64,000 bases of DNA from Acidobacteriota bacterium. Lineage in GTDB: Bacteria > Acidobacteriota > UBA6911 > RPQK01 > JAJDTT01. The notes under the pieces were generated by a model. The model worked only from the letters and a program-made list of their open reading frames with translations. It did no database searches and was not told the DNA's origin. The position numbers and the translations under genes are program-made. Within the stretch, counting starts at the first letter, position 1; every line of letters begins with the position of its first letter. Shown piece after piece: positions 1 through 64,000 of the stretch. The stretch spans positions 448,001 through 512,000 of the forward strand of contig OZ242374.1 in the NCBI GenBank assembly GCA_965209055.1, given 5' to 3'.

Positions 1-637
1 CCTGGGGAAGACCGTCTACGAGTTCGAAGACCAGGTCTACGTCGACGACACGGGTTACCGTCCCTTCGTGGAACAGGGGAAGTCCCTCTACCAGCACACG
101 ATTCCCCTGAGGTCGGGGCGCTACAAGCTGGACTGGGTGGTCCGCGACGTTCACTCCGGAAAGATCGGTACTTCGGTCCATTCCATCGTGGTGCCGCCCA
201 AGCCGGAGGCGGAGCTCTTCACCAGCACGCTGATCCTGGCCGACCGGATTCGAGTCCAGCAGGAGCCCGATCCGCTGGAGCCCTTCGCCACCCTTTCCGG
301 ACTCAAGGTCTATCCCAACCTCCAGAAGAATACGTTCCCGGCCGGAGAGCGGGTCGGACTCTACTTCGAGATCTACAACTTCTCCGTCGACTCCGCCACC
401 GGGGAAGCGGACCTGAGGATTCCGCTTCGCGTCCTGGACCGAAACGGACAGGTGGTCCAGGAGATCCGCCTGGATCACGTGGGCCTGACCTACCTGGGAG
501 AACGGGCGTCGGCCTCGACCCATCTCTATATTGACGGCGTCGGGGAATACCGGGCCGAGATCTCCATTGAGGACCTGATCTCGGGCCGGAAGAAGGACAT
601 GAGCGTCCGATTTCGAATCCAGGACAGTTCGGGTTGA
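1..637 (+). CDS. C-terminal part of a GWxTD-domain-type (Acidobacterial) protein, 5' truncated by the window edge
   Basis: Frame is open from base 2 to TGA 637. The C-terminus (GRYKLDWVVRDVHSGKIG...STLILAD...VYPN...F...LYFEIYN...GEYRAEISIEDLISG) matches the typical tail of GWxTD proteins; the GWxTD motif itself is outside the window. Confidence 0.65.
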   Translation, partial: LGKTVYEFEDQVYVDDTGYRPFVEQGKSLYQHTIPLRSGRYKLDWVVRDVHSGKIGTSVHSIVVPPKPEAELFTSTLILADRIRVQQEPDPLEPFATLSGLKVYPNLQKNTFPAGERVGLYFEIYNFSVDSATGEADLRIPLRVLDRNGQVVQEIRLDHVGLTYLGERASASTHLYIDGVGEYRAEISIEDLISGRKKDMSVRFRIQDSSG

Positions 638-3600
638 AACCGGGACGGGCCGGGACGAGGCTGACGCAGGCCGTCCGGTTCGCCGCAGTCCTGGCCGCAG
701 TTCTCACCGGCGGCTGCATCGACGCGGAACCTCCCTACTCTCCGGAAGCCGCTCTCCAATCCTTTCAACTGGCTCCGGGTTTCCGGATCGAGCTGGCGGC
801 CGCCGAACCGCAAGTGGTGGATCCCGTCTCCATGGCGTTCGACGAGCGTGGCCGGCTGTTCGTCGTCGAGATGAGGGACTACCCGATCTCCGACAAGCCG
901 CTCTCCAGGATCAAGCTGCTCGAGGACCGGGACGGCGACGGCCGGTTCGAGCACGCCAGCGTGTTCGTCGACGGGCTTCACATGGCCCATGGCGTATTGC
1001 CCTGGAAGGGCGGGATCCTGGTCGCCTGCGCCCCCGACATCCTCCATTTCACCGATACCGACGGCGACGGGCGGGCCGACCGGCGCAAGGTGATCCTGAC
1101 CGGATTCGCGCTGGTCAATCCACAGCTCCGCATCAACACGCCGCTCTATGAGATGGACAATTGGATCTACGCCGCCTATCCGAGATTCGGAGTCGGCCGG
1201 CGTTTCAAGCAGTTCAGCGATCAGGGCCAGCCGATCCATTTCCCCGGTCACCCTGAGGTCGCACCCGTCGATGTCTTCGAGCGGCGGTCCGATATTCGCT
1301 TCAAACCGGACAAGCTGCGGATCGAGCCGGTCACCGGCAATTCCGAGTTCGGTCAAGCCTTCAATGCCCGCGGCCACCGGTTCCCCTCCTGGAACAACAA
1401 TCACCTGAGACATTCCGTCATCGAAATTCGCTACCTGGACCGTAATCCTCATCTCCAGGTCGAGAATCCCATGCAGACCGTGTCCGACCACGGGCAGCCG
1501 GCCCCGGTCTACCCCATCACCGACGATCCGCACCTTCAGAACATTCGCCAGACCCGCCTGTTGAAGGAACTCGGCCACTTCACTTCCGCCTGCGGCCAGA
1601 GCATCTATGCGGGCGGCCGTTTCCCCGAGCCGTACGGCGGGGCCTATTTCATCGCGGAGCCGGCCCACAACCTGGTGCACAGCGATATTTTGTCGGCGAG
1701 GGGGGCGACCTACACCGGCGCCGGCGCCTTCGGAAAATCGGAGTTCCTGGCTTCCCGGGACAGTTGGTTCATGCCCGTCTTCACCACGACCGGTCCCGAC
1801 GGGGCCCTGTACGTGGCCGATTTTTACCGCAAGATCGTCGAGCACCCCGAATGGATTCGTGGGGACTTCGTCGACGATTACGAACTGTTTTACGCGGGTC
1901 AGGATCGCGGCCGGATCTACCGGATCGTCCACGGCCAGCCGGAGCCGGCCGAGGCGCCCCGGCTCGACCGGGCGGGCGCTGCGGAACTCGTCGGCCGGCT
2001 CTCCCATCCCAACCGGTGGTGGCGGCTCACGGCCCAGCGGCTCCTGGTCGAGCGCCAGGAGCCGTCGGCGATTCCCCGCCTGGTGGAGCTCGCCCGCGGC
2101 GGCGCCTCGACCCGGGGCCGAATGCATGCCCTCTGGACGCTGGAGGGGCTGGATGCCCTGGACGCCGGCCTGGTTTTGGCCGGTTTGGGAGACGAAAGCC
2201 CGGAGGTACGGGAGCAGGCGATCCGGATCGGTGAATCCTATCTTTCGGACCGCCGCGTCGTGGACCGGATGATGGAGATGACCGGGGACCCGGACGATCG
2301 GGTTCGTTTCCAGTTGGCCTGCACCCTGGGGGAACTTCCTGCCGGGGACTCCTTCGAACCGCTGCTGAAGATCGTCCATGACCACATGGAGGACCCCTGG
2401 TTTCAGGTCGCCGCGCTCAGCGCCGCCGGCGAACACACGGTCGGGTGGTTTCGCGCCGTGGTCGGGAACCGGGACTTCGCGTCCCGGGAGACGGAGGGCC
2501 GGCAGCTTTTCCTGCGCCGTCTGGGGGCCATGATCGGAGCCCGCCAGAAGGCTCGGGAGCTGACGGCGGTGCTGGCGACCGTGGGAAGGGCCGCAGCGGA
2601 CGCGGACCTGTGGTGGCCCGCTCCGAGCGTGGAAGGGCTGGCGGAGGGATTGAAGCGCGGGACCGAACCGGAAGTCGACCTTCCCCGCCAGGCACAGCGG
2701 ATCCTGTTGGAGCTGCTGTCCGGACCAAACCGGTTGGGATCGGCGGCCCTTGAGATGGCGGAAGGAGTCCGGCTGTCGAACACGCTCCAATTCCGGTCAT
2801 TGATACGGCAGGCTGCGGCGGTGGCCGCCGACGAGGAAGCCGGCTTGGATTCCCGGGTCCACGCCATCCGGTTGGCGGCCCTGGACCCCACGCGGGCGGA
2901 CTACGCGCTGTTGGCCGGGCTGCTGCAACCCAGCCAGCCGGAAGAGATTCAGATGGCGGCGACCCGCGCTCTGGTCGTCCTGCCCCATCCCAGATCGACC
3001 GATGTTCTTCTGGAAGCCTGGCGGTCGTTCACGGCTCCGCTCCGGAACGCGGCGCTGGACGGGTTGCTCAGGGAACCGGAGCGGGTGCCCAGCCTGCTGG
3101 ACGCCGTCGAGGCCGGGAGCGTCCAGCCGTGGACCATCCGGGGCGTCCGGCGGGGCCGCCTGTTTCGGATCTCGGAGGGGGAGACCCTGGAGCGCGCCAG
3201 GACTCTACTGCGGAGTTCTCCTCCCGACCTGAGGGTGCTGATGGACCAGTATGGCGCCGCCGCCCGCACCACCGGGGACGCCGCTTCAGGACGTGAGGTC
3301 TTCAAACGGAATTGCAGCCAGTGTCACAAGGTGGGCGAGACCGGATCGGAGGTCGGACCGGACCTGCTCAGCCTCTCCGGCCGCACCAAGTACGAATTCC
3401 TGGAAAACATCCTCGACCCCAACTCCAACATCGTCCCCGGCTATGAGGAGTACCTGGTCGAGACCAACGACGGACGCGCCCTGACGGGCGTGATGGCCAA
3501 CCAGGGACCGGCCACGGTCACCCTGAGGCGGAGCGAGGGAGAAGAGGACACGATCTCCCGAAGCCAGATCGCCAACCTCCGCTCGCTGGGAGTGTCGGCC

Positions 3601-3690
3601 ATGCCGGAGGGTGTCCAGGAGGACATCACCGTCCAGCAGATGACCGACCTTCTCGAGTACCTGACCCGCCTGGGGGCGGCGACTTTCTAG
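634..3690 (+). CDS. PVC-type membrane-bound dehydrogenase-like protein with HEAT repeats and C-terminal c-type heme (CxxCH) domain
   Basis: Lipoprotein-like N-terminus (LTGGC), GFRIELAAAEPQVVDPVSMAFDERGRLFV propeller start, DTDGDGRAD repeats, HEAT-like middle region, NCSQCH heme motif followed by GPDL...ILDPN...SAMPEG. Confidence 0.85.
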   Translation: MKPGRAGTRLTQAVRFAAVLAAVLTGGCIDAEPPYSPEAALQSFQLAPGFRIELAAAEPQVVDPVSMAFDERGRLFVVEMRDYPISDKPLSRIKLLEDRDGDGRFEHASVFVDGLHMAHGVLPWKGGILVACAPDILHFTDTDGDGRADRRKVILTGFALVNPQLRINTPLYEMDNWIYAAYPRFGVGRRFKQFSDQGQPIHFPGHPEVAPVDVFERRSDIRFKPDKLRIEPVTGNSEFGQAFNARGHRFPSWNNNHLRHSVIEIRYLDRNPHLQVENPMQTVSDHGQPAPVYPITDDPHLQNIRQTRLLKELGHFTSACGQSIYAGGRFPEPYGGAYFIAEPAHNLVHSDILSARGATYTGAGAFGKSEFLASRDSWFMPVFTTTGPDGALYVADFYRKIVEHPEWIRGDFVDDYELFYAGQDRGRIYRIVHGQPEPAEAPRLDRAGAAELVGRLSHPNRWWRLTAQRLLVERQEPSAIPRLVELARGGASTRGRMHALWTLEGLDALDAGLVLAGLGDESPEVREQAIRIGESYLSDRRVVDRMMEMTGDPDDRVRFQLACTLGELPAGDSFEPLLKIVHDHMEDPWFQVAALSAAGEHTVGWFRAVVGNRDFASRETEGRQLFLRRLGAMIGARQKARELTAVLATVGRAAADADLWWPAPSVEGLAEGLKRGTEPEVDLPRQAQRILLELLSGPNRLGSAALEMAEGVRLSNTLQFRSLIRQAAAVAADEEAGLDSRVHAIRLAALDPTRADYALLAGLLQPSQPEEIQMAATRALVVLPHPRSTDVLLEAWRSFTAPLRNAALDGLLREPERVPSLLDAVEAGSVQPWTIRGVRRGRLFRISEGETLERARTLLRSSPPDLRVLMDQYGAAARTTGDAASGREVFKRNCSQCHKVGETGSEVGPDLLSLSGRTKYEFLENILDPNSNIVPGYEEYLVETNDGRALTGVMANQGPATVTLRRSEGEEDTISRSQIANLRSLGVSAMPEGVQEDITVQQMTDLLEYLTRLGAATF

Positions 3691-3724
3691 TCGCCGAACA
3701 GGAACGGCGGTTTCCTAACCGCCG
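3671..3724. repeat. Two adjacent REP-like palindromes (CGGCGACT-TTCT-AGTCGCCG; CGGCGGTT-TCCT-AACCGCCG)
   Basis: Hairpins read directly; same family as 5003-5160 and 22147-22176; the first contains the TAG stop of the upstream gene. Confidence 0.75.
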
Positions 3725-3813
3725 AACTCCAGAGTAACAACCCACCGAACCCGCACCGGAAGACCGAAAAATCCCCTCCCACCCTTCCCCGCAAGAAAAG
3801 GGACCGACCAATT

Positions 3814-4971
3814 TCACTCCTCCACTACCAGCACTCGATCCCCTTGCTCCCGATCCTCCCGCTCCTGTTTCTGACGAAGCTCCTCAAACCTCTTCAGCGA
3901 CCGCTTCGCCTTCTCGGTCAGGCCCTGCCTGGAATAGAGCCGGCCCAACTCGAGATGGGCCTCCTTCAACTCCGGTTCCAGCCGCACTGCGTTGTCCAAC
4001 GCGGATTCCGCGCCTTCGATCTCCCCGGAATCTGCCATCGCCTTCCCCAACTGGTAGTGGACTCGAGCGTCGTCGCCCCTCAACTCGAGGCATTTCCTGA
4101 GTTGGGACACGGCCTCGGTCTTGCGTCCCAGCCGGGCGAGCAGCACCGCGTAGAGATAGCGCGAGTCGACGTCTCCACCGTTGACCTTGAGCGCGCTCCG
4201 CAAAACCGGCTCGGCCTCCTCCAACTGCCCACTTTCCAGCAACGAACCGGCCAGCGCCGCGTAGACCCCAGGGAAGGCCGCGTCCTGCCGGATGACTCGC
4301 CGGAACTCCTGCTGCGCCAGCCGGCTCTTCAACTGCTTCTGGTAGCAGACCCCCAGTTCGAAGCGGATCGCCGCCGACCGCGGCAGTTGCTGAAGACCGT
4401 AATTGAGAATCTTCTCGGCCCCGGAATAAGCCTGACCCCGCGACAGAACCTGGGCGTATTCCAGATAGAACGACTCGTTTTCCGGCTCCCTGAGCATCGC
4501 CTGCTCGAAGTTGGAAACGGCCGCGTCGAATTGCTGCGCCTCGAACTGCACCCGCCCCAGCAGGAAGCGGGCCCGTGCGTTGTCCGGATCCAGGCTCGTG
4601 CTCTTCCGCAGCTCAGCGATCGCTTGCCGGAGCTGTCCCTGGCGCGCCAGGACGAACCCGAGCCCAGCCAGCAACTTCGGGTCGTCCGGCGTCTGACGCA
4701 GCGCTTGTTCGTAGGCGTCCCGGGCGGCGGGCCAATCCTCGAGTCCGGCGCACACCCCTGCGAGCATGGCCCATAGCTGCGGAGACTGCGGGTTCCCTTG
4801 TACGGCCCGGTCGAGCAGAAGCCGGGCCCCGGCCAGGTCGCCCGAGTTGAGAAGAGCCTGCACGTGCTGGAAATCCACCGTCTGAGCCCAGAGGACCGAG
4901 CTCAGAACGAAGGTCGCGATCACGACACTCGGGGAGGGGAACGATACTGGCAGAGGCTCTTCAACCATCAC
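3814..4971 (-). CDS. Tetratricopeptide repeat protein, secreted
   Basis: Signal-peptide-like N-terminus and multiple TPR helix pairs (e.g. ARARFLLGRVQFEAQQFDAAVSNFEQAMLREP). Confidence 0.85.
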   Translation of the reverse strand: MMVEEPLPVSFPSPSVVIATFVLSSVLWAQTVDFQHVQALLNSGDLAGARLLLDRAVQGNPQSPQLWAMLAGVCAGLEDWPAARDAYEQALRQTPDDPKLLAGLGFVLARQGQLRQAIAELRKSTSLDPDNARARFLLGRVQFEAQQFDAAVSNFEQAMLREPENESFYLEYAQVLSRGQAYSGAEKILNYGLQQLPRSAAIRFELGVCYQKQLKSRLAQQEFRRVIRQDAAFPGVYAALAGSLLESGQLEEAEPVLRSALKVNGGDVDSRYLYAVLLARLGRKTEAVSQLRKCLELRGDDARVHYQLGKAMADSGEIEGAESALDNAVRLEPELKEAHLELGRLYSRQGLTEKAKRSLKRFEELRQKQEREDREQGDRVLVVEE

Positions 4972-5002
4972 AGTAGGGGACAGCGTTGCCCCGGTACACT
5001 CC

Positions 5003-5160
5003 GGAATCGGCGGTTAGGAAACCGCCGCCCCACCTTGGAAACGGCGGTTAGGAAACCGCCGCCCCACCTTGGAAACGGCGGTTGGGAAACCGCCGCTCCA
5101 CCTTGGAATCGGCGGTTGGGAAACCGCCGCTCCACATGGGCTGGGAAACCGCCGCTCCAC
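5003..5160. repeat. Tandem array of 34-bp REP-like units (4 full + 1 partial): GGAAWCGGCGGTTRGGAAACCGCCGCYCCACCTT
   Basis: Units start at 5003, 5037, 5071, 5105, plus a partial unit at ~5141; each holds the palindrome CGGCGGTT-RGGA-AACCGCCG; no unique spacers. Confidence 0.9.
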
Positions 5161-5172
5161 GCTGACCCGGAC

Positions 5173-7320
5173 TCAATTCAGTTTCCTGGGCACGCTCACC
5201 GACCAGCTCTTGTTGGTGTGACTCTTGCCGTTGACCCGGACCTCCACTTGGCCCATATGGTGGAAAGCCTTCGAGTCGCTCCTCGTCACCTCGTTCGCCT
5301 CCACCCGGACCTCCATGCCGGGACGGTCCATGGACCGGATGGTGCGGGCCTTGAGCACGGCGTTGGCAGGTTCTTTCGACGACACCGTGAAGCTCGACTC
5401 GATGATCCGGCCGTACTCCCGATCGTCAATGGACAATCGGACCGTCGCTGTCTCGTTCACCAGGTCCCGGGTGATGGAGTACTCCGTGGGCTTGGCGAGG
5501 ATGTCGGGATCCGCAGGCGGCAGGATCTTCAGATCCGGCGGCGGGAGGCGCGGGCTCTGGCGCCCGATGACGGGGAGGATGATCCGGGAAGGGAAGCGCC
5601 CCCCTCGATGGATCGTGTTGGTGGCGCTCTGCGCTGTGGGCCAGGCGTTCTGGATATCGGCGCTGGTGACGGCCACCCGGATCCGGTGCCCCGGTGCGAA
5701 GACGTACGAAATCGTCTTCAACTCGACTTTGATTTCGTAAGTCTTTCCCGGCTCCAGGGGTTCCGGCTCGAAATGCGAGTCGCGATGCGTCGCATTGAGT
5801 CCCCCGTAGCGGACCAGCTTGGAAGTCCCGTCCGGGGCCACGTCGATGAGCTTGACGCGAAAATAGGCGACCTCGGCAGTGGAGGAGACGTTGAGCATCG
5901 CCGTGGGCGTCCCCGTCACTTCCAGTTCCTCTTCCAGCGGGGGTGTCGTATAGGTCAGGGAGAGGGCTTCGTCCAGCCGCTGATCGATGGGCATTCCCCA
6001 GGGCAGGACGCCGCCGCCCCAGTGAATTCCGGACGTGAGTCCCACTACGGGATCGTATTCATACTCGTCGCGGCCTTCGGCGGCGTCTTCCTCACGACTT
6101 AGCCCGCCGCCGGAGTGGAAGTAAAGCGGTGTCGGCCGGGTGCGGGCGATGGGCCACTCCCGCTCCGACCGCCAGGACCCGGGCTCCTCCAGGTACATCC
6201 GGGCCGACGGCTTCTTGTACTTCTTGACGAAAATGGTCACCGGCGGTTCGTCCATGACGCCGTTGTCGATCTCCTTGAGCCAGTAGTCGAACCACTTCAC
6301 GTACTCGATGCCGCCCTCGATCCGGGGTCCGGGGACCGCCCGCTCCACCTCCGGCCACCAGTGTCCCCAGGGACCGATCAGCGCCCGTTTGGGGACTTTC
6401 AAATTCGAGTAGGCTCGCAGCAGCGCGGTGGGATAGACGTCCGACCAGCCCCCGATCACGTAGACGGCGCACTTGACCCGGTTGAAATCCTTCGCCAATG
6501 ACCGGTCCTGCCAGTAGGGGCCGTTCTGCTGGTGGGAGATGTAGCCGATGCCCCAGGGCTCGCTCTTTTCCAACCGCTCCTGCCAGATCTCGCTCCACTT
6601 GGGGCCGGCGATGTCCGGATTGGGCGGAAGCATATTGGAGGCCGTCATCAGGGGAGAGAAGGTGTCGAACATGTAGGGCCGGAGGACGCCGCCGGGATAG
6701 GTCCACTCGGTGTAGACGTCGTCGTTGGCGGAGCGGACGATGATGGCCTTGAGGCTGGGAGGCGCCTGCACCGCCACCTGCCACTGCACCACGCCTCCGT
6801 AGGAGATGCCGATCATGCCCACGTTGCCGTTGCACCACGGTTGGCCGGCGATCCATTCCACCATCTCGTAGCCGTCCCGCCGCTCGTCGGCGGAATAGAT
6901 GTCCTTGGTCCAGCCTCCCGAATTTCCGGTCCCGCGGACCTCGTACTGAACGACGGCATAGCCCCTTTCCGCCAGGTAGGGCGTGGGTCCGACCGGCCAG
7001 GGGAAGCCCAGGTCCTCCGAGTCGTTCAGAAAACGGTAGGGGTAGTACATCATCACCCCGGGGAACCGGCCTTCGGCGTCGGGACGCACGATCTTGGCGG
7101 CCAGCTCGACGCCGTCCCGCATGGGAACCCGTACAAATTCCACTTTTAGATTATTTTTATATTTTGGTTCAGACATCTGTGCTTTCGAATGAACGATTGA
7201 TGGAGACAGGGAAAGCAGAAATAGTGCAATAAAAACGAGCCGGCCCCATTCTTCCGGCTTCGATCGAGGCCTTATCATGCAATCGTCACGATGCAATTCC
7301 ATAAATCTATTCTCCATCAA
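5173..7320 (-). CDS. CocE/NonD family serine hydrolase (X-Pro dipeptidyl-peptidase-like)
   Basis: VRVPMRDGVELAA, RGTGNSGG, WCNGNVGMIGISYGG (GxSYxG nucleophile), GPWGH, C-terminal PepX-like domain; exact start uncertain. Confidence 0.9.
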   Translation of the reverse strand: MMENRFMELHRDDCMIRPRSKPEEWGRLVFIALFLLSLSPSIVHSKAQMSEPKYKNNLKVEFVRVPMRDGVELAAKIVRPDAEGRFPGVMMYYPYRFLNDSEDLGFPWPVGPTPYLAERGYAVVQYEVRGTGNSGGWTKDIYSADERRDGYEMVEWIAGQPWCNGNVGMIGISYGGVVQWQVAVQAPPSLKAIIVRSANDDVYTEWTYPGGVLRPYMFDTFSPLMTASNMLPPNPDIAGPKWSEIWQERLEKSEPWGIGYISHQQNGPYWQDRSLAKDFNRVKCAVYVIGGWSDVYPTALLRAYSNLKVPKRALIGPWGHWWPEVERAVPGPRIEGGIEYVKWFDYWLKEIDNGVMDEPPVTIFVKKYKKPSARMYLEEPGSWRSEREWPIARTRPTPLYFHSGGGLSREEDAAEGRDEYEYDPVVGLTSGIHWGGGVLPWGMPIDQRLDEALSLTYTTPPLEEELEVTGTPTAMLNVSSTAEVAYFRVKLIDVAPDGTSKLVRYGGLNATHRDSHFEPEPLEPGKTYEIKVELKTISYVFAPGHRIRVAVTSADIQNAWPTAQSATNTIHRGGRFPSRIILPVIGRQSPRLPPPDLKILPPADPDILAKPTEYSITRDLVNETATVRLSIDDREYGRIIESSFTVSSKEPANAVLKARTIRSMDRPGMEVRVEANEVTRSDSKAFHHMGQVEVRVNGKSHTNKSWSVSVPRKLN

Positions 7321-7339
7321 TGAAGTTTATCTACTTGTG

Positions 7340-8563
7340 TCAGTATGCGCTATATGAAGGCGTCCGGGACGGCGAGACCGGACCCGTGATGAGATCCTTG
7401 GGAAAGGAGAAATATCCCCGGGCGCCCACCTCCCTCCCAAACGGGAAGTTCTTGGTGTTCGTCTTGCCCAGCGACACATAGGTTTCGGGGTCGCCGGTTG
7501 TCACGTGGATGTCCAGACCGGCATGACCCCGGAGCCACTCGGGGCTGACCAACCGTTTGCCGCGCCAAATCCCCCGGGTTGCGATCAACAGGCCGAAGCG
7601 GGCCAGATCTTCCGAACTGATCATGAACCAGCCGGGACCGCCTCGAACCACGTTCCCGTTGATCTCGTAGGGAGGATCGACGTACTCGCCATAGTGGGGA
7701 ATGGCGGGATAGAAGTCCTTCGTGTCCTGAAGCACCTTGCCGGGCTTCCATTCCCAGCGGTCGGGAGGGATTCCCATGGGACCGAACAATCGCTCGTCGA
7801 TGACATCCTTCAGGTCCCGGTCCCAGAGGGCGGTCAACGCCTGGCCCAGCCGGACATAGCCTCCGCTGCTGTACCGGGTGACGGTGCCCGGTTCCGTATG
7901 GGAGTAGTTGTCGTAGATCGGGTCCCCCGTCCATTCCACCCAATCCGGGATGGTGCCGTGAATCCAATGCGCCGCCACCTCCGGGTCCCGCTCTCCCGGC
8001 TTGTTCCGCCAGTGGTAACCGCTCTCCAGGATGAATCCGCCCCGGTGGTTGACCAGTTTCCGCCAGGTGAGGGTCTTGTGATGCCCTTCATCCAGGTACT
8101 TGTGGGGATGCGACAGCTCGTCCCGCCCGGTCCAGGTCTTCCAGATGGGTTCGTCCGGATCCACCAGGCCGTCGTCCACGGCCAATCCCAGCAGGGCGCG
8201 GACGAGGCATTTCCCCAGTGACGCCGACTGGGTCTTGTAGGTGGGGTCCCCGAATGCGTAGACGAGGTAGCCCCCGCGGGTCAGGACGGCGCCCCATTCG
8301 TCATCGCCGGGTGCCGTGCCGCCGAAGCCTCCGGGCCGGATACCGGCGGCGGCGAAGATGCGATCCATCCGGCCCGCATCCAGACCCGCGTCGGCCGGAT
8401 CGATCTTCACCCATTCCTCTTCCGGAAACGCGACCCACTCGGGGACTCCGAGTCCATCCCGCCGGCAGGCCGGGAGGACCCCCGCCGCGGTTCCGGCGAA
8501 CGCTCCCAAGGAGAGTGTCTTCAGGCAGTCCCTGCGATTGAGCGGCGGCAGCTTGGAGTCCAT
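7340..8563 (-). CDS. Beta-lactamase-fold serine hydrolase, Tat-exported lipoprotein
   Basis: NRRDCLK twin-arginine motif and LPAC lipobox; SLGK (SxxK), YSS and DLARFGLL motifs. Confidence 0.75.
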   Translation of the reverse strand: MDSKLPPLNRRDCLKTLSLGAFAGTAAGVLPACRRDGLGVPEWVAFPEEEWVKIDPADAGLDAGRMDRIFAAAGIRPGGFGGTAPGDDEWGAVLTRGGYLVYAFGDPTYKTQSASLGKCLVRALLGLAVDDGLVDPDEPIWKTWTGRDELSHPHKYLDEGHHKTLTWRKLVNHRGGFILESGYHWRNKPGERDPEVAAHWIHGTIPDWVEWTGDPIYDNYSHTEPGTVTRYSSGGYVRLGQALTALWDRDLKDVIDERLFGPMGIPPDRWEWKPGKVLQDTKDFYPAIPHYGEYVDPPYEINGNVVRGGPGWFMISSEDLARFGLLIATRGIWRGKRLVSPEWLRGHAGLDIHVTTGDPETYVSLGKTNTKNFPFGREVGARGYFSFPKDLITGPVSPSRTPSYSAY

Positions 8564-8678
8564 TCGGCGTCCCTCCGGCATGAGGCGGGCATGGCAATGT
8601 CGTTGTCCGACTGAGTTATGTTGATATATTACATGGATCGATTGCGATTCGACTCGAGATTCCAACAGAGGATCGACT

Positions 8679-9971
8679 ATGCCAAGAAAAAGTCTGGCGG
8701 CTTCAGTATTGGCCTGCCTTGCGCTCACCCTGGCGGGAGCGGCGCAAGAGGCGCGCCCCGCACAGGAAGACGAATCGTGGGAGCGGCAGGCCCGAGCCTA
8801 CTTGAAGAATATTCTGTACCCGCCGGAGCTGGTGGAGGACTGGATCCTGGGCAGGGCCAGCCTGGGGGAAGCCTACGACGGCGAGCTGGGATGGGTGTTT
8901 CACGACAGGCGGGTCAAACACGGGGTCGATGGATCGATATCGACCTATCGGTATGCGGGCGCCCGCCGAACCATCATGTACGGCGACAACCCTTGCCGGA
9001 TCAACACCTACGGAGACAGTTTCACTCACTGCGACCAGGTCAGTGACGGCGAAACCTGGCAGGAAGTGCTCGCCGCCCACCTGTGCGAACCTCTGCGCAA
9101 CTACGGAGTCGGGGGGTACTCCGTCTACCAGGCCTACCTGAGAATGCTGCGTGAGGAAACCCGTACTCCCGCCCGGTACATCATCTTCAACATCTACGAC
9201 GACGATCACTATCGAAACCTGCATGGCTGGCGCAACGTTCGATTGGGCTATACGACCGGGATGTGGCCGGCCGTGCTCGGCTCCACCATGCCCTATGTCA
9301 CAGCGAATCCCGCAACCAGGCAATTCACGGAGTTCAAGAATCCCTGCCCGACCCCTGAATCGGTCCGCAACCTCAGCGACTTCGACTGGGTGTTCGAGCG
9401 ATTCAAGGACGACTTCGTGCTGAAGATCGTCCTGGCGCAAAGGGACCCGGGGGCGGGCTCCCTGCAGCCGAGCTACGCGGTGATGGAGGAACTGGCCCGG
9501 GAACACGGCCTCCAGGCCAGCATCGGGACTCCGGAAGAGCTGAAACGGACGGCAACGGAGATCTACACCAGAGCCGCGCTGTTCGCCACCATGAGAATCA
9601 TCGAGAAGATCGAGCGCTATGCATCGGCTCAGGGAAAACAAGTCCTCTTCGTTCTCTCCTACGGGCAACGGAACGCGGCAAAGGTGCTGACGACAGGGGA
9701 ACGTTTCGACCAGAGCCTGCTTGATTTTCTAGAGGAGAAGAGGCTGCCGTATGTCGATCTGATGGAGGCGCACGGGCGGGATTTTGCCCAGTTCAAAGTG
9801 ACGGTGGACGAGTACATCAAGCGTTATTGGATCGGCCACTACAATCCCCTGGGCAACTTCTTTCAGGCATTTGCCATCAAGGACAAGCTGGTCGAGCTCC
9901 TCGACCCGAAGCCCGTCAGCTATTCCACCGATCCATCGCAATACATCGAGATGAAGCCCAATCGGAGATGA
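8679..9971 (+). CDS. SGNH/GDSL-like hydrolase family protein, secreted
   Basis: Signal peptide; TYGDSFT, NYGVGGYS and GHYNPLGN blocks. Confidence 0.7.
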   Translation: MPRKSLAASVLACLALTLAGAAQEARPAQEDESWERQARAYLKNILYPPELVEDWILGRASLGEAYDGELGWVFHDRRVKHGVDGSISTYRYAGARRTIMYGDNPCRINTYGDSFTHCDQVSDGETWQEVLAAHLCEPLRNYGVGGYSVYQAYLRMLREETRTPARYIIFNIYDDDHYRNLHGWRNVRLGYTTGMWPAVLGSTMPYVTANPATRQFTEFKNPCPTPESVRNLSDFDWVFERFKDDFVLKIVLAQRDPGAGSLQPSYAVMEELAREHGLQASIGTPEELKRTATEIYTRAALFATMRIIEKIERYASAQGKQVLFVLSYGQRNAAKVLTTGERFDQSLLDFLEEKRLPYVDLMEAHGRDFAQFKVTVDEYIKRYWIGHYNPLGNFFQAFAIKDKLVELLDPKPVSYSTDPSQYIEMKPNRR

Positions 9972-9980
9972 CGAACGCCA

Positions 9981-11612
9981 ATGGGCGTCCTCGCAGGTCT
10001 ATTCCTCCTGATCGGACTCGGTCCCGGTCCGGAGCCTCGTCTGACCGATGTGACCGACGCCAGCGGCATCCTCTGGAAGCACGGCGCCGGTTCACCCGGG
10101 AAAACCAACATCCGCGAGCAGGTCGGGAGCGGCGTCGCGCTCCTGGACTACGACCGTGACGGTTGGCTCGACGTCTACCTGCTGACGGGTCCGGCCGCCA
10201 ACCCGTCCGACTCCCCAGGTAACCGGCTCTATCGCAACAACGGCGACGGTTCGTTCTCCGACGTCACCGAATCGGCGGGAGTCGGTTTCCGAGGGTGGAG
10301 CATGGGCGCCTGCGCGGGAGACTACGACGGCGACGGGAACCTCGACCTCTACGTCACCAATCTGGGCCCCAATCTGCTCTATCGCAACAACGGGGACGGG
10401 ACCTTCACCGAGGCCGCAAAGCGGGCCGGAGTTTCGTGTCCCCGGTTCAGCACCGGGAGCGCCTTCGCCGACTACGACGGCGACGGGGATCTGGACCTCT
10501 TCGTGGCCAACTACGTCGCCGTTGAACATACCGATCCCAGCCGGAAGGACCGGGTGTGCAACTACTACGGGCTGCGCGTGGGTTGCGGGCCCCGGGGACT
10601 CAAGGGAGCGCCCGATTTCCTCTACCGGAACAACGGGGACGGGACCTTCACCGACGTTTCGCAAGGGGCCGGCGTCGCCGACGGGGCGATGTTCTACGGC
10701 CTGGGCGTCATCTGGACCGATATCGACAACGACGCGGACCTCGATCTCTTCGTCGCCAATGACCGGAACCCCAACTACCTCTACCGGAACGACGGCCGGG
10801 GCCGTTTCGAGGAGGCCGGGCTGCTGAGCGGAGTCGCCGTCGGATGGGACGGCCAGACCCAGGCCTGCATGGGAGTGGACATCGGCGACGTCGATGCCGA
10901 CGGGAACCCGGATATCGTGGTGACCAACTTCTCGCGGGAGTACAACGCCGTCTACAAGAGCACGGCCGGGAACCTCTTTTCCGACATGAGCCCCCAGATG
11001 GGCTTGGGGCGGCCCAGTTTTCCGTTCGTGGCCTGGGGCACGCAATTTTTCGACGTCGACTCCGACGGGGATCTGGACCTCTTCGTCGCCAACGGCCACA
11101 CCTACCCCCAGGTGGAAGAACGTGAATGGGACGAGCGCTACGCGCAGCGGAACCAGTTGTTCCTCAATACGGGGTCGGGACGATTTCAGGAACTGGTCTC
11201 CGCGGGTCCGGGCCTGGCATTGGCCAGGTCCAGCCGCGGAGCCGCGTTCGGCGATCTGGACAACGACGGCGACGTCGACGTGGTGGTCAACAACGTGGAC
11301 GATTCCCCGACCATTCTGCGAAACGACACGCCTCGAAAGGGCCACTGGCTGTCGGTCCGGCTGGTGGGGAAGGGCCCCAACGAACCGGCCATCGGCGCCC
11401 GGGTCACGGCGGTCGTCCCCGACCGCACGGTGACGCGGGAAGTTCGAAGCGGCGGGAGCTACCTTTCGCAAAACGACCTGCGCCTGCACTTCGGCTTGGG
11501 AACTGCCCAACGTCTCGACCGGCTGCTGGTCCTTTGGCCGGACGGTCGGGAGCAAGTCCTGGTGGACGTGCCCGTGGATCGCTTCCTCACCGTCACCCGC
11601 ACTGCGGAGTGA
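9981..11612 (+). CDS. CRTAC1 family protein (FG-GAP repeats + ASPIC/UnbV domain)
   Basis: Repeated DYDxDGxLDL and NxLYRNNGDGTF motifs; C-terminal GGSYLSQNDLRLHFGLG. Confidence 0.92.
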   Translation: MGVLAGLFLLIGLGPGPEPRLTDVTDASGILWKHGAGSPGKTNIREQVGSGVALLDYDRDGWLDVYLLTGPAANPSDSPGNRLYRNNGDGSFSDVTESAGVGFRGWSMGACAGDYDGDGNLDLYVTNLGPNLLYRNNGDGTFTEAAKRAGVSCPRFSTGSAFADYDGDGDLDLFVANYVAVEHTDPSRKDRVCNYYGLRVGCGPRGLKGAPDFLYRNNGDGTFTDVSQGAGVADGAMFYGLGVIWTDIDNDADLDLFVANDRNPNYLYRNDGRGRFEEAGLLSGVAVGWDGQTQACMGVDIGDVDADGNPDIVVTNFSREYNAVYKSTAGNLFSDMSPQMGLGRPSFPFVAWGTQFFDVDSDGDLDLFVANGHTYPQVEEREWDERYAQRNQLFLNTGSGRFQELVSAGPGLALARSSRGAAFGDLDNDGDVDVVVNNVDDSPTILRNDTPRKGHWLSVRLVGKGPNEPAIGARVTAVVPDRTVTREVRSGGSYLSQNDLRLHFGLGTAQRLDRLLVLWPDGREQVLVDVPVDRFLTVTRTAE

Positions 11613-11825
11613 TCTGCGCAACCGCCATACGCATCCTCCCGGGAGTGTGTAAGGGACCGCACGCGGACATCCGGGTAGAGCCGTCTCAATCCAACAAGCT
11701 GGACTACTTCGGTGGTCCGGTCCGAAATATTGGACAGTTTCCTGCCCGTACGCGGCAGGAAACTCGTGGGAGAGTTCCTAAATCCTTTTCTATCTACGGC
11801 TTACCGGAATTATCCGGAGCCTTGC

Positions 11826-11854
11826 TGGACAGTGGAACTTCCATTGCTTACAAT
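11826..11854 (+). promoter_or_regulatory. Candidate promoter of the TonB-dependent receptor: sigma70-like TGGACA-N17-TACAAT overlapping a sigma54-like TGGAAC-N5-TTGCT
   Basis: Motif match by eye, ~90 bp upstream of ATG 11940. Confidence 0.4.
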
Positions 11855-11939
11855 TCGGGCATCAAGTTCCACCCTGCCCTAACGTGGAACGCCATCCGAT
11901 CAGAGGGGTGCAACGCCCCGCCGCCGCAGGAGCCGCACG

Positions 11940-14900
11940 ATGAAGATTCGAAACACCAGATCACTTGGGTTATTGGCCGTCGCGTTTGCCTTCGGGCTTG
12001 CGTTGACCACCGTCACGGTGGCCCAGGTCAGCAAGGGTGTCATTCTCGGCACCATCACCGACCAGACCGGCGCCGTCATGCCGGGCGCCGAGGTGGAGGT
12101 CGCCGCCACCGGGACCGGCGTCACCCGGCTCATGGTCACCGGCGAGGATGGCAACTACCGGATCGTGAATCTCGATCCCGGAGAGTACTCGGTTCGGGCC
12201 CTGCTGCCCGGCTTCAAGCCCAAGACCGTTCAGGGAATCATCCTCCAGGTGGACCAGCGGGCGCGGATCGACGTGGAGCTGGAGGTGGGCGAGGTCGCCG
12301 ACGAGGTGACGGTCCAGGGAGTCACTCCCATCATCGCCACCGACCAGGCGACGGTGGGCGAGGTCATCGAGCGGGAGAAGGTGCTGGAGCTGCCGTTGAA
12401 CGGGCGCCAGTTCCTTCAGTTGGCGGAACTGACGCCGGGCGTCCAGAGGACCACCGTCGGCTACATGGAATACAGCGGCGGCAGCATCTCGGCCAACGGG
12501 ATGTCCGACCACTCCAACAACACCATGGTCGACGGGGTCATGAATCAGGAGAGCGGCGCCGCCCGCATGAACTTCTCCCCCAGCATCGACCTGATCCAGG
12601 AGTTCAAGATCCAGACCAACGTCTATGACGCCGAGTTCGGCCGCAGCGGCGGGGCCCAGATCAACATCGTCACCAAGCGCGGGTCGCTCGACTACCACGG
12701 CGCCCTCTACATGTTTCACCGCAACGACAACCACGAGGCCCGGAACTTCTTCGCCAGGAGGATTCCCGAGTTCCGGCGGAGCCAATTCGGAGGCTCGTTC
12801 GGCGGACATATTCCGGGCTCGGAGGACGATTTCTTCTTCTTCAACTACGAAGGACAGCGGGCCGCTCGGGGCTTGACCGTTCCCATCAGCGTGCCTCCGG
12901 CGGATATCAGGAACGGTGACTTCTCGAGCCTGCTGGCGCCGGGCACAAACTGCATGGACCACAGCAACAACAAGGGTTGCATCTATGACCCGGCCACCCT
13001 GGATCCCGCGACCGGCACCCGGCAACCGTTCCCCAACAACATCATTCCCAATGACCGGATCACGCAGCAGGCGAAGTTCATCAACCAGTTCTTCCCCAAT
13101 CCGACGAGTGCGGGATTCTCCGGGAACTACGTTGCCAGCCCGGACCGGATTCGAGACAAGGACCAGTACTCGATTCGTTACGATCGCGACTTTTCCGACA
13201 GTGACTCCATCACCTTCCGCTTCACCTACCAGGACCGCAAATTCCTGGAGCCGCAGCCGCGGGGCAGCACGACACCTCTCGTCGGGTTCCGGCAGAATCA
13301 GGACCTGAACGGCGAAAATCACAAATTGGGATGGACGCACACGTTCAGCCCCACCACCATCAACTCCTTCAACTTCGGATTCAGCCAGTACCACCAGATT
13401 CGGGACAACGAGACGACGCTGCCGGACCTCTACGTGCAGGGAGGCAGCCGGGGCGCCGTCACCGGACCCGAATTCTTCGAGGGGGCGGGCATCACGGGAG
13501 TGGCCCCCGACCGGCAAAAGGCGGGAATACCGACCATCAACATCAGCGGCTGGAGGACCATTGCCGACGACACCTTCGCGCCGTTGGACAATCCCTACAA
13601 CAACTACGTCTACTCGAACACCTTGAACAAGGTTCAAGGCAACCACTCCTGGAAGGTGGGGATCGAAGTCATTCGCAACGCCATGGACATGGCGTTCGAG
13701 GCCAACAGCCGGGGCATCATCAGCTTCTCGCCCCGCTTCAGCGTCGCCAGCGTCGGAGCCCCCGGCGATCAGTTCAATGCCTGGGCCGACTACCTGCTGG
13801 GAGCGGTCACCAGTTCCGGCATCAACGGCGCACTGCTGCAGCTCAACACCAAGCAGACCTGGTGGATGTTCTTCCTCCAGGATGACTGGCACGTTCATCC
13901 GGACCTCACTCTGAATCTGGGAGTGCGCTACGAGATCTGGCAGCGCCCCTATGACGCGGAGAACCGGATCACCGGCATCGACATCGCGTCCGGCCAATGG
14001 GTGTTCGCGGAGTCGATTCCGACCCTGCCCGGCACACCCCCCAATGCGGTCACCAATGACGAATTTAACTACGATCGCAGCCTGCAGAAAGTCGGCGGGG
14101 CTGAAATGAACGATTGGGGCCCGCGGGTCGGTTTTGCCTGGCGCCTGTTCGGCGACAACAAGACGGTGCTCCGGGGTGGATACGGCGTCTTCTACAGTTG
14201 GCAGGTTCTGGACATTCCCATCACCATGGGACTGGGCCGGCCCTGGGTGCCGCCGACCAGCATCTCCAGCGACCGGGACGTTCCCGCCATCAGTTTCGGC
14301 AGTCCCTTCGGTACGACTGTCGTTCCCGCCACGGGAGGCCGGGGCCTGATCCGGGACAACCGAACCCCCTACCTGCAACAGTACTCCCTCAGCCTCGACC
14401 GCGAGCTGCTTCCCTCCATGGGAGTCGAAGTCGCCTACGTCGGGAATGCAGGCCGCAAGAACGTATTCAATTTCGGCCTCAACAATCCCTATCCGGGTCC
14501 CGAGCCCACGGCCGAGCGGAGGGCTCTCTGCCGCAACGCCGGCATCTGCGACCTGTCCGGGATCAGTGGGCCGGTCAACTGGGGCACCAGCAACTACAAC
14601 GCGCTTCAGGTCAAGTTGCGCAAAGAGATGGGACCGGATGGACTCATGCTCCTGGGCGCCTACAGTTGGGGCAAGGTCCTGGGGACCTCCATCGCGGGAC
14701 CCCAGCTCTGGGAAGGCCAGCCGATTCGCGACTGGAACCGGAACTGGAAGGCGGACACCGGTCCCACCAGGTACGACACGCGTCACCTCGCGTCTATCAG
14801 TTGGGTCTACCAGTTGCCCTTCGGACGGGGGAGGCCACTGGGCGGCGACATCGGACGAACAGCCGACCTGATCTTCGGCGGCTGGAAACTGGGTGGAATC

Positions 14901-15326
14901 GGCACCTTCCAAACCGGAGCGTTTCTGACCCCCAGAGACATCTTCAATGCCTCAAATGCCGGGGGAACGCGACCCAACCTGCTGCGCAATCCCAACGACC
15001 TGGGTCACTCGTCCCGGGATCAGATGATCAACCAGTTCTTCCACACCGGCGACAGGTACTTCGCACGGACCGCCCCGTTCACTTTCGGCAATGCCGGAAC
15101 GGGGACGATCGTGGGGCCGGGACTGCAGCTTTGGGACATTTCACTTTACAAGGACTTCTACGTGGCTGAAGAACAGCGGGTGCAGTTCCGCGTCGAGTTC
15201 TTCAACGCCTTCAACCATGTGAATTTCGGCAATCCCAATACCAGCTTCGGCTCGGCGGCGTTCGGAACCATCCGCAGCGCCGGCGACGCCCGGCAGGTCC
15301 AGTTCGGCCTGCGCTACGACTTTTAG
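11940..15326 (+). CDS. TonB-dependent receptor with carboxypeptidase-regulatory-like N-terminal domain (Oar-like)
   Basis: GTITDQTGAVMPGAEV, LPLNGRQFLQLA, AEFGRSGG, QFRVEFFNAFNHVNF and C-terminal RQVQFGLRYDF. Confidence 0.92.
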   Translation: MKIRNTRSLGLLAVAFAFGLALTTVTVAQVSKGVILGTITDQTGAVMPGAEVEVAATGTGVTRLMVTGEDGNYRIVNLDPGEYSVRALLPGFKPKTVQGIILQVDQRARIDVELEVGEVADEVTVQGVTPIIATDQATVGEVIEREKVLELPLNGRQFLQLAELTPGVQRTTVGYMEYSGGSISANGMSDHSNNTMVDGVMNQESGAARMNFSPSIDLIQEFKIQTNVYDAEFGRSGGAQINIVTKRGSLDYHGALYMFHRNDNHEARNFFARRIPEFRRSQFGGSFGGHIPGSEDDFFFFNYEGQRAARGLTVPISVPPADIRNGDFSSLLAPGTNCMDHSNNKGCIYDPATLDPATGTRQPFPNNIIPNDRITQQAKFINQFFPNPTSAGFSGNYVASPDRIRDKDQYSIRYDRDFSDSDSITFRFTYQDRKFLEPQPRGSTTPLVGFRQNQDLNGENHKLGWTHTFSPTTINSFNFGFSQYHQIRDNETTLPDLYVQGGSRGAVTGPEFFEGAGITGVAPDRQKAGIPTINISGWRTIADDTFAPLDNPYNNYVYSNTLNKVQGNHSWKVGIEVIRNAMDMAFEANSRGIISFSPRFSVASVGAPGDQFNAWADYLLGAVTSSGINGALLQLNTKQTWWMFFLQDDWHVHPDLTLNLGVRYEIWQRPYDAENRITGIDIASGQWVFAESIPTLPGTPPNAVTNDEFNYDRSLQKVGGAEMNDWGPRVGFAWRLFGDNKTVLRGGYGVFYSWQVLDIPITMGLGRPWVPPTSISSDRDVPAISFGSPFGTTVVPATGGRGLIRDNRTPYLQQYSLSLDRELLPSMGVEVAYVGNAGRKNVFNFGLNNPYPGPEPTAERRALCRNAGICDLSGISGPVNWGTSNYNALQVKLRKEMGPDGLMLLGAYSWGKVLGTSIAGPQLWEGQPIRDWNRNWKADTGPTRYDTRHLASISWVYQLPFGRGRPLGGDIGRTADLIFGGWKLGGIGTFQTGAFLTPRDIFNASNAGGTRPNLLRNPNDLGHSSRDQMINQFFHTGDRYFARTAPFTFGNAGTGTIVGPGLQLWDISLYKDFYVAEEQRVQFRVEFFNAFNHVNFGNPNTSFGSAAFGTIRSAGDARQVQFGLRYDF

Positions 15327-15505
15327 GAGGGGCTTTTTTGCTACCGCCCCGTCTCCACTATTGCGGTCAGCAAGCGTAGAGGGGGGACTGCCGTCCCCTA
15401 TACGATTGTAATCTACTAAGTATCTGATAATAATAAATTTATGATCTATTCTCCCGATCTGATTACCTCATTGAATCCCACCTTCTAAACGGGATTCCAT
15501 TCGAC

Positions 15506-16108
15506 CCTATTGGAGGTCCGTGGACTCCATGGACGTACGCGTTCGGTCAAGCCGTGGAAGAGTTTCGAGCCTCGACTCCAATGTTTGAAGAGCCTGCGCG
15601 CTCCAGGAACAGGCGGCGTACAGTCGGAGCCGACCGGATCCGTTCGGCCAGTACTTGCTAACGACGTATACTCCGCCGATGATCCTTCACCTTATAGATA
15701 GATGCCCATGCATCTCCACCCTTCTGGATCCGGGTTCTTCGCCGTGGGGCGAATCGTACCACGGCTCCAGGGAATCGACATAAGCGGTCAGGTCCTACAG
15801 GACGAAGCCACGGCGATGACTTTTGCCGCTATTTTGGGGCCAACCCCTCCAAGGCGGGTGAAAAAACTGTCGTCAACGACTTTCGCAGAAAGCCGCTACG
15901 CGAGTTGAAGAAGATCGAAGAGACGCGGCTGGGACTCAACTACAATCTGGCGCGGGGCGTCCTCATTGTCGAGCCATCGGCGCCGTCCGTTCCCGTCCTC
16001 ACCGAGTAGGCGGCGCGGTTCTTTCCACACCCCCAGGGGCTTTTCCATGCACAAACGCGTAGGAGGTCTCATCAAAACGACCGTACAATCTCGTAGAGTT
16101 TTCTTCAT
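15506..16108 (-). pseudogene. Probable decayed gene with a helix-hairpin-helix-like motif (LGGVGPKIAAKVI)
   Basis: Protein-like reading continues across internal stops and a frameshift below ORF 15896-16108. Confidence 0.3.
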
Positions 16109-16266
16109 ATAGTTGAGAACCAGTTGTTAGTTACAAGTGGAGCGACCTTGATGTGGAAACCGACAGGAGGGGAATCTGGACTCGGACCCGGAGCCAGCAA
16201 GGTAGCGGCGGCTCATTCCTCAAAGGCGAGTTGGACGGCAGGGGGCAACAAACTGGCGGGAGCAAG

Positions 16267-17370
16267 ATGCACCCGAAACTGAAAGAAATTCTCTTACCTG
16301 CTTACCAGTGTGTTGGATTTACCGGCACCTGTACTTCATTGATGCAGTGGGCTCCACACCTGGGGCATGTGCCGAGAGGATTCTACGGAGCGACGGGAGA
16401 TTTGGAGGAAGTCACCTTGGTTCTGGTTCTGGCAGAACCGGGGAATCCCAGCCCCGATCCAGGACCAGAAGAATGCTATTCTGACGTTGACTCCGCGTTT
16501 GCCTTCACCGGACACTGCTTCCTGACTGCCGGTGGTCAGGGACACGAAAACGTACGGAATCTCATCTGTAGATGCTTCCCTGGATTGTCCTTGGTGAACG
16601 CCATGCGGAAGGTTTGGATTACTGAATCGGTGCTGTGCTCTGCTCCCTCCCCAGGAGCTACTGTCGGAGTTGACATCGAGCGCTTCTGTGCAGAGCGGTT
16701 TCTCCTGAGTCAGTTACGCTTGTTCCCACTAGCCACGATAGCGGCCATGGGTTCCAAGGCCATGGCTCGGCTCACACGGTACCAGGCCCAAATCCCCAAC
16801 CGAATCGTGAAGTGTGGTGCAGTCTTTCCTCCAGGATGCAACTTCAAATCCACCAGAGATAGTTGGGACAGGCTTGTAGAAATTGTCACCGAACAGGGCA
16901 AAGGAGAGTCTGCTCGTGGGGAGGAGTACCCAGTAAAGTTGAGATCTTCCCCTCCGCGCCGCCGGGGGCTCGGATCTCGTGCCGAAAGACGAGCAAGTGC
17001 ACCACGACCCGGACCGATTCCGCATTGGGAAAACGATCTGAGCCTACTGAAGCACCTGATCGAGATTATTCGGTCCGAGTTGCCGCCTGATTGTCAAACT
17101 ACGTGCATCACTCCGACCAAGAAGAGAGTGAGCTTGGATATCCCCTATCCGTTCTCCCGGCTGACCAACTCGCGGAAGTTGGTCAAGATGTTCGTCCGCC
17201 CAACGCAAGGTGTCCATGTCATGGTGCCACCGGACCTAGACCTGGAAAGTCGAGGCTGGGATCTTCACGAGAAGCAGGACAGTGCGGGAGATCAGAAACT
17301 TCTCTTCCCCTTCAATAAGGCTGAAACGTTGGCCAGAAAGCTGGGAAAGGATTTGGCCACGTTCCTTTGA
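16267..17370 (+). CDS. Uracil-DNA glycosylase superfamily protein with an extra C-terminal domain
   Basis: VLVLAEPG (motif A-like), WITESVLC, FCAERFLLSQLRLFP..IAAMGSKA; several Cys at positions reminiscent of Fe-S UDGs; ATG 16267 preferred over GTG 16153. Confidence 0.6.
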   Translation: MHPKLKEILLPAYQCVGFTGTCTSLMQWAPHLGHVPRGFYGATGDLEEVTLVLVLAEPGNPSPDPGPEECYSDVDSAFAFTGHCFLTAGGQGHENVRNLICRCFPGLSLVNAMRKVWITESVLCSAPSPGATVGVDIERFCAERFLLSQLRLFPLATIAAMGSKAMARLTRYQAQIPNRIVKCGAVFPPGCNFKSTRDSWDRLVEIVTEQGKGESARGEEYPVKLRSSPPRRRGLGSRAERRASAPRPGPIPHWENDLSLLKHLIEIIRSELPPDCQTTCITPTKKRVSLDIPYPFSRLTNSRKLVKMFVRPTQGVHVMVPPDLDLESRGWDLHEKQDSAGDQKLLFPFNKAETLARKLGKDLATFL

Positions 17371-17464
17371 GGATCAGTCCGGCGCCTGGTGACTTGAGAC
17401 GCCACCGGAGCCGACATTCGAGCCGCCGCTTCGAGGATTCCTTCGATCTGGAGAGATTTGTATC

Positions 17465-19327
17465 ATGGGCTGCATGAAAATGCCTGTGAAATACATCGTA
17501 CTGGTCACTCTGATCTCCACTGGTCTTGCGTCGGAGCAAAACCCAATCGACTTTGGTCGTCCCTCGCACGTTGTCGGCGGAGAGAGCGTTACCGGTGGCG
17601 AATTCCCCTTCGTGGCGAAAATCATCTATTACGGCAGCAGCGTCGGCTGCACCGGCAGTCTCATTGCTCCCAACAGGGTACTCACCGCCGGACACTGTGT
17701 GGTGGATTGGAGAACACGAACGCTTTCCGTAGGATTTGGATCATCGCGGTCGGCGGGATCCAGTTTCAAAGTCACTCGTAGAATATGGCACCCAGAATAT
17801 TCAGTTCAAGAGTACGATATCGCGATTCTTGAGTTCGAGCCGCCCGTTTCAATCCAGCCCGTTCGCGTGCTGTCTTTCGAGGACGAGCTGCAATATGCCC
17901 CCAGTGGAGGGCAAGGAATGGCTGTGGGCTGGGGCCGGACGGTCTCCGGCGACCCGGATTCGTTGCCCGCTAGGTTGCACAAGGTTTCGGTGCCGATCTA
18001 CACGCAGGCAGACTACTAACGGATATTGAACGAGCTGCGCGATCAAGGGAAAGATCCACAGCCGCCATCCATCCATGAATTGATCCTCTGCGCCGGTCAG
18101 GAGAATCAGGCTCCTGCGCACGGTGACAGTGGTGGGCCGCTGTTGGTACCAACCCCCGAAGGTTGGGCACAGGTAGGAGTCTTATCGCAGGCGACACAGA
18201 ATCGACAACAGACGATCTACTACATGGGGCAATATACTCGTACGTCTTTCTTATACGACTGGATATTCCCCTCGGATGTTGGGGATCAACCCGAGGACCC
18301 ACCCGAGGACCCACCTGAGACAATCGATCCCTATCGCATCCACTTTGCCCATTTCGGCACTGGCGATGGACTGGAAACCGATTTGTTGCTGCTGAATCCG
18401 CAGTCGGATGTCGCGGTCGAAGCTTCAGTGGAAGTGTTCAGCACGGACGGTACATTGCTTTTTCCGACTCGTCAGGTCGCCGCTCCACCGGCAGGGATGG
18501 TGGAATGGACGCTCCCTGTCGGTGACGAACTTGAAACAGGAAGCATCGTGGTGACGTCGCCTGCAAGGCTGTCGGGAGTCCTGCGGTTCAGATACAGCGA
18601 TGGCGGCGCCACTGCCATCAGTGCGACGCCGTTGGGGAGCAGTTTTGTTGTTCCCGTTAGTAACCAAGCCGAGCGTATCGGATTGGCCATACGAAATGCT
18701 GACGCTGAAGCTCTTGACGTAGCGCTCAAGTTGGGAACGCTTCCGAGAGTCTTCAAGACCATCCCTGGCGAGGGCCAAATCGCCGCCTTCATCGACGAGT
18801 ATTTCCCAAGTCAAACCGACCAGGAACTTGAAGGAACTCTACTCGTGCAGACGGAACCGCCAGAAGGCGAAATCACCGTATTGGCGTTAGAGTTTGTTGG
18901 TGACTCATTGGTGACATTACCTGCGACGGTATTGACAACTCCGATCATGGATAATCAACGAAAATTCAGCGATGGGGAGTCAACGGCGACTATCGAGTAC
19001 GAGCTTGATGCCGCCAAGGGGGAAGCCAAAATGGAGGCCGTTATCGTCAATAACGGTCCCACGCAAGCGTTCACTGTATATTGGCGACCCATCGACGCCG
19101 ATTGCAATTCAACTCACCCGGGTGGTGGTTGGTGGTCGGTGATGTATGAAAAGTCTGTCAGCGGTGGGTCTACGCAGACGTTCACTCTGAACACGAGTGG
19201 AGACAGGAGCTACCCGATCTCTGCGAATACGAAATGGTTGGAATGGTGGGTCCGGACAGCGAAGGAGCGGGAATGGGAGAATCTGGAACCTAAGACGAAG
19301 TGCGAGAAGCCATTCCGAGGACTGTGA
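17465..19327 (+). pseudogene. Secreted trypsin-like (S1) serine protease with C-terminal beta-rich domains, split by an in-frame TAA at 18017-18019
   Basis: VVGG start, LTAGHC and YDIAIL in 17465-18019; GDSGGPL in 18026-19327; both ORFs are in the same frame. Confidence 0.85.
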
Positions 19328-19487
19328 GATCAGACCGACTATTCCCGCGAGTCAAAGCTCTCCTTCCGCCCCCTGGCGCGAAGACTTCCGCAGGCCTTCG
19401 CAGAATCGGTTTCTGGTGCGACGTGTGGACTTCCGATTCAAGGAACCGGATCGACTCTTGTCGTCGCTCCCTTTCCATAGAGAGGTG

Positions 19488-19745
19488 CTAGCGCCTATTC
19501 TGCTGTATGGAGATCCTCTCCACCAAATTGCGGCTGGCGCGCCGTCGGTGCCGGTCGTAGATCTGGGTGTTGTGGGGATGGGCGCGCCCGGACAGGTACT
19601 GGATGTCCCCGAGCGGGTCGTTCTGACTCTACAGATCCGTCACCACTAGGTAGTGGAATGGTGGGGTGGGAGGATCTTCGGCAACCTAGCGACCTTGAGC
19701 CAGCGCTTAAACATCTGCTCCACGGCGAGTGGTGAAAACAACGGT
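19488..19745 (-). pseudogene. C-terminal remnant of a XerC/D-like tyrosine recombinase
   Basis: QMFKRWLKVARLPKILPPH, then after a frameshift LVVTDL*SQNDPLGDIQYLSGRAHPHNTQIYDRHRRRASRNLVERISI, the typical degraded GH...TTxLYD tail. Confidence 0.75.
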
Positions 19746-19751
19746 CGGATA

Positions 19752-20051
19752 GCCTTCCCGCAGGGATATTTTGGAAGGGAGCGACCCCCCCAGGGGGTGT
19801 GGCGCAGACGTAAATTGCGCCACACCCCCGCGCCCGCACCGGGCAGGAAAAAGGGGGGGTCGCTCCCTTCCACCTCCGCTTTCCCCGTGCGGGCACGGCG
19901 GAGCCGAAAACATGGCCGTAACAGCATGAGCGACAAAGAGATCGGGGAAATCGCGTGTGTAAGTTGGCAGACTCCCATGATGTAAGTTGCCCCCGTTGTC
20001 TCCCTTACACTCCCGGATCGACACGGTGGGGCGCTCTGTACCCGTCAAAAT
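19752..20051. repeat. Structured ~300-bp non-coding element, copy 1
   Basis: 19-bp perfect stem 19773-19791 / 19853-19871 enclosing two hairpins; homologous to 20376-20675, 31571-31905 (inverted) and 33927-34225. Confidence 0.85.
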
Positions 20052-20375
20052 GAGCTCCCCGGCAAGCGTGTCGCCCGCCACGAGAGCGTCGCGAACGTCG
20101 TCGTCGATCTCCACGCCGGCGGCGCGATCTTCCGCCCCTGGTCGCCACTCGATGGCCGGTCTCAGCGAGGCCCTGACGCTGCCATAGCCGTCGAATCGGC
20201 CCGCGTCCCTTTCAGCACACCCCGCATTTCTGGAAGAAGATTGCCTGTTCAATCCGCCAGATCACTCCGTCCAGCCATGGGGCCGTCCACAGACGCTTGT
20301 ACGAGCACTGGCACGCGGCGGCTTGCCCACCGCGCCGTTCCGTGCCGCAGCGCCACGCGCTCAGGCGATCCAGAC

Positions 20376-20675
20376 GCCTTCCCGGCAGGGATCATTGGGA
20401 CGGGAGCGACCCCCCGAGGCGATGGCACGGAGAGTGCCCATCAGCCTGCCCCGCTTTGCCGATCCGGGAGGCAAAAAAGGGGGGTCGCTCCCGTCCACCT
20501 CCGCTTTCCCCGAGCGGCACCGCCGAGCCGCGAGGCGAGCCGTAACCCGAACGAGGACAGCAAGTTAGAGGAAAGTCGCCGTGCACGGCGAAGAGCCCTC
20601 ATGGTGCACATGCCCTCCGTTGTCTCATGTGCACTCCCCGAGCGGCACGGAACCCCACTTTTCAGCGGTCAAGAT
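20376..20675. repeat. Structured ~300-bp non-coding element, copy 2 (diverged)
   Basis: 18-bp perfect stem 20398-20415 / 20479-20496; inner sequence diverged but still base-pairs; flanking blocks conserved. Confidence 0.8.
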
Positions 20676-20740
20676 CGACCTCCCGGAATCCGGCTCGAAC
20701 CCCAGATCACGAAGCCTGCCGGGAGAACCACCACGGCGGA

Positions 20741-21976
20741 TCAACGGAGCCGGCCGGCCACCCGTTCCGGACTCTCGCCAGCCAGATAGCTCGCCCAGTC
20801 CTCCATGAGCCGACGCCGACGCTCGAACAGGTCCGTGCGCCGGTACGCCGCCTCGACCTTGTTCTTCACCACATGCGCCAGCGCCGCCTCGACCACCTCG
20901 CGTGGATGATCCGTCTCCTCGGCCGCCCAGTCCCGGAAACTCGACCGGAACCCGTGCGGCACGGCGGCGATCCCGTTCCGGCGCAGCAGCTTGCGCAACC
21001 GGCCGGAGCCGAGCGGCTTTCCGCCCCTTCGGGCGAAGATCAACCGGGTGGCTCCATGATCCAGCGTGCGTGCCTTCTCCAGGATCTCATTCGCCCGGCG
21101 GCACAAAGGCACCCGGTGCGCCCGTTTGGTCTTCATGCGCATTCCGGGAACCGTCCACGTCCTTTGCGCCGGATCGATCTCCGGCCACTCGGCCCACCGC
21201 ACCTCGCCCCACCTCGCCGCCGTGAGCACCAGGAACTCGAAGGCCAGCAGGGACACGGGCATCGCGTTGGAGGCCCGCACCTTCCGGAGGGCCGCCCCCA
21301 CCTCGCGATGCGGCAAGGCCGGCATGTGCCGCACCACGTCGTCCTGTGCTCCGAGCACCGACACGACCCGGTCGCAGGGGTTGTCGGTCCGGTATTCCAT
21401 CGCCACGGCCCACTCCAGGACCGTGCGGAGGCGCTGACGCACGGTCCGGGCCGTGCGCGACTTCACGTGCCAGATGGGCACGAGGATCTCCAGGACGTCG
21501 CCGCTGGTCACCTCCGAGACCGGCATCCGGCCGATGTGAGGAAAGGCGTAGCGTCGAAAGCTCGCCATCCAGTCGTGGGCCTGCCTCTGATTGCGCCAGC
21601 CGGCCCGCTTCTGCTCCACCACCCGCTCGGCGGCTTCGGCGAAGGTCGGCATGTTGCGCGTGCGTCGTCTCTCGGTCAGGGGATCTCCACCCTCGCGGGC
21701 CAGCTTGCGGTTGGCCCGCGCCTTCTCGCGGGCCTCGGCCAGGGACACCAGTGCCACACCGCCGAGTCCGAAGTCGCGGCGGCGGCCGCGGATGACGAGG
21801 CGTTGGATCCAGCTTCGTGCTCCGTTAGGCTTGACGAAGAGGTAGAGTCCGTTGCCGTCGCAGTGTTTGCCCGGTGGGGCGGAGCGCACGAAAGCGGCGG
21901 AGAGCGCCTTGTGGGGGTGGCGGCCCTTCGGCTTGGTCTTCCGGGGCAAAAGGGGAGCACTGATTACATCACCCAT
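20741..21976 (-). CDS. int: P4-type tyrosine integrase (arm-binding DUF4102-like N-terminus), apparently intact
   Basis: GKHCDGNGLYLFV..GARSWIQR, VSLAEAREKA, catalytic R (TAARWGE), K (MKT), HGFR, LAH and AY. Confidence 0.92.
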   Translation of the reverse strand: MGDVISAPLLPRKTKPKGRHPHKALSAAFVRSAPPGKHCDGNGLYLFVKPNGARSWIQRLVIRGRRRDFGLGGVALVSLAEAREKARANRKLAREGGDPLTERRRTRNMPTFAEAAERVVEQKRAGWRNQRQAHDWMASFRRYAFPHIGRMPVSEVTSGDVLEILVPIWHVKSRTARTVRQRLRTVLEWAVAMEYRTDNPCDRVVSVLGAQDDVVRHMPALPHREVGAALRKVRASNAMPVSLLAFEFLVLTAARWGEVRWAEWPEIDPAQRTWTVPGMRMKTKRAHRVPLCRRANEILEKARTLDHGATRLIFARRGGKPLGSGRLRKLLRRNGIAAVPHGFRSSFRDWAAEETDHPREVVEAALAHVVKNKVEAAYRRTDLFERRRRLMEDWASYLAGESPERVAGRLR

Positions 21977-22146
21977 TACACCATAATAAACGGGATGGAG
22001 ATGGATATCAAGGGACGTCAGGGGAGGAAGAAACGGGGTGAGAACAGGTCTAAACTAAAGAAAAACAACCACTTAAAATATATTCCGGGATCTCTTGGGA
22101 TATCTCTGGATTCAATGGGTGTGTTGCCGTCCCCCCTACCCCCCTG

Positions 22147-22176
22147 TCGGCGGTAGGAAAGTCGCCGCTCCCCTAC
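22147..22176. repeat. REP-like element (GTAGGGGAGCGGCGACTTTCCTACCGCCG on the minus strand)
   Basis: Similar to the 3677 and 5003 units; its GTAG head contains the stop codon of the DUF1501 gene. Confidence 0.65.
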
Positions 22177-23624
22177 GCCATTATTTCGGTGACGGCGTGT
22201 CCGTGGACGTCGGTCAGGCGGCGTTCGATGCCGTTGTGGTAGTAGGTGAGGCGTCTATGGTCGATCCCCAGCAGGTGAAGGACCGTGGCGTGGTAGTCGT
22301 AGATGGTGACCGGGCTCTCCGCCGGCTTGTAGCCCAGCTCGTCTGAAGCTCCATAGATGAACCCCGGCTTGAGGCCGGCCCCGGCCAGCCAGCAGGTGAA
22401 GCACTCGGGGTGATGGTCCCGTCCCAGGGCGCCTCCCTGGGCCACGGGCGTCCGGCCGAACTCGGTCACCCCCAAGACGAGCGTGTCCTCCAGCATGCCG
22501 CGCGAATCCAGGTCCTGGAGCAGGCCGGCGACGGGACGATCGTACTCCAGCGCCATCTTGGTGTGGTTTTTCTCCAGTCTGCCATGGGCATCCCAGCTGT
22601 TTCCCGGGCCGCCGTTGTAAACCTGGACGAATCGAACTCCGCGCTCCAGCAGGCGGCGCGCCAGCAGACAGCGGCGGCCGAACGCTTCGGTTTCTTTCGC
22701 GTCCAGGCCGTAGAGTCGGCGGGTGCTCTCGCTTTCCCGCTCGATATCGGCAATTTCAGGGACGCTCAACTGCATCCGCGCCGCCAGCTCGTAGGATTTG
22801 AGCCGCGCCTCCAGCGAGCTGTCGCCCGGATGCGCTTGCTGGTAGACGCGATTCATGCGTGTCAGCCACTTCAGGCCGGCGCGCCGCTGGGCGGGCGGGA
22901 CAGATTCGGGAGTGGTCAGATCATGCAGTGCATCGCCGGACGTGCGAAACGGCGTCCCCTGGTGGGAAGCGGGCAAGAAAGAAGCGCCCCACTGCAGAAC
23001 GCCTCCCCAGGGGTGGTCGGCGGGGTCGGGCAGGACGACGAACGCCGGCAGGTCTTCGTTCTCGGTCCCCAGCCCGTAGCTGATCCAGGCCCCCATGCTG
23101 GGAAAGCCGCTCAGCGGAAAACCGGTGTTCATCTGGGCCACCGCCGGCATGTGGTTGGCGCTTTTGGAGACCATGGATTGAATGAGCGTGAGATTGTCGG
23201 CGCACCCGGCCAGATGCGGCAGCAGGCTGCTCACCCAGAGTCCACTCTCGCCGCGCCGGCGGAACTCGAACGGACTCCCGAAAAGGTGGCCGGCCTCTCC
23301 GAAGAACGTGGTCATTTTGAACGGGGTGCCGTTGCGCCTGGTGAGTTCGGGTTTGTAGTCCAACGTGTCGAGGTGGCTCATGCCGCCGAGTGCGAACACC
23401 TGGACGACGCGCTTGGCTCTGGGAGTAAAGTGCGGCAGTTGGCTCGACCCGGAGGCTGGGGCGTTCCCGCGCGCCGCACCCGCGGCCAACGCTTCCCGAT
23501 GGGTCAACCACGAGAGCGCCATCCAGCCGAATCCCGCTCCGGCATCGAAGAGCCATCGGCGGCGGGACAGCGGGCTGAATCGGCGTTGTATTGCTGAGAG
23601 TCCGGCCATACGGCAATCCGTCAA
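22173..23624 (-). CDS. DUF1501 (sulfatase-like) protein with Tat-like signal
   Basis: SRRRWL, HFTPRAKRVVQVFALGGMSHLDTLDYKP, LLARRLLERGVRFVQV, TEFGRTP, GRDHH. Confidence 0.92.
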   Translation of the reverse strand: MTDCRMAGLSAIQRRFSPLSRRRWLFDAGAGFGWMALSWLTHREALAAGAARGNAPASGSSQLPHFTPRAKRVVQVFALGGMSHLDTLDYKPELTRRNGTPFKMTTFFGEAGHLFGSPFEFRRRGESGLWVSSLLPHLAGCADNLTLIQSMVSKSANHMPAVAQMNTGFPLSGFPSMGAWISYGLGTENEDLPAFVVLPDPADHPWGGVLQWGASFLPASHQGTPFRTSGDALHDLTTPESVPPAQRRAGLKWLTRMNRVYQQAHPGDSSLEARLKSYELAARMQLSVPEIADIERESESTRRLYGLDAKETEAFGRRCLLARRLLERGVRFVQVYNGGPGNSWDAHGRLEKNHTKMALEYDRPVAGLLQDLDSRGMLEDTLVLGVTEFGRTPVAQGGALGRDHHPECFTCWLAGAGLKPGFIYGASDELGYKPAESPVTIYDYHATVLHLLGIDHRRLTYYHNGIERRLTDVHGHAVTEIMA

Positions 23625-26600
23625 TTCACGTACAGAAACTCGCTGGTGTTGAAGAGGCCCCAGCAGAGACTGGACAGCCCGTGTTCTCCAACCAGATCTT
23701 CGCTCCAGCTCAACTCCTCCCGTCCCGGCAAACGTCCCAGCGCAATCCGGAAGGCGCGGCGGACCTGGTGTTCCCGGCCGGACTCCGATTCCCGTTCAAC
23801 CCGGCCGGCGAACGCCCGGGCTTGCCGCAGGACGAAGGCATTGTTCATGAGGCTCAGCGCCTGCAGGGCGGTCGTCGTGACCACGCGCTTGGGGGTCTTC
23901 ACGTTCGGATTGGGACAATCGAACGAGTCGAGCAACGGACTCGGCGCCGAGACGACGCTCATGCGATACACGGAGCGGCGGTTGAGCGCCGGTTCATCGG
24001 CATCGACCTGCGTATACATCTCGAAGGCGCCCGGTTTCTCTTCCGATCTAAAAGGACGGAAGCTGGGACCCCCCATTTCCCAGTTCACCTGTCCGCTGGC
24101 CAGAAGCATCGCGTCGCGGATGGCCTCTCCTTCGAGGCGTCGCGGAGCGTAACGCCAGAGCAGCCGGTTGCCGGCGTCGATTTCCGCGGCGGCCGCTCTC
24201 CAGGCCGAGGCTTGACGATAGGTTTGCGACGTCATGATGAGGCGGTGCAGGTTCTTGACGCTCCATCCGCCTCGTATGAACTCGCCGGCCAGCCAGTCGA
24301 GCAACTCGGGGTGGGTCGGTTGACCGCCATTGAAACCGAGATCATTGGGATTCTCCACCAGGCCCCTTCCGAAGAGGTAGTGCCAAACGCGGTTCACCAT
24401 GGTTCTGGCGAAGATGGGATTTCGGGGATTCGCCAGCCACTCCGCCAACCGAATTCGGCGATCCGCTTCGGGAGCGTCTACCTCCAGTCCGAACTCGGGC
24501 GAACCAGCCGGGATGCAGGACAAGCCCCCGGCCGACACCTTCTCCAATTTCGTGTTCGGGTCGCCGCGTTCCAGCAGCCAGGTCGAGCCGGGCTGCCGGA
24601 CGTCGGCGGCATAGATCCTCTGCGGGTCCGGAATCGCCTCCCGCCGCGCCCGCAAATTCTTCAGTTCGGCCCGCAGTTCGAGCGCCCTCGATCTCTCGGC
24701 GGAAGTCATGACCGGGTCCAATTCTTCTTGCCGGACATTGGGAGCCCCGCCCCGGTAGGAGGCCTCCACCTGATCCTCGGTCAGGGCGACGTCGTAAAGG
24801 CGCGCTTCCTCCAGTTCAAGGTCCTTGGAGACGTTGAACGCCACTCTCGCTTCCCCGGCCAGGTAAGTCTGCAGCCGGCCTTCCGGGATCCTGATGTCGG
24901 GAGTGTAGGCCTCGCCGTACGGTTTGCCATCTCGGTAAAGGCGAATGCTGTGGTCGGCCGCGTAGCAGATCGCGATATGGATCAACCGGGCGGCCTCGCC
25001 GGTTTCCGCTGTCCCGTTCCCATCCGCGGTGCGGAAGGAGCTGCTGCTGGTATTCAGCCACTCCTTGGAGTCGCCGCCGGAGAACATGATGCCGTCCTTA
25101 ACGGCGCCGAGCAAAGCTTCCGTATTGTGGATTTGAACGGCGGTGATCAGCTCTTCCGGAAGCCGGTTCAACCAGAACCAGGCTTCGATCGTCTTTTCCC
25201 GCAATTCCCGGGGGAGCGGGACCGTCTTGACGGCCGCCGACCCCTTGGGGTCTGTGCCGGCGGCCACCCGCAGGCGCCCTTCGGCCAGGACCACTTTCTC
25301 CGACATCTCGATGTGCAGGGACCCCGCCGAGTCGCGGCTGTTGAGATCGAAGGTCCACCGGGCGATGGGAGAGGGCGCGGCGACGTTCGCCGGACCGCCT
25401 GCCCTCCGTGACAGCACACGCCGGCGAGCGGGAAGCTCAATGGAGGCCAGACGATCTTCGAACCGTGCAATCGGTTCCTCGAGTGATTGCACCCGTTCCC
25501 GGAGCGCGACCTGCTCGGCAGGCGTCAGCAGGTCCCGGTCTCCCTGCCAGACGCCGTCGAAGGCGGCCTTCATCCGGTAGTACTCGCGCTGCGGGATGGG
25601 GTCGTACTTGTGGTCGTGGCAGCGCGCGCAGTTCACGGTCAGGCCCAGGAAGGTCTGCGAGACCGTCCCGATCATCTCCTCCATCTGTTCCTGCCGGACC
25701 ATCTCGCGCTGCACGGGGACGCTGGACATGAATCCCACGGTGTCGGAGGGTCCGGACACCAGAAACCCGGTGGCGACGACACCGTCACGGGTGACCGGCG
25801 CCAACACGTCGCCGGCGATCTGTTCCCGAGCGAAATCCAGGTAGGGTTTGTCCCGGTTGAAGCTCCCGATGACGTAGTCGCGATAGGGCCAGGCGTTTTC
25901 CCGGAGCGTGTCCCGTTCGAACCCCTCGCTCTCGGCGAAACGCATCACGTCGAGCCAATGCCGCCCCCAGCGTTCCCCATAGCGGGGGGACGTCAGCAGA
26001 CGGTCGATCAGCTTCTCGTAGGCCGCGGGAGAGGAGTCGTCGATAAAGGCCGAGATGTCCTCAAAGCTGGGCGGCAGTCCGGTTAGGTCGTAGCTGGCCC
26101 GGCGAATGAGCGTCCGGCGGTCGGCCGGTGGACTGGGCTCCAGACCCGCTTCCGTCATCCGGGAGTAGACGAACCGGTCGATGGGCGAGGACTGCCACTG
26201 CTCCGGTGTCGTTTCCGGCAATGGCGCCTGAGGTTTGCGCAAGGGCTGGAAAGACCACCAGTCGGAGTCGTTGCGCTTGATTGGCGATTTTGACCCGATC
26301 GGACGGTCCCACGCCGCGCCGGCTGCAATCCAATCCCTGAAAACCTCACGATCCGCCGCAGACAGGGGACTCCCCGGAGGCATCTCCCCGGAGGAGACCC
26401 TGGACCACAGCAGGCTTGACTCGGGATGGCCGGGGACCAGAGCCGGCCCGTGGTCTCCACCGCGAAGGGCGGTTTCGAGCTGCGTCAGGTCCAGTCCGGA
26501 AGTCGCCAATTGGGAGTTGTGACAGCCGAGACATTCGGCCGCGATCAGTTCGGTGGCCCGCGACTCCGGGTCTGATGGACCGACCTCCGAACGAGCCCGG

Positions 26601-26659
26601 CTCGCCAACGCCAGCCCGGCGATCGAAAGGAAGACGATGATGGTTCTGTTTCTCTTCAA
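23621..26659 (-). CDS. PSD1/PSCyt (DUF1553/DUF1549) planctomycete cytochrome c domain protein with LamG-like insert
   Basis: CLGCH and CARCHDHKYDPI heme motifs, YGERWGRHWLDV, HPELLDWLA, QALSLMN; adjacent to DUF1501 as is usual. Confidence 0.92.
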   Translation of the reverse strand: MKRNRTIIVFLSIAGLALASRARSEVGPSDPESRATELIAAECLGCHNSQLATSGLDLTQLETALRGGDHGPALVPGHPESSLLWSRVSSGEMPPGSPLSAADREVFRDWIAAGAAWDRPIGSKSPIKRNDSDWWSFQPLRKPQAPLPETTPEQWQSSPIDRFVYSRMTEAGLEPSPPADRRTLIRRASYDLTGLPPSFEDISAFIDDSSPAAYEKLIDRLLTSPRYGERWGRHWLDVMRFAESEGFERDTLRENAWPYRDYVIGSFNRDKPYLDFAREQIAGDVLAPVTRDGVVATGFLVSGPSDTVGFMSSVPVQREMVRQEQMEEMIGTVSQTFLGLTVNCARCHDHKYDPIPQREYYRMKAAFDGVWQGDRDLLTPAEQVALRERVQSLEEPIARFEDRLASIELPARRRVLSRRAGGPANVAAPSPIARWTFDLNSRDSAGSLHIEMSEKVVLAEGRLRVAAGTDPKGSAAVKTVPLPRELREKTIEAWFWLNRLPEELITAVQIHNTEALLGAVKDGIMFSGGDSKEWLNTSSSSFRTADGNGTAETGEAARLIHIAICYAADHSIRLYRDGKPYGEAYTPDIRIPEGRLQTYLAGEARVAFNVSKDLELEEARLYDVALTEDQVEASYRGGAPNVRQEELDPVMTSAERSRALELRAELKNLRARREAIPDPQRIYAADVRQPGSTWLLERGDPNTKLEKVSAGGLSCIPAGSPEFGLEVDAPEADRRIRLAEWLANPRNPIFARTMVNRVWHYLFGRGLVENPNDLGFNGGQPTHPELLDWLAGEFIRGGWSVKNLHRLIMTSQTYRQASAWRAAAAEIDAGNRLLWRYAPRRLEGEAIRDAMLLASGQVNWEMGGPSFRPFRSEEKPGAFEMYTQVDADEPALNRRSVYRMSVVSAPSPLLDSFDCPNPNVKTPKRVVTTTALQALSLMNNAFVLRQARAFAGRVERESESGREHQVRRAFRIALGRLPGREELSWSEDLVGEHGLSSLCWGLFNTSEFLYVN

Positions 26660-26977
26660 GAGAGGGACCTGCGGGCAATTTTACACCAACCGCGGCTCTT
26701 GTCTCGAACGGTAGGAGCGGGGGTTTTCCAATCCCGTCCGCCCCTCAGTCAAGAACTACTAAACATTAACGTTTTCAGTCATTTTTCGGGTTCTTCGCCG
26801 AATCGGAAAAGTGGTTGACTCCCTGTGTCTGGCACGCTGCACAGGCAACAAACAGGCAGCATAGTCAACACCCGAAAGCCGACACATCCTTCCTCGTTTC
26901 CGATCTGCCCTACCGGACAGACTCGCCAAATCCCTTTTTTTCGGAGGCTATACCCTGCGTTTCTACCGCCATGGTTC

Positions 26978-27244
26978 TTACCTAGAAGTATTCACTCGAT
27001 TGACCACGTGCACTTTTAACCTGGGTCCCAGGCGCGGGTGATCAACCTGGATCATCTCTTCAAGAGCCGGGATCCGAACAAAGCACGGTCGATCTGGTGA
27101 CCCGCACAACTCAGACTGTGCCCGGGCGACCGGTTCCACCGAACATGCCCCTTGGCCCGCCAGCATTGCGAGCGATAGGGCAATCACTCCAAACACCACG
27201 CGGCTGTACCAATCAACCAATATTACTTTGTGTCTCGATACCAT
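26978..27244 (-). CDS. Small hypothetical membrane or secreted protein (88 aa)
   Basis: GGAGG RBS before ATG 27244; hydrophobic helix VVFGVIALSLAMLAG; CGSPDRPC. Confidence 0.55.
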   Translation of the reverse strand: MVSRHKVILVDWYSRVVFGVIALSLAMLAGQGACSVEPVARAQSELCGSPDRPCFVRIPALEEMIQVDHPRLGPRLKVHVVNRVNTSR

Positions 27245-27874
27245 GTTTCCTCCTATCTCTTTCGTCTGTCCCGTTTCGCCAAGCGGTTGTATCACACAAG
27301 CTGAAGATTGTGCTCATCACTATCTTCGATGCGTTCCAAGGCGAGATTTCTCAGCACTCTGCTCTTTCCAAGGGTGAGTCCGCGTCACCCAGCCGTTGAG
27401 GTCTCGGGTTATTCCCAATACTGAGTACAACGGCTGAAATCGGGATCGGTCACACTCTTTTTGACGGCAGCGGCTTCGGGGATGATTTGAGGGGCAGACT
27501 AGAGCGGTCATCGAGGCGCTGCTGGATCAGCGTGGCGGCACGGTTCAATGCTAGGTCATTAGAAGTTCGATCTGGAGCTTCGATTTCCGAAGTCGAGCCT
27601 GCCGACGTGGTGACGCAGCCGACAGGCCATGAGTCAACTCGTCCTATGCCGGAGGAAGAGCCAGCCTGACAGTCATTTTGCTTCACCCGTCGCTGGGGTT
27701 CAACGCAACATAGGCCCACCAGTCCCTCTTCCAGAGAGATCCACAAAAGTCCATTAAGTATCTATTCAACAGCTATTTGCCTCGCTTACCCGTCCATACT
27801 TTTCCAGTAGCATATCTTGACATCCGGGGGCAATATCGGAGGCAGATCAGAAATTTTCGAAAGGAGTTGCCCCC

Positions 27875-29126
27875 ATGCCTCTCACTGCTATTGCCATCCG
27901 TGATGCCAAACCCTCCGCGAAGACCCGAAAAATGTTCGACGGACGCGGTCTGTACTTGGAATTAACTCCCCGCGGCAACAAGTGGTGGCGCCTGAAATAC
28001 CGCTTCGCAGGCAAGGAGAAGCGGATCTCCCTGGGTGTCTATCCGGACGTATCTCTGAAGCAAGCCCGGAAGTCGGCGCCAGGAGGCCCGCCGGCTATTG
28101 GCCCAGGGGATCAATCCCAGCGAGCACCGCAAAGCGCAGAAGGCCGCGAAAGAGCAAGGGGCCGCCAACAGCTTCGAAGCGGTGGCGCGGGAATGGTTCA
28201 GCAAACATTCTCCCAACTGGGCCACCAGTCATGCCAGCCGGGTCCTCAGCCGACTGGAGCGAGATGTTTTCCCGTGGATGGGCAGCAACCCCGCGCCTAC
28301 CATCACCGCACCCGAATTGTTGACGGTCGTTCGCCGGATCGAACAACGGGGGGCTCTGGAGAGTGCCCACCGGACCCTTCAGATCTGCGGTCAAGTATTT
28401 CGCTATGCCGTGGCCACTGGAAGGGCGCAGCGTGACCCTTCGGGTGACTTACGGGGTGCGTTGCCGCCGTTCAGGACCAAACACTTTGCAGCGCTCACCG
28501 AACCGAAGCAGGTGGGTCCCTTGCTGCGAGTGCTGGACGGCTACCAAGGGACACTGATCGTGCGTTGTGCCCTGCGCTTCGCTCCGTTGGTCTTCGTTCG
28601 ACCTGGAGAGTTACGCCAAGCTCAGTGGTCGGACATCGATCTGGAGGCGGCCGAGTGGCGCTACACAGTCAGCAAGACCGAGATTCGCCACATCGTTCCG
28701 CTCTCCCGCCAAGCGGTGGAGATCCTGCGCGAACTACACCCTCTGACCGGGCAGGGGCGCTATGTGTTTCCCAGTGCCCGCACTCCGAGGGGAGACCGGC
28801 CCATGAGCGACAATGCCGTTCTCGCCGCCCTGCGCCGTATGGGAATCGGGAAGGAGGAGATGACGGGCCATGGGTTTCGGGCGATGGCGAGAACGATCCT
28901 GGATGAAGTGTTGGGATTTCGTCCCGACTTCATCGAGCACCAGTTGGCCCACGCGGTGCGGGATCCCAACGGGCGGGCTTACAACCGCACGGCCTATCTC
29001 CCGGAACGGAGAAAGATGATGCAGGAGTGGGCCGACTACCTCGATCAACTGAAGGCTGATGTCGTTCCGATGCATCCAAAGCGACTGGATCAAAACTCAG
29101 GAATCCACCTGAGCGGTGGTCTCTAG
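27875..29126 (+). pseudogene. int: P4-type (IntA-like) tyrosine integrase with a +1 frameshift at ~28070
   Basis: MPLTAIAIRDAKP..DGRGLYL..WRLKYRFAGKEK in frame 1; removing one A restores ARSRRQEARRLLAQGINPS; VRPGEL, HGFR, QLAH and AYNR are intact; GGGGGCA / TGCCCCC arm-type sites upstream. Confidence 0.88.
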
Positions 29127-29237
29127 TGCCGTCTGGTTTCCCGTCGAAAAAACCCAAGACATCCAGAGATCGCCTGCAAGGGAAGGGAACCGGCTTTCAA
29201 TCTCCTGGGCGGCCTGTGGCGAGCGGCTTTCAATGAG

Positions 29238-29324
29238 TGCCCGGGGTGGGAGTCGAACCCACATGGAGGGAGAACCTCCACAGGATTTTAAGTCCTGCGC
29301 GTCTGCCAGTTTCGCCACCCGGGC
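29238..29324 (-). tRNA. tRNA-Leu (anticodon TAA)
   Basis: GCCCGGG/CCCGGGC acceptor stem, TGGCGAAACTGGCAGACGC D-arm, CAGGA-CT-TAA-AA-TCCTG anticodon arm, long variable arm TGGAGG/CCTCCA, GTGGGTTCGACTCCCAC T-arm; CCA not encoded. Confidence 0.95.
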
Positions 29325-29527
29325 ATCCATCCGCCCCTCCAACGGGGACGGCCGGCCCGATCGTATCCAGGAAGCGCGCCCGGAAGCCACCACCGCCGGG
29401 CCTCCACGGCCGATGAATCCGTCTCCTGCCGCCAGGGAATATCCCGGCAAGGGTTTTCTCCGGAGTGTATTCTCAATCCACGAGATCCTGGTTCCGGACC
29501 CGCACTCCCGGAAGAGGTGCGATCCTC

Positions 29528-31492
29528 ATGCTCTGGCGCCGCCGAGTCCCACCCCCCGAACCCCGGCCGGTCCTGGAGTCCTTCCTTCTGCGGGTCCTCG
29601 GCCAGCTCCGCAACCGCCGGTCCCCCTGGCAACAACACCAGCCCTCCGAATACCGGATCTGGCCCGAGCGCTTTCCTTCCCACCAGCCCTACGCCGGGGT
29701 CCAGGGACTGCACCTTCTCTGTCGGGCCGCCGAGCGGGGATACTCTGACCCCCTTTGGGCCACCCGGGACCGGATCGAAGCCGCCGGGGGCCGGATTTCC
29801 AAGGATCAGACTGGTGTCCTCCCCCTCCCGGCCGGGGACCTTGATTCCCCGCCGCCGGAGAGCCCCCCGGCACAGAACGGCTCCGAAGAGGGCTCGGCCG
29901 CTCTTTTCAACGTCGAGCAGGCCACGGGCCTGTTCCTCCCGCCGCGTGACGATCGGCCCCCGCCTTCCTGGGAGGTCTACAAACGGGTCGAGCGTCTGCT
30001 CGAAGCCAGCGGCGTCGGCCGCCGCCACGAACCCGGTGACCGGGCCTACTACCACCTGGGAGAGGACCGGATCGTCCTGCCGCCGCAGGACCGGTTCCCC
30101 GGCGCCCGGCGCTATTACCAGACCCTTCTTCACGAACTCGGCCACGGGACCGGCCACCCGGACCGGCTCAACTGTCCGGGCCTCGCCGCCGCCCTTCGGG
30201 ACGGGCCCGACTCGACCGCTGCCGCCCGCGAAGAGCTCCGGGCCGAGATCGCGGCCCTGATGACCGGCGTCCGGATCGGCCTCGGCCACCGGCCCCGCAA
30301 TGGGGAGTTCTACACCAAGCACTGGATCCAACTCCTGGAGTCCGATCCCCGGGAACTGGTCCGGGCCGCTGCCGACGCCTGGCGCATGAGCGAGGCCCTG
30401 CTCGCCGGCGCCCGCGAGCTCAAGGAGCGGACCACCGAGCCGTCCTCCGTCCGTTCCGGCGTCCGGGAGGCACCGCGGCTCCGGATCCGACAGATTGCCC
30501 CGGCGCTCGCCTCCCCTCCGCTCCCCGCTCTGGGAGCGCCCCGTCCGGCGCCGGGCGCCGACGTGCTGGAGCGCTTCGGCTGGCACGGGGAAGAGGCCGA
30601 GTGGATCGCCTTGGTCTGCCGCCACGGCGGCTGGTTCACCCGCGCCCAGTTCTGCGCCCATTTCCGTTGCCGGAGAAACCGCGCCCTGCGCTTCGTCCGC
30701 CGCCTCGTCGCACGCCGCCACGGCGTCGAGGAGGACCTCGACGGCCTGCCCACCACCACCCGGACCTGCCGCATCGCCGCCAAGGCCTTGTACCGCGCGC
30801 TGGGCCTGGAGCGCGTCCCCCACCCCGGATCTTCCGCTTGGGTCCGGCTCCGCCGTCTGCTCTCGCTCGATTACGTCATCGATCACCCCCAGCGGCGGTG
30901 GCTTCCCACCGGGCGGGAGAAGGCCTGGGCGCTGGAGGCGCTGGGCCTTTCCCGGCGGCTGTTCCCGTGCCGCCACTATGCCGGCCATGCTCAGGGACGG
31001 AGCCGCTACTTCCCCCGCAAGCTCCCGCTGGCCCTGGAGGAGGACCGGGCGACCTTCGTCTACGTCGATCCCGGCCGGGACACCGACTCGGAACTGCTCT
31101 CGTGGGGGGCGGAGCACGCCCCGCTCTGGGCCTCGCTACGCGCACAAGACCACCCGGTGCACGTGGTCGCGGTGGCCCGCGACGACCTCCGCCGGGAGCG
31201 GGCCGAAAAGGTCCTGCGCCGCTGGGCCGGCCCTGGTCCCGTGGCCGAGTTCGAGCCCCTGTCCCCGGAGGAGGAGCAGGTCATCCGCATCATCGGGCAG
31301 GCCGTCCGGACCAACGACCGGGAGTGCCTCGCCCGCTACGGCGGCTTTTTGAACGCCCTGGACCACCGCCAGGCGTTGCTGGAGCGGGCCACCGCCCCCA
31401 TCCCTCAAAACCGCATCCGCATCGACCGGGGCCGAACTTGGCTCTCGGTCCGGATTACAGCGGAAACGGAGGTAGGATTGTGGAGCGCCTGA
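29528..31492 (+). CDS. ArdC-like ssDNA-binding + zincin metallopeptidase (HELGH) protein fused to a C-terminal uncharacterised mobile-element domain
   Basis: PW...QPYAGVQGLHLL..ERGYSDPLWAT..GGRI.K; AYY..EDRIVLP; YYQTLLHELGHGTGHPDRLN; REELRAEIA; then a ~310-aa tail (WIALVCRHGGWFTRAQF...RRLLSLDYV...FVYVDPG); GTG 29465 is an alternative start. Confidence 0.8.
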   Translation: MLWRRRVPPPEPRPVLESFLLRVLGQLRNRRSPWQQHQPSEYRIWPERFPSHQPYAGVQGLHLLCRAAERGYSDPLWATRDRIEAAGGRISKDQTGVLPLPAGDLDSPPPESPPAQNGSEEGSAALFNVEQATGLFLPPRDDRPPPSWEVYKRVERLLEASGVGRRHEPGDRAYYHLGEDRIVLPPQDRFPGARRYYQTLLHELGHGTGHPDRLNCPGLAAALRDGPDSTAAAREELRAEIAALMTGVRIGLGHRPRNGEFYTKHWIQLLESDPRELVRAAADAWRMSEALLAGARELKERTTEPSSVRSGVREAPRLRIRQIAPALASPPLPALGAPRPAPGADVLERFGWHGEEAEWIALVCRHGGWFTRAQFCAHFRCRRNRALRFVRRLVARRHGVEEDLDGLPTTTRTCRIAAKALYRALGLERVPHPGSSAWVRLRRLLSLDYVIDHPQRRWLPTGREKAWALEALGLSRRLFPCRHYAGHAQGRSRYFPRKLPLALEEDRATFVYVDPGRDTDSELLSWGAEHAPLWASLRAQDHPVHVVAVARDDLRRERAEKVLRRWAGPGPVAEFEPLSPEEEQVIRIIGQAVRTNDRECLARYGGFLNALDHRQALLERATAPIPQNRIRIDRGRTWLSVRITAETEVGLWSA

Positions 31493-31570
31493 GGGGTCGC
31501 ATGCGCCCGGTCCCGGGTGGAACCTGTGGACATCGTGGATCCACGGGCTGCGAAGAGCACGGAAAGTCCC

Positions 31571-31905
31571 ATTGACGGCAATGTGGCGGACCGCTCCCGG
31601 GCCGTGTTCCACCTCCGGGGGCGTGTCCGGAGAAGTCCCAGGATGTGAAACACACATGGGGGGGTGTGTTCCACTCTCGGAGCAGCGAGTGTTACACGCT
31701 TCCTTTCCGCTATCTTGTTGAGCCCCTTCGAGTTGTCCCCGTCCTCCTGAAGGAGGCGCGCCCGGACGAGGAGTCCGGGGAGAAGAAGTGAGCGACCCCC
31801 CCTTTTTGCCGCCCGGTGCGGGCGCGGGGGTGTTGCGCAATTCACATCTGCGCAGCACCCCCTGGGGGGGGTCGCTCCCGTCCAAATTATCCCTGGCGGG
31901 AAGGC
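31571..31905. repeat. Structured non-coding element, copy 3 (inverted relative to the others; distal half diverged)
   Basis: GAGCGACCCCCCCTTTTTGC...GCCCGGTGCGGGCGCGGGGGTGTTGCGCAATTCACATCTGCGCAGCACCCCCTGGGGGGGGTCGCTCCCGTCCAAATTATCCCTGGCGGGAAGGC at ~31790-31905. Confidence 0.8.
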
Positions 31906-32295
31906 CCCTGCGAAGATTTCTGAAGACCTTTTGTGGCCATCCAAGGCGTCCATTCCCCTCACGTGGCACAACATGATCTCGGGATGACCACAGGCCACAA
32001 GTGCCACCGGGGTACGCTTGAAGGATGAGGATTTTCCGCGTCCGCTTGGACGACGACCTGGACCGAGCCCTAGAGTGTCTGGACTCGCTATACTACGTGA
32101 ACATCAGCGACTGGGGCGCTCGTCACTCAGCACCGGGAAAACTCCCTGCCGGTCTGGAACGGGCCACCATCAAGATCAAGACACGGGGACGTGGGTGCCT
32201 TGATCCGCACCGTCGTCGAGGTCCTCCAACGCGACTCGGATTTCGGCCTAGTCCGCGATTAGGGTATAGGATAGACTGAGAGGGAGGAGATATAG

Positions 32296-32487
32296 ATGCC
32301 CCCAGAACTCGAACCCTGGATTTCCCCCGCCGTCATCGTCGGATTTATGCTCTACTTGAACCGCCGCCTCGAATCCCGGCTGGATCGGATGGAATCTCAG
32401 ATCGGGGAACTTCGGGAGCGAATGGCGCACCTGGAAGGGCTTCTGGAAGGCCTGCGCGAAGCCATCACCCGCCAGCCCGCCGCCTGA
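32296..32487 (+). CDS. Small single-TM coiled-coil protein (63 aa)
   Basis: GGAGG RBS; hydrophobic PAVIVGFMLYL followed by heptads LESRLDRMESQIGELRERMAHLEGLLEGLREAI. Confidence 0.75.
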   Translation: MPPELEPWISPAVIVGFMLYLNRRLESRLDRMESQIGELRERMAHLEGLLEGLREAITRQPAA

Positions 32488-32810
32488 GCGGCGCGGGCCT
32501 GCTCAACAAGTTCCTGGACTAGATTCGGTAGATGGCGGATTTCATCGGTCATTTCATTAGAGGGCTGATCTGGGAATACCGGAAGCAGAAGCGGCAACAG
32601 CGGGCCGTTAAGGCGCGCCGGAAAAAGACTCAGGACCTATCGGAAACACAGAATCGTTGGAGCGTCTTTTTCCGGGAACTGAGTTCCGCTCCTGATAGTG
32701 GCAATAGGTCGCGAGTGGTAGGGCTCGGGCTCCCGCCGGGGCCATCGCGAAGGGTCCCGGCACAAGAACAACCACCCGTGGGAATCTCGGATCGCTACGG
32801 GGGAGAACAT

Positions 32811-33218
32811 ATGGCTTATCAAATCCGAGGAACGACTGAACGGGAGCGGGCTGAAGAAACCCTCCAAATCATCAACGGTTTGCTTCCATCAAAGGGGACG
32901 ATTACGCCGCCGACTGGGAAATCGGACCAGGTGCGTTATGTGCTGACTCATGATGCTCTCGTTCCGAAGATGCGGGAGATGGGAAAACGGAAGCCGAGAG
33001 TTGCGGCGACCTTCCGGGCCGAGCCCAAGAGTCAACTTTGGGCAAAGAGGAGTTTTCAGGGGAATTCTGTTGAGAGACGGGATGTGACGGTTCTCGTGCC
33101 CTTGTTGGGCAAGGACATTGGCTTGAGTGAGAACCATAGAGGAGAACCTTGCACCTATGTCACTAGCGTCCCGGAGGCCAGAGCTCTCGCTAGGGAGATT
33201 TGTCGCGTCTGGCCTTGA
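32811..33218 (+). CDS. Hypothetical protein (135 aa)
   Basis: GGAG RBS before ATG 32811, within the longer ORF 32532-33218; no recognisable motif. Confidence 0.5.
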   Translation: MAYQIRGTTERERAEETLQIINGLLPSKGTITPPTGKSDQVRYVLTHDALVPKMREMGKRKPRVAATFRAEPKSQLWAKRSFQGNSVERRDVTVLVPLLGKDIGLSENHRGEPCTYVTSVPEARALAREICRVWP

Positions 33219-33451
33219 GTTTTCTCCTGTCACCTGTCGGTGATCCCGCTTCCGGACAGGGATGTAGTATTTGCTTTATCGTTCCCTGAGCCGATCCCAG
33301 AGAGTCGCCCGCTTGTTCCCGCCGACGATCCGACGCTTCCTCCGGACCCGCGAGCCGCGATTGGCGGCACCGCCGGTAGAAGTCCTCGATCGTCACTAGT
33401 TGAGACTCATTCTTTCCCTTCATACTCTCCGCCCAGGTTCGCAAGAAGAAA

Positions 33452-33793
33452 AGACACATACCAACTACAGGTCCCTGACAAGAGAGCGCCGAGGCCCTGG
33501 GTTCGAGCCTCCCCACCCTGTGGGAAATCAAAGATTTCCCACAGGGTGTCAGGCTCACCCTGCCTGACCCTTTTTCACGCGCTCCTGTTTGTCGCGTCCC
33601 ATGAGAATGGGTCCCTCGCGCAGTCTCGGACTGCTTCCAGCCGGGAGCAGACTTTCTTCCGTGGGGGGCGCTGATTGTGGGGTCGGCAAAACGACGCACC
33701 CTGTTGGGAAATCTCTGATTTTCCACACGGTGGGGAGGCTCGAACCCAGGGCCTCGGCGCTCTCTGGAAGGGATTTTCAGTTGGTATGTGTCT
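33452..33793. repeat. ~97-bp inverted repeat pair (33452-33548 / 33697-33793) with a 37-bp identical core and an internal hairpin
   Basis: AGAGAGCGCCGAGGCCCTGGGTTCGAGCCTCCCCACC at 33481-33517 and its exact reverse complement at 33729-33765; CACCCTGTGGGAAATC-AAA-GATTTCCCACAGGGTG hairpin. Confidence 0.9.
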
Positions 33794-33926
33794 CTTCGCA
33801 TCCGGGGGGTTCGGGGGGGCTGGCCCACCCGCGACGAGCGTCAGGTTCACTGGCGGCAATTTGAACCGCCAGGGGTTCTGGCGCAACTGGGGGGACAGGT
33901 CCACCCGGTCCACGGTCTTCCTCCGG

Positions 33927-34225
33927 GCCTTCCTGCAAGGATAATTGAGACGGGAGCGACCCCCCCAGGGGGTGTTGCGCAGATGTGAATCGCGCAACGC
34001 CCCCGCGCCCGCACCGGGCAGCAAAAAGGGGGGGTCGCTCCCGTCCACCTCCGTTTTCCCCGTGCGGGCGCCGGCGTCCGGGAATCTGGTCGTAACCACA
34101 AGCCGGAAAGGGAGATCGGGGACCTCACCTGTGTAAGGTGGAAAGCCCTCATGATGTAAGTGACCCCCGTTGTCTCACTGACACTCCCGGATCAGCCACG
34201 TGACCCTTTTTTCAGCGGTTAAAAT
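33927..34225. repeat. Structured ~300-bp non-coding element, copy 4
   Basis: GACGGGAGCGACCCCCCC...GGGGGGGTCGCTCCCGTC closing stem; colinear with copy 1 over its whole length. Confidence 0.85.
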
Positions 34226-34790
34226 CAGCCTCCGTCAGCCTTTGCGACTGCCCAGCGCCCTCACCGCCGATCACGATCTGGACGGAGCGATCTTCGACCA
34301 CTTCGACCACTAGTTGCCACAGGAACGGCCGCTTCAGCGGGTTTGGAACGGCATGAAAGGCAACGGATCGGGGAAAGCGTCTTTGTGAATCACAGGGACC
34401 GCTTTTTGTGAATCGACCCCCCTTGTCCCATTCACATCCTGGATCGGGCGCGAAACCCTCTTGACGCACACCCGAAACGAGTCACGAATGACCTTTCGCC
34501 TGTCGAGTGTGCGGCGCTCATGACACCGTTCCCCCGGCAGCGAGAAGTTCACCTCCGCTTCGACCAGCGGCGGGATGGATCGCCTTGGAGAGTTCGGCGT
34601 ATAATCCCCTTTTCAAAAGCCGCAGCTTCGGCATCCAGTTTCTTGAGCCGTTCCATCCGGAATCGGTTGAATGCCAATCCGACGATGACCTAAAGGCTGT
34701 CAGGATCTACCGCAGGAAACGAAGGGAGTGCCCTACCGGCTAGTATGGCTGCCGGGATCCGCTCCTCGGTTGAGCCACCGAAGAGGAACC

Positions 34791-35534
34791 ATGAGCCAAG
34801 AAGAGCGAACGCTGCCCAAGATCACTCAAAAGTGGGGTTTTGGTATGGCCCCTCCCAAGTCGAAGGTGCAAGATTCCCGCGAAAGCGCCTGTACACATTT
34901 GTTGGAGACAATTTCTTCCGAGACACTTCCGCCGCCGGACGAGAATTTGCTGCGGATGGTAAGTGAGGTGAAAGGGATGTTCACGCGCCTCGTTCGTAAG
35001 GATCAATGGGATTGGTTCACCGTTTCTGGCCAACTCGGATACCCTCCGACACGTATAGCCAACTTGATTTCCCAGGAACTTAAGCACCTCCGTATGGCCA
35101 TCAAGACACAGAGTGCAGCGGCATATGACAATGCCCGAGCGAATTTGTGCCGTTTGCCTACCCACCGCTGTCTTTCTGTCTTTCTCGGACGAGTAGAGAT
35201 TGAGAATCCACCCGACGCGGGCTGGATCTACGTACTTTCAACGCGGGAATCCAGAAACCTGCTGAAAATCGGCGTGACAACTCGAACGGTTGAACAGAGG
35301 ACACGTGAGATCAATAGCGCAACAGGCGTGGCAATCCCGTTCGGTGTAATGTGTTGCTGGCGGGTTTCCAAGCCGCAAGAGGTGGAAACGCTGGTTCACA
35401 ACGCACTTCGTGAATTCCGTCTTCGCGGAGACCGGGAGTTTTTTCAGGTTCCGTTCTCAATCGCGGCGCAGCGAATCGAAACAGTAATCCGCGAAAGTTC
35501 CCTTGGATTACGAATGGTGCTAACGAAGATCTGA
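34791..35534 (+). CDS. GIY-YIG superfamily nuclease (T5orf172/MUG113-like domain) protein
   Basis: GWIYVLS..LLKIGVTTRTVEQRTREINSATGV..VETLVHNALREFRL..REFF; GAGGA RBS. Confidence 0.8.
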   Translation: MSQEERTLPKITQKWGFGMAPPKSKVQDSRESACTHLLETISSETLPPPDENLLRMVSEVKGMFTRLVRKDQWDWFTVSGQLGYPPTRIANLISQELKHLRMAIKTQSAAAYDNARANLCRLPTHRCLSVFLGRVEIENPPDAGWIYVLSTRESRNLLKIGVTTRTVEQRTREINSATGVAIPFGVMCCWRVSKPQEVETLVHNALREFRLRGDREFFQVPFSIAAQRIETVIRESSLGLRMVLTKI

Positions 35535-35662
35535 CTAAGTCAGAAGTCTTCACTATCAGGGTGAACTCTGGAAGCATGAAAGGGCAAAAGGAATCCCAGC
35601 TAGTGACGGTCGAGGACTTCTCCGCCCGGATCTCCAACCCCCACACGCTAAATTGATCGGAC

Positions 35663-36334
35663 ATGAACTGGACAGATTTTGCCACGAACGCAATTCCGTC
35701 TGGATTGGCGGCTCTCGGCGGCGCTTGGGCGGCTTTTTGGTTTGCAAGCTTGCGGGAGAAGCGCAGGCAGAATGCCAACCAATACGTGGCGATCAGGCTC
35801 GCTCACTTCACCGTAATGAGCCAGTATCAAGAGCTCATTACAGTACGGGACTCCTACTTGGGAAACCTTGAGAGCCAGCCAGATGCCTGGCTGCGCCTTT
35901 ACCCAATGAGCCTTGGTCCTGCAGCGCCGACCGTGAATATTCCGGAGTTGGCTTTTACTTTCGAGAGCTCAGACCCGGATCTTCTGAACAGGTTGGTCGT
36001 AGGCGAGGCGCGATACCAGACGGTCCGTAAGACCATCACCCTCAGAAATGACAAACACTGTGCGCTTCAGCGTCGCGCGGACGCGCTTCAGGCGAAGGGT
36101 ATCGACGATGCCAAGGATGTGGGAACATTCAGTCGGATGCTCGGTCAGGACCTCGTTGTACAGTTGAAAGACATGACAGCAGGGCTGTTCGCGGCGAACC
36201 GCGATGCGATTCTTCTCTTGGAGAAGAACCTAAAGGACATCACGGCACTGTCTACCGAACTCTTTCCCAAGCGCAGGCCTCCCAGGTTCGAAGTCGTTCC
36301 CAAGGACAAGCGTGGTCAGACTTCTGCTCATTGA
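35663..36334 (+). CDS. Hypothetical protein with N-terminal membrane anchor
   Basis: 223-aa ORF; GLAALGGAWAAFWFA followed by a basic stretch; helical remainder. Confidence 0.65.
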   Translation: MNWTDFATNAIPSGLAALGGAWAAFWFASLREKRRQNANQYVAIRLAHFTVMSQYQELITVRDSYLGNLESQPDAWLRLYPMSLGPAAPTVNIPELAFTFESSDPDLLNRLVVGEARYQTVRKTITLRNDKHCALQRRADALQAKGIDDAKDVGTFSRMLGQDLVVQLKDMTAGLFAANRDAILLLEKNLKDITALSTELFPKRRPPRFEVVPKDKRGQTSAH

Positions 36335-36589
36335 AACCGAGCCCATCTGCTCGTGTAAACGATTCGGGCCGCGTAAGCGGCTGGATCGGCCCGCCTGAAT
36401 CCAAGAATGGAGCCGCGAAGCGGGGAAGAGCGTGTCGGCTTTCAGGCGCAGGATGATTCTGCTGCCTGTTTGTTGCCTGTTCAGCACGTCAAACATTCGA
36501 AGTCAACCACTTTACCGATTCGGCGAAGAACCCGGTAACATATTGAACACGTTAATGTTCGGTAGTCTTTGACTGAGGGACAGTTGGGA

Positions 36590-37525
36590 CTAACAGTCCC
36601 CCCTCCCGGCCTTCAACCGGTTGAAGGTTTCCATCGCCCGCGCCGCCTTCTCCATCCGATCCTGCTCCTGGTAGATCTGCGCCAGGATGTAGTGCGGGTC
36701 GGCCAATTGGGGATCGAGATCCGCACACTTCAGGGCCGAAGAGACGGCTTCCTCCAGCCGTCCCAATTCCCGGTAGGCCTTGGCCAGGAGCAGGTGCAGA
36801 TGACTCGGCGGGAGGGCGGTCAGCGTGACGTAGAGCCGGCGGCTCTTGGCCACCGCCACCGCCCGGCGGTCGCGGCTGTAGAAGCCTGTCCCGGCAACCT
36901 GCAGGTGCTCCAGGGCTTCCGCTGCCTGTCCCTGCTTGAGCAACATTTCGGCCAGCTCGAGCCGGGCCACGACATTCTTCGGATAGAGCTCGATCTCGTA
37001 CCGGAGCTCTCGAATGGTCTCCTCGGCCGCTCCGTTGTTTCGATGGACCCGGGCCAGGTGGTAGTGGACCGCGGGAAAGCTGTAGTCGCTCTCGACGATC
37101 GTTTTGAATTGCTCCAGCGCCCGTTCGAGGCGGTTGAGTTCGTGATAGGTCCGGCCCAGGTAGAAACGGGTCATCAGGTTCGATCCATCCATCTCCACGG
37201 CGCGTTCCAACAGGGGCAGCGCTTCTTCCTGCCGCTGCTGCCGGAGCAGAATGACGGCCAGGTCGAAGTGATGGCCCGGCTCGCCGGGTCCCAGCTCGAC
37301 GGATCGTCTCAGGCTGGCTTCGGCTTCGGGCAACTGCCGCAACTGGGCGAAGATCAGGCCCTGGAGATGATGGCCGGCAGCGTTGCCGGGATCCTCCGCC
37401 AGGATTTCATAGGTCACGGCCAGGGCTTCAGGGTAGTTCCGCTGCTGAAAGTGGCGGACGGCCTCATCGTAGGTTTGGCTCCAGAGCGGCAGGAATCCGA
37501 GACCCCAGACCAGTGTTGCAAGCAT
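36590..37525 (-). CDS. Tetratricopeptide repeat protein, secreted
   Basis: Signal-like MLATLVWGLGFLPLWSQ and many TPR units; the ORF extends upstream to 37582. Confidence 0.85.
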   Translation of the reverse strand: MLATLVWGLGFLPLWSQTYDEAVRHFQQRNYPEALAVTYEILAEDPGNAAGHHLQGLIFAQLRQLPEAEASLRRSVELGPGEPGHHFDLAVILLRQQRQEEALPLLERAVEMDGSNLMTRFYLGRTYHELNRLERALEQFKTIVESDYSFPAVHYHLARVHRNNGAAEETIRELRYEIELYPKNVVARLELAEMLLKQGQAAEALEHLQVAGTGFYSRDRRAVAVAKSRRLYVTLTALPPSHLHLLLAKAYRELGRLEEAVSSALKCADLDPQLADPHYILAQIYQEQDRMEKAARAMETFNRLKAGRGDC

Positions 37526-37589
37526 TCGTTTCGAGGTTCCGCGAATCTCCCGCGCCGGACGCCTGGGATCTGAAGCTGGCACAAACCGA

Positions 37590-39431
37590 ATGGTACAATC
37601 CGCTCAAACCTGCAACAAGGCCGGCGCGGAGCGGCCGAAGGGCCCGGAACCGCACGTGGGAAAGAAGACGAATCCTCCCGTCAGAAGCCGGCTTGGCGCC
37701 TTCCTCTGGATCGTCTGCAGCTTCTGGCCGTCCGCCTCGGCCCAGGACATCCCCACCTTCAAGACATCGACGGAACTGGTTCTGGTTGACCTTGTGGCAA
37801 CCGACCGGGACGGCAATTTCATCTGGGATCTGCGCCCCGATGAGCTGGAGGTGCTGGAAGACGGCAAACGCCAGACGGTGACGTTCTTCAGCCTGCAAGA
37901 CCGGGGGACGCCGATCCCGGCGAGAGAGCCTGAGGGACCGGGGAAACCAGCCACGAGCATCAGCAGCGTCCCGGTTCAGACGATCGAAGAAGGGTACTAC
38001 GTCTTCCTGATGGACCTGCACAGCATGCCCTTCGACGCTCTGGGCCGCAGCAAAGAGGCCATTCGCAGCTTCGTCGAGTCGCGCCTGGGGCCGAACGACC
38101 AAGTGATGCTGGCCACCATCCGCCACCGGCTTCGGATCAATCAGGCCTTTACCAGGGACACGGAAAGATTCAGCCAGGCACTGGACAAGGTCCCTTTCGA
38201 ACCTCGGTTGGAGGGCAATCTGAGTCGTTTCATGGAGATTATGGACGACATCTTCGCCGACATGGGCGCCCTCGGCGTGGCCAACGATCCGAGCCTGGCT
38301 CAGGGGAACGTGGAAGAACTGGTCCCGCAGATCGAAGGAGCCATCCAGATGGCGGCGGGCGAATCGAGGCAGATCCTCTCCCAGATGGAAATCCAGGTGG
38401 CGTTCAGTTGCGCCGCCATCGGCGCCCTGGCCCGCCATCTGCGTTCCCTCCCGGGACGCAAGCACTTGATGCTGATCTCGGCCGGATACCCGCTGAATGC
38501 CCGCACCGTCATGAAGAACATCATCCGCGAGCGCGCCGCAATGTTCGCCCCCAGCCAGTACGCGCAGGTCCACATGCTGGTGAACAGCAGCATGGCGGGT
38601 TCGGGCCGGCGGACCAGCTTCGAGTCCCGGTTGCGGTCGGTCATCGACCAGGCGAATCGATCGCAGGTCTCCATCTACAGCATCGATCCCCGGGGCCTGA
38701 TGCCTCCGGCCATTTCCAATGCCGCGACCCGGCAGTCGGGAAGCCACATGTATGCTTCCCACTCGAATCAGGACATCACGGCTCCCCAGGATTTTCTCAC
38801 TACCCTGTCGTCGGGCACCGGCGGACTCTCCTTTCTGAACGACAACGACATGGCGCGCGGCATCGGGAAGGCCTTCGACGACGGGCGCAGCTACTACCTG
38901 CTGGGATACGCGCCCCGCGCGAAGCGGAAGCCGGGCAAATTCCACGAGATCCGGGTCAAGCTGGCGCGAAAGGGAGTCAAGCTCCGTTACCGCCAAGGCT
39001 ACGTCGACGCGGACCCGGAGCAGACGGCGCATGCGGATCTTGCCAACGCCTTCAAGTTTCCCGAACTGTTTCGGGACTTTCCCTTCCGGGTCCAGGTCAC
39101 CAACCCGTCGGGCAAGCTGAAGGTCCGCACCTTGATCCCCACGCGTTCGTTCGCTTTTTCGCGCAACGGCCGTAAGAACCGCTGCGTCATGGAGATGTTC
39201 GGCGCGCTGGTCGACGATTCGGGCAAGTGGGTGGGCGAGGACTTCCTTTTCTTCAAACGTCTGGATCTGGACCTGGACAGCGAGGGCCTGGACCATTTTC
39301 AGCGTTACCGGGATTTCAGCTCCAGCTCCGAAAAGGACGCTCCGCCGGGCAAATACGATCTGGTGGTGGTCCTGCGCCAGAGCCTTTCGGGCCGAATGGC
39401 GACCTCCACCCGCAGCGTCGTCGTGCAGTGA
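37590..39431 (+). CDS. VWA domain-containing protein (Acidobacterial VWFA-related family)
   Basis: TFKTSTELVLVDLVATDRDG..EVLEDGKRQ, LPGRKHLMLISAG, IYSIDPRGL, TGG, YYLLGYAP..GKFHEIRVK. Confidence 0.88.
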   Translation: MVQSAQTCNKAGAERPKGPEPHVGKKTNPPVRSRLGAFLWIVCSFWPSASAQDIPTFKTSTELVLVDLVATDRDGNFIWDLRPDELEVLEDGKRQTVTFFSLQDRGTPIPAREPEGPGKPATSISSVPVQTIEEGYYVFLMDLHSMPFDALGRSKEAIRSFVESRLGPNDQVMLATIRHRLRINQAFTRDTERFSQALDKVPFEPRLEGNLSRFMEIMDDIFADMGALGVANDPSLAQGNVEELVPQIEGAIQMAAGESRQILSQMEIQVAFSCAAIGALARHLRSLPGRKHLMLISAGYPLNARTVMKNIIRERAAMFAPSQYAQVHMLVNSSMAGSGRRTSFESRLRSVIDQANRSQVSIYSIDPRGLMPPAISNAATRQSGSHMYASHSNQDITAPQDFLTTLSSGTGGLSFLNDNDMARGIGKAFDDGRSYYLLGYAPRAKRKPGKFHEIRVKLARKGVKLRYRQGYVDADPEQTAHADLANAFKFPELFRDFPFRVQVTNPSGKLKVRTLIPTRSFAFSRNGRKNRCVMEMFGALVDDSGKWVGEDFLFFKRLDLDLDSEGLDHFQRYRDFSSSSEKDAPPGKYDLVVVLRQSLSGRMATSTRSVVVQ

Positions 39432-39474
39432 GCCCCAAAAAGCAGAGAGGCGAACAGGAGAAGAACATGCCTTG

Positions 39475-39503
39475 TTGACTCATGGGCCCGTTGTGGCTAC
39501 CAT
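39475..39503 (+). promoter_or_regulatory. Candidate sigma70 promoter TTGACT-N17-TACCAT upstream of the second TonB-dependent receptor
   Basis: Near-consensus hexamers with 17-bp spacing; AAGGAGGT RBS downstream. Confidence 0.55.
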
Positions 39504-39561
39504 GCTTTCAAGCAATTAGTCTGCATTCCCAGGCAGTCCGCACTACTCAAGGAGGTCGCTG

Positions 39562-42500
39562 ATGCATCAGGCACCTCGTCTGCGCCCCGGCATCCTGGCG
39601 CTCACCCTGGCACTCGTCATTTGCCTCTCCCTGCCCCACGCGTACGGTCAGTTGACCACGTACGGACAGATCGTGGGACGCGTCATCGACCAGACGGGAG
39701 CCGTGGTCCCAGGGGTCGAAATCACCGTCACCAACACGGAAACCAACATTCCCCGAGCCGCAGTCAGCAACGACACGGGGAACTACCTGGTGGACAAGCT
39801 CATCGCCGGTGTCTACGAGGCCCGGGCGGAATTGCCCGGATTCAAGACCCACGTGGCCGAGGTTCGCTTGAACACCGGTCAGGTGGCGCGTCTCGATTTT
39901 CTCCTGGCTCCCGGCGAGATCGCCGAACAGGTCACCGTCATGGGACAGACCACGGCGCTGGACACGGACACGGCGGACATCAGCACCACGCTGGACGAGA
40001 CCCAGATCACGGAGTTGCCCATCAACGACCGGAACCTGATCCTGCTGGCGGAACTCTCCACCGGTTCGGTCAGCGTTCGCTACTCGACGGACCCCCGCTT
40101 CGTCCGTGACTCGGGTGGTCTTCCGTCGGTCAACGGCCTGCGGCCCGACTCCAACCAGATCATGCTGGACGGCGCCGGCGCCCAGAGGCTCTACGATCAG
40201 CGGGCTACCGTGAATCCGACGCCGGAGACGGTCAAGCAGTTCAAGGTGATCAGCAACACCTTCTCGGCCGAGTACGGCCGGGTCGGAGGGGCCGTGGTGA
40301 GCATGACCAGCCACAGCGGCAGCAACGAGTTTCACGGCTTCGCCTGGGAGTATCTGCGCAACGAAGCGTTCGACGCCAACGGCTTTTTCGCCAACCGGAC
40401 CGGACTGGGCAAGCTGCCGTTGAGCCGCCACACCTTCGGCGGCGCCGTGGGCGGGCCCATCATCAAGGACAAGACCTTCTTCTACGCCAGCTACGAGCGC
40501 TTCATGGACGAGTCGAACCTGACCGGCTTCATGGACGTTCCTCCCGCCTCGGAGTTGGCGGGGAATTTCGGAGCGGGCGACGGGAAGCACGGCCTGAATC
40601 CCATCTACGACCCCTTCAACGTGGTCGACGGGCAGCGGGTCCAATTTCCCAACAACGTCATCCCCACCAGCAGAATCCATCCCGTCTCCCTGGCGGTTCG
40701 GGACAAGGTGCCCTGGCCATCTCCAAACCAGAACGTCTATCCCAACTACGCCTATCCCCACGTCATCGACCAGGTGAAGAACAAGGTCTCGATTCGAGGG
40801 GATCACCACTTGGGCGATGATTCGACGCTCTTCGGGCGCTGGACCTGGCAGAACGACCCGCAGATCTCCCACGGCTCGGCGTCGGCCGGATCCTTCGGCT
40901 TCTTCGTCGGGCGCGGTCGGCTCGGTGTTCCCGGGATGAGAAGCAACGTCTACGAGGTGTTTACCGAGCTGGAGACCGGGTGGCAGACCAGCGGCGGCTG
41001 GGTCAAGCCGATCGGGACCAACGTGGTGAACGAGTTGAACTTCACCGGTTGGAAGTCGGACTTCGGCAACAACAGCGCCGACACGGTGGACTGGTTCCAG
41101 GAGTTCGGCTACGACCTGGCGGGGCAGGACGGCATCTTCGCCATCGGCGACAACGGCCAGCGCGGTCCCGCCGACCTGCCTTCCATCGGCATCAGCGGGT
41201 ATTCCAACATCCAGGGCCAGGGCGAGTTCGACCAGGGCGACTGGGGATTCAGCATCAAGGAGACGGCCTCCTGGCGAAAGGGCAACCACTACCTGAAAGT
41301 CGGAATCGGGACTATTCGGAACATGAACGTGCGGCTGGGCTGGGTGAGACCCACGGCTCGGGTCAGCTTCAACGGCTACCAGACGGGGCAGATCACCTAC
41401 GGCGCCGACGGCGGCATCACAGGTTCCACCTTCGGCCAGCCCTACGCCGATTTCCTGCTCGGCACCGTGTCGGATGCTCAGGCCAGGATCACGGGAGGGG
41501 CCGGATACGGCCTCGGAAACTTCGGCGGCTACAATCAGTCGGCCTACAACTGGTTCATCAACGACGACTGGAAGGTCACGCCGGACCTCAGCCTGAACAT
41601 TGGATTGAGGCACGAAATCCCCCTTCCGGAGCACTGGCTGGACAACAAGGGGAACTGTTTTATAGACGTGACCGGAGGGCGGGACAACCCCGTCCACATG
41701 GTGCCCAAGGGTTTCCCCTATGACTCTCCCCTGGTGACCAACGGCCAGCGGGAGGTCCTGGTGGTCCCGGTGGTGGAACTGGACAGCCAGCGCTGCCGGG
41801 GGGTTCCTTGGCAGAGCTTCGCCCCCAGAGTGGGAATCGCCTGGCGGATGTTCGGCACCAACCGGACGGTCCTGCGCGCCGGTGGCGGCCTGTCTTTCGA
41901 CCAGGAGTACGGTGGCTGGAAGGTGGGCGTCGGCTGGGTCGGCCCCTATGTGGGCACCGTCCGCGGCATCCAGGCTCGGGGACAGGTTCCCGAGTACATG
42001 CACGGCGGCTTCCTGGACCTGCCCTCCACGTCGGCGGCCAGAGTGCACAGCGACGGCGCCTACTCGTATGACGGCAGCGGCTCCCAGACCGGCCAGGTCT
42101 ACAGCTACAACCTGTCGATTCAGCACGAGCTGTTCGACGACACCAAGGTGGAGATCGCCTACGTGGGCAATCAGGGCCGGCACATGAGAAATCATCGGGC
42201 CTGGAACGTGTCGCAGATCGCCGGACAGCCCATCATCCTGAACACCGGAGAGACGATCCGGGCGGAAGGGAACCGGGATATGAGGCGCCCCTATCCGCTG
42301 ATCGCCACCACCCTGCAGATCCGCTTCGACGGGTCGCAGCACTACAACTCGCTGCAGGCCAAGATCGAGCGGATGCCGAGGGACGGCCTTGGCATCTCGG
42401 CCGGTTGGACCTACGGCCGGGTCTTCGCCACCAACTACGCCGGAACCTATATCGCGGTGGTGCCCAACGAGTTCGACCGCACGCCGCTCAACACCCGGAC

Positions 42501-43050
42501 CAAGTGGGACCGGCTCCACAGCTACTACACGGCTTTCACCTGGAGACTGCCCATCTTTCGGAACGCCACCGGCCTCACCAGGACGTTGTTGGGAGGTTGG
42601 GAGGCCACCTCCGTCATCACCGCAGCCACCGGGTCGCCGTTCGGCGTCCGCGTGGGACGAGACGTGAACGACATCGGTTCCCGGCGCCTGTTGATGCCCG
42701 ACCGGTTGAGTACAGGTCAGCTTCCCGAGAGCCAGAGGACGGTGGATCGCTACTACGACGTCAGCGCCTTCGCGATACCGGCCGTGGGACGATTCGGCAA
42801 CTCACACATGTGGCCGCTGGAGGGGGATGGAATCAGCGTCTTCGACATCGGCCTCCACAAGGCGTTCGCCCTGGGAGAGGAAAAGGAGTTGGATTTCCGC
42901 GTGGAAATGTTCAACGCCTTCAACCATCCCATCTTCGATACGCCCGGTGGCAAGGGCGGACAGGACGCCATCGAGAGCGGCGGTGCCGGAAGGGTCTCTT
43001 CCGCCTCCCAGCCGCGCCGGCTCCAGTTCGCGTTCCGGTTTTCGTTCTGA
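39562..43050 (+). CDS. TonB-dependent receptor with carboxypeptidase-regulatory-like N-terminal domain
   Basis: GRVIDQTGAVVPGV, LPINDRN, SAEYGR, DFRVEMFNAFNHP and C-terminal RRLQFAFRFSF. Confidence 0.92.
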   Translation: MHQAPRLRPGILALTLALVICLSLPHAYGQLTTYGQIVGRVIDQTGAVVPGVEITVTNTETNIPRAAVSNDTGNYLVDKLIAGVYEARAELPGFKTHVAEVRLNTGQVARLDFLLAPGEIAEQVTVMGQTTALDTDTADISTTLDETQITELPINDRNLILLAELSTGSVSVRYSTDPRFVRDSGGLPSVNGLRPDSNQIMLDGAGAQRLYDQRATVNPTPETVKQFKVISNTFSAEYGRVGGAVVSMTSHSGSNEFHGFAWEYLRNEAFDANGFFANRTGLGKLPLSRHTFGGAVGGPIIKDKTFFYASYERFMDESNLTGFMDVPPASELAGNFGAGDGKHGLNPIYDPFNVVDGQRVQFPNNVIPTSRIHPVSLAVRDKVPWPSPNQNVYPNYAYPHVIDQVKNKVSIRGDHHLGDDSTLFGRWTWQNDPQISHGSASAGSFGFFVGRGRLGVPGMRSNVYEVFTELETGWQTSGGWVKPIGTNVVNELNFTGWKSDFGNNSADTVDWFQEFGYDLAGQDGIFAIGDNGQRGPADLPSIGISGYSNIQGQGEFDQGDWGFSIKETASWRKGNHYLKVGIGTIRNMNVRLGWVRPTARVSFNGYQTGQITYGADGGITGSTFGQPYADFLLGTVSDAQARITGGAGYGLGNFGGYNQSAYNWFINDDWKVTPDLSLNIGLRHEIPLPEHWLDNKGNCFIDVTGGRDNPVHMVPKGFPYDSPLVTNGQREVLVVPVVELDSQRCRGVPWQSFAPRVGIAWRMFGTNRTVLRAGGGLSFDQEYGGWKVGVGWVGPYVGTVRGIQARGQVPEYMHGGFLDLPSTSAARVHSDGAYSYDGSGSQTGQVYSYNLSIQHELFDDTKVEIAYVGNQGRHMRNHRAWNVSQIAGQPIILNTGETIRAEGNRDMRRPYPLIATTLQIRFDGSQHYNSLQAKIERMPRDGLGISAGWTYGRVFATNYAGTYIAVVPNEFDRTPLNTRTKWDRLHSYYTAFTWRLPIFRNATGLTRTLLGGWEATSVITAATGSPFGVRVGRDVNDIGSRRLLMPDRLSTGQLPESQRTVDRYYDVSAFAIPAVGRFGNSHMWPLEGDGISVFDIGLHKAFALGEEKELDFRVEMFNAFNHPIFDTPGGKGGQDAIESGGAGRVSSASQPRRLQFAFRFSF

Positions 43051-43058
43051 GGGAGAGA

Positions 43059-43168
43059 GGAGGGGGGGACGTCCTTGTCCCCCCCTCTACCGTGTTGGAA
43101 TCGTAAAGGGGAGACTAACGTCCCCCCTACCCCCTCGTTGCCGGGGACGGGAGTGTCCCCGCTCCGAC
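43059..43168. repeat. Cluster of three REP-like palindromes (GGGGGGGAC/GTCCCCCCC; GTAAAGGGGAGAC-TAAC-GTCCCCCCTAC; GGGGAC/GTCCCC-GCTCCGAC)
   Basis: Hairpins between convergent genes; 43103-43133 is an intact homologue of the site split by island 1. Confidence 0.75.
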
Positions 43169-43489
43169 GTCTGTCGTCGTCGCTGGGTCTTCCGCGCGCA
43201 GACCGACCTGAATCGTTACTCTTATGTGGTCGTCTAACGCACCAATCATCCTGATCATCCGGTCCAGCGTGAACCGTCCAAGATTTGCGTTTCGGATACG
43301 CGAGAAGTCGGCGGCTGCGAAGCCGGTGATACTCGCCGCCTTTCGCACGCTGAGACCGCGTTCGTCCAGCACGGCGATGATCCGAGCTGCGAGGATGGCC
43401 TTGGCCTGCTTCAGATCGGCCTCAGGGTCCCCGAAATCGCGAAAGATATTGCCGCTTCCCTCGACCAGTTCGAAGTTCTCATCCGTCAT
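43127..43489 (-). CDS. XRE-family HTH antitoxin (HigA-like)
   Basis: GSGNIFRDFGDPEADLKQAKAILAARII...AADFSRIRNANLGRFTLDRM. Confidence 0.85.
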   Translation of the reverse strand: MTDENFELVEGSGNIFRDFGDPEADLKQAKAILAARIIAVLDERGLSVRKAASITGFAAADFSRIRNANLGRFTLDRMIRMIGALDDHIRVTIQVGLRAEDPATTTDVGAGTLPSPATRG

Positions 43490-43629
43490 CACATCAGTTC
43501 CTTCCTTAATCGTCTGAGACGCGCCCGGATGAGGTCGATCTCGGATTTTGGCGTCCGGATTCCCGTTTTGGATTTCTTCTGGAAAGCGTGCAGCACCCAC
43601 AGCTTTTTCGCGATCTCGGTGACATACAC
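43489..43629 (-). pseudogene. C-terminal remnant of a RelE/HigB (Gp49-like) toxin
   Basis: VYVTEIAKKLWVLHAFQKKSKTGIRTPKSEIDLIRARLRRL; TGATG-coupled to the antitoxin; N-terminal half missing. Confidence 0.8.
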
Positions 43630-44894
43630 TACTCTCCAGGGCTCGATAGAGGCTTCATCTTCTCCTCGTGCTCCCGCGCCTTCACCGTATTGCCCAACCT
43701 GACGTAGACGGCGTGGAGCAACCGGTGATGCTCCGAGCGGGCGACCGAGCCTTCCCTGTCCGTTGGCAGGAGAGCCAGACGCCGCTCCAGGTCCAGCGCC
43801 TTTAAGGCCCAGGATTCGGCCTCATGGAACTGCCGGCGGTGGAAACTGGCGACGGCCATCAGAAAAGGGCCTACCGGCGCCAGGGGGTTGAGGTCGATGA
43901 TCTTGCCCGCGTGGGTTGCGGCCCGCTGAAATTGGCCGGCTTCCAGCTCCAACTCGGCCAGGTCGGCCAGGAGGCCGGCGCCGACAGTGCATCGACGGAC
44001 CGCCTTCCGTAACTCGGAGAGGGCTTCTCCCTTCCTGCCGTCGGCCTTGAGGCTTCTGCCCAGAAAGTTGAGCAGGCGGCAGTCGCCGGGATGGGAACGG
44101 GCGTATTCTCTTAACCGCCGGACGGCTTCGGAATATGAGCCCCGGAGCCAGGCCAGCCCGCCCCGATACAGGTTTATTTCAGCGTGGCCGCTGTCCAGCT
44201 CTTCGGCCTTCTTGATCGCATCTTGAGCCAGACTGGGCCGGCCCAGCTCCAGGTAGACGCCCGCCAGCTCCAGGTGCACGGAGGCGGATGCCTGGGGAGA
44301 GGCAGCCAGATTCAGCAGAGTCCGCAGCTGCTTCTTCAGATGTTCCCGCTTGCCGTGGAAACGAAGAACGCCCCGGCCCTCGTCGCGGCGGCCCTGCCGG
44401 AGGAGCGCCCGTCCCAGATGGAAGAGAGCCGGATCGTACTCGGGGTCGGCATCCAACACTGCGAGAAGGGCCTCCCCCGCCTCCCGAAAACGGCCCTCCT
44501 TCAGCTCGATGCGTCCCCGGTAGTACAGCGCATCGGGGTCTCCCGGCCGGTCGTCGAGTACGCGTTGGAACTCCTCCCGGGCTTCTTGATGCCGGCCTTG
44601 GTGGAAGTAGACGATTCCGGTCCGGGAGCGAATCCTCCAAGCGTCCTTGAACCCGGCCTCCCGGGCTCGCTCAAGGCTCTCCAGCGCCACCGCATAACGC
44701 CCCAGGACCGTCTCGCAGACTCCCTTCTGGTAGTAGAGCCGCGGATCGTTCCCTCCGCTCACCAGCAAGACCTCAATCTCCTCCAGGGCGCCGAGGTAGT
44801 TGTCGTCGCGCATCTTGGCCAGGACGCTCTCCAGCGGGTCCGGTGCGCCCGGGGAGGCCAGAGTCTGGAAGAGCAACAGCAAGACGGTCTTCAC
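43629..44894 (-). CDS. Tetratricopeptide repeat protein, secreted
   Basis: GTG start overlapping the upstream TGA; signal-like N-terminus; TPR repeats. Confidence 0.85.
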   Translation of the reverse strand: MKTVLLLLFQTLASPGAPDPLESVLAKMRDDNYLGALEEIEVLLVSGGNDPRLYYQKGVCETVLGRYAVALESLERAREAGFKDAWRIRSRTGIVYFHQGRHQEAREEFQRVLDDRPGDPDALYYRGRIELKEGRFREAGEALLAVLDADPEYDPALFHLGRALLRQGRRDEGRGVLRFHGKREHLKKQLRTLLNLAASPQASASVHLELAGVYLELGRPSLAQDAIKKAEELDSGHAEINLYRGGLAWLRGSYSEAVRRLREYARSHPGDCRLLNFLGRSLKADGRKGEALSELRKAVRRCTVGAGLLADLAELELEAGQFQRAATHAGKIIDLNPLAPVGPFLMAVASFHRRQFHEAESWALKALDLERRLALLPTDREGSVARSEHHRLLHAVYVRLGNTVKAREHEEKMKPLSSPGE

Positions 44895-46552
44895 GGTTCC
44901 TGAATGGAAAGAGTCTGGTTCAGAGTTTGGGGCGGCGTCACGTCCTGCGTCCTGCCGCACGGCCAGTCGATGCGGATCGAATCGACCTTCGTTCGTCGCC
45001 CCAGGCCGAAGTGGAGCCGCGGGTCGTTCTGGCTCAGGTAGCTGCTGGCCGAGCGCAGTTCCCGGGCCAGTTTCAGATCGCCGGCGCCAAGCGTCGCCCG
45101 GGCCCCCACGGCGTCCCGGTTGCAGTGGGTTCCCCGCAGCCGGAAGCGGATCCAGTTGCCGCCTCCCCCGCTGCGGTTCTCCAGCAGGTCGGCCTTGCCT
45201 CCGCAGTTGGTCACCAGCAGGTCCAGCTTGCCGTCGTTGTTGAAGTCCCCCACGGCCGAGCCCCGGGAGACGTTCCGGACCGAAAAGTAGGCCCCGGGAT
45301 CGCCGGCCTCGGTGAACCTTCCCTTTCCGTCATTCAGGAACAACTGGTTCGGCTGGCGGTACCGGCTGCCCGGATTGGCGCGGTCGGCCTCCTCCAGGAC
45401 GTGTCCGTTGGCCACGAAGAGGTCCAGGTCTCCGTCGTTGTCGGCATCGAAGAAGTTGGCGCCGAATCCCAGGGGAACGAAGCTGGGCCCCGAGAGCCCC
45501 GAGTCGATGATCCGGTCGCTGAAGAATTCTCCGTCCTCGTTCCAATAGAGGGCGTTGTACTGGAGCGAGTAGTTGGTGACCAGGACATGGACGCGGCCTC
45601 GTCCGTCCAGGTCGCCGGCGGCCACGCCCATGCCGGCCTGGGCCATGCCGGAGCCGCCCAGGGCCGTCCCCGATTCCAGGGAGACGTCCTGAAAGCTGCC
45701 GTCGCCCAAGTTTCGGAACAGGTAGTTTCCGGTGGTGTCGTTGGCCACGTACAGGTCCTGATCCCCGTCCCGGTCCAGATCCAGCCAGAGGACTCCCAGA
45801 CTCTTGCTGTAGCGGGCCTCCTCCCGCAAGCCGGCGCTCCGGGTCACGTCGATGAAGGTGCGTCCTCCCAGGTTCCGGTAGAGGACGTTGCCCACTCCGT
45901 CAAAGCCATGGGGGTAGCAGTAGATGGGGACCTGCCGGAAGTAGCACGGTTCATGGTCCTGAAAGGAGAACTCCAGGTAGTTGGCCAGGTAGAGGTCGAG
46001 GAGACCGTCTCCATCGTAGTCGGCGAAGGCGGCGCTGGTCCCCCATCGGGGATCCGCGACCCCCGATCGCCTGCTCACGTCCCGGAAGGCGCCGTCCCCC
46101 TGGTTCCGGTAGAGCACGTTGGGGCCCACGTTGGTGACGTAGATGTCCACGCGGCCATCGTTGTCGTAGTCGCCGAAGGTGCACCCCATGCCGTAGGACG
46201 AGTCCCCGGCTCCCGCCTCCCCGGTGACGTCGGCGAAGGTCCCGTCCCCGCGGTTCCGGTAGAGGCGGTTCGAACCGCGGCCGTTGACGAGATAGATGTC
46301 CATCCAGCCGTCGTCGTCGAAGTCCAGAAAACCGCCTCCGGACCCCATGGTCTCGATCAGGTATTTGGCCGCCGGATCGGGTTCGGCGACCTGGTTTCGA
46401 TGGACGAATTCCAGCCCCGCCTCCCGGCTGACGTCGACGAACCGGGGCGTGGCCCCGTCTTTCGCCGGAAGGTGGGCGTGGAGGACCAGAAGGAGGACCG
46501 GCAACAATCCCTTCGCCGGAGGCAACGGCACCTGGTCCCGAGGCCGGCTCAT
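44891..46552 (-). CDS. CRTAC1 family protein (FG-GAP + ASPIC/UnbV)
   Basis: ETMGSGGGFLDFDDDGWMDIYLVNG, DYDNDG repeats, SYLSQNDPRLHFGLG; ATGA coupling. Confidence 0.92.
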   Translation of the reverse strand: MSRPRDQVPLPPAKGLLPVLLLVLHAHLPAKDGATPRFVDVSREAGLEFVHRNQVAEPDPAAKYLIETMGSGGGFLDFDDDGWMDIYLVNGRGSNRLYRNRGDGTFADVTGEAGAGDSSYGMGCTFGDYDNDGRVDIYVTNVGPNVLYRNQGDGAFRDVSRRSGVADPRWGTSAAFADYDGDGLLDLYLANYLEFSFQDHEPCYFRQVPIYCYPHGFDGVGNVLYRNLGGRTFIDVTRSAGLREEARYSKSLGVLWLDLDRDGDQDLYVANDTTGNYLFRNLGDGSFQDVSLESGTALGGSGMAQAGMGVAAGDLDGRGRVHVLVTNYSLQYNALYWNEDGEFFSDRIIDSGLSGPSFVPLGFGANFFDADNDGDLDLFVANGHVLEEADRANPGSRYRQPNQLFLNDGKGRFTEAGDPGAYFSVRNVSRGSAVGDFNNDGKLDLLVTNCGGKADLLENRSGGGGNWIRFRLRGTHCNRDAVGARATLGAGDLKLARELRSASSYLSQNDPRLHFGLGRRTKVDSIRIDWPCGRTQDVTPPQTLNQTLSIQEP

Positions 46553-48198
46553 TCCGTCCAGAGCGCGTAGAGGGAGCCTTTTCGGAGGTGAATCCGCAGA
46601 ACCACGGTCTGCCCGCTCAGGCGGGCCACGGAATCGGATCCATTCCACCGGATGGGGAAGCGGGTCCGGTCGCCGCCGAGCGAGAGGCTGTCGCCACCGG
46701 AGAAACCGGGGATGGGCCGTCCGCCGGCATCCAGGATCTCGACCCGGATCCGGCCCTCCGCGGCGTCCAGATTGACCCAGAGGCGACTGCCGCTCATCAC
46801 CAGGGGACGGGTGGTCAGGGTCCCTTCGCTCCGTCCCGCGTCCAGCGACACGAAGCCGTCCCGGCGCAGAACCGCCACGTGTATGGCGGAATGGGCGTCC
46901 TCCACGTAGTCGGCGCGCTCCTGCGGATTGAGGGTTTCGGGGCTGCGCGGGCTCCCGTCCAGGTACCGGTCATAGGGGCAGACCCGCCACTTGAAGCCCG
47001 AGTAGTAGAACCACAGTTCTTCGTCCTTCTCCACCGGCCGGTTGGTGGGCATCAACTGCATCCGGTCGTAGTTGCCGGCCAGGCCCTGGTCGAGGCGCGA
47101 CGGCCCGATGAAGGGCTCGCGGTTCCCCAGGCGCTCCCAGTGCTGCAGGTCCCGCGTCATGGCCAACTGGATCAGGTGGAAGCCGTCGGCGTTGCGCCGC
47201 TCCGGAAGCCGCCTTCCGGTGGGGTAGAAGATCATGGGCAGACCGATGTAGAGACCTTCGTAAGGGAAGACGCCGATGTTGTAGGACTGGGCATTCCAGA
47301 TCCCCCGGTTTCGGAACTCCACTTCGGGCGGTGTCCATCCCATGGACGGGTCCGGGTCCACGAAGAGAGGCCGCGCCAGACCCGGATCGGCGATCCGTCT
47401 CCGGATCACTTCAAGGGCGTGCTCCTGGTCCCGATCGTCGGTGCTGAAGAAGAATCGGGGCTCCGACCAGTTCACGAAGTCCTTGCTGACGGAGAGATTG
47501 TAGGAACGGCCATACTTGCCGCCGAACTTGAGCAGGCCCAGAAACTGGCGCCGTTCCCGGTCGTAGGTCAGGGTGCCGGCATCGCCGGACGGCAGGACCG
47601 GAACTTCCAGGATCGTCCAGTGGACGGCGTCGGGGCTCACCACGGGCCGGCGGCCGCTGTGGCCCAGGAATCCCTTGTACCGCCGGGCGGGATCGGGATC
47701 TTCGGGATCGTGGACCACGTGCCAGAGCCGCTTGTTCTCCGGAGCGGCGATGAGGTTGTTGGCCCGGGACCCGCGGAAGTCCACCGCGCCCAGGTCGGGC
47801 TTTTCCCAGGCCAGGCCGTCCCGGGAGGTGGCCAGCGCCCAACGGAAGCCCTCTTCGGCGTAACGGAGAGGCCGTCCCTCGTAGACCATCTTGTAGCGCC
47901 CCTCCCCCTCGATCCACATGGGCGCCGAGACGGTGGCGGTGAAGCGGCCGTCCCAGGGCCGGTCCGGCAGCAGCACGGCTCCCCGCTTGGCGGGCCGGTG
48001 CATGACCCGGTCCAGACTCCGGATCTCGCCGACGATGTGGTCGTCCAGGAAGAGCTGTTTGCGGCCCGGCTCCAGGGGGACCGGTTCTTCCGCGGCGGCG
48101 GATCTTCCCTGCCCCGGCAGCAGCAGGAGAGTCAGGGCCGCGAACAGGGTCCAAAGGCGTCGACTCACGGGAGATTCTCCGTTTCGCTTGGCGCTCAT
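46549..48198 (-). CDS. Secreted beta-propeller glycoside-hydrolase-like protein (Asp-box repeats), paralog 1
   Basis: QLFLDD, SRDGLAWEKP, SPDAVHW, SKDFVNW, LRRDGFVS plus C-terminal beta-sandwich. Confidence 0.7.
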   Translation of the reverse strand: MSAKRNGESPVSRRLWTLFAALTLLLLPGQGRSAAAEEPVPLEPGRKQLFLDDHIVGEIRSLDRVMHRPAKRGAVLLPDRPWDGRFTATVSAPMWIEGEGRYKMVYEGRPLRYAEEGFRWALATSRDGLAWEKPDLGAVDFRGSRANNLIAAPENKRLWHVVHDPEDPDPARRYKGFLGHSGRRPVVSPDAVHWTILEVPVLPSGDAGTLTYDRERRQFLGLLKFGGKYGRSYNLSVSKDFVNWSEPRFFFSTDDRDQEHALEVIRRRIADPGLARPLFVDPDPSMGWTPPEVEFRNRGIWNAQSYNIGVFPYEGLYIGLPMIFYPTGRRLPERRNADGFHLIQLAMTRDLQHWERLGNREPFIGPSRLDQGLAGNYDRMQLMPTNRPVEKDEELWFYYSGFKWRVCPYDRYLDGSPRSPETLNPQERADYVEDAHSAIHVAVLRRDGFVSLDAGRSEGTLTTRPLVMSGSRLWVNLDAAEGRIRVEILDAGGRPIPGFSGGDSLSLGGDRTRFPIRWNGSDSVARLSGQTVVLRIHLRKGSLYALWTE

Positions 48199-49835
48199 TC
48201 GGTCCAGAAGGAATACAACGAGGCATCCCGAAGATGGATCTTCAGCCTCACCGTCCGGCCCGCCAGGCCGGACAATCCGTCCTTTCCCTTCCATCCGGCC
48301 GCGACCCGGACCCGGTCCCCTCCGGCCGCCGCCGAATCATCCAGCCCGAAGCCGGGTAGGGCGCGGCCCGTTTCGTCCAGGACCTCCACCCGGGCTTCCC
48401 CTTCCGGAGCCTGGAGATTCAGGAACAGGCGGTCCCCGGCCAGCTTCAGAGGTTTCGTCAGCAGGAATCCCCCGGCCGCTTCCGCATCCAGCGAAATGAA
48501 CCCGTCCCGCCGCAGGACCGAGACGTACACGGCGCTGAGGGTGTCTTCGATCCAGTCCGCCCGCTCCTCGGCCGACAGGGTGGACGGATCGCGGGGCGCG
48601 CCGTTCCGGTACCGGTCATGCTGGGGGACGCGGCGCTTCATGCCGGTGTAGTAGAACCAGAGCTCGTCTCCCCGGTCCACGGGTTGGTTCGTCACGTTGA
48701 GCTGCAGCCGGTCGTAGTTTCCCACCAGGCCCTCATCCAGGCGGGAGGTGGAGATGAACGGCTGGCGGCCGCCCAGCCGCTTCCAGGTCTTGAGATCGCG
48801 GGTCATGGCCAACTGCATCTCGTTGAACCCGTCGGTATTGGTCCCCTCGGGGAGCCGGATCCCGGTGGGATAGAAGAACATGAGCCAGCCCAGGTGCATC
48901 CCTTCGTAGGGAAACACGCCGATGTTGTAGCACTGGACGTTCCAGGTCCCCCGGTTCCGGAATTCCCCCGGCGGCTGCGTCCAACCGGTAGCCGGATCGG
49001 GATCCACCATCAGAGGCTTGGCCAGGCCCGGATCGGCCAGCCGGCGGCGGATCACGTCCAGGGCCATTTTCTGGTCCTCGTCGTCGGTGCCGAAGAGGAA
49101 CCGAGGCTCCGACCAGTTCACGAAGTCCTTGCTGACGGAGAGGTTGTAGGAGCGCCCGTGCTTGCCGAGGAACTTGAGCAATCCCAGGAACCGGCGGTTC
49201 TCCCGGTCGTAGGTGAGGGTGCCCGCGTCGCCCGAAGGGAGCTTCTCCACCTCCAGCAGTTTCCAACGGATGCAGTCGGGACTCACCACCGGACGCCGCC
49301 CGCTGGCGCCCAGGAACCCCTTGTAGCGCCGCCCGGGATCCGGATCGTCCGGATCGTAGACCACCTGCCAGAGGCGCTGCCGCTCAGGAGAGTCGATCAG
49401 GTTGTTCTCCCTGTTGCCGTTGAACTCCAGCACCCCCAGGTTCGGTTTTTCCCAGTTGAGGCCGTCCCGGGAGAGCGCCAGCGCCCAGTAGGTCGTGCCT
49501 TTTCCTCCGGTCGGCCGGTGCCTGGCTTCGTAGACGAATTTGTATATCCCCTCATCGGGAATCCACATGGGAGCGCTGACCGTCTGCACGAGGGTTCCGT
49601 CCGAGGGGATGTCGGCCTTGAGGACGACCCCCCGTTTGCGGGGCCGGTGAAAGCTCCGGGACAGATTGTCAGTCTTTTCCAGGACGTGCTCGTCCAGAAA
49701 CAGCTCTCGCTTCTCCGGCTCCAGCGGGATGACTTCGGTGGCTTTCACCTCCCAGCCGGACGCCAGCAGGAAACACGCCAAAGAGAAAATCAGACGGGGC
49801 TTCAATGCTTTCCTCGAATTGTGGATTGCCTCCAA
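48195..49835 (-). CDS. Secreted beta-propeller glycoside-hydrolase-like protein, paralog 2
   Basis: Colinear with paralog 1 (ELFLDE, SRDGLNWEKP, SKDFVNW, LRRDGFIS). Confidence 0.7.
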   Translation of the reverse strand: MEAIHNSRKALKPRLIFSLACFLLASGWEVKATEVIPLEPEKRELFLDEHVLEKTDNLSRSFHRPRKRGVVLKADIPSDGTLVQTVSAPMWIPDEGIYKFVYEARHRPTGGKGTTYWALALSRDGLNWEKPNLGVLEFNGNRENNLIDSPERQRLWQVVYDPDDPDPGRRYKGFLGASGRRPVVSPDCIRWKLLEVEKLPSGDAGTLTYDRENRRFLGLLKFLGKHGRSYNLSVSKDFVNWSEPRFLFGTDDEDQKMALDVIRRRLADPGLAKPLMVDPDPATGWTQPPGEFRNRGTWNVQCYNIGVFPYEGMHLGWLMFFYPTGIRLPEGTNTDGFNEMQLAMTRDLKTWKRLGGRQPFISTSRLDEGLVGNYDRLQLNVTNQPVDRGDELWFYYTGMKRRVPQHDRYRNGAPRDPSTLSAEERADWIEDTLSAVYVSVLRRDGFISLDAEAAGGFLLTKPLKLAGDRLFLNLQAPEGEARVEVLDETGRALPGFGLDDSAAAGGDRVRVAAGWKGKDGLSGLAGRTVRLKIHLRDASLYSFWTE

Positions 49836-49878
49836 TCATGACACCCTGTTCGGAAACATCCAACCGGGAGAATCCCAG

Positions 49879-51303
49879 ATGAATCACTCGAAAGCAGTGG
49901 CCACAAGCCTCTTGGCGTTGCTGGCCATGCCCCTCCTGCAACCGGGCCATTCACCGGCCCGAATTGGTAGTGAGCGCCAACTGTTCGTGGATCGATTTCT
50001 GATCGACCGCATGGACGGGGTCCGATTGAAGATGCACTCTCCCGTGCGACGGGAGGCCGCTCTTCGTATGGAGCACCCGTGGGAAGAGAAGGGTGTTTCC
50101 TACATGGTGGCCTTCAAGGACGGAGACCGGTTTCGGGCCTGGTACCGCGCCGACGCCGCCACTCATCGGACCGCCTACGCCGAGAGCAAGGACGGCATCA
50201 CCTGGGTGAAACCCATGATCGGTCCGATCCCGTTCGGGGACCGCAAGAAGACCAACCTGGTCTGGGAAGCGGAGAACCGGGCCGGCAACCTCTCGGTTCT
50301 CAAGGACCCGAACCCGGATGTGCCTCCCGGGGAACGGTACAAGGGGATCATCCGCGGCCGGAACCAGATCCGGGCATTGGTCTCGGAGGATGGGATTCAC
50401 TGGCGTCCGTTCCGGGAGAAGCCGCTGATCGACAGCTTTCCGGTCGACTCCCACAACATCCTGATCTGGGACCCGCAGCAGGAACGGTATGCCATCTACT
50501 TGCGCGGCATCCGAAAGGTCCCCGGCGTGGCGATCGACAACACCTCCTGGAAGGATCTGGGAGTCCGCTGGGTGCGCCGTTCGTTGTCCCGGGATTTTCG
50601 TAACTGGTCGGAGCCGCGGCTCATCGAATCGGGAAGCTCCCCCATCGAACAGTTCTACACCAACGACACCGTGGTCTACGAACGGGCGCCCAGCTACTTT
50701 CTCATGTTCCCGTCCCGCTTCGTGGTGGAGCGGGTGCCGGTTCCCGATTGGCCCGCCGGCTCCGGCGTCAACGACATTGTCCTGCTCTCCAGCCGGGACG
50801 GCATCAACTGGGACCGAACCTTCCGGGAGGCCTATCTGCGGCCAGGGCCCGATCCCAATACGTGGCACGAGCGGGCGCTGTACATGGAACACGGGATCCT
50901 GCAGACCGGACCCCGGGAACTGTCCATGTACGCCATGCACAACTGGAGAACGGACGACACTCACATCCGCCGGCTCAGTCTCCGAGTGGACGGGTTCGCC
51001 TCCGTCCACGGCGACTATGACGGCGGTATTCTCATCACCCGTCCCCTGGTCTTCGCGGGGAGCGAGCTGGAGATCAACTTCGCCACCTCCGCCGTGGGCA
51101 GCCTCCGCTTCGAGCTTCGGGACGGGAGCAACAATCCGCTTCCGGGCTTCGGACTACAGGACTGCGACGAGATCTACGGGGACGAGATCGACCGGGTGGT
51201 GAAGTGGAAGGGCGGCCCGGACGTCTCCTCCCTGGCGGGTCGTCCCGTCCGCCTCCACATCCGGTTGCAGGACGCCGACCTCTATTCCTTCCGCTTCCGG
51301 TAG
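49879..51303 (+). CDS. Secreted beta-propeller glycoside-hydrolase-like protein, paralog 3
   Basis: Signal peptide; RQLFVD, SKDGITW, SEDGIHW, SRDGINW, LRVDGFAS...DADLYSFRFR. Confidence 0.7.
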   Translation: MNHSKAVATSLLALLAMPLLQPGHSPARIGSERQLFVDRFLIDRMDGVRLKMHSPVRREAALRMEHPWEEKGVSYMVAFKDGDRFRAWYRADAATHRTAYAESKDGITWVKPMIGPIPFGDRKKTNLVWEAENRAGNLSVLKDPNPDVPPGERYKGIIRGRNQIRALVSEDGIHWRPFREKPLIDSFPVDSHNILIWDPQQERYAIYLRGIRKVPGVAIDNTSWKDLGVRWVRRSLSRDFRNWSEPRLIESGSSPIEQFYTNDTVVYERAPSYFLMFPSRFVVERVPVPDWPAGSGVNDIVLLSSRDGINWDRTFREAYLRPGPDPNTWHERALYMEHGILQTGPRELSMYAMHNWRTDDTHIRRLSLRVDGFASVHGDYDGGILITRPLVFAGSELEINFATSAVGSLRFELRDGSNNPLPGFGLQDCDEIYGDEIDRVVKWKGGPDVSSLAGRPVRLHIRLQDADLYSFRFR

Positions 51304-51320
51304 AGCGGAATCGGAACCGG

Positions 51321-51818
51321 TCATCGAGGCCTCTCCGGCCAGACCGTGTCGGGGCTCACCGGCTCCGGTTGGTCGGGACCGAGATTGTCCGGATCCACGG
51401 CAGCCATCACGAAATTCTCCGGACGCACCGGAGAGCCGGCCAGGCGGCGAAGCATGGCGAGCTGTCCGGCATGGGTCATGGCGTCGGCGAACGGTCCCTG
51501 CAGGAGCCGTTCCCCGGTCGTTCCCTCCAGTTCGGTGCCGGCCACGAGGTGCTCCGACAAATCCTCCAGCATGTCATGGAATCGATTCACTTCCGCGGCA
51601 AGGTCCGGCAGCGGCTCCGGCCAATACCGGCCTCCCTCGAAAAACGTGCGCGCGTAGCCGAGAACGCTGGTCATGTGCCGGACCAGCTCGACCGGCGTCC
51701 GCACCTGATTGCCGGCCTGAAAGGCGCCGAAGGATTCCGGCGCACCCCGGAGTGCCTTCTGCGTCCGGTAGGCGAGCGCGGAGAGAAAATGCCGAAGCAT
51801 CGCGCGTTTGTCATTCAT
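51321..51818 (-). CDS. DinB-like four-helix-bundle protein
   Basis: RTPVELVRHM and DAMTHAGQLAMLRRLAGSP motifs. Confidence 0.7.
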   Translation of the reverse strand: MNDKRAMLRHFLSALAYRTQKALRGAPESFGAFQAGNQVRTPVELVRHMTSVLGYARTFFEGGRYWPEPLPDLAAEVNRFHDMLEDLSEHLVAGTELEGTTGERLLQGPFADAMTHAGQLAMLRRLAGSPVRPENFVMAAVDPDNLGPDQPEPVSPDTVWPERPR

Positions 51819-51896
51819 TGCGGTGGATCTCTTCTTGGTCTGACGGCTCTGCGATGCGCAGCAGAAAACTCACATGGCGCCGGTTGCTTGAATGGT

Positions 51897-52226
51897 TTAT
51901 CGCCTCGTGAACTGGGTTTCAAGGTTGTCGGAAATCCATTGATTCAAGCTCTTGCCGTCCTCTTTAGCCTGAACATAGACTCGGCGGTGGAGTTCAGCCG
52001 GAAGCCGCAGCGTCAGGCGGCCGGTAAATGGTTTGTCCGGATCTTCTCCGCACTGAGTGCAAAAATCCAGGTAGTCATCGATAGATTCACGAAATGCCTC
52101 CTCAAGACCCCTGACCGTGTCGCTCTCGAAAGTGATCACGTCGCGCGTGTCCAGCACCTCGCCATGGAATACGTGGGCTTCGGAGTCGTATTCGGCGTGG
52201 CCAACGTATCCTTTGTATTCCAGCAT
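51897..52226 (-). CDS. hicB: HicB family antitoxin
   Basis: MLEYKGYVG..FHGEV..DVITFE..AFRESIDDYL..KPFTGRLTLRLPAELH..SLNQW. Confidence 0.92.
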   Translation of the reverse strand: MLEYKGYVGHAEYDSEAHVFHGEVLDTRDVITFESDTVRGLEEAFRESIDDYLDFCTQCGEDPDKPFTGRLTLRLPAELHRRVYVQAKEDGKSLNQWISDNLETQFTRR

Positions 52227-52495
52227 TATTCCTCCTCCGGCCCGATCCCGGCCGTTTTCAAGAATCTTTGAACGGACCTGAGCGCACCCTTGCCGACTTC
52301 CTTCCGAGGATGCGGACGATGGAACACCGCACGAACTCCATTCAGGTGCACACGGATGCGGGAACCCCGCCCTTCCGATAACCTCGCACCAAGCGCCAAC
52401 AACAACTTCTCGATACGCGACCAGGCCAAGCCGGCGCGCGTCGGCCGCTCAAAAATCTCATTCAGTGTTTTCCGATGTCGACCTGCTGAGGCTAT
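52226..52495 (-). CDS. hicA: HicA family toxin, canonical start codon absent
   Basis: RHRKTLNEIFERP...WSRIEKLLLALGA..EGRGSRIRV.LNG..AVFHRPHP; homology extends upstream of the ORF-track start to an in-frame ATA at 52495. Confidence 0.8.
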   Translation of the reverse strand: MASAGRHRKTLNEIFERPTRAGLAWSRIEKLLLALGARLSEGRGSRIRVHLNGVRAVFHRPHPRKEVGKGALRSVQRFLKTAGIGPEEE

Positions 52496-52524
52496 GGTGT
52501 CATATTATGACACCATAGCCTCAG
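52486..52524. promoter_or_regulatory. Perfect 19-bp inverted repeat over the hicAB promoter (probable HicB operator)
   Basis: CTGAGGCTATGGTGTCATA-T-TATGACACCATAGCCTCAG; overlaps minus-strand TTGCAA-N16-CATAAT. Confidence 0.7.
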
Positions 52525-52597
52525 TTTGCAAGTGTAAATGTCGGGACATCGAGGAAACGCAGTCCTCGGTGGATCGAAAAGGCTCAGGCGACCGGCT

Positions 52598-53599
52598 TCA
52601 GAGCTTGAGTTCGTTTTCTACCCTTACCCTCCGTCCCTCCGCCCGCCGGGAGATGTCGGCGCCGATCATGATACGGCACACGGCCACCGTGTCTTTCATC
52701 AGCTCCACGGGGCGCTTTCCCGTCCGGACCATGGACGTGAAGTCGCCGAGCAGGCTCCGCATCATGAAGAAGGGGTCGTCGGCCGGCAGCACCAAGTGTC
52801 CCCCGGTTCCGTGGAGCGACATTTCCAACGTCTTGGCCAGGGGATGCAGGACCTGCAGATGGGCGCGGCGCCGGTTCGACCAGGTCACCTCCACCGACCA
52901 GTCTCCCCCTTGGACCTGGTGCCGGTTCCCGGCGCCGTCCCGCCAAAGAACGGTCTTGAGAGGTCCGGATTCTCCCAGAAAGGCGACGCTCACGGGTTCC
53001 CGGCCCCAGAGTTGAACCAGGGTCTCTCCCATGTGCCAGCCGTAGCCGAACCAGTCCATGGCCGACAGGCCTCGGAACAGGCGGGCCGTCCCCACCGGGC
53101 CGGGTTCCGACTTGAATTCCCGGAGCGCCGGATTGTAGCGCAGGTTGGAGCAGCTCATAAGCGGGTAGTCCTCTCCCGCCTCGCTCCACAGTTGCCGCAT
53201 CGTTTCCCAGCGGCTGACCAGGGGCCGGTCGAAGAAGATGGGGATGCCGCGTTCCAGGAAAGGCCGGGCCAGGGGAAGGTGGGTGTCTCCCTCGTTTTCG
53301 GTGATGAGGACGCCGTCCACTCCGTCCAGGAGGTCCTCCGGCCGATCCGCCACGTGGGGAATCCGCCCGATCCAGGCGGCGTGTTCCGCCTTGCGGCGGT
53401 CCTCGGCCCAGATCGACACCACCCTGGCCCCGGAGAGCCGCCGGTTCTCAGGCGGTTGGGCCTCCAGGTAGCGAACGATGTTGGGGTAGGCCTCTTTCAA
53501 TCCCTCCCGGTCGTAGCCGTTGCAGAAGGCGGACATGGAATAGGGATGGCCATGGGAGACCCCCAGGATGCCCAGACGTAGATCCGTACCCGGCGGCAT
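52598..53599 (-). CDS. Gfo/Idh/MocA family oxidoreductase
   Basis: LRLGILGVSHGHPYS, VDGVLI, HLPLARPFLERGIPIFFDRP, YGWH. Confidence 0.75.
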   Translation of the reverse strand: MPPGTDLRLGILGVSHGHPYSMSAFCNGYDREGLKEAYPNIVRYLEAQPPENRRLSGARVVSIWAEDRRKAEHAAWIGRIPHVADRPEDLLDGVDGVLITENEGDTHLPLARPFLERGIPIFFDRPLVSRWETMRQLWSEAGEDYPLMSCSNLRYNPALREFKSEPGPVGTARLFRGLSAMDWFGYGWHMGETLVQLWGREPVSVAFLGESGPLKTVLWRDGAGNRHQVQGGDWSVEVTWSNRRRAHLQVLHPLAKTLEMSLHGTGGHLVLPADDPFFMMRSLLGDFTSMVRTGKRPVELMKDTVAVCRIMIGADISRRAEGRRVRVENELKL

Positions 53600-53610
53600 G
53601 CCGTCACCCG

Positions 53611-55269
53611 TTACTGAAATTGAAAGGCGAAGATCTTGGCCCGCCGCAGTTGAAATCGAAGCCGGACCGGTTCCCCGGCCAGATCCTTCAGATTCCGGCG
53701 GTTTCTCCAGGTGACGGTGTGCGCGATCGAGTTTCCCCGGAAGGCGTCGCAATCCTCCCGGCCGAATCCCGCCACCGGTTCCCCCGTCGAGGCATCCAGA
53801 ACCTCGACCGTGACTCGCCCCTCGTCGCCCGCGGTCCGGGCGTTGATCTCCAGTCGTTCCCCATCGAAAACCAGGGGCTTGGTGGTGAACTCCCCGTCCC
53901 CGGCCGTCAGCGAGACGAATCCGTCCAGGCGCAACTTGGCCAGGTTGATGCTGCTCTCCTCGTTCTCCCCTCGCGGAAGCGCCCAGTGACCCTTACGGTA
54001 GCCGATGTAGTAGAGCCAGATCTCTCCCAGGTCTCTCCGCACCACCGGCAACTGGGCCATGTAGACCATCCCCGCATCGTAGGTGTCGGCGGACCCGACC
54101 GGCAGGAACGGACGGCCGTTCCCCAACCGGCGCCACTTCCGGCCGTCCCGGCTGGCGACCAATTGGATGTCCACGGTATCCAGCCACGGCGTCCGGGCGG
54201 TTCCCCGGACCGGGGGGATCCCCGGCTCCATCCCGCTGCAGATGTGGTAGCGGGTCAGAAAGGCCACGTACTGGTTCTCGTACGGCAGGCACTCCAAGGT
54301 GTAGAAGCCTCCGGTGCAGGGAGCGTCCCTCTCGTCGGGCGGGATCAGGAGGTAGGGCCGGTTGACCTCCACCGGGTCCTTCATCCCCCGGGGCGCGTCC
54401 CACTTCAGGAAATCGGGACTGGTGGCGATGCCGGGAGCCCGTACGCGGCCCTCTCGCGCCAGGAATCGGGAATCGCCTTCGAAGAGGGGAGGCCAGAGCC
54501 GAATGTGGGCCACGTACCGGCTTCGGGCCTGGTCCCAGAACACCACCTGGTGGGTGTCGTTGTTCATGTAGACGGGATTGACTTGGGGACTGGGATAGTT
54601 GGTCCAGCGGATCCCGTCGGGCGAATGGGCCGCCCAGACACCCCCCTTGACGGTCTCGGCGTGGAATCCCTCCTGCCCCGGCTTGAGCGAGGGACGCCGG
54701 TAGAGCATCTTGTAGCGCTTCTCCGGGTCCTTTTCGTGGGGATCCTTGAACACTCCCGGCGCCCGGACTCCTCCCGGCTTGCCGAAGACGAAATTGTGCT
54801 CCCGGGAGGACCGCCCTCTGCAGAATGGCGAACGGAAGTCGAACTGCCCCACCGCCGGCGCCTCCCAGTCGATGCCGTTGACGGAGGTGTAATACCCCAG
54901 AAGGTTCTCCTTCCAGAGATAGTCCACCACCTGGTTCCACATCTTGTAGATCTTCTCTTCCCGGTCGTAGATCAGGTTGCTGTGTCCGAAATCCATGTCG
55001 GCGCCCCAGCAGCGGTCCATCTGCAGGACGGGGTTTCCGGCGTATTTCAGCGGTTGATTGACCAGCGAATAGACGCCTCGCCGGGACGCCACGATCCGGT
55101 CGTCCAGGAAGAGCTGCTTCTGCTTACCGATCTGAACCGGTTCCGGCCCGGCCGCCATGGCGATCCCGCCGCCAGTCCAGAGAAAACAGGCCAAAAGACA
55201 CGCCGGAAGGCGCACAGGTCCCGATCGCGGGAGTGCGACCGGGGTTGAATCCGACTTGGAAACGTTCAT
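53611..55269 (-). CDS. Secreted beta-propeller glycoside-hydrolase-like protein, paralog 4
   Basis: KQLFLDD, SVNGIDW, SPDGIRW, SPDFLKW, SRDGRKW, LRLDGFVS. Confidence 0.7.
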   Translation of the reverse strand: MNVSKSDSTPVALPRSGPVRLPACLLACFLWTGGGIAMAAGPEPVQIGKQKQLFLDDRIVASRRGVYSLVNQPLKYAGNPVLQMDRCWGADMDFGHSNLIYDREEKIYKMWNQVVDYLWKENLLGYYTSVNGIDWEAPAVGQFDFRSPFCRGRSSREHNFVFGKPGGVRAPGVFKDPHEKDPEKRYKMLYRRPSLKPGQEGFHAETVKGGVWAAHSPDGIRWTNYPSPQVNPVYMNNDTHQVVFWDQARSRYVAHIRLWPPLFEGDSRFLAREGRVRAPGIATSPDFLKWDAPRGMKDPVEVNRPYLLIPPDERDAPCTGGFYTLECLPYENQYVAFLTRYHICSGMEPGIPPVRGTARTPWLDTVDIQLVASRDGRKWRRLGNGRPFLPVGSADTYDAGMVYMAQLPVVRRDLGEIWLYYIGYRKGHWALPRGENEESSINLAKLRLDGFVSLTAGDGEFTTKPLVFDGERLEINARTAGDEGRVTVEVLDASTGEPVAGFGREDCDAFRGNSIAHTVTWRNRRNLKDLAGEPVRLRFQLRRAKIFAFQFQ

Positions 55270-55355
55270 GGCGAACCTCTCGAGACAAGTCTGCGGAGGG
55301 ACCGATCCGGATCGACGCACGGCACGGGCGCCCTCCGGCACCGACTCTGCATCGG

Positions 55356-56138
55356 CTACATGGCCGTATACCCTCCGTCGACGACCAGGTTGGCTCCGGT
55401 CACGTAGCTGGACGCATCCGACGCCAGGTACAGGATGGCGGCGGCGACGTCCCGCGCTTCGGCCATCCGGTTCAGCATGGTGCGGGCGCTGTAGCGCCGG
55501 ACGAACTCATCCGTGGCCGGCAGGATCCGGATACCCCCCGGACTGACGCAGTTGCATCGCACCTGGGCCGGTCCGTAGTAGCTGGCCACGAACCGGGTGA
55601 AATTGATCATGCCCCCTTTGTGAAAAAAGTAGTCGGGAACGAAGGGACTGCGGTCCAGGCCCTGGTACAGGCTCCGGTCGGGTCCGATCCGGCCGTGAAT
55701 CGAGGCCACGTTGACGATGGAGCCTCCGCCGCGCTCCGCCATCACATCGCCGAACGTCCGCGTCACGGAGAAGAGGCCGGTCGCGTTGACCTGCATGCTC
55801 CGGGAGAAGCGCATGGGATCGTCGGTCCAATCCCCCATGCTCCGGCCCACCGCGGCATTGACCAGAACATCCAGCCCGCCTTCCCGATCCAGAACGGCGG
55901 TCTTCAGATCCCGGATCGACTGCTCGTCCCCCTGGTCCAACGGGACCGGAATCACCGGCAGGCCCCGTTCGGCCAGCCCGTCGGCCACGGTCCGCATCCG
56001 GTCCGCCCGGAGGTCGCCCCCGTAGACCGTCGCCCCGGCTTCGGCCAGTCCCTGGATGAAGGCCGGCGCGTGCCGCCCCGCCCCGCCGGTCACGAGCGCC
56101 ACTTTGCCCTTCAGGGAGAAGCTGTCGAGTATTCCCAT
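55356..56138 (-). CDS. Short-chain dehydrogenase/reductase (SDR)
   Basis: GKVALVTGGAG, DVLVNAA, GSIVNVAS, YFFHK (YxxxK), NCVSPGG, VTGANLVVDGG. Confidence 0.92.
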   Translation of the reverse strand: MGILDSFSLKGKVALVTGGAGRHAPAFIQGLAEAGATVYGGDLRADRMRTVADGLAERGLPVIPVPLDQGDEQSIRDLKTAVLDREGGLDVLVNAAVGRSMGDWTDDPMRFSRSMQVNATGLFSVTRTFGDVMAERGGGSIVNVASIHGRIGPDRSLYQGLDRSPFVPDYFFHKGGMINFTRFVASYYGPAQVRCNCVSPGGIRILPATDEFVRRYSARTMLNRMAEARDVAAAILYLASDASSYVTGANLVVDGGYTAM

Positions 56139-56152
56139 GTTCAGACGCGGAG

Positions 56153-57673
56153 TCAGCGAAAGCGAAGGGCGAAGAGGTCGGCGTCCCGGAGCGCAAAACG
56201 CAGCCGCAACGGACGGCCCGCCAGGGAGGAGACGTCGGGCCCTCCCTTCCAACGGACTTCCCTTTCCAGCTCGTCGCCGAAGACCACGGAGCAGTCGTCG
56301 AGGCCGAAACCTTCCAGGGGAGTTCCCGCCGCGTCCTGCAGTTCCACCCGGATGCTCCCGGCGGCCGAAGTCGAGAAGTTGAGGGTGAGTCGCCCGCCCT
56401 CGAAGACGAGAGGCCGGGTGACGATCTCGCCCCCCGCCATGGGAGCCGTCACCGCCACGAAGCCGTCGATTCGAAGGGTATAGCGGCGGATATTGGTGCT
56501 GTTCCCCCTCCAGTAGCCCTCGTTCACATAGACGGAGAGCTCATTGGGCGCTCCCTCCATATGGCTTCGGGTCTCCACCAGACCCCAGTTCTGATAGTTG
56601 TCCCCGTAGACCCAGTTGTCCACCGGCCTCAGTCCGGGACGAACGAAGGCCTCCTGCCAGCGCCGGAAACTGGTCCGGTCCCGTCCGGCCATGAAGATGC
56701 CCTCCGTCAGTGCCGTGCCGAACCGGACATGGACCCCCGCTCTCAGTCGCCGGTGCTCCTGCTCGGAAAGGGCCTTCATCGAATCGGTCCATCCCCACTC
56801 GACGTAGCGGGTGGGAAAGCCCAAAAGGATGTGGGGAGCCCGGTAGTAGGGCAGGATCTGGTTGGTGTAGAGCTCCTCGTCAGGCGCACCCGGGTAGCTG
56901 AGCGTGACGGGATCGGTCCAGTCCAGAAAGTCCCGGGAAGTACCGGTCAGGATGTCGCGGATGCCGCGCCTTCCGCCGGGGTCGCCGTCAAGCTTCCTGA
57001 AGTACCGGTGGTACTCGCGGTACTCGCGGCGCACCGGATCCCAGAAGGCCAGGTTCTGGGAATCGAAGGCGCCCTTGGTGATGACCGGCCGGTCGGCCAT
57101 GAGATCCCAGTGGATGCCGTCGGGAGACTTCCAGGCGTAGAGTCCCCGTGACTCGCTCCCGCTGGACAGCGCCTTGTAGCGGGCGGCCGGAGCGGCCGCC
57201 GGATTCGCATCCTTGAACGGCACGAAATTGTGAATCGTGCCGCCCACGGGAATCCGGTCCAGAATGATGTTGTTGGATTTCGACCCTTCGAACTCCACCA
57301 GACCCAGATTGGGACGGTACCAGCGGATCCCGTCCAGGCTCTCCACGTAGCAGACCACCTCGCGATGCCCGAGTTTCAGGGTTTCGCCCGTGATGAATTG
57401 GGATCCGCGGTAGTACATGCGATAGCGGCCGTCGTCCTGAAAGACGGTGAAGTAACCGCACGCGTTGCCCTCCCAACTCCGATCGGTCACCAGGACCACC
57501 TCCCTGGGTTCGGGCCGCCGAAGTTCGAGCCGGGCGGCTCCCCGGGTCTTCTCGATCAGCCGGTCGTCCACGAACAGCTCGAGGCGCGACCCGATCTCCA
57601 GTCCCGCATCTTGGCCCCGGACGGAAACACCGTTCCAGAACAGGAGGACGAACAGGATCACTCGCAATGGCAT
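56153..57673 (-). CDS. Secreted beta-propeller glycoside-hydrolase-like protein, paralog 5
   Basis: IGSRLELFVDD, SLDGIRW, SPDGIHW, FDSQNLAFWD, LRIDGFV. Confidence 0.72.
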   Translation of the reverse strand: MPLRVILFVLLFWNGVSVRGQDAGLEIGSRLELFVDDRLIEKTRGAARLELRRPEPREVVLVTDRSWEGNACGYFTVFQDDGRYRMYYRGSQFITGETLKLGHREVVCYVESLDGIRWYRPNLGLVEFEGSKSNNIILDRIPVGGTIHNFVPFKDANPAAAPAARYKALSSGSESRGLYAWKSPDGIHWDLMADRPVITKGAFDSQNLAFWDPVRREYREYHRYFRKLDGDPGGRRGIRDILTGTSRDFLDWTDPVTLSYPGAPDEELYTNQILPYYRAPHILLGFPTRYVEWGWTDSMKALSEQEHRRLRAGVHVRFGTALTEGIFMAGRDRTSFRRWQEAFVRPGLRPVDNWVYGDNYQNWGLVETRSHMEGAPNELSVYVNEGYWRGNSTNIRRYTLRIDGFVAVTAPMAGGEIVTRPLVFEGGRLTLNFSTSAAGSIRVELQDAAGTPLEGFGLDDCSVVFGDELEREVRWKGGPDVSSLAGRPLRLRFALRDADLFALRFR

Positions 57674-57708
57674 GATGAGTCTCCTTGTGCCGATGGTTCA
57701 GGTCGACG

Positions 57709-59229
57709 TCACCGGAATCGGAGGGCGAACAGGTCCGCGTCCCGGAGCGCGAAGCGCAGCCGCACCGGACGGCCCGCCAGGGAGGAGACGTCGGGCCCTC
57801 CCTTCCACCGGACCTCCCTTTCCAGCTCGTCGCCGAAGACCACGGAGCAGTCGTCGAGGCCGAAACCTTCCAGTGGGGTACCCGACGCATCCTGCAGCTC
57901 CACCCGGATGCTTCCGGCGGCCGACGTCGAGAAGTTGAGGGTGAGTCGCCCGCCCTCGAAGACGAGAGGCCGGGTGACGATCTCGCCCCCCGCCATGGGA
58001 GCCGTCACCGCCACGAAACCGTCGATTCGAAGGGTATGGCGTCGGAGTTTGGTTCCGTCCCCCCTCCAGTAACTCTCGTTGACATAGACCGAGAGTTCAT
58101 TGGGAGCTCCTTCGATGTGGCTTCGGGTCTCCACGATGCCCCAGTTCTGAAAGTTGTCCCCATAGACCCAATTGTCCACCGGCCTCAGCCCCGGACGGAT
58201 GTAGGCCTCCTCCCAGCGGTGAAAGCGGATCCGGTCCCGGCCGGCCATGAAGAGGCCCTCGGTCAGAGCCGTGCCGTAACGAATATGGACTCCGGCTCGC
58301 AGGCGCCGGTGCTCCAACTCGGGAAGGGCTCTCATGGAATCGGACCATCCCAGCTCGATGTAGCGGCTGGGAAAGCCCAACAGGATGTGTGGAGCCCGGT
58401 GGTAGGGCCGGATCTGGTTGGTGTAGAGCTCCTCGTCAGGCGCGCCGGGATAGCGGAGCCAGACCGGCTCGGTCCAGTTCAGAAAGTCCTGGGACGTGCC
58501 GGTCAAAACGTCGCGGAGCCCGCGATGTCCCTCCGGCAACCCGGGGGCCTTTCTGAATTCCCGGTGGTACTCGCGATACTCGCCGCGCACCGAATCCCAG
58601 AAGGCCAGGTTCTGAGAATCGAAATAACCCTTGGTGATGACGGGCCGGTCGGACATGAGCTCCCAGTGGATGCCGTCGGGAGACTTCCAGGCGTAGAGCC
58701 CCCGTTCCGGACTCCCTCTCGACACGGCCTTGTAGCGGACGTCCGGCGCCGCCGCGGGGTTGGCGTCCTTGAAGGGGACGAAATTGTGAACCGATCCGCC
58801 CACGGGAAGCCGGTCCAGAATGATGTTGTTGGCTTTGGACCCTTCGAACTCCACCATGCCCAGGTTGGGTCGGTACCAGCGAATCCCGTCCAGGCTCTCG
58901 GCGTAGCAGATCACCTCTCGATGCGGACGCGCCAGCCTCTTGCCGGTCTCGAAGTGGGACCCCCGGTAATACATGCGGTAGCGGCCGTCGTCCTGGAATA
59001 CGGTGAAGTGGCCGCACGCATTCCCTTCCCAGCTCCGGTCGGTCACCAGGACGACCTCCCTGGGAACGGGCCGGCGGAGCTCCACCCGGGCGTCCCCGCG
59101 GGTCTCCTCGATCAGGGCGTCATCCACGAACAGCTCCAGCCGGGAGCCGATTTCCAGTCCTGAATCCTGGGCCCAAACGGAAGCGCTGCTCCAGGCCAGG
59201 AATGCGAACATAGTTACTGGTACCCGCAT
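57709..59229 (-). CDS. Secreted beta-propeller glycoside-hydrolase-like protein, paralog 6 (tandem duplicate of paralog 5)
   Basis: Same length (1521 nt) and motifs as 56153-57673; GGAG RBS before ATG 59229. Confidence 0.72.
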   Translation of the reverse strand: MRVPVTMFAFLAWSSASVWAQDSGLEIGSRLELFVDDALIEETRGDARVELRRPVPREVVLVTDRSWEGNACGHFTVFQDDGRYRMYYRGSHFETGKRLARPHREVICYAESLDGIRWYRPNLGMVEFEGSKANNIILDRLPVGGSVHNFVPFKDANPAAAPDVRYKAVSRGSPERGLYAWKSPDGIHWELMSDRPVITKGYFDSQNLAFWDSVRGEYREYHREFRKAPGLPEGHRGLRDVLTGTSQDFLNWTEPVWLRYPGAPDEELYTNQIRPYHRAPHILLGFPSRYIELGWSDSMRALPELEHRRLRAGVHIRYGTALTEGLFMAGRDRIRFHRWEEAYIRPGLRPVDNWVYGDNFQNWGIVETRSHIEGAPNELSVYVNESYWRGDGTKLRRHTLRIDGFVAVTAPMAGGEIVTRPLVFEGGRLTLNFSTSAAGSIRVELQDASGTPLEGFGLDDCSVVFGDELEREVRWKGGPDVSSLAGRPVRLRFALRDADLFALRFR

Positions 59230-59382
59230 GATGGCTCCTTCGGTTCCGGTGGAAGGGTGGGATCTTTCCGGAAAACCTATCACAGCCCGGTTTCCGGGAC
59301 CAACGAGAAGGAGGAATGGCGGGGAGACTTCAAGGCCGATTATTGGGCGCCCGTCACTGTCCCGACTATGATGGAGAGCCGG

Positions 59383-61764
59383 ATGTCCTATCTATTGCTG
59401 CGTTTTCCCCGGCTCTTGGTTGCCGCCGGACTGGCAGCCCTTGGATTGCCTGCGCTGGGTATGGCGCAGGTCATGGAAGGGCGCCTGGCGGTCCAGGTGT
59501 CCGATCCCAGCGGCGGCGCGATCCCGGCCCTGGTCCGACTCGCCGGCCGGAGCCCGGAATTCGTCGCGACTGTGACGGCCGACGAGACAGGCCATGCCGT
59601 CCTCAAGCGTTTGCGCCCCGGCCAGTACCGGCTCACGGTCTCCCATGCCGGTTTCGAAGACCTGTCCCGGCGAGTGGAGATCCGCTCGGCAGTCCCGCAG
59701 TCCGTTCAAGTCGTCCTGGAGGTCGGCACGCCCCACGAGGAATTGACGGTCGAAGATTCGGCGCCTCTCCTGGATCCCCTGCAACCCTCCAATGCCATGC
59801 AAGTGGGGCGGATGAACTTGAATCGCACTCCCGGAACGACTCTGGGCCGCAGCACCATCGACGTCGTGACCACCCTGCCCGGCTGGCTGCTGGAGGCCAA
59901 CGCCGTCCTGCATCCGCGAGGTTCGGAATACGACACCCAATACGTCATCGACGGGATGCCCCTCTACGACAACCGATCCATCGCGTTCGCCCCCGCGTTC
60001 GAAAACGACGAGTTCGAAGCGGTGAACGTTCTCACGGCCGGGATCCCGGCCGAGTACGGCCGCCGGTTGGGGGGAGTGATCGCGCTGGACACACGCCGGG
60101 CCGAGCGGCGGGGACACCACACGGCTCTGGATCTGCAGGCCGGGGGATACGGAACCTGGTTCGGTTCCATGTCCCACCAGTTCGCCGCGGACCGCAGTTC
60201 CTTCTCGATAGGACTGCAATCCGGAATTACGGATCGATACTTGGACCCGCCCTCCATCGAGAACTTTACCAACCGGGCAAGTGCGGGAGGCGTCAACGCC
60301 CGGCTGGCCCATGACCTTTCCCCTCGCGACCAGTTGACCGCCTACCTCCGGTACAACCGTACCGGATTTCTGGTGCCCAACGACCTGGAACAGCAGGCGG
60401 CGGGACAGCGCCAGGATCGCCGCATGGGCGAGATGGCCGGGCAGATCCACTACCAGCGGACCATCTCGCCGAGCACATTGGGCTCCATACGTGGAATGAT
60501 CCGAGACCTTTCCAGCGAGCTGTGGAGCAACCCGCTGGCGACCCCGGTCCATGTCGGGCAGGATCGCGGATTTCGCGAAGCCGCGTTGGTCGGCGACGTC
60601 ACCGTCGACCATCATCGGCACACCTTGAAGTTCGGGGGCGACGTCCGGATCAACGACATCCACGAGGTCTTTCTCCTGTCGGCACCGGGAGAATCGAGCC
60701 GCCCGGACCTGGCTTTCCAAGACGAGCGGCGCAGCACGGAGATGGGCCTGTTCGTTCAGGACCAGATCCGTCTCGGAAACTTCGCCACGACTCTGGGAGT
60801 CCGCTTCGATGCCTACAGCCTGCTGGTGGAGGACACGGCCGTCAGCCCCAGGGCCGCCGTCAGCTACTACGTCCCCAAGGCCGAAATACAATTGTTCGCC
60901 TCCTACGACCGCATCTTCCAACCGCCTCCCATGGAGAATCTGCTGCTGTCCAGCGGGGCCCCGGCATTGGAGATCGACGCCGTCGAGGGAACGATCCCGG
61001 TGCCCGCGAGCCGGGCCAACTTCTTCGAGATCGGGTTGCGCAAGACCATGGCCAACGTTTTGCGCCTCGACCTGAGCCACTACTGGCGGACCTTTCGGAA
61101 CTACATCGACGACGACGTCTTTCTGAACACGGGCGTCTCGTTCCCCATCACCTTCGACACGGCCCGCATCGAGGGGACCGAAGTCCGGCTCGAGCTGCCG
61201 CGCTGGAGACGGGTCTCCTCTTTCGTCAGCTATTCGAACCTGCTGGGCCGGGCCACCTCGCCCGTAACGGGAGGGCTGTTCATCGAGGGAGGCGAGGCGG
61301 AGGAATTGCGGGATGTGGTCGAGCGGTTTCCCATCAGTCAGGATCAGCGCAACACGGTCGCAGCCCGGTTCTTGTTCGATCTCCACCGGCGGGTCTGGCT
61401 CGGGATCGGGGCCCGGTACGGCAGCGGGTTGCCGGTGGAGTTGGCCGACGACGATGACGACGATGAGGGTGAGGACGAGGAAGAAGGAGAGGCGCCGGAA
61501 TCCGGCGCCGATGAAGAGCGCTTCATTGCTCCGGAGATTCTGGCGCGGGTGAATTTCGAGCGGGCCAGAGTCCGGCCCAATTTCAGCCTTGATCTTTCCG
61601 TCGGGGCCCGGCTCTGGGAGGCCGACGCGCAATCGGTCTCGATACAGTTCGACGTGCGCAACCTGACCGACCGGCTCAACGTGATCAACTTCAACGGCCT
61701 GTTCTCGGGCACCGCCCTGGCGCCCGGCCGGCTGGCCACGGTGCGGTTGAAGATGCGGTTCTGA
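59383..61764 (+). CDS. TonB-dependent receptor
   Basis: Carboxypeptidase-like N-domain (VSDPSGGAIP), HPRG..YVIDGMP plug, PAEYG, NLTDR...LKMRF end; start uncertain. Confidence 0.88.
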   Translation: MSYLLLRFPRLLVAAGLAALGLPALGMAQVMEGRLAVQVSDPSGGAIPALVRLAGRSPEFVATVTADETGHAVLKRLRPGQYRLTVSHAGFEDLSRRVEIRSAVPQSVQVVLEVGTPHEELTVEDSAPLLDPLQPSNAMQVGRMNLNRTPGTTLGRSTIDVVTTLPGWLLEANAVLHPRGSEYDTQYVIDGMPLYDNRSIAFAPAFENDEFEAVNVLTAGIPAEYGRRLGGVIALDTRRAERRGHHTALDLQAGGYGTWFGSMSHQFAADRSSFSIGLQSGITDRYLDPPSIENFTNRASAGGVNARLAHDLSPRDQLTAYLRYNRTGFLVPNDLEQQAAGQRQDRRMGEMAGQIHYQRTISPSTLGSIRGMIRDLSSELWSNPLATPVHVGQDRGFREAALVGDVTVDHHRHTLKFGGDVRINDIHEVFLLSAPGESSRPDLAFQDERRSTEMGLFVQDQIRLGNFATTLGVRFDAYSLLVEDTAVSPRAAVSYYVPKAEIQLFASYDRIFQPPPMENLLLSSGAPALEIDAVEGTIPVPASRANFFEIGLRKTMANVLRLDLSHYWRTFRNYIDDDVFLNTGVSFPITFDTARIEGTEVRLELPRWRRVSSFVSYSNLLGRATSPVTGGLFIEGGEAEELRDVVERFPISQDQRNTVAARFLFDLHRRVWLGIGARYGSGLPVELADDDDDDEGEDEEEGEAPESGADEERFIAPEILARVNFERARVRPNFSLDLSVGARLWEADAQSVSIQFDVRNLTDRLNVINFNGLFSGTALAPGRLATVRLKMRF

Positions 61765-61904
61765 CCTGGCGCGACGTGGGCGGCGGCGCCACGGTTTGTT
61801 GCCCGGTGTATCTCCGGAAGATCGGCGCTTGGCAAGGCGCCGCTGCGCCGCCGTTCCTCCGCTGCTCCTCCGCCGCCGCTCCGGAAATTTCGGACAATGG
61901 ATAC

Positions 61905-63416
61905 ATGAAGCCGAGAATATCGGCAGTGGCCGGCGACCGGGAAAAAATTCTGCTGACCGGGTCCACCGGGTATATCGGCGGCCGTTTGCTCCGCCGGCTC
62001 GAAGCCGATGCCTGCGCGGTTCGGTGCCTGGTCCGGCGGCCGGAGGTCCTAAGGCCACAGGCCGATGACACCACCGAGGTGGTGCAAGGGGACCTGCTCA
62101 AGCCGGAGACGCTCCCGGACGCCATGCGCGGGATCTCCACGGCGGTCTACCTGGTGCACTCCATGGCGTCGGCCGGGGACTACGCCGACCAGGATCGAAG
62201 GGCCGCGAAGGCGTTCTCTACCGCAGCCCGGCAGGCGGGCGTCGGGCGCATCGTCTACCTGGGGGGACTGGGGAGCGGCGCAAGGCTGTCGGGCCATCTT
62301 CGGAGCCGTCAGGAGGTGGGCCGGATTCTCCGCGGCTCCGGGATTCCCACCATCGAATTCAGGTCCTCCATCATCATCGGGTCGGGAAGCCTTTCCTTCG
62401 AGATGATCCGGTCCCTGGTGGAGAAGCTGCCCGTCATGCTGACTCCCCGCTGGGTTCACACGATGTCGCAGCCCATCGCCGTGGAAGACGTCATCGAATA
62501 CCTGATCGCCGGGTTGGAGACTCCTCTTGAAGGGAGCCGGATCATCGAGATTGGAGGGTCCGAACGAGCGTCCTATGCCGACATCATGGAAGAATACGCC
62601 CGCCAGCGGGGGCTGCGCCGAAGGATGATCTCCGTTCCCGTCCTCTCTCCCCGGCTGTCCGGCTTGTGGCTGGGGCTGATCACTCCCATCTACGCCAGGG
62701 TGGGCCGCAAGCTCGTGGAGAGCCTCCGCAACGAAACCGTCGTCGACGGCGCGCGAGCCCTCGAGACGTTCGGCATCCGTCCTCGCGGGCTGGTCCAGGC
62801 GATCCAGCGGGCGCTCGCCAATGAAGACCGTGAGTTCGCGGAGACACGCTGGTCCGACGCCATCTCTTCCCTGGGCGGCGTCACGACCCGGGCCGGAGCC
62901 CGGTACGGGACCCGGATCGTCGATTCTCGAGTTCGCTACGTCCCGGTTCCGGCCCCGCAGGCCTTCCTGCCGATCCGGCGAATCGGAGGAGAGTCGGGAT
63001 GGTACGGGTCGGACTGGCTCTGGAAAGTTCGGGGCGCGCTGGACCTGCTGGCCGGCGGTCCCGGCATGCGGCGCGGACGAAAGAGCCCCGACCAACCGGC
63101 GGTTGGAGAGACCATCGATTTCTGGCGAGTGGAGGCGTACGAAGAGGACCGGCTGCTCCGGCTCGTCGCCGAGATGCGCCTTCCCGGCCGCGCTTGGCTC
63201 CAGTTCGAGGTGGAACCCGACGGATCGGGGTCAAGGGTCCGGCAGACCGCGGAATTCGACCCCCGGGGATTTCTGGGCCTCGCCTACTGGTACGCCCTCT
63301 ACCCGTTGCATCACTTTGTTTTCGAGCGGTTGCTCCAGGGAATCGCCTTCCTGGCGATCCGAGCGACTTGGGAGACGGCGGAAGCCGAGGACGGAAGGGA
63401 AGGCACCGAAGAATGA
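61905..63416 (+). CDS. Atypical SDR NAD(P)-binding protein with DUF2867 domain (YbjT-like)
   Basis: ILLTGSTGYIGGRL, YLVHSM, SGHLRSRQEVG, IGGESGWY, AEMRLPGRAWL, GLAYWYALYPLH. Confidence 0.9.
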   Translation: MKPRISAVAGDREKILLTGSTGYIGGRLLRRLEADACAVRCLVRRPEVLRPQADDTTEVVQGDLLKPETLPDAMRGISTAVYLVHSMASAGDYADQDRRAAKAFSTAARQAGVGRIVYLGGLGSGARLSGHLRSRQEVGRILRGSGIPTIEFRSSIIIGSGSLSFEMIRSLVEKLPVMLTPRWVHTMSQPIAVEDVIEYLIAGLETPLEGSRIIEIGGSERASYADIMEEYARQRGLRRRMISVPVLSPRLSGLWLGLITPIYARVGRKLVESLRNETVVDGARALETFGIRPRGLVQAIQRALANEDREFAETRWSDAISSLGGVTTRAGARYGTRIVDSRVRYVPVPAPQAFLPIRRIGGESGWYGSDWLWKVRGALDLLAGGPGMRRGRKSPDQPAVGETIDFWRVEAYEEDRLLRLVAEMRLPGRAWLQFEVEPDGSGSRVRQTAEFDPRGFLGLAYWYALYPLHHFVFERLLQGIAFLAIRATWETAEAEDGREGTEE

Positions 63417-63491
63417 ATCGTCCTGCCTGACGCTCACCCGAGGGACGCTCCGCCGGTCGCGTGTTAGAATCCGCGCGAAAGGGGGCAGGAC

Positions 63492-64000
63492 ATGTTGACG
63501 CGACGACGTGAGTGCCCGCCGCCAGAGTCCAGGTTACGAGCGTCGCGAGCCACTTCACATTATTTTCGCCCCACCCGGTTCTTCCCGAATCGCACCAGGG
63601 TCATGGGCGGGCTCGTGGCGGGAGCCTGTTTCTGGTTCATGGCCTGCACGGAAGCGCCGGAACGCCCCGGCCCGGGCAATGCGCCCACGGTGACGACGGG
63701 ATCGGGCAGCGCCCTGGGGACCCGGGCGTTGACCGTCAACGGTTCCATTCATCCTCACGGAGAACCCACCACCTACTACTTCGAGTACGGCCCATCGAAG
63801 GACTACGGGTTCCGGACCGCCGAACGGCCCCTCCCGCCCCGTTTGGCCGCCTACTACCACGAGAGCTGGGACGAGGGAATGGGGGGCTGGGACACTTGGC
63901 TGAACCAGTCCCTGTTCACCTCCGGCGGGCCGTCGGGAGGATACGTGAGGCTGGCCGAGCCCAGCCGGAACGACCACAACCACGACGACGGGATCGGCAC
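63492..64000 (+). CDS. Secreted or lipoprotein with fibronectin-III-like segment, 3' truncated by the window edge
   Basis: Open frame from ATG 63492; hydrophobic stretch + MAC; APTVTTG..LTVNGSIHPHGEPTTYYFEYGPSKDYG. Confidence 0.6.
   Translation, partial: MLTRRRECPPPESRLRASRATSHYFRPTRFFPNRTRVMGGLVAGACFWFMACTEAPERPGPGNAPTVTTGSGSALGTRALTVNGSIHPHGEPTTYYFEYGPSKDYGFRTAERPLPPRLAAYYHESWDEGMGGWDTWLNQSLFTSGGPSGGYVRLAEPSRNDHNHDDGIG

Follow-up and report, generated by a model that had tools for sequence, protein, structure and literature searches.

A P4-type integrase island and its sister elements probably use a multicopy REP-like hairpin as attachment site

The window, a 64,000-nt stretch of a 6.08-Mb Acidobacteriota genome, carries an island with a P4-type integrase gene (element E1) between a gene for a TonB-dependent-receptor-like protein and a convergent DUF1501 gene (Table 1). 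GC content drops in the island (0.52–0.59 across 15200–19600) relative to the flanks (0.60–0.69). The junctions have the anatomy that an earlier note on this DNA had claimed for them: on the left, GTAGAGGGGGGAC is followed by the 10-bp core TGCCGTCCCC and then TATACG, and on the right GTGT precedes the second copy of the core, which is followed by CCTACCCCCC. By itself the core is weak evidence, as the genome has 85 copies of the 10-mer, both strands counted, versus ~40 expected from composition; its significance derives from its context.

Table 1 Features of the island, its junctions, its host flanks and a related unoccupied site (positions in the window)
Feature	Position	Strand	Remarks
TonB-dependent-receptor-like outer-membrane protein, left host gene	11940..15326	+	1128 aa; Pfam OMP_b-brl_4 (1.7e-205), CarboxypepD_reg, Plug, TonB_dep_Rec_b-barrel
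5' arm of the split REP-like hairpin, GTAGAGGGGGGAC, host side of attL	15376..15388	+	Precedes the core at 5/5 elements in the genome
P4-type integrase island	15389-22134		6,746 bp; ends are the two TGCCGTCCCC copies
attL copy of the 10-bp core TGCCGTCCCC	15389..15398	+	Putative 7-bp crossover CGTCCCC at 15392-15398
Conserved left end, P' arm of attP	15399..15655	+	AAGTATCTGATAATAA block; GATCTCT-like repeats +21 and +54 from the core; 77-91% identical among elements
Variable cargo of the E1 copy alone	15656..19753	.	No counterpart in E2-E5
405-aa ORF of unknown family, E1 cargo	16153-17370		
Trypsin-like protease gene, E1 cargo	17465-18019 plus 18026-19327		In-frame TAA at 18017-18019; Pfam Trypsin
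Conserved non-coding backbone downstream of the integrase	19754..20740	-	Two tandem ~625-nt units
P4/CP4-like tyrosine integrase	20741..21976	-	411 aa, intact; Pfam, PDB and phage-protein comparisons
Conserved right end, P arm of attP	21977..22124	+	GATCTCT-like repeats -36 and -26 from the core; ends ..CTGGATTCAATGGGTGTGT
attR copy of the 10-bp core TGCCGTCCCC	22125..22134	+	Junction reading
attR host side: hairpin 3' arm GTCCCCCCTAC, C-run, neighbouring REP GGCGGTAGGAAAGTCGCCGCTCC	22129..22171	+	Layout matches unoccupied copies
DUF1501 gene, right host flank	22173..23624	-	Convergent with the receptor gene; Pfam DUF1501 (3.1e-148)
Unoccupied target relative, GTAAAGGGGAGAC-TAAC-GTCCCCCCTAC plus second palindrome	43103..43168	+	Contains the putative overlap CGTCCCC

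The integrase has three domains: an N-terminal Arm-DNA-bind_3 (DUF4102) domain (PF13356, 7.8e-18, residues 25–105), which also matches PDB 3jtz 'CP4-like integrase' (6.6e-8), a central Phage_int_M domain (PF22022, 4.9e-25) and a C-terminal Phage_integrase domain (PF00589, 3.1e-13). The translation shows the motifs HGFR..W and AAYRR, which we take to be the catalytic H-x-x-R and Y. The closest phage integrases, among them those of Caulobacter DMCA, Acidovorax Acica and Ralstonia RSY1, are 38–41% identical, and the protein scores 139.4 bits against NCBIfam PRK09692, below the cut-off of 434, which makes it a distant superfamily member and not a PRK09692 equivalog.

Elements of this family range from 2.5 to 16.4 kb, with the integrase as the sole constant gene. 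In minimal elements (2.5–3.2 kb) it is the only recognisable one, while larger elements add cargo, for example the Mza defence system; the trypsin-like protease of E1 gives weak matches to the protease domains of Avs1b and LmuA. The minimal element E5, its backbone region included, has 18 other ORFs that reach 45 aa; none had a Pfam match at E ≤ 1, and no Xis/AlpA-type gene or recombination directionality factor was recognised among them in Pfam. Each ~625-nt unit of the backbone contains a ~215-nt module that includes a long hairpin (19772–19791 paired with 19853–19872 in one case), which is conserved and shows a few compensatory pairs. Of the 60 genomic copies of the module, 19 adjoin P4-type integrases, in a shared orientation. 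An Rfam search of the island returned nothing credible (one miRNA-like match, E 0.14), and a role of the module as oriT is unsupported, as the genome yielded no VirD4/TraG (PF02534), PF03432 relaxase or VirB4 (PF03135).

When the two host flanks are joined, they fold into a hairpin with a 9-bp stem (AGGGGGGAC/GTCCCCCCT), a 4-nt loop and a 2-nt bulge before GT/AC. The hairpin that the earlier note had seen rebuilt thus does re-form, short of the perfection ascribed to it by that bulge, and the REP reported to follow it is present as GGCGGTAGGAAAGTCGCC at 22149–22166. The target consensus, GTA-N-AGGGGGGAC / TGCC / GTCCCCCCTA, is a multicopy REP-like hairpin clustered with the main REP family of the genome. 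A strict pattern (G5+AC-N3-7-GTC5+) finds 87 copies in the genome versus a mean of 0.6 in five mononucleotide shuffles; it was used in place of a loose, mismatch-tolerant pattern, which was uninformative with 449 matches versus 316 in a shuffle. By hand count, about 24 unoccupied hairpins in REP context contain CGTCCCC, and 9–10 of these have the full TGCCGTCCCC. The companion REP family, GGCGRY..RYCGCC, has 827 copies, and 34 of 124 hairpins have a member of this family at most 40 nt away. The label 'REP' stands for the target as far as copy number, palindromy and clustering with this 827-copy family go. A possible RAYT link concerns the companion family and not the G-run hairpin: three hairpins of the GGCG type lie 60–200 nt upstream of a gene for a 252-aa Y1_Tnp protein (29.7 bits, cut-off 23). 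Rfam returned nothing credible for an unoccupied site and a ~170-nt dispersed repeat described below (RsmW, 26.6 bits versus a cut-off of 52). The intact relative that had been pointed out at 43103–43168 exists, just after a second receptor gene with CarboxypepD_reg and OMP_b-brl_4 domains (39562–43050); it has one stem mismatch and an unexceptional fold (z = -1.28). The proposal that such sites are harmless fits the few that were inspected, all of which lie after stop codons.

A tblastn search of the genome found five integrases that are 91–100% identical (elements E1–E5), and one junction pair is common to all five: on one side ..GGGGGGAC|TGCCGTCCCC|(T/A)..ACG..AAGTATCTGATA, and on the opposite side ..GGATTCAATGG......|TGCCGTCCCC|CC.ACCCC..GGCG-hairpin. 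The flanks of E1, E4 and E5 are mutually unrelated. Those of E2 and E3 are paralogous (left, 97.8% identical over 3 kb; right, 94% over 1.8 kb), so that these two are counted once and the genome provides four independent loci. Elements of the same type in two other genomes (L045 and L047) also have both junctions within the same hairpin, and their flanks share nothing with those of E1–E5. All six independent loci thus lie in the hairpin, in constant orientation. In this genome the loop of the occupied site is TGCC in 5/5 cases; a preference for TGCC over other loops ending in C was not significant (4/14 versus 0/14, p = 0.098 with E2/E3 as one). A sequence-pattern scan of 15 genomes found five sites in the genome under study (G000), two in G008, one in G006 and none in the other 12. 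Among related elements, the junction nearer the integrase in L048/L031 adjoins a hairpin in reverse orientation without the canonical core, and L046 and L070 (75–86% identity) have a different insertion site.

These loci bear on an account in which the hairpin is not the target at all: the half-hairpins would be the ends of the element itself, or copies spread by segmental duplication or REP-REP homologous recombination, and the hairpin a palindrome artefact or a one-off secondary site. The paralogous flanks of E2 and E3 and the position of E5 at a synteny breakpoint would fit it, but the flanks of E1, E4, E5, L045 and L047 are unrelated, the junctions are base-precise at every locus with one orientation throughout, and element-free contiguous hairpins are abundant, orthologous empty sites included. 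We consider this account highly improbable.

The empty sites come from congeners. At the island-free orthologous site between the receptor and DUF1501 genes, G005 has the contiguous hairpin ATAGAGGGGGGAC-TCCC-GTCCCCCTAA and G004 has GTACAGGGGAGAC-TACC-GTCCCCCCTAC. G001 and G002 have no island there and carry other REPs, none of the hairpin type, and G007 has a different 1.3-kb insert at this spot. The contiguous hairpin whose presence in relatives had been put forward as a check is therefore kept in G004 and G005 and absent from G001 and G002; for the latter two, G004, G005 and the paralogous copies are the grounds for supposing that it was once there. The location of E5 is a synteny breakpoint. 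Since its flanks lie 500–590 kb apart in all seven congeners, comparison was limited to the attR-side locus, where two of the three congeners examined have a contiguous hairpin.

We also looked for tRNA genes beside the integrases. The window holds one tRNA, 7.2 kb from the integrase, and for the five close copies the nearest tRNA is at least 7.2 kb away. None lies beside the 16 integrase paralogs of the genome (nearest, 1,278 nt), and at none of 72 loci in other genomes (relatives 61–93% identical) was a tRNA or tmRNA found within 600 nt of the integrase. The concern that close homologues might all sit in tRNA genes was not borne out: five local and two foreign copies split the hairpin at one position. 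Because sister copies split the same repeat elsewhere, the landing site is the repeat and not a tRNA gene. The suggestion that this integrase uses a multicopy repeat as attB is thus supported by 6/6 loci, 87 hairpins, the empty sites and the absence of tRNAs, and the island very probably belongs to a family of small integrative elements that have the multicopy REP-like hairpin as attB.

In the mechanism that we propose, the integrase would recombine attP (..GGATTCAATGGGTGTGT-TGCCGTCCCC-TCTACGG..) with the hairpin sequence, presumably in double-stranded form. Strand exchange would fall within the last 7 bp of the 10-bp core, (C/T)GTCCCC, a putative 7-bp overlap at the boundary of the loop and the 3' arm. 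Exchange at this boundary would leave the 5' arm at attL and the 3' arm with the neighbouring REP at attR, in constant orientation. Between attL and attR, core position 3 differs in L045 (G versus T) and L047 (C versus A), and position 11 differs in all elements; these mismatches would confine the exchange to positions 4–10. The N-terminal arm-binding domain likely recognises the direct GATCTCT-like repeats that flank the attP core as its arm-type sites. As the host has tens of such hairpins, probably in intergenic DNA, an element could fill several of them simultaneously with varying cargo.

The same integrase and target could also act through an extruded or single-stranded folded hairpin, like integron attC or the attP of CTX phage. 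An unoccupied copy does form a strong hairpin (z = -4.9 as single-stranded DNA), the crossover region is located at the loop/arm boundary, and a second, unrelated recombinase family in the genome splits REP hairpins too. Against this, the integrase is heterobivalent and P4/lambda-like, with an arm-binding domain and arm-type repeats in attP, an architecture that typically goes with recombination between double-stranded attP and attB; both junctions carry an identical core of 7–10 bp, as in classical integration; and attP matches the hairpin only in degenerate form, with GGGTGTGT in place of the GGGGGGAC of the target. We therefore regard a folded substrate as unlikely and favour recombination with the double-stranded hairpin.

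E4 and E5, which occupy different loci, share 98.8% identity across 3,169 bp, a closeness that points to recent spread, and we infer that the elements may be active today. Public sequencing runs were available as assembled Logan contigs, which break at the repeat: contigs of runs X20 and X22 end at 15399 and resume at 22128. A contig of run X2 joins 15394 to 22147, but with 23 nt on its shorter side it may stem from any unoccupied hairpin. In two runs of other studies, contig depth is zero over 15856–19551. Related DNA occurs in sponge and coral-reef metagenome runs.

Beyond these close copies, the integrase clade has 582 confirmed stretches among species-representative genomes, with Acidobacteriota and Gemmatimonadota named in the record titles. 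In an integrase tree whose rows were hand-picked to represent target classes, so that it is not blind, and from which L047 and L048 were dropped (stop in the raw translation), each target class came out as a supported clade (A 97/92, U 100/98, B1 99/95, B2 98/94, V 100/99, C 100/99, T 99/98). Integrase clades track target class in this tree, suggesting that the integrase determines the target. In the sister subfamily B1, four elements each split a ~170-nt dispersed repeat and duplicate CCCGGCGG(A/G)CT. Besides the G-run REP hairpin and the 170-nt repeat, each tied to its own subclade, other subclades are associated with the 215-nt module and possibly with repeat-coding segments of genes. The unrelated recombinase family that likewise splits REP hairpins is Xer-like and has 26 copies in the genome.

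P4/CP4-57-like integrases usually have the single-copy 3' end of a tRNA or tmRNA gene as attB, a habit and not a strict definition, and heterobivalent phage-type integrases normally give one island per tRNA gene. The elements described here share with these systems the three-domain integrase, the position of its gene next to one att junction and the short identical core at both junctions. They differ in that attB is a dispersed hairpin with tens of copies, that a genome holds several copies of the element, and that minimal elements have no other recognisable gene, AlpA/Xis in particular. Tyrosine recombinases also act on palindromic, hairpin-forming or multicopy sites in integrons (integrase/attC) and in Xer-exploiting elements (IMEX, CTX phage). 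Those recombinases lack an arm-binding N-terminal domain, and their substrates are folded single strands or the single-copy dif site, whereas the integrase here has an arm-binding domain.

REP palindromes as such are described as highly specific, harmless, multicopy insertion sites of IS3, IS110 and other families (ISPpu9/ISPpu10, ISPsy8, ISPa11) (PMC1525189; bioRxiv 10.1101/2025.01.17.633520). The latter source also describes a small RNA downstream of the ISPpu9 transposase gene, with separate copies too (bioRxiv 10.1101/2025.01.17.633520), a layout of which the 215-nt module here is reminiscent. REP-targeting insertion sequences encode DDE or DEDD transposases, whereas in the minimal element a tyrosine integrase is the sole family match, and unlike them the present elements have arm-type sites, an identical core of att type and cargo of up to ~12.5 kb. 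The full-text literature searched, which did not extend to subscription journals, yielded no tyrosine integrase that has a REP as attB; REP targeting was found for insertion sequences only.

The large clade (582), the subclade-specific repeats and the convergence of an Xer-like family on REP hairpins lead us to a broader reading, which we hold in even balance with its negation: the island may belong to an undescribed, IS-like 'repeat-hunting' class of tyrosine integrases, in which minimal integrase-plus-att units multiply by using dispersed repeats of the host as attB, retarget with divergence of the integrase and act as a chassis on which defence cargo travels. If so, REPs would be general landing pads for elements with tyrosine recombinases. 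For annotators there is a caution, as island finders that rely on tRNA genes will overlook elements of the REP-hairpin type. The family offers a natural series of close integrases with differing, easily read targets, useful for studying the evolution of att specificity and for integrase engineering, and its members are a simple vehicle for defence systems, Mza among them. The safe sites that REPs provide, known for transposase-based insertion sequences, are here used by a heterobivalent phage-type integrase, which would account for genomes in which islands borne by integrases number 16 or more without damage to genes.

The two E1 junctions proposed in the earlier note were borne out by inspection of the sequence, with a 10-bp core at each and 6,746 bp between the cores. 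Joining the flanks through the core rebuilds a strong hairpin with a 9-bp stem (AGGGGGGAC and GTCCCCCCT) and a 4-nt loop, which is not the strictly perfect one claimed, as a 2-nt bulge lies past the stem; the further REP (repetitive extragenic palindrome) expected after it is present. The homologous hairpin reported elsewhere in the window also exists and, as described, lies downstream of a TonB-dependent receptor gene, a second one with the same architecture; its stem contains one mismatch and it folds unexceptionally. The core 10-mer alone is weak evidence: the two strands of the whole genome together contain 85 occurrences, versus ~40 expected from composition.

Coordinates of E1, its sister elements and other recombinase-bounded elements (window positions unless marked otherwise; a caret marks a junction)
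Feature	Position	Strand	Description
Left flank gene	11940-15326		TonB-dependent-receptor-like protein; convergent with DUF1501 gene
E1 left junction, core	15389-15398		GTAGAGGGGGGAC-TGCCGTCCCC^TATACG
Trypsin-like protease gene, E1 cargo	17465-19327		Broken; single in-frame TAA at 18017-18019
Tandem ~625-nt units	19754-20740	minus (integrase-sense)	Downstream of integrase; each with a 215-nt module
E1 integrase	20741-21976		411 aa, at end of island; Arm-DNA-bind_3, Phage_int_M and Phage_integrase domains
E1 right junction, core	22125-22134		GTGT^TGCCGTCCCC-CCTACCCCCC
Second palindrome after rebuilt hairpin	22149-22166		GGCGGTAGGAAAGTCGCC
Right flank gene	22173-23624	minus	DUF1501 protein
Homologous hairpin site	43103-43168		Preceded by second receptor gene
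E2			2,505 bp
E3	genome 801798-818193		16,396 bp; cargo (L016:2882-13113) C5 cytosine methyltransferase, MzaB, MzaC, MzaD, MzaE defence genes
E4			3,169 bp
E5 (L018)	genome 1064605-1067773		3,169 bp
Four B1 elements, outside window	genome 67979/84050, 580228/571453, 2485335/2474458, 4968730/4956911		Integrases ~64% identical to that of E1
Xer-like recombinase	L017:5169-6383	minus	404 aa; window copies of its element near 26742 and 36586

The cargo part of E1 is lower in GC (0.52–0.59 versus 0.60–0.69) and comprises a 405-aa ORF of unknown family and the broken protease gene, the N-terminal part of whose product shows weak similarity to Avs1b and LmuA protease domains. In two public runs of other studies the flanks are covered and the cargo has zero cover; the assembled contigs of public runs break at the repeat.

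The genome is a single contig of 6.08 Mb, in which a tblastn search with the E1 integrase found 16 full-length paralogs, five with 91–100% identity, one with 81% and ten with 62.5–65.5%. Listing all occurrences of the 10-mer in the genome showed that the same two junctions bound all five close copies (E1 and its sister elements E2–E5). These elements have in common a ~255-nt left end and a ~2.4-kb right part with variable cargo between; minimal elements carry no recognisable gene beyond the integrase, and in the defence cargo of E3 MzaE is split into two ORFs. E4 and E5 share 98.8% identity from end to end, and the flanks of E1, E4 and E5 are mutually unrelated. Because E2 and E3 share paralogous flanks (left, 97.8% over 3 kb; right, 94% over 1.8 kb), we counted four independent loci in this genome. 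Two elements from other genomes, at loci L045 and L047, have flanks with nothing in common with those of E1–E5, and both junctions of each fall in the same hairpin. All six independent loci thus have the hairpin as their site, and at each of them it is the 3' arm that adjoins the integrase-proximal end. A further genome (G008) carries the element at the E1 locus and also at the E2/E3-type locus; we treated these as shared with the present genome and excluded them from the count of new loci. As a separate observation, 500–590 kb separate the two flanks of E5 in each of the seven congeners, so that E5 marks a synteny or rearrangement breakpoint.

The strict form of the target hairpin, G5+AC-N3-7-GTC5+, has 87 copies in the genome versus 0.6 on average across five shuffles, in line with the earlier suggestion that a multicopy repeat may serve as attB; a looser form has 124 copies. 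In 34 of the latter, a GGCGRY..RYCGCC palindrome lies no more than 40 nt away. This companion family numbers 827 copies, and three of its palindromes stand just upstream of a gene for a 252-aa Y1-transposase-domain protein. 'REP-like' is a fair label for the G-run hairpin because of its palindromy, its high copy number and its clustering with the 827-copy family; a putative RAYT association would concern the companion palindromes. By hand count, about 24 unoccupied hairpins in a REP context hold CGTCCCC at the boundary of loop and 3' arm, and 9–10 of them contain the full TGCCGTCCCC; one unoccupied copy folds with z = −4.9 relative to shuffles.

Orthologous loci show what such a site looks like when empty. 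In genomes of the same genus the receptor gene neighbours the DUF1501 gene with no island in between, and the contiguous hairpin that the earlier note had proposed to look for in relatives is found in the spacers of G005 (ATAGAGGGGGGAC-TCCC-GTCCCCCTAA, with a GGCG-type REP) and G004 (GTACAGGGGAGAC-TACC-GTCCCCCCTAC). The spacers of G001 and G002 have other REPs in place of the hairpin, and that of G007 holds an unrelated 1.3-kb insert. For E5, the locus matching its attR side has a contiguous hairpin in two of three congeners examined. In one congener (G004, L013), the receptor-gene 3' end and REP spacer at the orthologous locus form a tandem triplicate with units of ~545 nt.

Regarding how E1 integrates, the mechanistic details are those we infer from the attachment sites. 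In E1–E5, attL equals attR over 10 bp; mismatches between them fall at position 3 in L045 and L047 and at position 11 in all elements, and exchange would therefore be confined to core positions 4–10. Strand exchange may thus occur within a 7-bp overlap, (C/T)GTCCCC, a length usual among tyrosine recombinases. In its core region attP resembles the hairpin as a degenerate copy, and GATCTCT-like direct repeats at −36, −26, +21 and +54 from the core are plausible candidates for arm-type sites of the arm-binding domain.

By domain content and 38–41% identity to phage integrases, the E1 integrase belongs to the P4/CP4-like superfamily, although its score falls short of the cut-off set for the curated PRK09692 model. 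We found no association with tRNA genes, in which close homologues might, according to the earlier note, have been located: the genome has 69 tRNA/tmRNA genes, and the smallest distance between one of them and one of the 16 integrases is 1,278 nt, while E1–E5 lie at least 7.2 kb from any. A scan of species-representative genomes yielded 582 confirmed stretches encoding related integrases, from which 78 loci with 61–93% identity were retained. Record titles assign these relatives to Acidobacteriota, Gemmatimonadota and others, commonly with many copies per genome. At all 72 loci having enough upstream DNA, the 600 nt next to the integrase are free of tRNA and tmRNA genes.

Other integrase subfamilies adjoin other targets, of which several are repeats. 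The B1 paralogs adjoin a ~170-nt dispersed repeat (at least 28 genome copies; no Rfam match), and in four B1 elements (7.4–14.7 kb), each of which splits this repeat, the far end holds its missing left half, with an CCCCGGCGG(A/G)CT-type duplication of the 11-bp core CCCGGCGG(A/G)CT. The 81% paralog occupies one conserved locus, in use also in G001 and G004. Junctions of B2 and two relatives with 75–86% identity adjoin a CCTTGCGGGAAGG-type motif, which also terminates the 215-nt module. In this non-coding module, which matches nothing in Rfam, a long hairpin is conserved (GGACGGGAGCGA-CCCCCC ... GGGGGG-TCGCTCCCGTCC); it includes an inner hairpin and shows a few compensatory pairs. Of the module's 60 genome copies, 19 lie beside P4-type integrases, 9 beside an Xer-like recombinase and 32 alone. 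An oriT role for the module found no support, since searches of the genome for conjugation genes (VirD4/TraG, a PF03432 relaxase and VirB4) gave no hit. Integrase-side junctions of relatives from other phyla share further motifs and then run into unrelated flanks. Motif-sharing junctions were seen at Gemmatimonadota loci (L050–L068, L109 and others) and Versatilivorator loci (L072–L093); one motif, ..GCTACAG^TGACGGTGAC.., apparently lies within coding repeats reading VTVT, and others are ..GCCGT^TGCGGCGGCGGCAGCA.. and ..GTTGCTGCACAGGAAGCTGACT... In a maximum-likelihood tree of 33 integrases, hand-picked to represent the target classes and with two rows left out because their raw translations contained a stop, each target class forms a supported clade.

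Split REP hairpins also bound an unrelated 2.7-kb element encoding the Xer-like tyrosine recombinase, with about 26 copies genome-wide. Its left junction, ..GGGGGGACTGTTAGTCC^caactgtccc, recurs at at least nine loci with unrelated upstream flanks, and its right junction is ..GGGACTGTTAGTCCCCC^; in sub-families, both ends show different hairpin variants (TAACA loop; GGGGCGATTTCCAATCC; GGGGGTTTTCCTATCC).

Targeting of REP palindromes has been documented for IS3, IS110 and other insertion sequences (PMC1525189; bioRxiv 10.1101/2025.01.17.633520). A full-text literature search, with subscription journals outside its scope, returned no report of a tyrosine integrase with a REP attB. In conclusion, E1 is very probably an integrative element that inserts site-specifically, using a multicopy REP-like hairpin as its attB.

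Follow-up and report, generated by a model that had tools for sequence, protein, structure and literature searches.

What is the function of a structured element of about 280 bases that recurs beside integrase genes in an Acidobacteriota genome? The original prediction described four copies in the window, the 64,000-nucleotide stretch of DNA analysed here, and all four were found: at 19752-20051, 20376-20675 and 33927-34225 on the plus strand, and at 31905-31571 on the minus strand. Four was an undercount, since the window also holds a partial fifth copy and the genome holds 75 copies scoring above 60 bits. The copies in the window, four full and one partial, were delimited as follows:

19752..20030, plus strand: copy 1, an orphan oriT-like element of TGTAAG flavour
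20376..20655, plus strand: copy 2, an oriT-like element with P2 rewritten
33927..34205, plus strand: copy 3, likewise orphan, oriT-like and of TGTAAG flavour; its inverted repeat is degenerate
31625..31904, minus strand: copy 4, adjoining an ArdC-X gene, with GTGGAAC-type heptamers
34244..34447, plus strand: fifth copy, partial (profile positions 67-269), of TGTGAAT flavour

Copy 4 is a chimera, the 5' and 3' arms of its stem P1 belonging to different types. The element contains no conserved open reading frame, in agreement with the prediction. The proposed check against Rfam matched the element to no known family: its best overlap reached 23.2 bits (E 1.9), compared to a gathering score of 53.1. 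Scans by gathering score and by E-value were both negative for the element, and a tRNA-Leu gene was the only feature to reach threshold.

The predicted architecture was confirmed. A 5' block, CCTTCCCGCAGGGATAAATGAGGACG, is near-invariant across phyla, and a long closing stem, P1, holds the inner hairpins P2 and P3. The element also has the blocks ACCTCCG.TTTCCCCG and CGTAAC, and a module of two direct repeats and one inverted repeat at 23-nt spacing. These parts were placed at the following positions:

19752-19772, plus strand: conserved 5' block of copy 1
19773-19791 and 19853-19871, plus strand: P1 arms of copy 1
19793-19829, plus strand: P2 of copy 1, its loop holding a heptamer-like GTAAAT
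19832-19844, plus strand: P3 of copy 1
19916-19922, plus strand: CCGTAAC of copy 1
19958-19964 and 19981-19987 (direct), 20004-20009 (inverted): heptamers of copy 1
20581-20586, 20604-20609 and 20629-20634: GTGCAC repeats of copy 2

Copy 1 had a predicted fold of -148.4 kcal/mol (z = -5.75), and none of 200 shuffled sequences was equally stable. In an alignment of 69 sequences, 95.5% of P1 cells paired, compared to 85.6% in shuffles. Changes on both sides of P1 were seen in 135 cells compared to 35.6 in shuffled alignments; none of 500 shuffles reached 135, and slid controls gave 14-39. P2 was set by hand because RNAalifold failed to recover it from MAFFT alignments, and both sides change in 7 of its 11 pairs. 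The compensatory change originally claimed for P1 and P2 was thus upheld in larger alignments. The prediction had further held that selection acts on a single-stranded form; this was unsupported, because counts of G.T versus A.C (20 versus 13, and 12 versus 8) indicated no clear strand. Promoter and terminator scans of the element gave nothing above chance.

The repeats follow a common heptamer, TGNNNCA, with up to four copies per element. One copy is in the P2 loop; a direct pair and an inverted copy follow at 23-nt spacing. The 6-mer of the heptamer recurs far more often than in 1000 shuffles: of 69 sequences, 34 had it again in the P1 interior (shuffled mean 4.5, maximum 10), 28 in the first-repeat region (mean 2.5, maximum 8) and 46 in inverted orientation (mean 4.2, maximum 11). 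In the P1 interior the 6-mer was mostly unpaired in the fold (30 of the 34 sequences). The concerted switch from TGTAAG to GTGCAC had been offered as evidence of pairing, and that part of the claim fell: the first direct repeat and the fourth copy, in the P2 loop, switch as well.

To place the copies in their genetic setting, we annotated the surrounding islands. The claim that the element is confined to mobile islands held within the window, where the island at 15404-22146 is absent from a related population. The relevant features are:

15404..22146, strand not assigned: island of 6.7 kb; a contig from the related population joins 15403 to 22147
20741..21976, minus strand: P4-like tyrosine integrase, 411 aa (Arm-DNA-bind_3, Phage_int_M, Phage_integrase)
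27875..29126, plus strand: P4-like integrase of a third clade, frameshifted, the first gene of a unit of ~4.2 kb
29237..29324, minus strand: tRNA-Leu(taa), carried by the 4.2-kb unit, with the integrase on one side and ArdC-X on the other
29465..31492, plus strand: ArdC-X fusion, with ArdC N-terminal and zincin-like domains followed by X at about 30560-31489; start codon uncertain

Along with the integrase and copies 1 and 2, the island contains a second-family recombinase fragment, a split trypsin-like peptidase and one hypothetical gene; it carries neither X nor T4SS genes. The longer plus-strand reading frame by copy 2 is not a real gene, and the minus-strand integrase at 20741-21976 is. 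This integrase has about 15-20 paralogues in the genome and is convergent with copy 2, its stop codon falling at element position 365. TnpB/omega-RNA and IS110 bridge-RNA systems were dropped once the adjoining gene was recognised as a P4-like integrase. The ~4.2-kb unit (about 27696-31904) occurs three times in the genome.

One alternative is that the element is an end or att-site arm of small tyrosine-recombinase elements, MITE-like when solo, with the heptamers as integrase arm sites. The 75 copies in one genome and the fixed position of the integrase stop codon at 365 fit this reading. So do an abrupt end of homology at element position 1, inverted element pairs of 950-1130 bp, and one integrase clade in which the first ~25 nt are found inverted at the far end. 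However, no target-site duplications were seen, and the combination of terminal inverted repeat and duplication that marks a MITE or IS end was not found. In the window the island does not end at position 1; that position is a module junction, because the upstream flanks fall into shared families. In this genome the element accompanies integrase clades that share merely 27-32% identity, and in other phyla it lies inside conjugation clusters with no adjacent integrase. The arm-site idea was dropped because integrases 94% identical to each other adjoin different heptamer flavours. Taken as a whole, the recombinase-end reading is improbable.

The conjugation clusters point to a different partner. 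Across several phyla, the element lies directly 3' of, and convergent with, an unannotated gene that we call X (74 of 80 X loci); one scan confirmed 572 loci. VirB8/TrbL genes were found upstream of X at 64 of the 80 loci, and a T4CP homologue downstream on the strand of X at 59, leaving 21 at which the T4CP is not adjacent. By Pfam the gene order is TrbI, TrbL, VirB8, X, element and a TraG/TrwB-type T4CP. The genome under study has a resident ICE of this kind at 1.826-1.846 Mb, with AlpA, primase, TrbC, VirB4/TrbE, TrbI, TrbL, VirB8, X, element, T4CP and ArdC. Its element (genome position 1832116) shares 79% identity (225/285) with copy 2 and has identical heptamers. No known relaxase family was detected in this ICE in Pfam scans of 21 ORFs and NCBIfam scans of 10; its unannotated ORFs may include an unrecognised relaxase. 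The original prediction had compared the site to a MOBP nic, and no MOBP relaxase was seen.

Two features expected of a transfer origin are found together: a location in a conjugative element beside relaxosome and coupling-protein genes, and inverted repeats with a conserved block able to hold nic. We consider it probable that the element is the oriT of a widespread, undescribed family of conjugative elements, and that X, its partner, is a MOBC-like relaxase or relaxosome protein. Among the roles first suggested, the best fit is an oriT through which relaxase-less islands would be mobilised in trans: in other phyla X and the element are conserved partners inside T4SS clusters, and in this genome most copies of the element are without X and beside integrases.

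X is a protein of ~313 aa with a winged-helix domain and a probable restriction-endonuclease-like domain; in the ArdC-X fusion the winged helix has the recognition helix ..RRNRALRFV. Six full-length homologues are encoded in the genome. In structure comparison the N-terminus matched MarR-type winged helices (Z 9-10). The middle domain matched SdaI best (Z 6.6, rmsd 4.4, 119 residues aligned), then NucS (6.2), AF1548 (5.9), BstEII (5.7) and N.BspD6I (5.4); nearly all of its best matches were restriction-endonuclease-like folds, at middling Z of 5.1-6.6 (below 8). Foldseek with the whole X model recovered the winged helix alone, with nothing at E <= 0.001, and Protein Atlas returned unnamed clusters only.

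Among X pairs at least 75% identical, the heptamer core was common to 40 of 53 pairs with the same recognition helix compared to 23 of 395 with different helices. The same helix-to-heptamer matches were found again in distant lineages. Judged from these sequence comparisons, the central bases of the heptamer change together with the recognition helix of X.

This relationship bears on two further alternatives. The first is an RNA function: the element would be a gene for a structured ncRNA, or would act in cis as RNA within the 3' UTR of either X or the integrase, as the original prediction had partly proposed. The stable fold and the compensatory change in P1 and P2 would suit an RNA, and the element is convergent with the integrase just like the tRNA-Leu gene. 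Yet the reading gained nothing from Rfam, from the promoter and terminator scans or from the base counts, which gave no clear excess of G.U over A.C. The first direct repeat switches with the others yet cannot pair simultaneously with the second, and the heptamers track a protein helix. An RNA function is very unlikely.

The second casts the element as an operator, an iteron or a centromere-like site. X would then act in regulation, replication initiation or partition, binding the heptamers to control the T4CP gene or to replicate the excised element, and would have no nicking role in transfer. In iteron-type origins, short direct repeats recur at intervals of about two helical turns, accompanied by an inverted copy, and a winged-helix Rep is encoded next door. 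The direct repeats and inverted copy of the element, 23 nt apart and beside a winged-helix gene, resemble this arrangement. The winged helix of X resembles MarR-type repressors, a catalytic motif in X is not established, and the element is immediately upstream of the T4CP gene. In contrast to iteron origins, the element has just two direct repeats, and its inverted repeat is large and conserved. Transfer origins typically have such an inverted repeat, here of 20 bp, and a near-invariant block like the one at the 5' end of the element. X differs from an iteron Rep in its conjugation-cluster location and in its putative nuclease-like second domain, which is conserved and would be needless in a repressor. 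Some ArdC-X fusion loci encode a separate RepA_C replication protein of their own, and orphan copies are kept on integrase islands with no gene to regulate. We regard this alternative as unlikely, although less so than the previous ones.

The transfer-origin reading has a close parallel in the enterococcal plasmid pAD1, in which the origin combines a large inverted repeat with repeats specific to the plasmid. MOBC relaxases are described as PD-(D/E)XK-related, and the account of pAD1 has TraX binding five direct repeats that lie 70-120 bp from nic (PMC12857230). Like TraX as described there, X combines a DNA-binding domain with what may be a PD-(D/E)XK-type domain and is encoded beside its putative site and a VirD4-type coupling protein, and the short direct repeats are set apart from the rest of the origin (PMC12857230). 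The two systems differ in that the heptamers are 23 nt apart, with one inverted and one in a hairpin loop, and in that the hosts are Acidobacteriota, Gemmatimonadota and similar phyla rather than Enterococcus; tblastn of X and blastn of the element found no match in 72,556 plasmid records. The MOBC family is represented in CONJscan as MobC by PF13814 (PMC5357655), a model that does not recognise X: it had no matches in the genome, and X had no Pfam match at E up to 1. Profile-profile alignment by hhalign gave a probability of 0.2% (E 0.31). X is without the PD and E-x-D residues that are invariant in the PF13814 (Replic_Relax) alignment, and its own invariant residues, D104, E120, K121, Y168 and D170, do not align with that motif. 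At the level of sequence, X is thus not detectable as a member of the known MOBC family, and it could be an accessory DNA binder. In the collection of literature searched, no description of the element or of X was found.

Under the favoured oriT reading, the winged helix of X would bind the heptamers, and X would make, or help to make, a cut in one strand close to the large inverted repeat, much like TraX from its distant direct repeats. The coupling protein would then hand the cut strand to the secretion system. Copy 4 would be the site beside the ArdC-X fusion, whereas copies 1, 2, 3 and the partial copy are without X, on integrase islands that could be moved in trans. The heptamers of copy 2 are those of the resident ICE at 1.83 Mb.

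Islands of this composition have a precedent. Integrative elements with only an oriT (iOriTs) are reported to be common; they are described as islands that have an integrase and whose oriT is similar to the one in a co-resident ICE, but which have no relaxase or mating apparatus and outnumber their helpers (bioRxiv 10.64898/2026.01.13.699239). The island at 15404-22146 has an integrase and an ICE-like putative oriT and lacks relaxase and mating genes. Copies 1-3 of the window fit the description of iOriTs, as does the heptamer match between copy 2 and the resident ICE. The reported iOriTs come from six nosocomial species (bioRxiv 10.64898/2026.01.13.699239). The present case differs in phylum, oriT family and candidate relaxase; mobilisation is putative, and the copy number is high, at 75. 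Many of these 75 copies are decayed remains, and most have broken X remnants and may be dead.

A bolder version is tentative: X would found a new relaxase family in which a few recognition-helix residues code the centre of TGNNNCA, the heptamers would be presented as duplex repeats and within the loop of an oriT hairpin, and matching orphan origins would let integrase-only islands ride on particular ICEs. If true, cutting and rejoining by X at the conserved 5' block would account for the sharp boundary at position 1, for chimeric copies and for the rise to 75 copies in one genome.

To our knowledge, conjugation has hardly been studied in Acidobacteriota, Gemmatimonadota and neighbouring phyla, whose conjugative elements appear to be without any recognised relaxase. 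For hundreds of such elements, the module described here supplies a candidate for the origin and one for the processing protein. The covariation of heptamer and helix leads to specificity predictions and could predict which islands ride on which conjugative element. Origin-only islands, lately known from clinical species, would also occur in environmental phyla, here at very high copy number.

The ~280-base structured element was present at all four window positions named in the original prediction; as a total, four was too low, and a profile search added a fifth, partial copy. The same search of the 6.08-Mb genome (coordinates prefixed G000) returned 75 copies scoring above 60 bits. On these coordinates the window spans G000:C1:448001-512000.

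Features of the window
15582-15742, minus strand: fragment of a second tyrosine recombinase family
17465-18019 and 18026-19327: adjacent ORFs over which a trypsin-like peptidase is divided
20741-21976, minus strand: P4-like tyrosine integrase gene beside copy 2, GC3 0.85
~22100-22146: REP-like hairpin repeat
29237-29324: tRNA-Leu(taa) gene
29465-31492: ArdC fusion protein gene, preceding copy 4
31625-31904, minus strand: copy 4, a chimera of two element types
33481-33541 and 33705-33765: arms of a 61-nt inverted repeat
33927-34205, plus strand: copy 3
34244-34447: fifth, partial copy
34728-35534: ORF with a T5orf172/MUG113 domain, adjoining copy 3 and the partial copy

Copy 1 folded into a 20-bp closing stem (P1) enclosing two hairpins, with an energy of -148.4 kcal/mol (z = -5.75) that was equalled in 0 of 200 shuffles. 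Cross-phylum anatomy was taken from an alignment of 69 sequences (A3), in which the 5' block CCTTCCCGCAGGGATAAATGAGGACG and the P1 core AGCGACCCC were near-invariant. The compensatory changes proposed for P1 held across this alignment, with covariation at paired columns 40/160 (AU 41, GC 20, UA 7) and 41/159 (GC 49, UA 19). Those proposed for the inner hairpin P2 were also borne out: 7 of 11 pairs were altered on both sides in 47 sequences, and pairing reached 83%, versus 33-52% with the partners slid. An RNA role for the element is an unlikely alternative. A search of Rfam found no family for it; the reverse strand of copy 1 also folded (z = -4.29), and counts of G.T versus A.C (20 versus 13, and 12 versus 8) indicated neither strand.

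Convergent with the element lies a gene for a protein of ~313 aa, here called X, which also forms the C-terminal 310 aa of the ArdC fusion (ArdC-X) and occurs as a stand-alone protein of ~310 aa. X matched no family in Pfam or NCBIfam. Among 8000 scored candidates, 969 proteins matched it at E ≤ 0.001, and a reference-genome scan confirmed 572 X loci. We retained 80 of them, belonging to Acidobacteriota, Longimicrobiales, Acidimicrobiia, Deltaproteobacteria, Dehalococcoidia and Aminicenantes. An element profile match directly followed X on the opposite strand in 74 of the 80, VirB8/TrbL homologues lay upstream in 64, and a coupling-protein homologue lay downstream on the strand of X in 59. Pfam annotation of 42 ORFs from 14 of the 80 loci gave the order TrbI, TrbL/VirB6, VirB8, X, element, TraG/TrwB-type coupling protein, with RepA_C and an ArdC-X fusion in its place at three of the 14. 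A resident ICE at G000 1.826-1.846 Mb carries VirB4/TrbE, TrbC, TrbI, TrbL, VirB8, a stand-alone X (G000 1832396-1833328), element, T4CP and ArdC. Its scanned ORFs included none from a known relaxase family.

The distal repeats of the element had been described as switching together between copies. The switching is real, and the repeats proved to be a single heptamer, TGNNNCA, that varies between elements. The 6-mer of the second direct repeat recurred within P1 in 34 of 69 sequences (mean of 1000 shuffles 4.5, maximum 10), in the first-repeat region in 28 (2.5, maximum 8) and, inverted, downstream in 46 (4.2, maximum 11). For 30 of the 34 P1-interior cases, the minimum-energy fold left at least 4 of its 6 bases unpaired, placing the interior heptamer in the P2 loop. 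The heptamer varied with the residues directly preceding the conserved RFV of the third helix of X.

Heptamers and X helices matched across lineages
TGCCACA: DRKRALRFV
TGGAACA: RRNRALRFV
TGCACAT: DRWQALRFV
TGTGACA: HRWTAARFV
TGTTCCA: QRITASRFV

Window ArdC-X (RRNRALRFV, GTGGAAC) and the resident ICE X (NRWRAMRFV, GTGCAC) obeyed these matches although only ~45% identical to X of other lineages. When two X proteins were at least 75% identical, their elements had one heptamer core in common in 40 of 53 same-helix pairs versus 23 of 395 pairs whose helices differed; the trend was kept in lower identity bins (8/25 versus 43/663; 2/5 versus 41/875), a binning that controls relatedness only in part. 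We infer that X reads an array of DNA sites in the element. The array adjoins a conserved inverted repeat, and the element lies with mating-pore genes on one side and the coupling-protein gene on the other. Less probably, the heptamers serve as an operator or a replication origin.

The AlphaFold model of X (mean pLDDT 84.7) matched MarR-type winged helices over residues 1-84 (Z 9-10). Modelled alone (pLDDT 81.1), the middle domain gave restriction-endonuclease-like folds as its best matches, at middling Z of 5.4-6.6 (SdaI 6.6, NucS 6.2, AF1548 5.9, BstEII 5.7, N.BspD6I 5.4). MOBC relaxases (Pfam PF13814) are PD-(D/E)XK-related (PMC12857230 and PMC5357655), but membership of X in that family could not be detected. 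By analogy, the arrangement looks like an oriT with its relaxosome protein, at which X would bind and nicking and transfer would begin. The predicted cut, on one strand, would fall within the conserved 5' block at P1 or adjacent to it. TraX of pAD1 binds direct repeats 70-120 bp from nic (PMC12857230), a parallel to the proposed role of X.

An oriT-like function accounts only in part for how many copies there are, for their abrupt junction at position 1 (the 5' start), for the common upstream modules and for the chimeric copies. Every copy has its abrupt start at (G)CCTTCC. Copy 4 has mismatches in its closing stem because it is a chimera; further mosaic copies exist (for example G000 184237), which suggests, from sequence, recombination between copies. 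Element copies face convergent integrase genes whose ends lie at a fixed distance from them; these integrases fall into three clades with only 27-32% identity between clades. A MITE-like, integrase-linked spread of the element is a less likely alternative. The genome has three instances of a 4.2-kb unit made up of integrase, tRNA-Leu(taa), ArdC-X and element, and on the integrase side the unit abuts tmRNA, tRNA-Ile or a tRNA fragment at the 3' end of that RNA gene. The genome holds six full-length X homologues and ~25 broken X remnants adjoining element copies; no recognisable element follows the sixth homologue (G000 1263620-1264546, helix ARPHRARRFV).

Several other features accompany the copies. 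The genome has six tRNA-Leu(taa) genes: the window gene, those at G000 1991443 and 2524782, and one at each of three other places. Three of the six lie inside 4.2-kb units. Many copies have a small zinc-ribbon ORF (MSIPDIHN...RCPNCGY) 35-400 nt upstream of position 1, oriented away from the element and commonly frameshifted (for example at G000 577201, 2975916, 3918465). The second tyrosine recombinase family (404-504 aa), only a fragment in the window, lies 0.75-2.3 kb upstream of some copies (for example G000 2830392, 4495966). The arms of the 61-nt inverted repeat just upstream of copy 3 are 95% complementary and 163 nt apart. A REP-like hairpin repeat (GGAGCGGCGACTTTCCTGTCGCC and variants), distinct from the element and often in tandem arrays, recurs at G000 893270-893322, 1095074, 1195992 and 5033127.

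A contig from a related population connects window position 15403 directly to 22147, so that the stretch 15404-22146 is an island; it holds the integrase together with copies 1 and 2. One REP-like repeat marks its integrase-side edge, and its split peptidase is probably a broken gene. A long plus-strand ORF beside copy 2 was rejected as spurious, the true gene being the minus-strand integrase. Copy 2 and the element of the resident ICE show 79% identity and have identical heptamers. Mobilisation in trans is proposed for oriT-only islands (bioRxiv 10.64898/2026.01.13.699239), and by analogy the integrase island with copy 2 could, given this likeness, be mobilised in trans.
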